A stretch of DNA of 42,006 nucleotides. It comes from Jimgerdemannia flammicorona (Eukaryota). The position numbers and the translations under genes are program-made. Below the pieces are notes generated by a model. The model had not been told where the DNA came from, ran no database searches, and saw only the letters and a program-made list of their open reading frames with translations. Where the stretch lies: positions 1 to 42,006 of the forward strand of contig RBNJ01000096.1 in assembly GCA_003990765.1 (NCBI GenBank), read 5' to 3'. Below are positions 1 through 42,006 of this stretch, one piece after another; the first letter of the stretch is position 1, and each line of letters starts with the position of its first letter.

Positions 1-3000
1 TTTATAGTCACTTAGACTCTGCCCTTTATTATCAGTCTATTAATAAGATTATATCATTTCCTCCCACTATCTGATCCCCATAGGGGAACCTCTCTCCACC
101 TCTTCTCAAACAAAGACCACCTTCTTGCCCACTACTCTAACCCTTCCTCCACTCTGTCTACAGATTTTCTCTACCAATTGACGTCTCTGACCACTCTGCA
201 ATTCCCAACCCTGTCACCAGCCAGTCAAAGTATCCTCCATAAGGCTATGCCACCACAGCAGCTGGACCCCTAAGTCCAGCCTCCTCCTCTCTTCAAAAAC
301 AAAAAGCCAGTGGCTGGCCAGCCCTACCTATATAGTAAGAGCCCAGTCTAATGTGATCCATTCCTTTCCCACCCCCCCCACCAGTCTATCTCTCAGATCT
401 GCCCACTGCCCCCACATACCACCTTCTAGGTTTCCTATCCCCAAGTGAACCCCAACAGTCTACCAAAAGTCACCAAGTACTTCACACTCTCCTAGCCAAT
501 GTTCAGGTATCTGCACATATCCTCCTTCTATTCCCACATTATAGCACTCCTTATAGTCGAAACAACCTTCCTCGATAAGATGATCCATGTAATAGTTGAG
601 CATTATATTCCTCCTCAGCATGTGTCACTAGGTCACCCAGTACTTTGGTGGCATCCATCTCCTCACCTTTGCACTCCAGGCCCAAATGTCATACCAGGCC
701 CAATTTTCTCCAATTCCAACACCTTGCCAACCACCGGGCCACAGATCCTGGCCTGGTCCCCTCTGGCAATCTATTCCATCACTAATGTCGAACTTGAGTA
801 AGGGAGCACTACCCAGTAGTATCTGGTCCCACCTCTATATTGCTTGGTCCCAATCTACCTTCCCTTCATTTTCTTGCCAATGAATGCCAATACAGTACAC
901 TCCTTCTGCCACCCCCCACCAGAAGCCTCTATATCTCAATTGTGCAGTGTTCCTAAGACCAACCAAAGGTAGGAGGTCTCCAGTTAAGCCTTGCAGTGAG
1001 GTTCTCATCTTCTAGACCTTCTGTAGTAGGGATACCCAATCTCCCCCTCTCAGCTCCATAGCTCTCTTCATCTACCATACTCTCAAACAGTGAAGCCTCT
1101 TTGAAAAATCAACCAGCCCAAGTCCACCACTTGCCACTGATAGAGACAAGACCTTCCAGCTGATATGGCTCCTTCTTCCAGCCCAGATCCATCTCTTGGC
1201 TAGCTTCAACAATCTCTTCACCACCCAGGCTGGGAAGTCTAGATGATAAGCCAGATACCACAACTTCAGCAACCAGTATACATTCAAAATTGTGACATGC
1301 CCTGCTAGGGACAATTGATGGCCCCCCCAACTCTACAGGGTCTCTCCCTAGATTCCAACCCACTATTCTCACCAAAGCCTGGGTAGAACCAATCCATATA
1401 CTGATAGAAAGATACCCAAGTATCTCACTGTCTCACCAGTAGGGATGATCATTCCAATAACCTCCCCTCCCACCAGACCATTGCCTAACACCATTGTCTC
1501 ATACTTATGCCAGTTGAGCTTTGCCTCAGAATTCTCCTCATACTACTCTACTATCTCCTTGAGTTCCTTAACATCAGCAATCAATCTCAGTCTGACCACC
1601 ATATCATCCACAAAGACCCCTACTTTTTACTCAATGCCAAAGATGGAGAGCCCCACTATCTTCTGCCTGATTCTATTCATTAAGGGTTCCAGTGATAGGG
1701 TATATAGAATGGGGGATAGTGGGTCCCCCTGGGGTACCCCTCTGCCTAGGGGAAATACTACCCCTCTATGGCCATTATATATGAGTACAGCCCTACTCTC
1801 TTCCAGTAGGCCAATTATTGCTGACTAGAACTGGTGTAGAACCCCAGTCCTATCCAATACTTTTACCAACCAGACTCGCTGCACCTGGTCATAAGCCTTC
1901 TCCTGGCTCCTGGTCCAAAAAGACCAGGTATCCATCTAATCCATATGCTCACACCCCTTCAATAACCCCATGTATCCAGGCTATGCCATCCCTAATGAGC
2001 TGGCCTTCTACAAAGCCCCACTGCTCAATGTCCAAGACTTGCTGGGCCACCTTTTGTAGTCTTGCAACCACTACCTTAGTAACCAACTTTCTGTCCATAT
2101 CCAGCAGCATAATTGACCGCCAATTCTTCTAATCCTTTTGCCTTTCTTTGTTCTTATAAAGCAATGTCACCAATCCCAGATCCTGTTCTCCCACCCATTT
2201 CCCTGTCTGTAGAATGAAATCACATAGTGTTGTCATCTCTCTCAGTACTCCTGGGATCCCCACCATCTTCTTCCAGAAGTCCCAGGGCAAACTGTCCTCT
2301 CTAGACACTATACCCAGCAATGTTGCAACAAGAACCTGGTGGATCTCCTTTTCTTGTACAGGCAGCACCAAGTCTCCCACCCCATCTATGTACAGGGGGT
2401 ACCAATCCTCTAATGTATGGACAATGGCATTGGCATCCACACCACCCTCCTCCTCACTCCACAAATCATTCCAATGCTCCTTTAGAGATCCAAGAATGTC
2501 ATGTATACCATACACCAGTATACCATCTGAGTCTAACACCCCCTCCCACCTCTGCTGCACTCTTCTCACCTGAAGAGCTCTTGAGAGATACTTTGAGGGT
2601 CACTCTCCTTCTTCCAAACCCTGCCAACAGAGATGCACTACCAAGCTTTGCACCTTCACCTCTTCCTCCTCCCACAATATCTGTTGCAGTTCACCAACCT
2701 CCTTTTTCACCCTCATAGATCTCCAATTTTCCTCTCCCTCCAATGTTACCAGCCTCACCCAATCCTCCAAAAGCCTAGACAGTCTATTAGACATCCATCA
2801 CACTCGTTGTCTCCACTGTTTTCCAGCCTCCTTGCCAGCCTCACTTCAGTAGGTCCTGGCCATCTCTTTCATCCATAACCACTGAACACCAACTGGAGCA
2901 CCTTCTCATCTCCAGCACTCTACCCTCAGCTGAATGTCTGCAGCCCACTCATCCCACCAGACCTTATCATCTAATAATGAGGAATTGAGGCACCAATGTC

Positions 3001-5862
3001 CAGGCCCATCCCCACTCCCCCCAAGCTGCCCCTGTCCCAAAAGCCCCCAATAATCTGACCAAGGACACCATTCCACCTCCAGTGACTTCCAAACATCTAA
3101 GCCCCAGTAGCTGGCCATCAGGATCTAGTCGATCCTCATCCCCAAGCCCCCTGCCCAATGCATATATACCCTCCTATCTCCCCAGCACTCTCTGCCTGTA
3201 TCTACCAGAGCACTCAGCCTTTCCACTTCCTCCCATGCTGCCAGTCCACCACTCTGACTCTCAGCTCTCTGCCCTTCATCTGTTCTATCTAACAATATAT
3301 CTCAGACCATATTGTAGTCTCTACCCAGTATATCCACTCCAGCCTTCATGAGGATCCCACTCTCCTGAAGGCCCTTCACTCAATCCACATGCTCACCCCA
3401 TACTGCAGGGCAGTAGCAAGAGTCCACTGTGACTAGCTCCCATCCTGAACATATCCACTTACCCCAGACCAATCTATCTCCCCAGCTCTGCATATCCCTT
3501 ATCTTTCCTCTGCCTTTTCTCACCAGAATTCCAACCTTGCCTTTTCAAACTGCCTCACCTCCCCATTTCTTTGTTCATTCTAGTCTATCCAAATTATCAT
3601 CACATCTGATATCCTGTAAGAGGAAGAGATCAGCCTCCAATCCCTTCAGCCAAGTAAAAATATTCCTGTATCGAACCACACCCCATAGCCCATTCATGTT
3701 CAAAGAGAAAATGTTGATTATACTATTCATATTGAAGTATTATATAGTGATCCAGTCCAATCCTACTGCTCCATGTTCATCTCTTTATGAGCCAAATCCA
3801 GATTATGTTCTGTAATCACTGTCTCCTCCTCTGCCTGCTAAGCCTCCAATCCTGCCAACAATTCATTCATCTCCCCATCTGCCTTCTCCTCAAACTCCTC
3901 ATGGTACTCTAGGTAGGCCTCCTGCTAGAGCTGCAGTCTATGTCACTTGGCCCAACAGTATTTGGCCCTCTCACCAGCAATCCCTGCTAGCTCAGTCTCC
4001 CGCTCCTCATCCACTTCATATCCTTCCTCCTCCAGATATACTGCAAGGATCTCTGCCTTCAATGCCAACTCCACACTTTCTCCCTACAAGACCTGTGCCC
4101 AATGCTCATTGCTCATCACTCTCAAGTCCACCTCCCCCAGCTCTTCAGCCATCAGATTATTCATCATTCTACACATCCAGAGTAGGTTTCCTACCTCCTT
4201 CCCTCTTGGAGTTGCCGGTTGCCTGCCCTCCAACATTGTGGTATCAGCCCTGGCACTCGCAGCCTCATCCCACACCTCCAGGACATCCACTAGTTCCTCC
4301 TCACCAATGGCCTCTATCTGTCCCCCATTTGCCACCTCAGGAACTCCAAATTGCACTTTCTGGGCCCCCTTCATAGGCACATTCTCTCCCACCCTGCACT
4401 GGAAAGCCAGACCTCTCCTGATAAGAGAGGTAGGGGTAGGCAATCCCTCCCAGTCTTCTTCCCAGACCTCAAGTATACTATCAGTATATGGGTCACTACC
4501 AGCTGCCTTCCCACCCTCTCTTGATCCATTCTCCATACCCCTACTATCTTTGCCAGCCCAGATGCTTACTTTGGCACCCCCCATTTCCACCATTCTATCT
4601 GCCTCCTTCTATGGTCAACTCTCTATCTTAGCTAGTAGTTCCTTCTGACACTTACATCTCTGAGCTTTTTCCCATTGTACCTTGTCTACTCTAATTCACT
4701 TTCCATCCACTACCTCCAAGTGTATTAACTCCTTGAAAGCCTTCCAAGCCTTTACCCACCTCTCCACTGCTCCACTCAGTTCTTCTAGTGTCTCCAGCAA
4801 GTTCTCTTCCTCCTCCTCACTCCTCTTCACCCTCATCACTTTGCACAAGATCACCCCCCAGACCATCTCTGATGGCCAGTCTCTTGTCTTCCTAGTAGCT
4901 TCTTTCCCTGCCAGCTGAATCCACACATCCACATCTCCCATCCTGAGTGAGGTCCCCTCCTAGACTCTGAACCTGATATCCACCATCTCACTATACTCCA
5001 CCATGACCTCTTCAACTCTCCTTCTCGTCTCCATTGCCATCACTGTGGGCACTCCTTTCACCAGCAGTTGGACTACCCTAGGGTCCTACTTCAGACAACA
5101 TGCCATTGGGACACACACCTCTCCAACTATCAATCCAACCTTCAGTGCTTCCTCCAGGGGCTCGGCCTCCTCAAAACCAATCTCTGCTCCCTCTAATCCC
5201 TTTAGAAACTTCATAGATACAGCTCCAGCCACCTGCTTAGTGATAAGCCTCAGTACTATTTTTACCATCACTGCTAGGCCCTGGAAGCACAATGTCACCA
5301 CAAATACCAAAATCGATTTCTTGAGTAATGGAGCCACTGCTAGGCCCATCACACTGTCTGCTAAATCTCCTTGTCTTCCAAGCCTCAGTCACTCAGCCAT
5401 ACTATTAGTGGTCATATCTGGATTTTTTTCCAGATTAGCAGTTCCATCACTATTAGCCATCATAGTCCCCCCAGCCACTCCTCCCCCAGCTCTACTGCTC
5501 TCACCACCAAGAGCTGCTCCCCCACAAATGGCTGGTTTCTCCATCTCCTTGCCTTTTCACAGCCAGCCCTCCAGTTCAGTTGTCTGCTGCCTCTCCTTCA
5601 CTGTCTCCACAAAGCTCACTCTACCAGACCCCTGTCCTCCCCCACTGCCTTCTCCCCCACCTCATCCTCCTGCCAACAACCTCCTTATACCTCTCTCTAG
5701 GCCAGGACCCCTCTCCACCTGCTGCCAGTCAAATGCGCTAGGGCCACTCTACCCAGTATGCACCCCAGATTGCTTGTTGCTTGTCATTATCTTAGTACCT
5801 TTCTCCAATAAATGACTTGAAAGTGTGTGGTAAAGTATATGTAATGTGAGTAGTAGCTGGAA
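1..5862 (-). mobile_element. Full-length L1/Tx1-clade LINE, copy 1 (inactive; ORF1 ~5787-3763, ORF2 ~3730-67)
   Basis: Reverse complement is colinear with copy 2 (9779-15661) end to end. The 3' end AATAAAGGGCAGAGTCTAAGTGACTATAAA sits at window position 1. Minus-strand ORF fragments match ORF2 (SLAGHVTILNVYWLLKLWYLAYHLDFP, GLVTLLYKNK) and ORF1. Many stops. Confidence 0.95.
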
Positions 5863-6289
5863 TTAATATATTGTAAATAATTAAGATAACTATTAGCTCT
5901 AAGTTCTGAGTATTGTAAAGAAGTACTAAGTATAGTCCAAGTATTGCTTTTGGATTCTTGTACTGGTGAAAGTGCTTTGCTTGTATTTTAAGTTGATTAG
6001 ACTTAGAATTATTAATAAGTTAGATCTAAGAATTCTGTAATAAGAATATTACTTTATTCTTATATTTAGAGAAAATAGAACTAAGGTTACAATATACTCA
6101 GTATAGAGAATATTTATATAGATTTAAAGCTATATATAACTAAATATAGTATACTGAATATATCTAAATAGCTATATTATATTCAGTATTTATAACTACT
6201 AGTTAGAAATTCTGTAGAAATTTTTATAGAAATTTCTATTAGAATTTCTATTAGAAATTTCAGTAGCTTATATATAATAATTTATTATA
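5863..6289 (-). repeat. LTR-like repeat (family c) with adjacent polypurine tract
   Basis: Aligns to 31625-31907 + 33149-33349. The minus strand reads AAAAAAGAGAAGAA (6290-6303, PPT-like) immediately before TATAAT (TGTAAT after G>A). TATAAATA on the minus strand near 6111-6118. Confidence 0.6.
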
Positions 6290-6884
6290 TTCTTCTCTTT
6301 TTTATCTGAACCTTCTTATATATTAGATTTAGTACTAAACTCTAGATATTTATCAAACTAAAATATAGTATACTAAACTACTTAAAAAATAATATTGTTC
6401 TATTATTCATTACTCAAATTAGCAATATTCTTAGAGGATACTCTATAGAGGTAGTTGAGAACTTAAGGTCAGATATAGAAAAGGACATAAAGTCTTTTGA
6501 CAATAATATAGATATAGTTGTCAATGAAAAGACAGACTTATTGCTTAGTACTGCTGAGAGTAGCTTATTAATAGATAAGATATCTAATCTCATAGTACTT
6601 CTTTAATTCCTATTAGTAATAGAAAATCTGAAAATATTAAATTCTTCTAAGATATTATTAGACTTTATTTGGATCTGAGTCTTCAGAGATTTATATATTG
6701 ATAGAGAGTTTCTTGATAGTATATATATATATACTGCTCTGATTTCTGAATTAACTTCTTTACTTAGATAGTAGAGATGATATTGTATTTGAGTTTTGGC
6801 TTTTTTCTTAATCTGTTCTAACTATAGCTTAATATATTCTAGAGATTATATTAGTTTACCAGTCAATATATAGGTTTTTTTAAG

Positions 6885-7497
6885 TGAGCCAGGATTTTCT
6901 GAGAATGAGATTGTATTCTGAAAGATATATAATGTAAAAGGGGGTTTTGTACAGATACCTGAACATTGGCTAAAAGAGTGTGAGATACTTGGTGATTTTT
7001 GAATTGCTATAGGGGAGTATTTGAGAGTTCAGAGGATGGAAGATGTAGTGGGGGGCTATTGAGAGAACTTGAAGGTATGGCTTATAGAGAGAGTAGAGAA
7101 TGAGTAACTTATATATAGCTGAACCTTAGCAATTTGAGTGAGACTGACTGAGCATTAGATCTTTATATTTGAGGAAGAGTGGTAGTTGAGTCTTACTGAA
7201 AGGTTGTCAAGATGAGATGGATTGATGGAGAATCTCTTAACTAGCTAATAGGTGGGCTGGGGGACCTTAGGGTAGCTACCATCACTAGCTCATTGATAGG
7301 GTCTGCTGATAGAGTGGGGGGTTGAGTGGAGGTAATTACAGGCTGAGTGGTATTCAAATAAGTAGAGATTAAGGAGGTCCCTCCTAGGAGAATTAGATAG
7401 TGAGCAGGGTTGGATAGTATATGATATTGTATTTCTCTATATAGATTGCTTAGTAATAAAGGAGTCTAAGTGATTATAATATATATATATATATATA
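6885..7497 (+). mobile_element. 5'-truncated 3' fragment of the same LINE family (diverged subfamily), ending in (AT)n
   Basis: Encodes GGFVQIPEHWLKECEILGDF like copy 2 (GGYIQTPEYWLEECEVLGDF). Ends AATAAAGGAGTCTAAGTGATTAT followed by an AT dinucleotide run. Confidence 0.9.
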
Positions 7498-8742
7498 ATG
7501 TGGAATATCTGCTTTATAGTATAGTCTCTTAGTTGTAGAAATATATTTTTGTAGATTTTAAAGAGTTTCTGAGTTGTTCTATTTTCAAATATAGTAATAT
7601 TTTCTTCTGAATTTCTTTATATCTTGAGTCTGAACTTGTCAGTAGTCTCTTGTTAAAATAATACTTATTTGCTCTACTATTAATGAGAACTTCAATAAAG
7701 CTTCCTTTGATTTTTCTTTATAGATAGATATATTCAGAGTTGTCTTTTTACTAAGTAGTAATTATTTCTAGAGAGCCTTCTTCTTTCTAATCTTATATAT
7801 CTCTATCTTCTTTATTGATGTTCTTAATTTCTTTATTCTATTATTCTGAGATAGTTAACTTATATACTTTTTGAATTTGAGAATATTATAATATATTCTC
7901 TGATATATTCAAAATATATATCTTAATTTTATAAGATCATCATCCTATAGAGACATATCTATCTATAATGTGCTGATACTATTTCTGATCTCAGTCTTGA
8001 GATTTTTTAATATGAATAATCTTCTATATCTTAGTCTTCTCCTTGACCTTGTCAGAGTACTTTTCTGTTGATCTAAAAGTTTTTCTCTTCTATTAGAGAG
8101 TAATAGTTTATTTGTTTCTTTGACTTCAAGATTATTATATATTATCTTAATGATGGCTTAAGTGATTCATTTTTCATATATAATTTCAACTATCTTCTAT
8201 CTAGTGTTATGTAGTAAGACCTTGATTTCATCTTTGAATTCTTAATCTATAACTTCTCTAGCTATATAGAGTCTCTCTTCCTTAGCCAGACTACTCTTTT
8301 CTATAAGACAGATATAGAATTCTTTAGAGATCTCTATTCTAATATCTATGCTAATAGTTGCTTACTTATTTAGTTTAATAATTACTTTTATGCTAGAGTA
8401 GAGATTATAGCTAATATCAGATTTATATACTTTGTCTGGGATTTTTGCAGTGATATAGAATCTCTTGATCTTGATTTTTTTAGAGATTCTTTTGAGATTA
8501 TCTCCTATTATAGTGATAGTATATGAGAAGAATAGTTTTTTTATTTATAATGATCTTTTGTTAGAGTATTTGCAAGATATATATCCTCTCTTTTTATAGT
8601 GAAAATATGCTTCTTTTTTCATAAGCTCTTCTATTTCTTTATCAGATAGTTTCTTAAATCTATCTTGTGATCTTGAGGACTTATTTTAAGATTTATACTT
8701 CTTCTCAAATTGATATTATTTATCTCCTTTAATTATTTCTAT
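7498..8742 (-). mobile_element. Ty3/gypsy-type retrotransposon relic, part 2: gag zinc knuckle - dUTPase - aspartic protease
   Basis: Manual minus-strand translation gives KLSDKEIEELMKKEAYFHYKKRGYISCKYSNK, which becomes CxxCxxxxHxxxxC on reverting transitions (8566-8607). Then dUTPase motifs at 8063-8475, then KIKGSFIEVLINSRANKYYF (=VLIDSGA protease active site, ~7657-7714). Confidence 0.85.
8063..8475 (-). pseudogene. dut: Trimeric-family dUTPase domain encoded by the retrotransposon (degenerate)
   Basis: Reads IKIKRFYITAKIPDKVYKSDISYNLYSSIKVIIKLNK*ATISIDIRIEISKEFYICLIEKSSLAKEERLYIAREVID*EFKDEIKVLLHNTR*KIVEIIYEK*IT*AIIKIIYNNLEVKETNKLLLSNRREK/FRSTE. All five dUTPase motifs (AGYDL, RSGLA, GVIDxxFxGEI, GxRIAQ, RGxxGFGSTG) are recovered almost entirely by reverting G>A/C>T changes, plus one 1-nt deletion in motif 5. 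Confidence 0.9.
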
Positions 8743-9868
8743 TAGTGCTTCCAAATAAATTAAATTAATTTAAATTAAATTGAATTGAAAGTCATTCAAA
8801 TTGAATTAAATTAGGGATTTTTAAATTTGAATCAAATTTAAATCAAATCAAATTCAAATCAAATTAAGATCTAATTTAATTTGATTGAATTGAATTAAGG
8901 TCTGATTTAATTTAAAATATTTATCCTAAATTCAAAATATAATAACTCAATAGAAATATATCCAAATTTAATATTCTTTATTATACTAGATTCTCTATTA
9001 TAAGGTATTTGAACTAGTACTCCTAAACAAATTAAATCAATTCAAATTAAATCAAATTGGAGATTTTTTAATTTAAATAAAGTTCAAATTGAATTGAGGG
9101 TCTAATTTGAACCCTATTTTTCAAAATATAATACTTCAATAAAAATATATTCAAATTTAATAATTATTAGCTTTTTAGATTTCTCTTATATATAGAGAAA
9201 TCTAATAAGCTAAAGATCATTAGATTTGAATATATTCTTATTGAGTTATTATATTTCAAAAAATAGAGTTCAAATTGAATCTTGAATTAAATTAGACCTT
9301 TGATTTAATTTGAATTAAATTGAATTAGATCTTTGATTTAATTGAATTAAATCAAATTTGGATCAATTTAATTTTTTTTTTTTTTTTTTTTTTTTTTTAA
9401 TGGACTCATAGTCTTGCAGATTTTTATTAGAAGAGAACCTAGACTATATAGGCCAAAACCCTCCCCCACCACCCACTGAACAATATCTCCCCATTAACCT
9501 AGGCTACTAAATTGTCCAGCAGTTCCACCACTCCAGCTATACCTGTCAAATACTGGCTATATTGACTCCTATAATATAGACTAGACTTATCTGCTCACCA
9601 GAGCTGGATCATCATTTACACATGAGAGCACACCTATGCATCAGATCTAGCAGCACTAGGATTGAATAAAGAATAGTCTCCTGAACTCTAAAAGAAAGTC
9701 TAAGGTAAAGAAAAAAACCTCCCAACTAACTAACAGAGAGTAAAGCAGATTCAAAGCAGGTGAGTAAAGAACTTATATATAGCAGACATCTCTTTCCAGT
9801 ACCATTCAGGTTACACAATCTTTGGAAGGTACTTTCAACATCATTTTCGGTGAAAAGAGACTAACAAC

Positions 9869-11892
9869 ATAGCAACCGACAGACAACCTGAGGTGCATAC
9901 TGGGCAGGGTGGCCCAAGCGCTTTCGACTGGTAGCAGGTAGGGAGGGGTCCAGGCCTGGGGGGAGGTATGAGGGGCCTGCTGGCGGGTGGACATGGAAGG
10001 GGTGGAGGAGGTGGTGGAGGAGCAGGATCTAGGAGGGCAAGCTTCACGGAGATGGTGAAGGGGAGATAGCAGGTATTAGGGCTGGAGGGCTGGCTGAGGA
10101 AGGGCAAGGAGACCGAGAAGGCAACAGCACCGGGGGGAGTGGCCCTTGGAAGGGAGGGTGGTGGAGCTGGGGGAGGAGTGGCTGGGGGGGGTGTGACTAC
10201 TGATGGTGTTGAGACTGTCGATCTGGAAAAAAATCCAGATGTGATGGCTGATGGCGAGGCTGAGCAACTGAGGCTTAAAAGACAAGGGGACATGGCAGAT
10301 GGTGTAATGGGTCTGGCGGTGACCCCATTACTCAAGAAATCAATTTCAGCATTCGCAGTCACACTGTGCTTCCAGGGCCTGGCAGTGATGGCGAAAATGG
10401 TGCTAGGGCTCATCACTAAGCAGGTGGCAGGTACAGTATCTGTGAAGTTTTTGAAGGGACTGGAAGGAGTGGAGGTGGGTTTTGAGAAGGCAGTACTGCT
10501 GGAGGAGGTGCTGAAGATTGGATTGGTGGTGGGGGAGGTGTGTGTTCTGATGGCACGGTGCCTGAAGTGGGACCCCAGGGTGGTCCAACTGCTGGTGAAA
10601 GGAGTGCCGATAGTGACAGTGATGGAGACAAGGAAGAGAGTTGAGGATTTCATAGCAGAATATGGCGAAGTGGTAGATATCAGGTTCAGGGTCTGGGAAG
10701 GGACCTCGCTCAGGACTGGTGACATGGATGTGAGGATTTGGCTGGCTAGGAAAGAGGCCACTGAGAAGGCAAGGGATTGGCCATTGGCAATGGTCTGGGG
10801 AGCAATCCTGTATAAGGTGACAAGGGTGAAGGGGAGTGAGGAGGAGGAGGAGGATTTACTGGAAGCACTAGAAGAGCTGGGTGGTGCTGTGGAGAGGCGA
10901 GTGAAGGCATGGGAGGCTTTTGTAGAGGTGACGCACTTGGAGGTGGTGGATGGAAAGTGGATTCGAGTGTCCAAGGAGTAGTGGGAAAGAGCTCAGGGGT
11001 GTAAGAGGCAGAAGGAGTTGTTGGCCAAGCTGGATAGCAGACCACTGGGGGAGGTGAGCAAGGTGAAGGGCACAGGGGGAGCTGAAGCAAGTGTCTGGGC
11101 CGGCAAGGGGGAGGGGAAGGACAAGAAGAAGGCGGGAGAGGACAAGAAGAAGGCTGGGAAGGACCCGTATGTAGATGGTACACTGGAGGTGTGGGAGGAG
11201 GACTGGGTGGGCTCCCCTACCCCTACCCCTCTCATCAGGCATGGCCCGGCTTCCCGGATTAGGGTGGTAGAAGATGTGCCAATATGAGGGGCCCAGAGGG
11301 TGCAATTCGGAGTTCCAGAGGTGGCATATAGGGGACAGGTAGTGGTGGCTGGCGAGGAGGAATTGGTGGATGTCCCAGAAGTATGGAATGAGTCTGCAAG
11401 TGCTGTAACTGACACCACAATATTGGATGGAGGGAGGCTGGTGACTCCGGGGAGGAAAGAGGTGGGGAACTTGCTTTGGATGTGCCGGATGATGAATAAC
11501 CTGGCAGTGGAAGAGTTGGGGGAAGTGGACTTACGAGTGATGAGTGATGAGCATTGGGCAGGAATACTGCAGAGAGATAGCATAGTGAAGGCATTGAAGG
11601 TAGAAATTCTTGTGATGACCTGGAGGAGGAAGGGTATGAGGTGGATAAGGAGCAAGAGGAGGAGATGGCGGTTGTTGCTGGAGAAAGGGCTGAATACTGC
11701 TGGAACAAGTGACATGGACTATAGCTCTGGCAGGAGGCATGTATCGAATACCAAGAAGAGTTTGAGGAGAAGGCCGATGGCGAGATGAATGAACTGCTGG
11801 CTGGATTGGAGGCTCAGAGGGCAGAAGAGGAGGAGGTGGCTGCAGAATGTAATTTGGATAAGGCGCAGGAGGAGATGAGCATGGATCAGTAG
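9869..11892 (+). pseudogene. LINE ORF1 (~670 codons; RRM-like region plus acidic/coiled C-terminus), disrupted
   Basis: Start codon is ATA here but ATG in copies 1 and 3. Contains VQLLVKGVPIV...IAEYGEVVDIRFRVWEGTSLRTGDMDVRIWL, resembling the RRM region of L1/Tx1 ORF1p. In-frame stops and one frameshift near 11616 relative to copies 1 and 3. Confidence 0.8.
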
Positions 11893-11925
11893 AGGCTGAT
11901 TGACGACATCATATATATCATCAAT

Positions 11926-14900
11926 ATGAACAGTATAACCAACATTTTCTCTTTGAATGTGAATGGGTTATGGGGTGCTTCTTGACATGGGAACATTTTT
12001 ACTTGGATGAAGGGATTGGAGGCTGATCTCTTCCTCTTGCAGGATGTCCGGTGCGAAGATGACTCTGATAGGTTAGAATGGACGGAGGAATGGGGAGGTG
12101 TGGTGATTTGAAAGGGCAAGGTTGGGATTTTGGTTAGGAAAGATAGAGGGGAGATACAGAATGTGCAGTGCTGGGGAGAGAGACTGATCTGGGGAGAATG
12201 GATTCGGGCAGGCTGGGGGCCAGTTACGGTTGGCTCCTGCTACTGCCCTATAGTACAGGGTGAGAGAGTAGATTGGGTGAAAGGCTTACAGGAGAGTGGA
12301 TTACTTGTAGAGACTGGGGTAGATGTACTCGGGGGAGATTTCAATATGGTCAGGAATATACTGCTGGATAGAACAGATAGAGGACGAGGTGCTGAGAGCA
12401 GGAGTGGGGGACTGGTGGCATAGGAGGAAGTAGAATGACTATGTGTGCTATTGGATGCCAGAAGGGAGTGCTGGGGGAGTAGGAGGGTCTATACACATTG
12501 GGCAGGGGGTCTGGGGACTAGAATCGACTGGATTTTGACAGCCTACTGCTGGGGACTAGATGTTTGAAAATCATTGGAGGTGGAATGGTGTCCATGGTCA
12601 GATCACTGGGGGCTTTTAGGACAGGGGTACTTTGGGGGAAGTGGGGATGGGCCTGGACATTGGTGCCTCAATTCCTCTTTGTTAGATGACAAGACCTGGT
12701 GGGATGAGTGGGCTAAAGACATTCAACTGAGGGTGGAGAACTGGAGGCAGGAAGGGGCCGCAGTTGGGACTCGGTGGATGAGGATGAAGGAAATGGCCAG
12801 GATTTACTGGAAGGAGGCTGGCAAGGAGGCAGGGAAGCAGTGAAAACAAAGAGTGTGCTGGGTCTCTGCCAGATTGACGAGGCTCCTGGAGGAGTGGGCA
12901 AGGCTGACGATGTTGGAGGGAGAAGAAGATTGGAGGTTAATGAGGGCGAAAATAGAGGTTGGGGAACTTCAACAGGTGCTGTGGGAGGAGGAAGAGGCAA
13001 GGGTACAGAGCTTGGTGGCATGTCTTCACTGGCAGGATCTGGAGGAAGGAGAGAGGCCTTCCAAGCTTCTTACAAGGGCCCTTAGGGCGAGGCGGGTCCA
13101 GCAAAGGTGGGAAGGAGTATTGGACTCTGATGGTGTACTGGTGCATGATGTACAGGACATTCTTGGATCGCTGAAGGAGAGATGGAGTGGATTGTAGAGT
13201 GAGGAGGAGGGTGGGGCAGATGCTGCTACTATTGAATGAACATTGGAGGATTGGCACCCACCACAAGTCGAAGGGCTAAGGGACCTGGTGATGCCTGTAC
13301 AGGAGGATGAGATCCACCAGGTTTTTGCTGTGACAATGTCCGGTATGGCGCCTGGGGAGGATGGTCTGCCCTGGGACTTTTGGAAGTGAATGGTTGGAGT
13401 CCTAGGGGTGATGGAAGAGATGACAGCATTGTGTGACCTTATTCTACAGACAGAGAGGTGGGTGGGGGAGCAGGACCTTGGGCTGGTGACACTGCTTTAC
13501 AAAAACAAAGGAAGGTGGGAGGATTGGAAGAACTGGCAGCTGATAATGCTGCTAGATATGGACAGAAAGTTGGTAACTAAGGTGGTGGTGGCGAGACTAT
13601 AGAAGGTGGCCCAGCAAGTCATGGGTGTTGAGCAGAGAGGATTTGTGGGTGGTCAGCTCATCAGGGATAGCACTGCCTGGGTGCATAGCATTATCGAAGG
13701 GGCAAGGGCCTGTGGACTGGATGGGCATCTAGTCTTCTTAGACCAGGAGAAGGCATATGACCAGGTGCGAAGAGTCTGGCTGGAGAAAGTTTTAGATAGA
13801 ATGGGGGTATCGCATCAATTCTGGTCGACAATGGTCAGCCTACTGGAAGGGAGTAGGGCTGCACTCACATATAATAGACATAGAGGGGTAGCATTCCTCT
13901 TGGGTAGAGGGGTGCCCCAGGGGGATCCATTGTCCCCCATTTTGTATGCTCTTTCTCTGGAACTGCTTATGGACCGAATTAGGCAGAGGATAGTGGGGCT
14001 CTCTGTCTTTGGTATAGGATGGAAGGTTGGGGCCTTTGCTGATGACATGGTGGTGGGTTTGGGTTCGATTGCTGATGTTGAGGAGCTCAAGAGGATGGTG
14101 GAGTGGTATGAGGAGTATTCTGGAGCTAAGCTGAATTGGCATAAGTGTGAGACGATGGTGCTCAGTAATGGCCTGGTGAGAGGGGAAGTTATAGGAACAA
14201 TTGTCCCCACCGGTGAGGCAGTGCGGTACTTAGGTATCTACTTATCAGTCTATGGGTCAATTCTGCCCAAGCTTTGGTAGGAGCAGAGGATTGGAATCTG
14301 GGAGGAGGCTCTGCGGAGTTGGGGGGGAAGACATTTTTCTCTAGCAGGGCGGGTCTCGATTTTGAATGTCTACTGGCTGCCAAAGTTGTGGTACCTGGCG
14401 TATCATCTGGACTTCCCAGCCTGGGTAGTGAAGAGATTGATGAAGTCGGCGAAGGGATGGATTTGGGCTGGCAGGTGGAGTCAAATTAGTTGGGAGACCT
14501 TGTCCCTATCAGTGGCAAGAGGCGGTCTTAGGCTGGTTGACTTCCCAAAATGGCTACACTGCTTGAGAGCATGGTGGCTGAAGAGAGTGGTGGAGTTGAG
14601 AGGAGGTGGATGGGTTTCTCTGTTACAGAAGATATGGGAGAGGTGGGCATCACTAAGGGGCTCAACTGGTGATCTCCTCTCCTTAGTTGGGCTTCAGAAC
14701 ACTGCCCAACTATGATATAAAGGATTTTGGTGGGGGATTGCAGAAGGAGTGCACCACATTGGTATTTGTTGGCAGGGGAATGAAGGTGAGGAGGATTGGG
14801 ACCCAGCGATATGGTGATGGGATCGTATACTGCTGGGTGGTGCTCCTTTAGTTGAGTTCGACATTGGTAATGGAATGGAATGCCAAAGGGGACTAGGCCA

Positions 14901-15582
14901 GAATCTGTGGCCTAGTGGTTGGCAAGGAGTTGGAATTGGCGAAGAGTGGAACTGGTATGGTGTCTGGACCTGGAGTACTACAGTGAGAGCATGGCTGCCA
15001 CCAAAGTACTGGGTGGTCTGGTGGTGCATGCTGTGGAGGAATGTTATGCTCAACTTTTGCTCAGGGCACCTTGTTGTAGGGGGTTGCTTCGACTGTGAGG
15101 AGTGCCATAATGTAGAGCAGGAGGGGGGTTACATACAGACACCAGAATATTGGCTAGAAGAGTGTGAGGTGTTGGGGGATTTTTGGCAGACAATTAGGGA
15201 TCGCTTAGGAGTATAGGGTAGGAGTGATGAAGTACGGGGGTGGTGGGAGGACTTGAGGGATAGATTGGTAGGGGGGATAGGGAAGGAGTGGCTTACTTTA
15301 GATTGGGCTTTAGCTATTTGGGTGGGGCTGGCCAGTCATTGGCTATTTGTTTTTGAGGATAGGAGGTGACAGAGCTTGGGGGACTAGCTGCTGCGATGGC
15401 ATAGGCTTATGGAAGACACCTTAACAGGCTGGTGGCTGGGTTGGGGGATGCGGGGTGGTCGGAGATACCGCTTGGTAGAGAAAATCTGCAAGCAAAGTGG
15501 GGAGAGAGTTGGGGTAGTTGGTGAAAGGGTGATTTTCATTCATGAGGAAGTAGAGAGGGGCCCCCCTGTGGGGATTGGATAG
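11926..15582 (+). pseudogene. LINE ORF2: APE endonuclease + reverse transcriptase + C-terminal Cys/His region (1218 codons, single frame, ~14 in-frame stops)
   Basis: APE motifs FSLNVNGL, LGGDFNMV, TRIDWIL, WSDHWG. RT motifs LDQEKAYD, GVPQGDPLSPILY, AFADD, VRYLGIYL. L1-clade motif SLAGRVSILNVYWLPKLWYLA. ORF-track fragments at 12130, 12574, 12853, 13390, 13606, 14362 and 14875 all share the frame of the ATG at 11926. Confidence 0.97.
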
Positions 15583-16705
15583 TGGGTTGGACTGATGTAT
15601 ATTTATTCATAGACTGGTAATAAAGGCGGAGTCCAAGTGACTATAAAAAAAAAAAAAAAAAAAAGAACTTATATGCAGAATCTTCCACAAAGGACTTACA
15701 CATAGGCTAGGGCCAGAAAAGACCCCACTCTCACTCCCCAAGCCTGCAGGCCTTGATCATGTTGCTGTATCAGCTCTCAGTTCTAGTCAGATATAGCCAA
15801 ATAAGGAAGATCCCACTCTCTAAGCCTGTGGGCCTCAATTACATTGCCACATCAGCTCCCGGTTCCAGTTGGATACAGCCAGGATACCAGCTCCTACACC
15901 ACCCCACCCCCCATCAGCCAATCAAAAGGCCCTACCAAAATATTATCTGCCCTAGCCCTGATGACTGCCTCCAGCCTGGTACTCCACTGGTTCATCATTA
16001 TCACTCTTCCTCCTATCTGTGATGGCCATCTCCCCTCCTATCCTGACAACACTCAAAAAACAGTCACCTATGCTAGAACTGTACTCGCTGGGAAGCTTGC
16101 CAAAGCCAGAGGGCTCCACTACAGATACTGAGGACCTGCAGGTAATCTATACTGAGCACTTGACACCCAAGGTTGACTAACTCTCTACGTAGCCTGAGAT
16201 ATACTGAGACAGCATCTTATTGGCAATGGCAAAAGGAAGAAGATGCCACACTAAAATAGATGTACTCCAGATGCAGCTGAAGGTACTAGAAACTGTGAAA
16301 AAGTGGAGAAGACATCAATCTGATACTGATAAAGGGGCAACTTATCACCATTGCCCTCCTCCTACTATGCCCATGTAGACACAGCAAACTAACCTGAGGT
16401 AGAGGGGGTAATAATAGGAGAAAAGGGACTCAGAAGGTTACCTACCAAACCTTATAACTGGTAAGGTAGTAGAGAAAGGAGCAACTTAATTCAATTCAAT
16501 TTATTAAGAATACTATATTGAATAAGCTAAAATTTATTAAATTTAGATATATTTTAGTAAAGTTATTGAATTTTGAAAAATTAATTCAAATTGGACTTTA
16601 AATTAAATTAGACCTCAATTTAATTTGAATTAAATCAAATTGAGTCTCAATTTAATTTAAATTAAATTAGAGGTAAATTTATTCATTCTAAGTATTAGTT
16701 TCTAT

Positions 16706-18215
16706 TATCTCTTAACTTTTGGGCTATAAGAATGATGTGTGCTCTGATGATAGCTTGTTCTAAGTACTATTTCTTATATGGACAATTATAGAGTTATTCT
16801 TATTTATAAATTTTCTCTAATAACTATCTGGGAATAGTATCAAAGAAGTAGACAGCTTGAGTTCTATTTATAGTCTATTCTTATCAGCTATATTCTACTT
16901 CTATAATATTTAGGAGAGTTTTTAGTTTTATAGCAAATACTTTAAGATCTTCTTTTCTATTATTGTAAAATTGAAGGTTCTTAAGCTTGGTTTTGACTTC
17001 AGCAATATGGACAGAGCTATAGAACTAGTGGATAATTAGTTTCTTTAGGCTTACAGTAGCTGAGTAGATTTTATAGTTAGAGTAATTATCTTTTTCTTCA
17101 CTTATATTAATTTTGATATAAGTTTCTTAGATAAGAGGGTATACTGATAGATTATACTACTACTGGGTAGCTATACCTATAAAATGAGTAACAATTTTCT
17201 CTACTTATAAGTCTAGTATAGAGATCTTCAATCTTATAGTGCTTATTATTATTAAGAGTATTATCTGAATTCTGATTATCATTTCATCCATTAATATAAT
17301 AATTAGTATTAACTTGTTTTATGAATGCTATTACTTAGTCTGCTTTGCTTTCAAATGGTATAAGGTGGAGGTCTTTTGTAGATTTGTTTATTTTAATATT
17401 AAGATAAAGAGCTTAAGTAAGTATAATTACTTAGTTAGCCAGTACTACTATCTTATCATTTACTGATATCATTCTACTATCTCTATTATCTATTTAGTGA
17501 GATAGTTAGGGTTCTTCTTCTGTTGTTATAATATATCAATTATAATTTAGGTTTAACTATTCTGAAGTAGGTGAGCTTATAGACTAGTGGTCTTAATAAG
17601 ATAACTATTAGATCTGCTGTGATTTTTAATAAGCTTGATATTTTTAGTAGTAGTTCTGTAACAGTACTGGAACTACTAATATTAGGTTCAGATATCTCTT
17701 TAATTATTCTTCTAGGTCTGGATGATATAACAGAGGCCTTACTAGATTCAGTAGCTTATAGTTCTTATTACTAGATTATTCTTACTTATATAGAGAATTT
17801 GATAATAGAAGTAAGATTTCTTTTAATAGATATAGTATCTCTTATAATTCAGAAAGGCCTTAGCTTTGTAGTAGTAATTATTAGAAAGGAGGTTTAGAAA
17901 ATATTTACTTATAGCCTTAATAAATTCTCATATATTTCTCATAAAAGTGACTGCTGATTAACTTATTGAATTTCTTCTTAAGTTGGATAATATAGAGGAC
18001 TTCTTTATTGAGTATGAGAAAGATATTAAATACTTCTTAAATAGTTTCATTATTAAGTTTATCAAACTCCTCTTAGCTAGTATGAATTTTAGTCTACTTA
18101 GTGATAATTCTGTTAGATTCTTTAGCTTAAGTCTGGAGAGTATCTAGAGTAAAGATACTTTTTAACTATCACTAACAATATTAGTAATATTGATTGATTC
18201 TGATTATCTATAGTA
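16706..18215 (-). mobile_element. Ty3/gypsy-type relic, part 1: gag N-terminal/capsid region
   Basis: Minus-strand fragments KDLHLIPFESKAD*VIAFIKQV, KIVTHFIGIATQ** and LKKLIIH*FYSSVHIAEVKTKLKNLQFYN...KLKTLL resemble a retrotransposon capsid domain. Linked to 7498-8742 by the 8-bp TSD of the intervening MITE. Confidence 0.65.
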
Positions 18216-18579
18216 GATTTCTGAAAAAAGATTACTCATAAATAAGAAGTAACTTCTGCTATAAGAGAGTTACTTTATTAGAGTACTATTATATAGTTCT
18301 GAAAGAGTTTTTAGAAAGTTCTAGATATTCTGGAAGACTATTTTCTTTAAGGTCAAGATTAATTTCATATAGAGTATATCCTTTATACTTATTGATTTCA
18401 AGATCAGATTGATATCTCAACCAAAGTCCTTTTTCAGACTAGTTCTAGATGTTTAGGAGTTTTTATATTTCAGAAAGTTCAAGAAACTAAGACCAGCTTA
18501 GTTGAATTGATATATTGTTATAGATAATACCCAATTAGGAAATTTTGTGATCTGGTTAGGAGTGGGACTTAATGGGGTA

Positions 18580-18665
18580 TAGGCCCCCTAGAGGGATCAG
18601 ATAGGGGTAGACCTAGTGTATTATATGAGATAGACAGCTGTATTAATAAAGGAATGAGTCTAAGA

Positions 18666-18748
<83 letters not shown>
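18580..18748 (+). mobile_element. Extremely 5'-truncated LINE insertion (~93 bp + ~76 nt poly(A))
   Basis: Matches the LINE 3' end (GGCCCCCTAGAGGGATCAGATAG...AATAAAGGAATGAGTCTAAGAGACT). 13-bp TSD ACTTAATGG(G/A)GTA at 18567-18579 and 18749-18761. The empty site is present in the paralog at ~21747-21760. Confidence 0.92.
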
Positions 18749-18751
<3 letters not shown>

Positions 18752-19080
18752 TAATGGAGTACAGATTTACTTAAGAGTAGTTTGTAGATTATTAAATAGA
18801 TTTATTCACTATTCATAATATTGTTATACTAAGAGTAGTTATATAAGAGAATATTTGTATGAAGAAGTGTTCAGAAGTTCTGAGCTATTTTTGTCTATTT
18901 GAGTTTAGATTTCTGAGATCTAAAAGAGTAGGTATTTATACTAATGAGAGGCTATTAGAACTATACTAAATATAGATATAGTACTTAGTACTTTTGATGA
19001 GTCAGAATGTAGTCACATAGTATAATTATAAACTGATATATCAAGAGATCATCTGACTGCTGAGTCAGTATATAGTATAT

Positions 19081-21193
19081 TATAGCAGATATCTAATCTC
19101 AAAAGTATGGTAGATTCTGAAATTTATATGAAAGAGAAAAGAATATAAAAAGAAGACTTGTTTTTTCAGAATTGAACTGACTCTTATTTATTTACTCTAA
19201 AATACTGAGTTGTTTATACAGATTTGTATACTATAAGGTGGCTAAGTTATAAGTTATTCTTTAATAAATATTTATCCTTAACATCTGTTAAATCTTTGAT
19301 AATCATCAAAATCTTTAATATTTATAAAATCTTGACATTTATTAAGACTTTAATATTTGTAAAAACTTTAACATTTGTAAATAACTGTTTAAATATAACT
19401 GCTATTTATAAGACTATACTATAATAAATCAGGAAATCAGATTTATGTACTATAATCAAATGTTTATTTTCTGTTTTAATTTCATATTATATATTATATC
19501 TTCTCTCTAAATAGATTATTTTTAATATAAAAATACCTATTCAAATTTCTATATCTCAATATTTATATATTTGTTCCCTTTATATATATAGATATATTTA
19601 TGATATATCTAAGCAATTATTAGAATATTTTTCAAGATCTTAAAAAAGTCTTCAAATAATTAATTCAGGATATTGTCAAAAGTCAGATAATAGTTTGTAT
19701 ATAATATCTTTTAGTAAGATAGCAGTTCATATAATGGGTAGTATTTATATATCACAGAATGGCTTCCAGACTCATCAAGTATGAGTAATGAATTATATCT
19801 TCAAAAGTCAGATAGCAGCTTCTTCTAAAAGTTGGGTAGCAGAAAATCATATGTCATGGGATGAATAATGGACTTTGGGATAGAGCAGCAAATCATATGT
19901 TATGAGATGGCTTTGGTCTATACAGCAGTCTTATTTGGTATAGTGGTTTATTTAGTATTTTTTAGTAATTAATTCTTATAACATTATCCCTCAAACTAAG
20001 GAGTGACCCAGCTATTAACTCAATGATGCAGTCCTTTGCAGAGCATCTATTGTTTAATATCAATAGTTTATAGAAATGAGACTGACAACCAGAATAACCC
20101 ATTAATAGCAGATGATACAGAGATGAATACCATATATAATAGGTAGTATTTATATGTTACAGAATGAGTTATATCTTCAAAAGTTGGGTGGTAGCAAATT
20201 GTATATTACAGAATGGTAAATCATATGTTGCAGAATAGCAAATTATATATTATAGGACAAGTAACAGACTTTAGAGTAGAACAGAATTGTATATTATGAG
20301 ACAGTAAATCATATATTATGAGATAACAAATCATATGTTGTAAGATGAGTAATAGACTTTAGAGTGAGATGGCAAATTATATATTATAAGATAGGTAACA
20401 GACTTTGGGGTGGGGCAATAAATTATATGTATATCATAAAATGGGTTATATCTTCAAAAGTTAGATAGTAAATCATATGTCATAGGATGGCTTCAATCCA
20501 TATAATGGTCTTGTTTGGTATAGTAGTTTATTCAGTATTTTTCAGCAATTAATTCTTGTAATATTATCTCTCAAACTAAGGAGTGACCCAGCTATTAACT
20601 CAATAATATAGTCTTTTGCAGAGTATCTATTATTCAATACTGATAATGGTTTACAGAAATAAGACTGACAACCAGAACAACTAATTAATAGCAGATAGTA
20701 TAGAGATGAACACTATGTATAATAGTCTATATATAGTAGTTATTTGTTTTTTAGCTTAAAAGTGAGGATTTATCTTAAATTATCAGCTAATAGATATCAA
20801 GTTGTAATATAGTAGACACCTAATCTTAAAAGTATAGCAGATTTTGAAATTTATATAAAAAGGAAAAAAGTATATAAAGAAGACTTATTTTTATAGAATT
20901 AAACTAACTCCTATATATTTACTCTAAAATACTGAGTTATTTATACAGATTTATATACTATAAGATAGCTAAGTTATGAGTTATTTTTTAACAAATATTT
21001 ATTCTTAACATCTGTTAAATCTTTAATAATCATCAAAATTTAAAATCTTGACATTTATTAAGAGTTTAATATTTATAAATAACTGTTTAAATATAACTGC
21101 TATTTGTAAGACTATATAATAAATCAGAAAATCAGATTCATATGTTATGATTAAATATCTATTTCCTGTTTTGATTTCATATCATATATCATA
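19081..21193 (-). mobile_element. Non-coding LTR element (TRIM/LARD-like): ~400-bp direct repeats 19081-19498 and 20808-21193 around a 1.3-kb repetitive interior
   Basis: The two terminal repeats align throughout. PPT-like AGAGAGAAGA on the minus strand at 19499-19508. Absent from paralog a2, so it is an insertion. No clean TSD or PBS recognised. Confidence 0.7.
19670..20725. repeat. Internal repeats: ~255-bp direct repeat (19888-20142 / 20469-20725) and ~21-bp minisatellite (consensus ~GCAAATCATATGTTATGAGAT) at ~20195-20490
   Basis: TCAAACTAAGGAGTGACCCAGCTATTAACTCAAT occurs twice. AAATCATATGT/AAATTATATAT variants recur about ten times, interspersed with AACAGACTTT(A/G)GAGT units. Confidence 0.85.
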
Positions 21194-21441
21194 GTAATTA
21201 TATAGTATAAGGTTAATCTAACTATACTAATAACTGCTAAGCTATCTATAGATTTAGATACTATCTGAATATTTTTCAATGAGATTACTATCAATAATAT
21301 CATCTTTGATAAAGTAGTCATCTAAGAAGAGCAGTTCTTGAAATATATCTTCTTACTTATTTATATAGTAATATATAGGTTAGAACTATATTACTGTCTC
21401 ACAGAATAGTATCATCTATCTCATATGCTAAATAGAGTATC

Positions 21442-22305
21442 TATAAGAGAGTTACTTATAAAAGTACCATTATATAGTTCTGGAAGAGTTTTCTGGAAGT
21501 TCTGAATATTCTAAAAGACTGTTTTCTTTAGGTCAAGATTAATTTCATATGGAGTACATCCTCTATATTTATTGATTTCAAGATCAGATTAACATTTCAA
21601 CCAAAGTTCTTTTTTGGACTAGTTCTGAATGTTCAGAATTTTCCATATTTCAGAAAATTTAAGAAACTAAGACTAGCTTAGTTGAATTAGTATATTATTA
21701 CAAATAATATCTAATTAGAAAATTTTATAATATAGTTAGGAGTGGGACCTAATAGAGTGCAGATTTACTTAAGAGTGATTTGTGGGTTATTAAATAGATT
21801 TATTCACTATTTATAATATTGCTATACTAGAAATAGTATATGAAGGAATATTGAGAGAAAGTATTCAGGAGTTCTTATATGTTCAGATTATTTGAGTCTC
21901 AGTTTCTAAGATCTGAAAGAGAGAGTATTTATACTAATAGAGAGCTTTCTAGACTATGCTAAATATGGATGTAGCACTTAGTGCCTTACTAAGTTGGAAT
22001 GCAGTTATATAGTATAAGTGTGAACTGACATATTAAGAAATTATCTGACTATTGAGTCAGTATACAGTTACATCATACAAGGTTAATTTAACTATACTAA
22101 TGACTGCTAAACTATCTATAGATTTAGATACTGTCTAGATAATCTTCAATGATATTACTATCAATGACATTATCTCTGATGAAGTAGTTGTCTAGAAAGA
22201 GTGGTTCTTGGATTACTTCTCTCTGTTCACTTAGATAATAATACATTGGGATCATATTACTATCCTATAGGATAGCATCATCTGTCTCATATACTAGATA
22301 TGGAG
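21442..22305 (-). repeat. LTR-like unit a2, head-to-tail with a1, uninterrupted
   Basis: Starts TATAAGAGAGTTAC as at 18260. Candidate CA termini at 22079 (CATCATACA) or 22328 (AGAGTACA). Similarity to a1 extends to ~22305. Confidence 0.75.
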
Positions 22306-23075
22306 TTAGTAGGCAGAGAAAGAGTACATTATCTTTGCTTTCATCAGATTTGCTGTCTGCATATATAAGTTATAGTACTATGTATTGCTGAGTTATAGTA
22401 AGCTAGCAGCTATTCTTTATATCACTCATACTTGGGTGGTAGAGTTGTTAGTTCAATCTCAAGGGTTGTCTGGAGATATAGATTGTGTTCTTTGGTCTCT
22501 TTATTGTTGTTAAAGTAGTTGGACATAAATATAGATTGATACTCATACCAGTGATCATTATCCTAATAGGTCTTATAGGTGGTTATAAACTGTTGTAAGT
22601 TTATTGGCAAGATTGGTAGGATGATTAGAGCTGGTAGAGATCCTTGGCTAGAGATCATATTGATATCAGAGAGATCATTATCTTCTACTTTATCATTATC
22701 AAACTAGATTATATTATAGATATCTTTCATAGTATATCCAACTTAAGGCATTTGTAGGATATAGTCATCAGAGTATGGGAAGGTTCTGTCTGTAGTTTAA
22801 ATATACTTGATATACTTGTGGTTGAGTTCTTATACCATATTGTCAATTTGGCTATAGGACAGAGTGGCAACTATTTCAGTAGTAGTAACTCAGAGATAGA
22901 GCTGTACTTATAGAAGAGTTCTCAATATTTGTGAATGATGAGTTTCTGATATTGCAACATTTGAGTAATATCTGTATCATAGTAATATTCAACCATATCT
23001 TCCAGGAGGCAGCTGATCTGGTAGTAGCTTGAGATTTATCCAATTCAGTGGACTTTACTAAGCATGTTCAGAGTA
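22090..23075 (-). pseudogene. Degenerate ORF of unknown function running into LTR-like unit a2
   Basis: Long stretches of minus-strand frames with few stops despite high AT (e.g. FDNDKVEDNDLSDINMISSQGSLPALIILPILPINLQQFITTYKTY*DNDHWYEYQSIFMSNYFNNNKETKEHNLYLQTTLEIELTTLPPKYE). No motif recognised. Confidence 0.35.
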
Positions 23076-23080
23076 TGATT

Positions 23081-26000
23081 ATTAGTCATCTTTCTCTGGT
23101 AATATTCAGATTATACAACCTTTTGGCAATACTTACAATATAGTTTTTAGAGAGAAGAGTCTAGCAATATGGTGACCAATGTATATATGTTCTAAGGTGT
23201 GTACTGGGCAGGGTGGCCCTAGTGCATTTGACTGTCTGCTGGTAGGAGGACATGGATGAGAAGAGAGCAGAATTGGAGGGCAGAGATCAGAGAGGACAAG
23301 TTTTATAGATGTGGCAAAGGGAGGACAGCCAGCATCTGGGTTAGAGAGCTGGCTGAGGAAGGGTAAGGAGATGGTAAAGACAACTAGGTAGGAGGGAGTA
23401 GCCCTTGGTAGTAGAAGCAGTAGAGCTAGAGATATAGTGGCTGGGGTGAGTGTGATGGCTGATGGTAATAGGACTACTAATCTGAAAAAAAAATTCAGAT
23501 ATAACTGCTGATAGAGGGGCTGAGAGGATGGGGCTTGAATGGATGAAGGATCTGGCAGATGGTATAATAGGTCTAGTGGTGGCCCCATTACTCAAGAAGT
23601 TGATCTCAGAGTTCATAGTTACTTTGTACTTCCAGGGCTTAGCAGTGATAGTAAAAATGGTGCTGGGGCTGATTGCTAAGCAGGTGGCTGAAGCTGTGTC
23701 TGTAAAGTTCCTGAAGGGATTGGAAGGAGTAGAGGTTAGCTTTGAGGAGACTGGGCCACTGGAGGAAGTGCTGAAGGCTGAGCTGACTGTTAGGGAGGTA
23801 TGTGTTCTGATAGTATGTATGCTGTTTGAGATGGGACCCCAGAGTGGTATAGTTGCTGGTAAAAGGGATGTCCATGGTGACTACTGAGGAGATAAGGAGG
23901 AGAGTTGAGAAAGTCATAGCTGAGTATGAAGAGGTAGTTGATGTTGAGTTCTGGGTCTGGGAGAGGACCTCATTCCAGACTGGGGATATTGATGTTAGAA
24001 TTTAGTTGGCAGGAAAGGAAGCTATCAGGAAGGCTAGGAACTGGCCTTTGGTGATAGTCTGAGGGACTTTCTTGTACAAGATAACAAAGGTGAAGGAGAG
24101 TGAGGAGGAGAAAGAGGATTTTTTAGAGGTATTGAAGGAGCTGAGTGGTACTGTAGAGTGGAGGACAAAGGCTTGAAAGGTGTATATCAAGTTGATACAT
24201 TTAGAAGTGGTAGATGGAAAGAGGATTTGGGTGGATAAGGGGCTGTAGAAAAGGTCTCAAGGATGCAAGAGGTAGAGAGAGCTATTGGTGAATCTGGAAA
24301 GTAAGATAAAGAAGGATACTGGTAGTATTGAAATCATGGGAGGAGCCAAGGAGAGTGTCTGGGTCAGCAATGATAAAGAGAATGCAGGGAAGGGGCTAGA
24401 AGTGAGAAAGGAGGCAAAGGAATATAACCCTTATATAGATGGTACCTTTGAGGTCTGAGAGCCCTCCCCTAACTTCTATACCTCTTATTAGATAAGGTCC
24501 AGCTTCAAGAGGCAGGGTGGCAGAGGATGTGCCTATGCAGAAAGCTTAGCATGTATACTTTGGAGTTCCTGAGATAGTGAAGAGGGGGCAGGTAGTGGCA
24601 GCTGGTGAGAATGAATTGGTGGATGTCTAAGAGAAGGAGTGAGATGAGATTGCAAGTGCAGAAGCTGATATCTCAATACTGGATAGAGGGAGGCTAGTGA
24701 CTTCTGGGGGGAAGGAGGTGGGGAACCTTCTATGGATATGCAAGATAATGAACAACTTTGCAGCAGAGGAGCTGGGGGAGGTAGACCTATGAGTGATGTG
24801 TAAAGAGCATTGGACACATATCCTGCATGATGAGGGAGTAGTGGAGGCACTGAAGGCAGAAATTCTTGCAGTTTACCTAGAGGAGAAAGGGTACAAGATT
24901 GATAAGAAGAGAGAGGCTGAGCTGGTGGTTACTGCTGGTGAGCAGACTGCTTTCTGTTGGATAGAGCAGTATGGGTTGTAGCTTTGGTAGGAGGTCTGCC
25001 TGGAATATCATGAGAACTTTGAGGAGAAGGAGGATGGAGAGCTTACAGAACTACTAGTTGGAATAGAGGCTAAGCAGATTGAAGAGGAGGTAGTGACTAC
25101 TGAATATGATCTAGACTTGGTTCAGGAGGAGGTGAACATAGAGCAGTAGAGGATATACTTGTTATTTCACATTATTTCTTATAAACAGTACAACTAACAT
25201 TTTTTCTTTGAATGTAAATAGACTGTGGGAATTAGTGTAATGACATAATATTTTTACTTAACTGAAGAGATTGGAGACTGATCTCTTTCTTTTGTAGGAT
25301 ATTAGATGTGAGGATGACCAGAATAGTCTGGATTGGACAAAGGAATGAAGAGAGAAGGCAGTATGGAAGAGCAAGGTTGGGATTCTGGTTCAGAGAGGCA
25401 GAGGGAAGGTACATGATATAGAGAGCTGAGGAGATTGACTGGTGGGACAAGTAGAGTTGACCAGGTTGGGAACTGGTTACAGTAAATTCCTGCTACTGTT
25501 CTACTATATGGGGTGAGAGGGTAGAGTAGATGGAAGGGCTTTACAAGAGTGGAGTCCTCATAGAGACCAGAGTGAACATTCTTGGAGGGGAATTTAATAT
25601 GGTCTGGGATGTGCTGATAGATAGGATAGATAGAAGATGGGGGACTGAGGATAGAAGTAGGAGCTTAGTAATGTAAAAGGATATAGAAAGGCTGAGCTCT
25701 CTGGTAGATGCTGAAAGGGAATTCTGAAGAGATAGAAGAGTATACATGTACTGGATAAATGGCCTGGGGATAAGGATTGACTAGGTGCTGATGGCAGACT
25801 GCTAGGGTCTAAATATTTGAAAAGTACTGGAGGCTGAGTAGTGTCCATAGTTAGATCATTGGAGGCTATTGGGATAGGGTCATTTTGGAGGGAGTAGGGA
25901 TGGATCTGAACATTAGTACCTCAACTCCTCTTTATTGGCTGAGAAGGTATTGTGGGATAAGTAGACTGAGGACATTTAGTAGAGAGTGGAGAGCTAGATA

Positions 26001-28883
26001 CAAGAGAGTATCCCTATTGGTGTCCAGTGAGTATGATTGAAAGAGGCTACTAAGGTTTATTGGAGGGAGGCTGACAAAGTAGCAGACAGGCAGAGGAGAA
26101 AGAGAGTAACCTGGGCCTCTGCTAGATTAGCTTGGCTTCTGGAAAATTGGATAGGTCTTTTGACCCTAGAGGGGGTGGAGGACTGGTGGCTGATATAGGC
26201 TAAGTTAGAAGTAGTAGAGTTATAACAGGTATTGAGGGAGGAGGAGGAGTTGTAGGTACAGAGTTTGGCTGTATGATTACATTGGCAAGAGTTGGAGGAG
26301 AGGAAGAGGCTCTCTAAGTATCTTTTCAGGATCCTGTAGGTAAGGAGAGTAAGGCAGAGGTGAGAGGGAGTTCTGAACTCTAATGGGATATTGGTGTAGG
26401 ATTTACAGGACATTTTAGGCTTGCTCAAGGAGAGGTGAAGTAGTTTGTAGAGTGAGGAGGAGAGTGGGACTGAGGCTGCTACCATTGAATATACTTTGGA
26501 AAATTAATACCTACTATACATAGATGGATTGGACAGTTTGGTGATATCAGTATAGGAGGATGAGATTTACCAGATTCTTACCATAACTATGCTGAGCATA
26601 GCACCTGATAAGGATGGTCTGTTCTGGGACTTTTGAAAGAAGATGCTGGGTATCTCTGGAATGCTGGAAGAGATGATAATACTGTGTGACTTAGTAATAC
26701 AGTCAGAGAGGTGAGTGATAAGCAAGATCTGGGGCTGATGGTACTATTTTATAAGAACAAAGATAGAAGAGAGAACTGAAAGAATTGGTGACCTATCATG
26801 CTTCTAGATATAGACAGAAAGTTGATCACTAAGGTAGTAGTAGCAAAAATACAGAAGGTGACCCAGCAAGTCTTGAGTAAGGAATAGTGAGGCTTTATAG
26901 GTGGCTGACTTATCAGAGATGACATGGCTTGGGTGTATGGTATTATTGAAGGGGCTCAAGCTTATAGACTAGATGGGAGATTAGTCTTCCTGGATCAGAA
27001 GAAGGCTTATGATCATGTTTGGTGAGTCTGATTAGTAAAGGTGTTGATAGGATTAGTATCCCTCAGTAGTTCTGAGTAGTAATGATCAGTCTACTGGAAA
27101 GGAGTAGAGCAGTGCTCATATATAATGGGCATTACAGAGTGGTATTTTCTCTGAGTAGAGATATTCTTCAGTGGGATCTACTGTCCTCTATTCTATATAC
27201 TTTATCCTTAGAGCCTCTAATGGACAGGAATTAGCAGAGATTATAGAGCTCTCAGTATTTGGAATTATATAGAAATTCAGAACATTTATAGATGATATAG
27301 TAGTTAGTCTGGGTTTAGTTGCAGATATCATAGAACTCCAGGAAACAGTAGAGTGGTATGAAGTATACTCTGGGGCTAAACTCAACTGATACAAGTGTGA
27401 AATGATAGTATTGGGCAATAGATTGGTGGGAGAGAATATCATTGAAACTATTATCCTAACTGGAGAAGCTGTGAGATACTTGGGCATCTATCTTTTGATG
27501 TATGGGTAAGTTCTGCTATATGCTTGATGGGAGCAGAGAGTGGCTATCTGGAGGGAGACTCTGTAAAGTTAGAGAGGCTATCACTTATCTTTGGCAGGGT
27601 ATGTTTCAATTTTGAATGTCCACTGACTGTCCAAACTGTGGTATTTGATATACTACTTGGATTTTCTGACCTGAGTAGTGAAGTGGTTATTGATATTGAC
27701 CAAAGGGTGGATCTGGGCTAGAAAGAGAATTCAGATTAGTTGGGAAATCTTATTGTTGCCATTGGCTAGAAGAGGTCTAGGGCTGGTGAACTTCCTGAAG
27801 AGGCTGTATTATTTGCAAGTATAGTGACTAAAGAGAGCAGTAGAACTGAGGAGTGGTAGCTGAGTTCCTTTGATGCAGAAGGTCTGAGAGAGAAAGTTCT
27901 CTCTAAGAGACTCTACTGAAGATCTACTGTCCTTGATTGGACTTTCAAACAGTGGGCATATGTGGTATAAGAAATTCTGATAGAGAGTGGCTGATGGGGT
28001 ATACTATATCAGAATTTACTAATAGAGGGCAGAAGGTAAGATATCTTGAAGCTCAGTAATGTGGAGGTAGGATTGAGTACTATTAGGAGGTAACCTCCTA
28101 ATTGACTTTGATATTAGTGATGGAGTTGAGTGCCAGAGGGGGCTAGGATAGGATATTTGGCCTAGCAGATAATAGTTGGTAAGTATTGGTGAAGAGTGAG
28201 ATTGAAATGGGGTTTGGGCATAGTGTGCAGAGGTATAGTAATGGTTGCTATCCAGATACTGGGTGATTTGGTAGTGTATGCTATGGCAGAATATCATGCT
28301 TAACTTTTGCTCTAGTCATCTAATAGAGAGAGGTAACTTTGACTGTAAGAAGTATTATAATATAGGACAAGAAGAGGGGTTTGTACAGATGTCAGAATAT
28401 TAGCTGAGAGAGTGCAAAATACTTAGTGACTTTTGGCTAGCAGTTGGAAATTGATTAGGTGTTGTGAGAAGGGGGGATAGGGAGAGGGGTTAATGGGAGA
28501 ATCTGAGAGATAGATTGGTAAGGGGATTGGCAAGAAGTGACTTACTTTGAACTGGATTTTAGTTATATAGATAGGACTAGTAAGTTACTAGTTGTTTGTT
28601 TTTAAGGAAAAATAGTAGTTGAGATTAGGGGTATAGCTAGTGTGGTTGATGGAGGATGTTTTGATGGGCTGGTGACTGGATTGAGACTTGTAGGAGGATC
28701 AGAGGTATTACTGGTAGAGAAAATTTGTAAGTAGAATAAGGAGAGGGTTGGGGTAGTGAGTGGTAAGGTAGTTTTTAAGTATAAAGATATAAAGAGAGAG
28801 CTACTTAGGGCTAGAGAGATTGAGTAGTGGGAAGGTATATTATATTATACTATTAGATCAGTAATAAATAGCAAAGTCCAAGT

Positions 28884-28925
<42 letters not shown>
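23081..28925 (+). mobile_element. Full-length L1/Tx1-clade LINE, copy 3 (most decayed)
   Basis: Colinear with copy 2 from the 5' UTR (GTCATCTTTCTCTGGTAATATTCAGATTATACAA) to AATAAA...AGTCCAAGTAATTAT and poly(A) at 28890-28925. FLDQKKAYD and VRYLGIYL are still visible. No TSD found. Confidence 0.95.
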
Positions 28926-28929
<4 letters not shown>

Positions 28930-29022
28930 CCATCTTGATCTTTAGTGAGAAATATTATATAATCTAGGTATTCTATATGATGAATCTCCTTAATAAATAT
29001 AGCTTAGCAGAATATATGAAGC

Positions 29023-29376
29023 TAGTACTCTTAATGAATTAAATTAAATTCAATTTAATCTAAATTTAATTTAATTCAATTAAATCAAAGGTCTAATTCA
29101 ATTCAATTTAAATTGAATTAAAGACTAATTTAATTTAAGATCCAATTTAAACCCTATTTTTCAAAATATAATAACTTGACAAATATATATCTAAATTTAA
29201 TAATCTTTAGCTTATTAGATTTCTCTTATATAGAAGGATCTAACAAGCTAAAGATTATTAAATTTGAATATATATTTGTTAAGTTATTATATTTTGAAAA
29301 ATAGAATTTAAATTTGATTTGATTTGAACTTGATTTGAATTGAAAAATCCCCAATTCAATTTATTTAAGAGTATTA
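29023..29376. mobile_element. hAT-type MITE, intact, 354 bp
   Basis: TIRs TAGTACTCTTAATGAATT / AATTTATTTAAGAGTATTA. 8-bp TSD TATGAAGC (29015-29022) / TATAAAGC (29377-29384). Central inverted repeat with ~68-bp arms. Confidence 0.88.
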
Positions 29377-29615
29377 TATAAAGCTATAAGTACTGATTCA
29401 AGATTATGATATTGTAAATAATTACTGAGTATTATATAAGATTATATTTACATTATTGAATTTACAAATAAAGCTCATAATGCATACTATAATGGCTCAT
29501 GAGACATGAGAGACTCTATGTAATTATCATATATAAGTATCTATATTGAATCAATTTCATCTGAAATCTCAGCTATTCAATCTATAAATAAAATTTGAGG
29601 AGAATATCTGTGAAT

Positions 29616-29964
29616 TAGTACTTATAAACAAATCAAATCAATTCAAATTGAATTGAATTGAGAGTCATTTAAATCAAATCAAATTGGGGATTTTTTAATT
29701 CAAATCAAGTTTGAATCAAATCAAATTTAAATTAAATTAAGGATCTAATTTAAACCCTATTTTTCAAAATACAATAACTCAACAAATATATGTCCAAATT
29801 CAATAATATTTAGCTTGTTAGATTCCCCTATATAAGATAAATCTAACAAGCTAAAGATCATTGAATTTAGATGTGTATTTATTGAGATATTATATTTTGA
29901 AAAATAGAGTTTAAATTAGACCTCAAATTAAATTAGTCTTTGATTCAATTCATTAGAAGCACTA
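29616..29964. mobile_element. hAT-type MITE, intact, 349 bp
   Basis: TIRs TAGTACTTATAAAC / ATTCATTAGAAGCACTA. 8-bp TSD CTGTGAAT (29608-29615) / CTGTAAAT (29965-29972). Same central hairpin and AATT(C/G)-type pentamer arrays. Confidence 0.88.
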
Positions 29965-30327
29965 CTGTAAATATATCAGTTATATTAATGATTTGATGAA
30001 TCAAGTAAATTCTCTCAGTATGTCTGCAGATTACATTAGCAATAATGATAAGATTATAGTACTTACAAGAAGACTTTTAAATATATATAATATTATTATT
30101 ACAGCTATATATAAGAGCAGCAGACTTATAGACTATATCTACAAAATAATGAGTCTCATAAATGAGAAAATATACTAAGGAAATAGTAGTGACAATAATG
30201 AAAATATCTTCTATAGATCCTGTAGATATAGTGTTAAATAAGATCAAAAGTATAGGTAATAAGATCAATAAACTCAAATCCAAAATCAATATAATAATAG
30301 CCAATTAATCAAGTATAATAATCAATT

Positions 30328-30583
30328 CTCTTTTCTCTGCTACCTTACTGATTACAATAATTTGGTAGACAATCTTCTGAGTCTACTTTTCACAACTAAT
30401 ACTCTCTCTACTTTAAATTGGTTTGCTGTATCTATTGTAGAGTAGTGGGAGAGAGGTAATGATAATGAGTTATCCCTTTATCAGTATCAGATTAGTGTCT
30501 TTTCTACTTTTTTGCAGTTTCTGATACCTTTAGCTATATCTAGGGTATACTTGTTTTAATATAGTACCTTCTTTCTTTTGTTA
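30328..30583 (+). mobile_element. 5' fragment (copy B) of the ~1.2 kb poly(A) element
   Basis: Aligns with 31920-32172 and with the reverse complement of ~16230-16481. Confidence 0.85.
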
Positions 30584-30619
30584 TTATAAATAAAGTAATA
30601 TAGTATTACTCTTACTATG

Positions 30620-31170
30620 ATAATTTACATTAGGGTATTATTAAGAAAATTTTCAGATATTTAAAAAGATCAGCATACTATATATATACTTATTTATATT
30701 GAGTAGTGGCAATATTGAATTAAGTAAGAGTAATAATAAGAGAAATAGAATCTGGTTATCTAATATATATAATACTAATTAGATAGATAATTTAGATAAC
30801 TACTGATCTATGATCAGATATCTCTTCTATATCAATGAAAGTAATAACAAAAGAGTCATTTTATAGTAAATGTACAAGCAATTATCTGTGGCAATATTAT
30901 CAATATAGGCAGAGTATTAGATATTATCAAGTGTGATAAAGAAAGCCATTTGGCTTTACAAACTATTAAAAGAACTTGAATTCACTCAAAAATAAAATAC
31001 TATACTATGTTAGAATAACTAGTTTATAATTATACTTATCAAAAATCTGATATATTATAGTAGAATAAAACATATTAATATATCTCCACAGAGTATATAA
31101 TTACCAATTTACTTATAAAAGTCCTTTTAAAGTCAAAGTTTAAGCAATATATTAAAGAAATAAGTCTTAT
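30620..31170 (+). mobile_element. Ty1/copia RT-end/RNase H relic
   Basis: Translates KQLSVAILSI*AEY*ILSSVIKKAIWLYKLLKELEF and KNLIYYSRIKHINI, matching copia RNase H motifs KQxxVAxSSxEAEY...EAIWL..LL.EL and NPxxHxRTKHIDI. Confidence 0.88.
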
Positions 31171-31601
31171 GAGCAATATGTCAGTATTTGATTAATTACA
31201 GAATACTTTTCAGACTATTAAAAGTCTCTTATATTATATATATATATTTTATATCTATATTGGTTATATTCCTTATCTATAAGTAAATTATATAGATTAT
31301 ATATATTATATTTTTTATAAGTATTTCAGATATTTTAGATATTTTGGAATACTTTTTAACTTATGAAAATTCCTTAGATATAGAATTTTATAACAGTTCT
31401 TTAGATTATATATAGTTCTAGTTTTTTATATATATATTATACTATTTCATTAGTTTTATATTATTTATCAGTAATGCATAAAATATAACTTTAATAAAAT
31501 TATCTCTTTTTATAATAAGTACAATATTTCTATTTGATAATAATATTTCAAAAGTAATATTTAGACTTAATTTCAGTATTAAGTAATTAGAACTTAGTAA
31601 C

Positions 31602-33082
31602 TATAATAAAACTATATACTAATAAAATTAATATATTATAGATAATTAAGAAAACTATTAACTTTAAGTTCTAAGTTCTTATAAGAAAGTGCTAAGTTCT
31701 AATTATTTATTATAGCAGTATAGTCTAAGTATTACTTTTAGATTCTTATGCTAATAATAGTACTGTACTTATATCTCAAATTAATTAGTCTCAAAATTAT
31801 TAATAAGTCAGATCTAAGAGTTCTTTAATAAGAATACTACTTTATTCTTATAGTTAGAAAAAATGAAGCTAAGGTTATAATATACTTATATAGAGAGTAT
31901 TTATATATGGTCTGGACCACCTCTTTCTCTACTATCTTACTAGTCACAATGGTTGATAGACAATCTTCTGAGTCTACTTTTCACAATTATTATTCCCTCT
32001 ATCTCGGATTGGTTTGCTATATCTATTGCAGAGCAGTAGGAGGGAGGTAATGGTGATAAGTTACCCCTTTATCAGTGTCCAATTGGTGTCTTCTCCACTT
32101 TTTCGCAGTTTCTGATATCTTTAGTTGTATCTGAAGTATATCTGTTTTGATACAGTACCTTCTTTCTTTTGCTGTCACCAACAAGATACTGTCTTGGTAT
32201 ATCTTGGACTATATAGGAAGTCAGCTGACCTTGGGTATCAAGTGCTCAGTATAGGTTACCTGCAGGTTCTTGGTGTCTGTGGTAGAGCCCTCTGGCTTTA
32301 TCAAGCTTCCTGGTGAGCATAATTCTGATATAGGTGACTGCTTTTTGGATATTGTTAAGATAAGAGGAAAGATGGCCATCACAGATAAGAGAAAGGATGA
32401 TAATGGTGAACCAGTAGGGTGCTAGACTAGGGGCAGTCATCAGGGCTGGGGCTTGTACTGCTTCGGTAGGACCTTTTAATTGATACAGTGTAGTTAGATG
32501 ATAGGTATCACTCTCAGCTTCTTTTGGCAGTTTGGCAGATTGGGCCCTGGTCATCAGGGGGGGTCAGAGGGCCCAAAACTACTCATTTTAGATATCTTGA
32601 CTATACTTAACTGGAACTGAGAGCTGATATGGTAATATGATTGAGGCCTATAGGCTTGAGTAGTAGAGTATTGGAGGTCTCCTCTCACCTCATGTATAAG
32701 TCCTTTACTTATCTTAACTGGGAGAACCAGGTTCTATCTACTGTGTTGTGCTTTGATGAGGGTTTTCTTTACCTGTTACATATTCTCTTTGGGGTGGTAG
32801 GAGCTATTCTATTTAGCTTGAGTATGGCCTTATATATATATTGGGTTCTTGGGTACATATATGCTTTTGATCATTGGCATATGGCTGAGTTTTCTCTAGT
32901 AGTAGGAAGAGTATAGTGTGCAGAATGAGATATGGGCCAATATAGATCTTACTGCACCTGGTATAATCAAGCTACTGGATAATAGCTAGTCTAGATTAAT
33001 GAGAGGACAGTGCTTGATGGGTGGTGGGGGAGGGTTTTGGCCTATATAGTCTAGGTTTCCTTTATCTACGAAACATTGAGTC

Positions 33083-33138
<56 letters not shown>

Positions 33139-33349
33139 TATTTATATAGATTTTGAGGTTATATATATATAACTAAAGATAGTATATTGAGTATATCTAT
33201 ATATAGTTATACTATATATAGTATTTATATCTGCTTATTGAAAATTCCATTGAAATTTCCATTAGAATTTTTAGTAGCTTATTGATATATTTTATAACTA
33301 TTTATTGGAGATTTCCAGTAGTTTTATTAATATATAATAAACTATTATA
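31602..33349 (-). repeat. LTR-like repeat family c (~520 bp net), interrupted by the 1.2-kb element; an inverted partial copy follows at ~33375-33482
   Basis: Aligns with 5863-6289. Short terminal inverted ends TATAATAAA...TATTATA. 33375-33482 is the reverse complement of ~31602-31700. Confidence 0.65.
31908..33134 (+). mobile_element. ~1.2 kb poly(A)-tailed non-autonomous retroelement, copy C (uninterrupted)
   Basis: Perfect 14-bp TSD AGAGTATTTATATA (31894-31907, 33135-33148). ~48-nt poly(A). The empty target site is seen in the paralog at ~6105-6125. Confidence 0.92.
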
Positions 33350-33974
33350 GTAATCTTTGTATAGATTTAGTTAATAAGAATCAATACTTTCTTACAGAAC
33401 TCAGAACTTAAGATTAATAGTCTATAATAGATTATATATATATCTATAATATGTTAATTCTACCAATATATAGTTTATTATAATTAATTATATATTAATA
33501 AAAATCTAAAAATATACTTTAAAATTAATATATTGTAATATATATTAACTTCTTAAGTAATAAAGTAAATCTGAAATATAAAGTTTAAAATAGTAATATT
33601 ATCTTTTAATAATTAATATATTCTCTAAACTATATTCTTCTTATAGTTAAAATAATATTTTCAAAGATCTTATCCTTATATAACACTTATAAGTCTTAAA
33701 AAACTTATTCAAATTGATATTATTATTATTATTATTATGAGAAACTACTAATATAGCTTGACATTTCCACTGTCTCATCTATATCAGTTATATAAGTAAA
33801 TTCTCTTCTTTGTATCTATCAACAAGATTGAGCTCTCCACCACTATATATATAATAAGATTCTCAAACTGGAAAATCTGGAGAACCACGTTGACAGACCT
33901 ACTAGGACCTCTTATAGTAGCCACGTCTCCTCTCTTACTTGATAATACTCTTGATCACAGTGAGGTAGAGCAGC

Positions 33975-34521
33975 TGAGAGGACGTTGGGGTGATCACGCC
34001 GTTCCGCGAGCAGGTGAAGCGCGTGAGGGCGATGCTACGCGCGGTCGGGCTCAATACCATGGATTTGGGGGCGGTGAAGGATAGGAGCGGCGAGTAGTGG
34101 TGGTGTCGATGGTGCGGAGTCGGGGCGGGTCAGTTTTGTACGAACTCGGCATCGGACTGACCGGGTTCCCCAAACGGTTTAACGTGGCCACGACGAGGGC
34201 CCAGGCGCTCGTCGTCACTCGGATCTGTTGGTATGCGAGGACCTGTGCTGGAGCATCGGGGGAGACGCCATTGCGGAGGGAACGGGTGCTGAGGGAGGGG
34301 GAAGGAAAGTTGAGAGGCTGGAAAGAGGGAAGGTGTATGGGAGGTTTTGGTTGGGGAACGCGGACGAAATGGATAAGAGTGAGAAGTTAACTATAGGACC
34401 GTGGGAGGATGTGGAAAATGGAGATGATCTGGGTGAGGTCGAGGAGGTAGAAGAGGCCGAGGTGAAGGGGAGAGGGCGTGAGGATGGCCAAATGGATTTG
34501 AATCGATCAGATCAACAGTGA
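33975..34521 (+). pseudogene. C-terminal fragment of a Upf1-like SF1 RNA helicase (MOV10/SDE3/Armitage-like), 5'-truncated and frameshifted
   Basis: EDVGVITPFREQVKRVRAML, ERRVVVVSMVRS and GFPKRFNVATTRAQALVV are AAA_12 motifs spread over three reading frames. The FQG and GNP motifs are deleted and there is no upstream helicase domain. Confidence 0.85.
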
Positions 34522-35384
34522 ATGGACAGTAGACAGCAGGGAACTTTTTTTTTTTTTTTTTTTTTTATTGTAAATATAGCGGCGGGGTGGTTTTTGCGTT
34601 TTGCGGAACATTTTGACACCTGCTCGCTTTAATCAAATGACGTGTCTTATTCTTCTATTCGTACTGTGAAATGTGGGACATTGACCAGATCACTATTATT
34701 ATTGTATATACGAGATGGAAGATCATCTGAAAGATTTGACAGTCGAAAAGGGAGAATCCGATTATATGCTATGCGGACTTTTGGGATGGTTGGTTAGCGC
34801 CAATCTTCAATGCGGTCAAATTAATGACTGTAATCCGCGCCGTGAGGTCTGCAGGTCGTTGCGTTTGAAACTAAACTAGGATACTGGGTTTCCAAACAAA
34901 TAGATGTTCCGTTCCATGTTTGTACAACAGATGATGTCAGCTGATACCCTTATGTAAGGACACAAAGCCTGTTAAGTCGTTAAGCCTACAGAGAATGGTA
35001 ACTTGGCTCAATCGCTGTTTATCACTTCCTTCACACATGCGTTCTTTTCCGTTATGACCACCATTGAGATAATCATATCCCAGAAATGAATGTAAGCAAA
35101 CAATCAAGTGTCAGAGTTGTGGTGCTTTCCTTTTCCTGCTCTTCTTATCTCTGCTTTCTTTTCCTGTCCTATCTTAGAAACCCTGACCCCCGAATGTTCT
35201 AGGCAATCCCCATCGCAGACTAGACCCGAGATTAAACTTGCTACAGTTTGAAGGAAACGAGTGACGTCACACATAAGCACATTCCTACCGTCAATAAACA
35301 ATTATTAATATATCACAATGCATATACATTTGGTGGTGTGAAAAGAGCATACCGTCTCTATCCCTTTATCTGGTTTACACCTAT

Positions 35385-36030
35385 ATTAGAGGTAAGATTT
35401 TTTAAAAAAAAAAATCATATTTGACTTAAAATAATACTATATATAAGTATATATATAAGTACATAAATATAAAAAATATATAATATCTCAGTTAACTATA
35501 ATGATAGTCTCTCTTTAGAAAAGTTATTATATAAAGAGTTTTTGATAATAATTAACTAATAAAATAGATTATAAAAAAGTTTAAATTTTATTATACATAC
35601 TAGAGTTAGTTTAGAATATCAGTAAGAAGATCTCAAATAATAAATTACTAATCTGTAATAGTACTTCTCAGACTATAAGATTATAAGTGATATGTATTAA
35701 TCTAGAACTTAATTAGAAATATATAAGAGAAGTTATAAAAGTAGTATTTATCTATAAAAAAAACTAATTATATATATATATTACTTTAAATTAGAACATA
35801 AAGTAGATTATTATAAAAAATAAAACTCAACTTATACTTCTCAGTTTTGACATTAATATCAATAGTAATAAGATTAGTAATCTTACCAAAACTTACTTTT
35901 ATTATTAATATAATATAATAAATTATATTATATTACTAATTATATATATAAAGATGAGAAACTACAATTTATCTTTAATATATAATCTACTCTAATGAGA
36001 TATTCCTATACTATCAAAGCATGATATATG
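35385..36030. repeat. AT-rich, CpG-free degenerate repeat relic of unknown class
   Basis: Abrupt compositional shift identical in character to the decayed elements on the left. No diagnostic motif recognised. Confidence 0.45.
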
Positions 36031-36229
36031 AGATCTGTACAGTAGGCTAAGGTCAAGCTGGGATTTTTCCAGAAAAGTCAAATGCTCAGAAAGGCAGACT
36101 TCTAGCTCTTGTAGTGGTGACTAGGTTTCAATTTAGTTGTCTGGATGATTGACAGTATGAAGAGAATGAAATGATTTCATAGCAATTATTTCTGATTCAT
36201 AAACAGTTGATGTTCATTGTATAAATGTC

Positions 36230-36267
<38 letters not shown>

Positions 36268-37022
36268 ACAATAATAATAATAATTAAAATATTGTAAAAG
36301 GAGACCAAAGGTTCTGGACACAGTAACCACCCTGGGAAAAATCGTTTGCCCAAGAGATCCGCGGCATATGTCCATAATAGGTATACTTCTCCCGTACAAG
36401 TGCGGTACATAACTCGATGGGTATGTTTGAACATGTACTGAACCGCGTTCACAGGGTCATTTTTAGCTGTCTGCTCTTCAGATGATGTAGTATGATGTAC
36501 ATAGTGCATCATGCAGTGCGAGCAGCATTGCCTTCGTAATTTCGAACTATATGAACCAAACCGCAAGGATTTCATTTTTTTCAAATTCAAAACCAACGCC
36601 AATTCCATAGTTCAACTCAACGAACTCCTAATTACAATTCACACGCCTCACACTTACTTAGGTACCAATTAATCTAACTAATCTCCGATACGGGCGATAC
36701 TGACCACATTAACCATGGTGCACGCGCCCTCTTCGAAGCCTTCTCTCACAATCTCACACGCAGCCTAAAGAAGTTCGCCCTGATGGGCGTCGAATCGGAG
36801 ACCTTGCATGAATTTACTGTCTTTGACGCAAGGGCGGATCCGGGACCAACGTCGACCCTGTAGACGCTAGTGGTTAAATCAGGGAAGTACGGGTTACCGT
36901 CACATGTCCACCCTTCAATGATAAGATGATCGGGCTTTTCGATTGACAGTTGCTCCGTCGCGGAACGTCTCGTCGTACTTTTGCCTCCAAATCACCTAAC
37001 GAAACCCCCTCCCATCTTGAAA

Positions 37023-37635
37023 ATGTTTCCCGTTCACCAACTCACTACTGCCGCCTCCACCCTCGTTCCCCGTTGTGTTCCCATCCTGCTCCGGCGATCT
37101 CTGACCACTGCCTTGCAGTTGAGCCCCGACAAGTCGGATAACGGGGATGACGTGAAGCCGTGGAGCAACGAGTACTCTGTCTCCGGCACGACCTGGGAGA
37201 CTGTCATGCATAGCACGACCACGAACGCGACGGTCGATCCCGAGTTGGAGATGCGCGAATTGGAGGGGGAGATCGGGAATATGGGATTTCGTGGCAACTT
37301 GAAGACGGTTGGTATCCATGTTTTCCCATCATCGGTAGTCCCAAATGCAGTTTAATTAATTTAATTACATATATCCATGTCCATGCGTGGGATACTTAAA
37401 CTGTAACTCCCCGCTACCTCCGCATCTGCAACCCAATAAGATGCCCTCCGTCCTCACTTGGTCTGCTGCCAATAGCCAGATCAGCAGCTGGTGTGCCTCC
37501 GAACGCGAGGCCGCCGCCTCGGCCATCGCCTTTCCCAGGGAACCCTGGATCGCACGCCACCAGCCACCGAGACCCCACCTTCAGCGCGGTTTGTTCAAGC
37601 CCGTGTACAAGCCTCTTATGAAGCATTTGGAGTGA
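37023..37635 (+). CDS. Hypothetical protein, two exons (37023-37307, 37441-37635), ~159 aa, possible mitochondrial presequence
   Basis: GC-rich coding-like blocks joined in phase by a GTTGGT...AAG intron of 133 nt. The N-terminus MFPVHQLTTAASTLVPRCVPILLRRSLTT lacks acidic residues and has an RRSL motif. Confidence 0.55.
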
Positions 37636-38496
37636 GGTCGTTGGCCCGTTGCCACTAAAACAAATTGATCTAGTGTAAATATATAGTTATGAAATATCGG
37701 TTCATTCTTTGTTACCTTCGTCCTTTCTTTAATTACTCTAGCTAGTTTATTCATACTCTTGTGCTGTCCTTTGTACAAACTTCATGTAAATAGTTGTAGG
37801 CGACGGAGTGTATGTTTTATCATTGTATCTGAATTCTGAATATCTGTTACTATGGATTGTGTCACAATAAATGTTACGAAAAATAAGGTGAAGCTTGACC
37901 TGTCATGAAGTGTATCAGGCATTCTATAATAATTAGAGTTACTGGCCCGGTGTTCGATTTTGTCCATTAGAAATTGACATTATCAGCCCTCCCACGTGGT
38001 CATAGATATCGTCATGGTGTGCTTTTTCTCTTTAATAAGGTTATCCATTGACCAAATAACGTTGGACTAGCAGGACGCTTGGCCCCTGAAACACCAATCT
38101 CGATGTCATTGGTCAGACTCGATAACTAGACCAGGTAACGTACATGATTTGAAGCGAGCCGAGTGTCATAGCGTTAGCTGATAGATATACATCATTTGAC
38201 CTATTAACAGCAATCAATCGTACACGGACTTGGAAATTCGATGAAGCGAAACGAAACACGAAAAGGTTTCTCCGTGCACTCTAGGCAAGGCAAGAGAACA
38301 AAACGAAATATTGAAGGTTTCACCATACATACGGCATTAGCCATGAGCAATAGCTTGATCCCTAATGTACAAAAACCGAAATGTAAAAAACTATCGTGTT
38401 CCTCCCATATACATTTCTGCCTCTATCTCCTCGGAGGCCACCCCCCATGAAAGCCCGGCTGCTTGGTCTGAAGCACAATCCATTTCACCGATCGCC

Positions 38497-41342
38497 TCAC
38501 CTCTTCCCCCAGAAGCTCAATAGGCTCTTCTGGTCCGTCGGCCCGCTCCCCCCCCTCTTGCCGCGTCCCTTCCCGGTCGACGCGGCGGCAGCAAGCTGCT
38601 TCACGACTGCCTTAGGAAATTCAGGCTCATCTTCCGAGTATGATTCCCACTCCCAGGCGTCCTCCGTGACTAGATCCACCGAGGGTTGATAAACGGTATG
38701 CGTAAGATAAACGGGTAATGGAACAGACTTCCGACAATCGATATAAGACTATTGCGTTCCTCTTGGTCACAAGAACAATAATCGCATAATCAAATAATCA
38801 CGATGCCACATACCCATGAATCCTCTCGCGTTTACGTGATGCTTCTTTTTGAGTACTTTGCGTTTAAGGCGGCGCCTCTTGGAGGGTGCGTAAATTTCTT
38901 CCGACTCAGCCGCATTCATCATCGTTTCTGAAGATTGTTGGCCTGAAGTGTCGAGAATCCGACGCCATCAACATATGCACCCTGAAATTTTCCAACCTGA
39001 CCAGACACGACCAAAGCAAGCCTACTCACCGTCCACATCCATCTCTATGACAGCCTGTTCCTCCTCGACCTCTACCTTCACGTTCCTCCTCTCCTCGTCC
39101 TCCTCTGCTTCCTCTTCGACACCCCCACCCCGGCCGGCACCTTCGTCGACCTCCCCCGCCTGCCTCGCGGACATGGCGAGTCGCCGATCACGCTCCTCGT
39201 CCGAATCGTCGTCGGCCGATGAGACATCTGAGGAGCAAAATACAAGTAGAAATGGATGATTATCCAGAGCTCTATTGAAAACGCGGCGATTTGCGATGTG
39301 AACAAGATAGAGACCTGATTCTTGCAAAACAATCTTTCTCTTTCGGCTCCTTGTACCTTGCTTTATGATAGTGATATTAAGAGGATGAGTCCAAGTTAGT
39401 GTCTCGCAACATGAGCATTAAGGTAATTCACGGGCACTTTCATCCTTTTCTACCCGGAACTAGGTCCACTCACGATCTCCTCGTCCAATTCCTGCTCTAC
39501 CCTTTTGTCTACGTCCTTGGCCTTGTTCGTCATTGCAACCGCGGCCCCTTCCGTTTTCTTCGATAACGACATTGTGGCGATCTTTGACGACGTCGATGTG
39601 GTGCGAGTGATGGAGACCTCGACTTTGTTGGCATCACTTCGGGAGTAAGAATTTTATGAAACGTGTAGCCAATAAATCGTTCAGAATATCCGCAAAACAC
39701 CCAATAAAGAGTGATGAAATAGTGGAAGAACCCAAAACTCACCTATTCTCCTTCGTCTGAGTCATGGTGGCAGCCTTCCCAAAGAACGAGGACATTGTCT
39801 TGGATTTGGATCTGGATAGCTATTCCGTAGAAACGCGACGGATGATTGGACAACAATAATCAAGGAGCAAACTGGGTGAGTCAAATTATGTAAACCAAGA
39901 GTCGTACCTCCAACAGAAGGAAAGGGAGAAAAGAAAGGAAAATCCTACGTCGGAAACAGATTTCGGATTTGCAGATTGTGTGGCAGCCCCAGATGAAGTC
40001 GATTTCTAATCAGAACCGAAAATCACGTAATAAGAACGATTCGTATCCTAAAAACATCCCACTAGATAAATGTATTAACACAGCGCAAGCCCACCTCAAT
40101 AGGTTTACTTGTCGTTTTTGAGATCGGTGCTGGTGCAACTACGGGAGGTTTTCGTCTGAAATCATTGATCTTGAAATCCGGGTGTATAATGACGCCGAAT
40201 CTGTTAGGAGCACTCCGTTAGGGATAACACGGAACATGGTTCATACGATAATCGCATGCGCAACCTTCGGAGAAACCAACCCTTTCAACGCAAATTCGAC
40301 GAACAAAAGAGCATCGCACATACCGAGACAGGTCTTTGGCGTCAAAGTTTGGAATATCATGGTTCGCTGCCACCAAAATAGATACGTCCTGTTTAGGACA
40401 GGGCGTAGAATGATGAGAATAGAGTACAGTATGCAGCGACTTGATGATAAGCTCGGTCACGAAGGTGAGGGCCTACATTTGGTCGACAGGGCTGAACGCT
40501 GTACACGTGAATGGATGTGATGACCTTGAACTGCTCTTTGGCGGCTAATGTAAAACAATGGAATCCAAATAAGCGAAACTTAACCCGTCTCCAACTGACG
40601 AATGCTGGCTTGTGCATGCAACATAAGATGTTCACGGTCTACCGTTTCTACATCTCTTTTTGACTTTTGAAGGCAAAAAAATCCAACTTGCGCATCTTCC
40701 CTATCAAGCAAAGTTTTTGACCTTACACATTTTGATTGGGGGTTTTTATGTTGGCTTCCATTCCCTTTTCATTGTGCGCGAGACTGCTCAATGTACTTCC
40801 GACCATCCTGTCCTTCCCACAGGCAAGTATATATGCTTTCTCACAACTGGCTAAAAAATTTGACGAATGTAACCGAAATCGAGGCACAAGTAAGCGGCTC
40901 TCACAGCCATACCTTCAACTTCCTCCTGCGGCACCAAAGTAACGAGTTGTTGGTCGTTATCCTTCGTGAAGCCACACAGGCAATAGGTCGCGTGCGAGTC
41001 CTTTTTCGTATTCGTCGTGGAGAATTCGTAGAGCATCCTGGCGAGATGGAAATGGAGAATGATAAACTTGAAGGGCGAGAATGATTTCTGACTCTTATGT
41101 TTCAATATTCTCCGCACTTCAGAGAGAGATGAGTGGAAGGCGAAAATACTCACTGCTTTGCCACGTTCACATGGACATTCAACCGTCTGCTCAACCATTT
41201 GTAAGTGATCTAGGTAAGGTCGGGGTGTAAGCCAGGAACAGTGACGAAATGGTATGTTTAACTTGGGATAAATGCGACATACTATCTTCTTCTCGTGGTT
41301 AACGAGGACATTCAACAGGTCCAAGTAGTGTTCTTCGGGCAT
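38497..41342 (-). CDS. POLD3: DNA polymerase delta subunit 3 (POLD3/Cdc27/Pol32), 13 exons, ~440 aa
   Basis: Exons: 41342-41283, 41209-41154, 41037-40913, 40544-40477, 40388-40324, 40200-40095, 40005-39949, 39819-39743, 39636-39474, 39360-39315, 39227-39030, 38942-38814, 38669-38497. All introns are GT-AG and phase-consistent (1323 nt coding). Motifs ITYKWLSRRLNVHVNVAKQMLYEF, SIHVYSVQP, KRKVLKKKHHVNARGFMVTEDAWEWESYSEDE and a C-terminal PIP box QKSLLSFW. Confidence 0.95.
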
Positions 41343-41449
41343 CACAAGTTGTGGAGAGGGCAACGCGTCGCGTAAGTTGTGGATACGGTGAGAATCGACA
41401 GATTGCTTTGAGCAAATGACGTCACACCACCAGTCCTTTTACTCTTAGC

Positions 41450-42006
41450 AAAGATTTGCTTATTTAAATTATATATTCTTTTATCTATAAATAAGATTAT
41501 TTTTTAAAATCATTTAGCAGACAAATTAAAGTTTGTTAAAAATATAACTTAATTTGGTCAAAAAAATTTTTTTTTTTTTTAAAAACTATTATAATTTTAA
41601 AAAATATAAACTTTAAAAATCTCACCTTTAAATATAGATATAAAATAGATAAAGAGATACTATTGAGAACAATCTGATCTATTTATTAAAAAAAACAATC
41701 TGATCTATTATCAAGATAAAGTCTATCTATTATATAAGTAATATAGAACTCTACTATAAAATATTATATATAAGAATATTATAACTCTCTACTTATTAAT
41801 TATCTTAGAATTAAGAATTCAGAAACTTCTTTCTTTTGAACTATACTGGTCAAAAGGTCTGGGTGGAAATTGGATCCCTATCCCTTACTCTGTAATGCAG
41901 CCGAATTTGGCTGCAAAAAAAAAAAACTATAAAAATATTATAAAAATAAAAAAAAAATCAAAAAAATAAAATTATCAAAAAAAAATTTAAAAATTTAAAA
42001 TTTTTT
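41450..42006. repeat. AT-rich degenerate repeat region, unclassified, running off the window end
   Basis: Sharp drop in GC with A/T homopolymer runs. Contains one GC-rich island with a hairpin at 41896-41915. Confidence 0.45.

Follow-up and report, generated by a model that had tools for sequence, protein, structure and literature searches.

In all likelihood, two minus-strand segments of the window, by which we mean the whole 42,006-nucleotide stretch of Jimgerdemannia flammicorona contig RBNJ01000096.1 that was analysed, are parts of one dead LTR-retrotransposon-like copy (7500-8742 and 16698-17388) whose Gag consisted of a capsid-like region, a linker, a zinc knuckle and a dUTPase, and which has been taken apart by nested insertions and RIP-like decay. 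The copy belongs to a small gag-NC-dUTPase family that was otherwise encountered only in environmental sequence. The original prediction of a retroelement gag relic with a dUTPase directly after the nucleocapsid knuckle was borne out, with the same layout present in one ORF of the intact proteins P0001, P0152, P0104 and P0060.

The dUTPase domain was recognised once 7498-8742 was translated on the minus strand with stop codons read as X. Pfam family PF00692 then matched at 36.7 bits (E 4.1e-9), above its gathering cut-off of 22, and the match covered residues 99-213, equivalent to nucleotides 8448-8104 and to profile positions 3-115 of 129. Only one of the three minus-strand frames of 6000-9300 gave this signal. 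Within the trimeric dUTPase at 8104-8448 (-), which is also covered by the best phmmer match (P0001), motifs 1, 2, 3 and 4 lie in a single frame at 8415-8401, 8298-8284, 8256-8224 and 8175-8158. Motif 5, identified by translation and the codon table as TFRST where the relatives have GFGST, lies at 8066-8080 (-) and is out of frame by one base. All five conserved motifs of trimeric dUTPases are therefore present in order, several of their positions fitting only when transitions are allowed. It had been proposed that the five share the frame of the knuckle, which is true of motifs 1-4 and untrue of motif 5. Since motif 5 is read in a different frame from the other four, a 1-nt deletion between 8158 and 8080 is implied; the distance from the Gln codon of motif 4 to the Phe codon of motif 5 is 83 nt, versus 84 nt in P0001. 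Knuckle and dUTPase do share one frame and are separated by a single TAA, as originally described, but that description does not extend to the dUTPase itself, which contains five in-frame stops. With these stops, the frameshift and the altered motif residues, the sequence is that of a pseudogene rather than of an intact enzyme.

The relic knuckle, AYFHYKKRGYISCKY, occupies 8566-8607 (-) and lines up, position by position, with the CFxCxxxGHISxxC of four intact relatives (alignment A1). Tyr now stands at each of the four zinc-ligand positions. The codons at 8607, 8598 and 8568 are TAY where the relatives have Cys, TAT at 8583 takes the place of their His codon, and a single transition would turn each of these TAT or TAC codons into one for Cys or His. 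Pfam zf-CCHC did not match the window knuckle, and a search of the short piece returned 0 families even at E<=10. The knuckle at 8607-8566 is thus below Pfam detection, though the alignment to the four relatives supports it. Upstream is the basic gag linker RFKKLSDKEIEEL (8610-8742, -), which aligns with RFKKLSDED of P0152 and KFKKLTEMS of P0104, and tblastn placed residues 111-319 of P0152 on 8715-8080. A second knuckle after the dUTPase, of the kind found in P0152, was also considered, but the candidate YYNILKFKKYIS is not derivable from CX2CX4HX4C through transitions alone.

The intact relatives came from an exhaustive phmmer search of 1.84 billion representative sequences, which yielded 337 matches at E<=1e-3. 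The best of these, P0001 (78.4 bits, query residues 11-217), spans both the knuckle and the dUTPase. In P0001, P0152, P0104 and P0060, each a single ORF, zf-CCHC is directly upstream of the dUTPase, and in the five-row alignment A1 the window and these four proteins run collinearly from RFKKLS, by way of the knuckle, as far as motif 4. The P0001 group resembles the window in having a capsid-like region, a basic linker (RFKKLS...), one CCHC knuckle and a dUTPase in the same order; in the group a spacer of about 35 residues separates knuckle from dUTPase and all parts are encoded in one ORF. Identity to the window is 26-31% at face value, the window copy being dead. After its dUTPase P0001 has a Cys/His-rich tail of 60 residues followed by a stop, and P0152 ends with a second knuckle; no counterpart of either can be recognised in the window. 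Only about four of the proteins examined combine knuckle and dUTPase, all of them from metagenome or transcriptome sources, and P0001, P0151, P0152, P0104 and P0060 are JGI/IMG, ENA and SRC records. A scan of metagenome contigs with alignment A2 retained 80 loci, all generic dUTPases, with a gag/NC match in 0 of 80, and a scan of IMG/VR with alignment A3 gave 150 pattern matches and 0 relatives.

The relatives also led to a second piece of the gene, whose identification as the putative capsid-like part of the same gag is new to this follow-up. Residues 290-346 of P0151 matched 17388-17218 and residues 353-521 matched 17204-16698 by tblastn (joint E 6e-20), while residues 8-87 of P0104 matched 16955-16716 (E 3e-7). 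This helical, capsid-like segment (16698-17388, -) carries stops and one frameshift. It ends near residue 189 of P0001, and the nucleocapsid piece resumes near residue 206, about 17 residues on. The label Gag for the region upstream of the knuckle rests on architecture. Pfam gag families had no match in this region of the relatives even at E<=10, an AlphaFold2 run on P0151 with a 4-row alignment gave a mean pLDDT of 37 and no usable model of the capsid-like region, and hhalign of alignment A3 against P0156 aligned the dUTPase alone.

Collinearity bears on whether a processed pseudogene of a host dUTPase might merely have come to lie beside an unrelated knuckle-like string. A family dUTPase of cellular eukaryotic type (see below) and a knuckle missed by Pfam would both fit such a chance juxtaposition. 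However, four independent intact proteins show linker, knuckle, spacer and dUTPase in collinear alignment with the window, the capsid-like part of that protein turns up 8 kb off in the order and orientation expected, and the signal is confined to one of three frames, so we regard this explanation as barely credible.

The two gag pieces are separated by an insertion complex of about 7.95 kb (8750-16697, no strand assigned) that was delimited by self-BLASTN, tandem repeats, Pfam RVT_1 and junction sequences. It is composed of an AT-rich AATTTAAATT-type repeat at 8750-9372 and 16521-16690, poly-T at 9372-9398, a retroposon tail at 9398-9794, an L1-like LINE on the plus strand (copy B, 9794-15647; Pfam RVT_1, 96.2 bits) and a further segment at 15647-16520. 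No clear target-site duplication was found at the gag insertion junctions, where there is only a loose ACTAATA..GAA resemblance. On the other side of the nucleocapsid piece, recognisable retroelement sequence ends at the 3' part of another member of the LINE family of copy B, truncated at its 5' end and carrying a TA-rich tail (6922-7500, +); this fragment was identified by tblastn with residues 1059-1177 of the LINE B ORF2 (6922-7272, E 2.7e-16) and by BLASTN of 6940-7175 against 15124-15359 (67% identity), with a TA run at 7470-7500. Two further LINE copies, A and C, were observed in 1-5799 and 23301-28899. A protein search with the LINE ORF2 gave 75 matches, the best 26-31% identical, and those from plants, a fish, insects and a yeast were at 21-29%. 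Elsewhere in the window a Pol32/Cdc27 gene lies on the minus strand at about 38499-41209.

No RT, RNase H, integrase, LTR or PBS belonging to the element was found in the window by six-frame Pfam scans, which covered everything outside 1-5799, 23301-28899 and the minus strand of 9301-15699, or by tblastn with 11 relatives, which covered the whole window. The sole RT recovered in the Pfam scans was the RVT_1 of the LINE, and tblastn with P0155-P0158 against the whole window matched nothing besides the dUTPase. The element is cut at about 7500 and its 3' end lies outside the window; it may continue past the window edge. With these searches of the window yielding neither RT, RH and IN nor an LTR, the assignment to gypsy is without support. 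Direct repeat blocks were seen upstream of gag at 18259-19498 and 20805-22300, and no tie between them and the element was found.

A DSGA-type protease had been predicted downstream of the dUTPase. The candidate active-site motif, LINSRA (compare LIDSGA; 7670-7687, -), is in the frame of motif 5, about 125 codons past it, and is unverified. No Pfam protease family matched the minus-strand frames or the short piece, the latter even at E<=10, and at that threshold three of three short pieces, one each for knuckle, tail and protease, gave 0 families. A DSGA pattern that tolerates transitions has 32 matches among 32,658 AT-rich window positions, and of 5000 shuffled versions of the zone 1726 contain it too. 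Transition-tolerant Smith-Waterman alignment of 7500-7900 with the proteases of P0156 and P0002, by a scheme that was too permissive, scored 95-163, within the range of the decoys (means 147 and 126; 192 decoys each). The protease is therefore no more than a candidate, having no Pfam match, a motif no better than chance and an alignment within decoy range, and of the proposed NC-dUTPase-PR order the adjacency of NC and dUTPase is retained, with PR as a candidate.

A further reading is that the piece, now a mutated pseudogene, derives from the gag-like ORF1 of some non-LTR retrotransposon or from a member of a domesticated gag-dUTPase host gene family. Certain non-LTR elements do have CCHC knuckles in their ORF1, LINEs are abundant around the piece, and the searches of the window yielded no LTR, RT or IN of LTR type and, for PR, no more than a candidate motif. 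Yet the window's LINE family, which possesses a 5' region of its own, differs greatly in composition (38% G in the sense strand) and has no similarity to the piece, and the LINE fragment next to the piece runs on the other strand. The piece is moreover multi-copy and transition-mutated like a repeat, those database proteins with CCHC and dUTPase that have further domains carry an aspartic protease (P0156), and a DSG-like motif is located where a protease would be expected. We consider this reading improbable.

Decay by transitions was examined in 71 columns at which at least three of the four relatives agree; the window is identical in 31 and differs in 40. Of the 40 departures from the family consensus, 22 are accounted for by C>T/G>A changes alone, 1 by changes in the reverse direction, and 4 and 5 by two transversion controls, which strongly supports the direction of change. 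The original statement that nearly every departure is a G>A or C>T change was thus an exaggeration. Inferred mutations were in CpA context in 12 of 23 cases, followed by CpC (7), CpT (2) and CpG (2), and zero CpG remain in 7500-8750. The RIP indices were mixed, at 1.03 for TpA/ApT and 1.15 for (CpA+TpG)/(ApC+GpT); the usual thresholds are 0.89 and 1.03, by which only one of these two classical measures qualifies as RIP-like. Sequencing runs X1, X2 and X3 were compared with 7400-8800, and a match to a second copy was confined to X1, where one 325-nt contig aligns with 7887-8159 and differs by 38 substitutions, 34 of them transitions running in either direction. This second, independently mutated copy includes the 3' end of the dUTPase, which argues against the one-off insertion that had been named as a possible objection.

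The dUTPase domain was compared in three ways. By transition-tolerant identity of the domain alone, P0001 ranks 1 of 152 (0.625 versus a median of 0.50), and the other three family members rank 20, 82 and 111 of 152. A tree of dUTPases built by a quick method (149 rows after dropping rows of <110 aa, 140 columns) left 81 of 146 inner branches open, with the window row deviant in composition, and in it the gag-NC-dUTPase family was neither recovered as a clade nor excluded. A search of the PDB with the family profile returned 114 matches at E<=10; among the 60 listed, all were dUTPases and none a capsid, the closest being the cellular eukaryote-type enzymes 3f4f and 3p48 (about 143 bits). Also among these 60 of 114 matches, the family scored higher against cellular dUTPases than against retroviral ones, namely that of FIV (1f7d, 88 bits) and 1duc, from EIAV. 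A dUTPase nearest to the cellular type fits capture from a host gene.

Several fungal LTR retrotransposons with a dUTPase are on record, including PosPlaTy3-3, -4 and -5, Phanerochaete chrysosporium elements and Tmt1. According to Novikova et al. 2010 (PMC2864245), the dUTPase of PosPlaTy3-3 from Postia placenta is at the amino-terminus of Pol, and in the sister families PosPlaTy3-4 and -5 it is C-terminal in Pol or in the PR-RT interval. Upstream of PR is also the order proposed for the window, a likeness drawn from the published description and not from sequence, and by the criterion that the original prediction had set, an order already catalogued, the novelty of the domain order is largely refuted. 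Tuber Tmt1, together with rotifer and planarian elements, has its dUTPase between PR and RT, which agrees with what had been stated for Tmt1. In the later literature covered by our search, most subscription journals being outside it, no Gag-frame dUTPase was described in fungal elements. Retroelement polyproteins with PF00692 were also found among our own matches: P0156 with the order CCHC(275)-PR(505)-dUTPase(855), the copia-type P0157 (with P0155 and P0153) with gag, beta-barrel(643), dUTPase(810), IN(1084) and RT(1578), and P0158 from Paraglomus occultum with dUTPase(275)-RT(519)-RNase H. Unlike in the window, in none of these does the dUTPase directly follow a knuckle.

The original prediction had gone further, to the possible gag end of a genuinely new fungal Ty3/gypsy lineage that captured its dUTPase independently. 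The small number of relatives, with about four examined proteins combining knuckle and dUTPase, would suit such a lineage, as would a family profile nearest to cellular eukaryote-type and not retroviral dUTPases among the 60 of 114 PDB matches listed, and Novikova et al. (PMC2864245) state that fungal elements seem to have gained dUTPases independently from different sources. On the other side, the window holds no RT that could support gypsy, the dUTPase tree with its 81 of 146 open inner branches places neither window nor family, and the same order is in print for PosPlaTy3-3, so that we find this lineage unlikely. A bolder formulation, by which the window and its environmental relatives constitute a so far uncharacterised lineage of retroelements whose Gag itself includes the dUTPase as a domain, taken from a cellular eukaryotic dUTPase, is conceivable but rather doubtful. 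The reading that we favour is that of one dead LTR-retrotransposon-like copy with a dUTPase in its Gag.

A close functional parallel is in betaretroviruses. M-PMV has its dUTPase joined to the nucleocapsid (PMC1802613), and the betaretroviral NC-dUTPase is described (PMC1802613, PMC4531489) as a homotrimer that is encoded upstream of the protease and made above Pol level. The window resembles these proteins (MMTV p30, M-PMV) in the fusion of dUTPase to nucleocapsid. In betaretroviruses the protein is a transframe product of the gag-pro -1 ribosomal frameshift, whereas the relatives described here encode knuckle and dUTPase in a single uninterrupted ORF, and unlike betaretroviruses the window has no env or other retroviral features. 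The window element would thus have worked like Betaretrovirus NC-dUTPase and is not a member of Betaretrovirus. An order of knuckle then dUTPase is uncommon, yet has already been reported for fungal elements and betaretroviruses.

Gag of the living element would have run from a helical capsid-like region through a basic linker and the CCHC nucleocapsid knuckle to the trimeric dUTPase, with a protease probably next. The dUTPase would have been made within Gag or Gag-Pro and packaged beside nucleocapsid-coated RNA, where by hydrolysing dUTP it would have reduced the uracil put into cDNA by the reverse transcriptase; we infer this mechanism from betaretroviral NC-dUTPase. The copy in the window was inactivated by three routes: heavy RIP-like C>T/G>A mutation, the nested insertion of about 7.95 kb in gag (AT-rich repeat and L1-like LINE), and the second LINE fragment at about 7500.

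Dead and fragmentary as it is, the window copy has its value as a pointer to the gag-NC-dUTPase family and as a worked example of how nested LINE insertions and RIP-like decay hide a domain from gene callers. Among LTR retrotransposons dUTPases are uncommon, and their varied position speaks of repeated borrowing of host nucleotide-hygiene enzymes. If the dUTPase is indeed inside the Gag ORF, trimeric NC-dUTPase would be produced at full Gag stoichiometry without a frameshift, as a convergent and more extreme counterpart of the betaretroviral NC-dUTPase transframe protein. A family with dUTPase inside Gag beside the nucleocapsid would parallel betaretroviral NC-dUTPase, and would offer a non-viral system in which to ask if physically coupling a dUTPase to the RNA-coating protein affects cDNA quality.

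A degenerate dUTPase domain is present on the minus strand of the window. From 8742 to 8100, one reading frame runs from a basic stretch, RFKKLSDKEIEEL, through AYFHYKKRGYISCKY and a single TAA into a dUTPase-like run. The presence of the domain was confirmed by profile search, in which a translation with X placed at stops reached 36.7 bits (E 4.1e-9) against the Pfam dUTPase family PF00692, whose gathering cut-off is 22 bits. Residues 99-213 (nucleotides 8448-8104) aligned to profile positions 3-115 of 129, and of the three minus frames across 6000-9300 a single one gave the match. Zinc-knuckle and protease families gave no Pfam match on these minus frames, nor on short pieces at E<=10. When aligned with four intact relatives, the window sequence is collinear from the linker through the knuckle to motif 4. 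The knuckle in the relatives reads CFxCxxxGHISxxC, and at each of the four zinc-ligand positions the window has a Tyr codon that is one transition away from a Cys or His codon. Motifs 1-4 share a common frame with five in-frame stops, in which motif 5 is unrecognisable; it lies at 8080-8066 (minus strand), shifted by one base, as TFRST (GFGST in the relatives). The spacing from motif 4 to motif 5 is 83 nt in the window versus 84 nt in the closest relative, P0001, which indicates a 1-nt deletion. The single frame for knuckle and dUTPase in the original prediction thus holds from the linker through motif 4, across one TAA, but not for motif 5. The observation is real, partly as described, and its interpretation is partly supported.

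An exhaustive phmmer search with the 314-residue translation against 1.84 billion cluster representatives returned 337 matches at E<=1e-3. The best was P0001 (485 aa, 78.4 bits), an environmental protein whose residues 210-414 aligned to query residues 11-217, starting before the knuckle and ending at the end of the dUTPase. In P0001, P0104, P0060 and P0152 (the last retrieved with P0001 as query), a single ORF encodes a CCHC knuckle and, approximately 35 residues further on, a complete PF00692 domain. A further relative, P0151, matches P0001 at 97% identity where the two overlap and reaches about 330 residues further upstream. These proteins come from metagenomes or transcriptomes, on contigs of 1-3.5 kb, and scans of IMG/VR and metagenome contigs added no DNA context for them. 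The window points to a small, uncharacterised Gag-dUTPase family. A chance juxtaposition of a dUTPase and an unrelated knuckle-like string is very improbable.

The region upstream of the knuckle is probably an LTR-retroelement Gag, a label drawn from its architecture, in which roughly 230 residues of helical character are followed by a basic linker and then the knuckle. No Pfam gag family matched P0151 or P0001 even at E<=10. An AlphaFold2 model of P0151 built from four sequences was all-helical, with a mean pLDDT of 37, too low for use, and the dUTPase was the only part aligned by hhalign between the family alignment and P0156, a CCHC-PR-dUTPase protein. That the region belongs instead to a non-LTR ORF1 or a domesticated gene family is unlikely.

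At least three of the four relatives agreed in 71 alignment columns. The window was identical in 31 and different in 40, and for 22 of these 40 differences C>T/G>A changes suffice to turn a codon for the consensus residue into the codon seen, compared to 1/40 for the reverse direction and 4/40 and 5/40 for two transversion controls. The proposal that nearly every departure is C>T or G>A is thus borne out in direction (22 versus 1) but overstated in extent. Inferred contexts of the changes were CpA (12), CpC (7), CpT (2) and CpG (2), and no CpG is left in 7500-8750. This bias resembles RIP, but the classical indices (TpA/ApT 1.03; (CpA+TpG)/(ApC+GpT) 1.15) give a mixed picture against the usual thresholds. 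A 325-nt contig from one sequencing run aligned to 7887-8159 with 45 differences in 273 positions; transitions account for 34 of the 38 substitutions listed and run both ways (A>G 11, T>C 7, C>T 7, G>A 9). This is a second, independently mutated family copy that bears the 3′ end of the dUTPase, which argues against a one-off insertion of the domain into the window copy.

The DSGA-type protease proposed downstream was not demonstrated. A candidate motif, LINSRA (7687-7670, minus strand), lies in the frame of motif 5 about 125 codons beyond it, at the expected location and with Ser and Ala unchanged. A transition-tolerant DSGA pattern, however, occurs 32 times in 32,658 AT-rich window positions, 1726 of 5000 shuffled versions of the zone contain it, and transition-tolerant local alignments to the proteases of the database proteins P0156 and P0002 scored inside the decoy range.

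More of the gag gene was found by tblastn on the minus strand, where P0151 residues 290-346 and 353-521 matched 17388-17218 and 17204-16698 (joint E 6e-20) and P0104 residues 8-87 matched 16955-16716. In P0001 numbering this capsid-like piece runs to about residue 189, and the piece with the knuckle picks up at about residue 206. The two make up one gag gene, interrupted by about 7.95 kb. The DNA between them contains a poly-T tract, a retroposon tail and an L1-like LINE (copy B, 5.85 kb, 9794-15647, plus strand; RVT_1 96.2 bits). An AT-rich dispersed repeat of AATTTAAATT-like units (17% GC; 8750-9372, 16521-16690 and 29046-29950, in both orientations) lies at both edges of this insertion complex and again after LINE copy C, and may represent the ends of an element into which copy B inserted. 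The recognisable element ends at about 7500, where it meets a TA-rich tail and, on the opposite strand, a 5′-truncated LINE 3′ fragment of the same family as copies A-C (6922-7500, plus strand; ORF2 residues 1059-1177 at 6922-7272). Beyond it are other repeats and then LINE copy A up to the window edge.

Six-frame Pfam searches were made on 15700-23300 and 28900-42006 (both strands), on 5800-15700 (plus strand) and on 6000-9300 (minus strand); the LINE stretches 1-5799 (copy A) and 23301-28899 (copy C) lay outside them. Apart from the dUTPase, they detected only LINE reverse transcriptase, a weak copia-gag match and a Cdc27/Pol32 gene. None of RT, RNase H, integrase and LTR could be recovered for the dUTPase element from these regions, and it is therefore not assigned to a superfamily; the window copy is dead and fragmented, and is probably a dUTPase-bearing LTR-type retroelement. 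The copia-type match (PF14223, approximately 29980-30170, plus strand; E 0.063, 13.2 bits, below cut-off) lies in another AT-rich block and was possibly left there by some other LTR element. Direct repeat blocks at 18259-19498 and 20805-22300 (plus strand; 78-85% identity, permuted order a-b-c versus c-a-b) lie a short way before the gag fragment when read on the strand of the element. They may represent LTRs, whether of the dUTPase element or of a different one, or else a tandem array. Between 17388 and 18259 there is exactly the room needed for the roughly 290 additional N-terminal residues of P0151.

LINE copies A (1-5862, minus strand) and C (23236-28925, plus strand) are, like copy B, near full-length, and the three copies are 67-75% identical to each other. 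Their relatives have APE, RVT_1 and zf-RVT domains; the best homologues are 26-31% identical, and the named ones (plants, a fish, insects, a yeast) 21-29%. On the sense strand G is strikingly frequent and C scarce (38% and 15%, respectively, for copy B, with a GC skew of about 0.45-0.5). Since most private changes are G>A or C>T, and these occur at comparable rates per site, the skew seems to be native and the copies partly RIP-mutated. Over its 1212 codons, ORF2 of copy B contains 16 stops. RIP-like mutation in the window would suggest a fungal host. The 3′ ends of poly(A) retroposons are marked by long pure homopolymer tracts (A77 18673-18749, A49 33087-33135, A36 28890-28925, T27 9372-9398, T30 36234-36263). 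One of them, A77, together with about 100 nt before it, breaks sequence that is contiguous in the repeat copy at 21441-22068. Dispersed repeats of 76-78% identity include an inverted pair (15919-16478 and 31923-32482) and 5861-6242, which resembles 31626-31907 plus 33135-33277. At the right-hand locus an insert of 1.2 kb that ends in poly(A) interrupts one of these repeats, indicating several layers of nested retroposition. Only 36300-41000 has ordinary composition, and part of it also occurs in sequencing runs X1-X3. A host gene encoding DNA polymerase delta subunit 3 (Pol32/Cdc27, PF09507; approximately 38499-41209, minus strand) lies there. Its C-terminal piece scored 43.3 bits, and its N-terminal pieces were seen in two further frames; the gene includes a PIP-box-like QKSLLSFW and seems to be split by short introns.

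Among the PDB matches listed for the family profile, 3f4f and 3p48, cellular eukaryote-type enzymes from yeast, were the closest at about 143 bits, versus 88 bits for FIV 1f7d. This similarity fits capture of the dUTPase from a cell rather than a retrovirus, but in a tree of 149 dUTPase domains 81 of 146 inner branches stayed open. Betaretroviruses have a homotrimeric dUTPase fused to NC; since Gag supplies its N-terminal part, it is made above the level of Pol (PMC1802613, PMC4531489). The relatives in the P0001 group go one step further, with knuckle and dUTPase within one ORF. By analogy, an NC-linked dUTPase would likely lower dUTP near the reverse-transcription complex, leaving less uracil in the cDNA.

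Among Gypsy families of Postia placenta, Novikova et al. 2010 (PMC2864245) place the dUTPase at the Pol amino-terminus (PosPlaTy3-3), at the carboxy-terminus (PosPlaTy3-4) or between PR and RT (PosPlaTy3-5). They refer to previous examples from Phanerochaete chrysosporium and Tuber melanosporum and suggest that the acquisitions were independent. The order PR-dUTPase-RT is described for rotifer and planarian elements and Tmt1 (PMC5408684, PMC6431247), and an Entomophthora muscae preprint lists dUTPase as enriched along with retroviral protease and zf-CCHC families. Besides P0156, database proteins with a dUTPase include P0157, which has a copia-type order, and P0158 from Paraglomus occultum (dUTPase-RT). 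By its published description PosPlaTy3-3 has the dUTPase upstream of PR, as proposed for the window, so this order is already in print for a fungal element. With PosPlaTy3-3 compared by description only, what may be new is the family, and a dUTPase that follows the knuckle immediately within the gag ORF. The dead window copy probably belongs to a kind already known, the dUTPase-bearing LTR-type retroelements, and also points to a Gag-dUTPase family.
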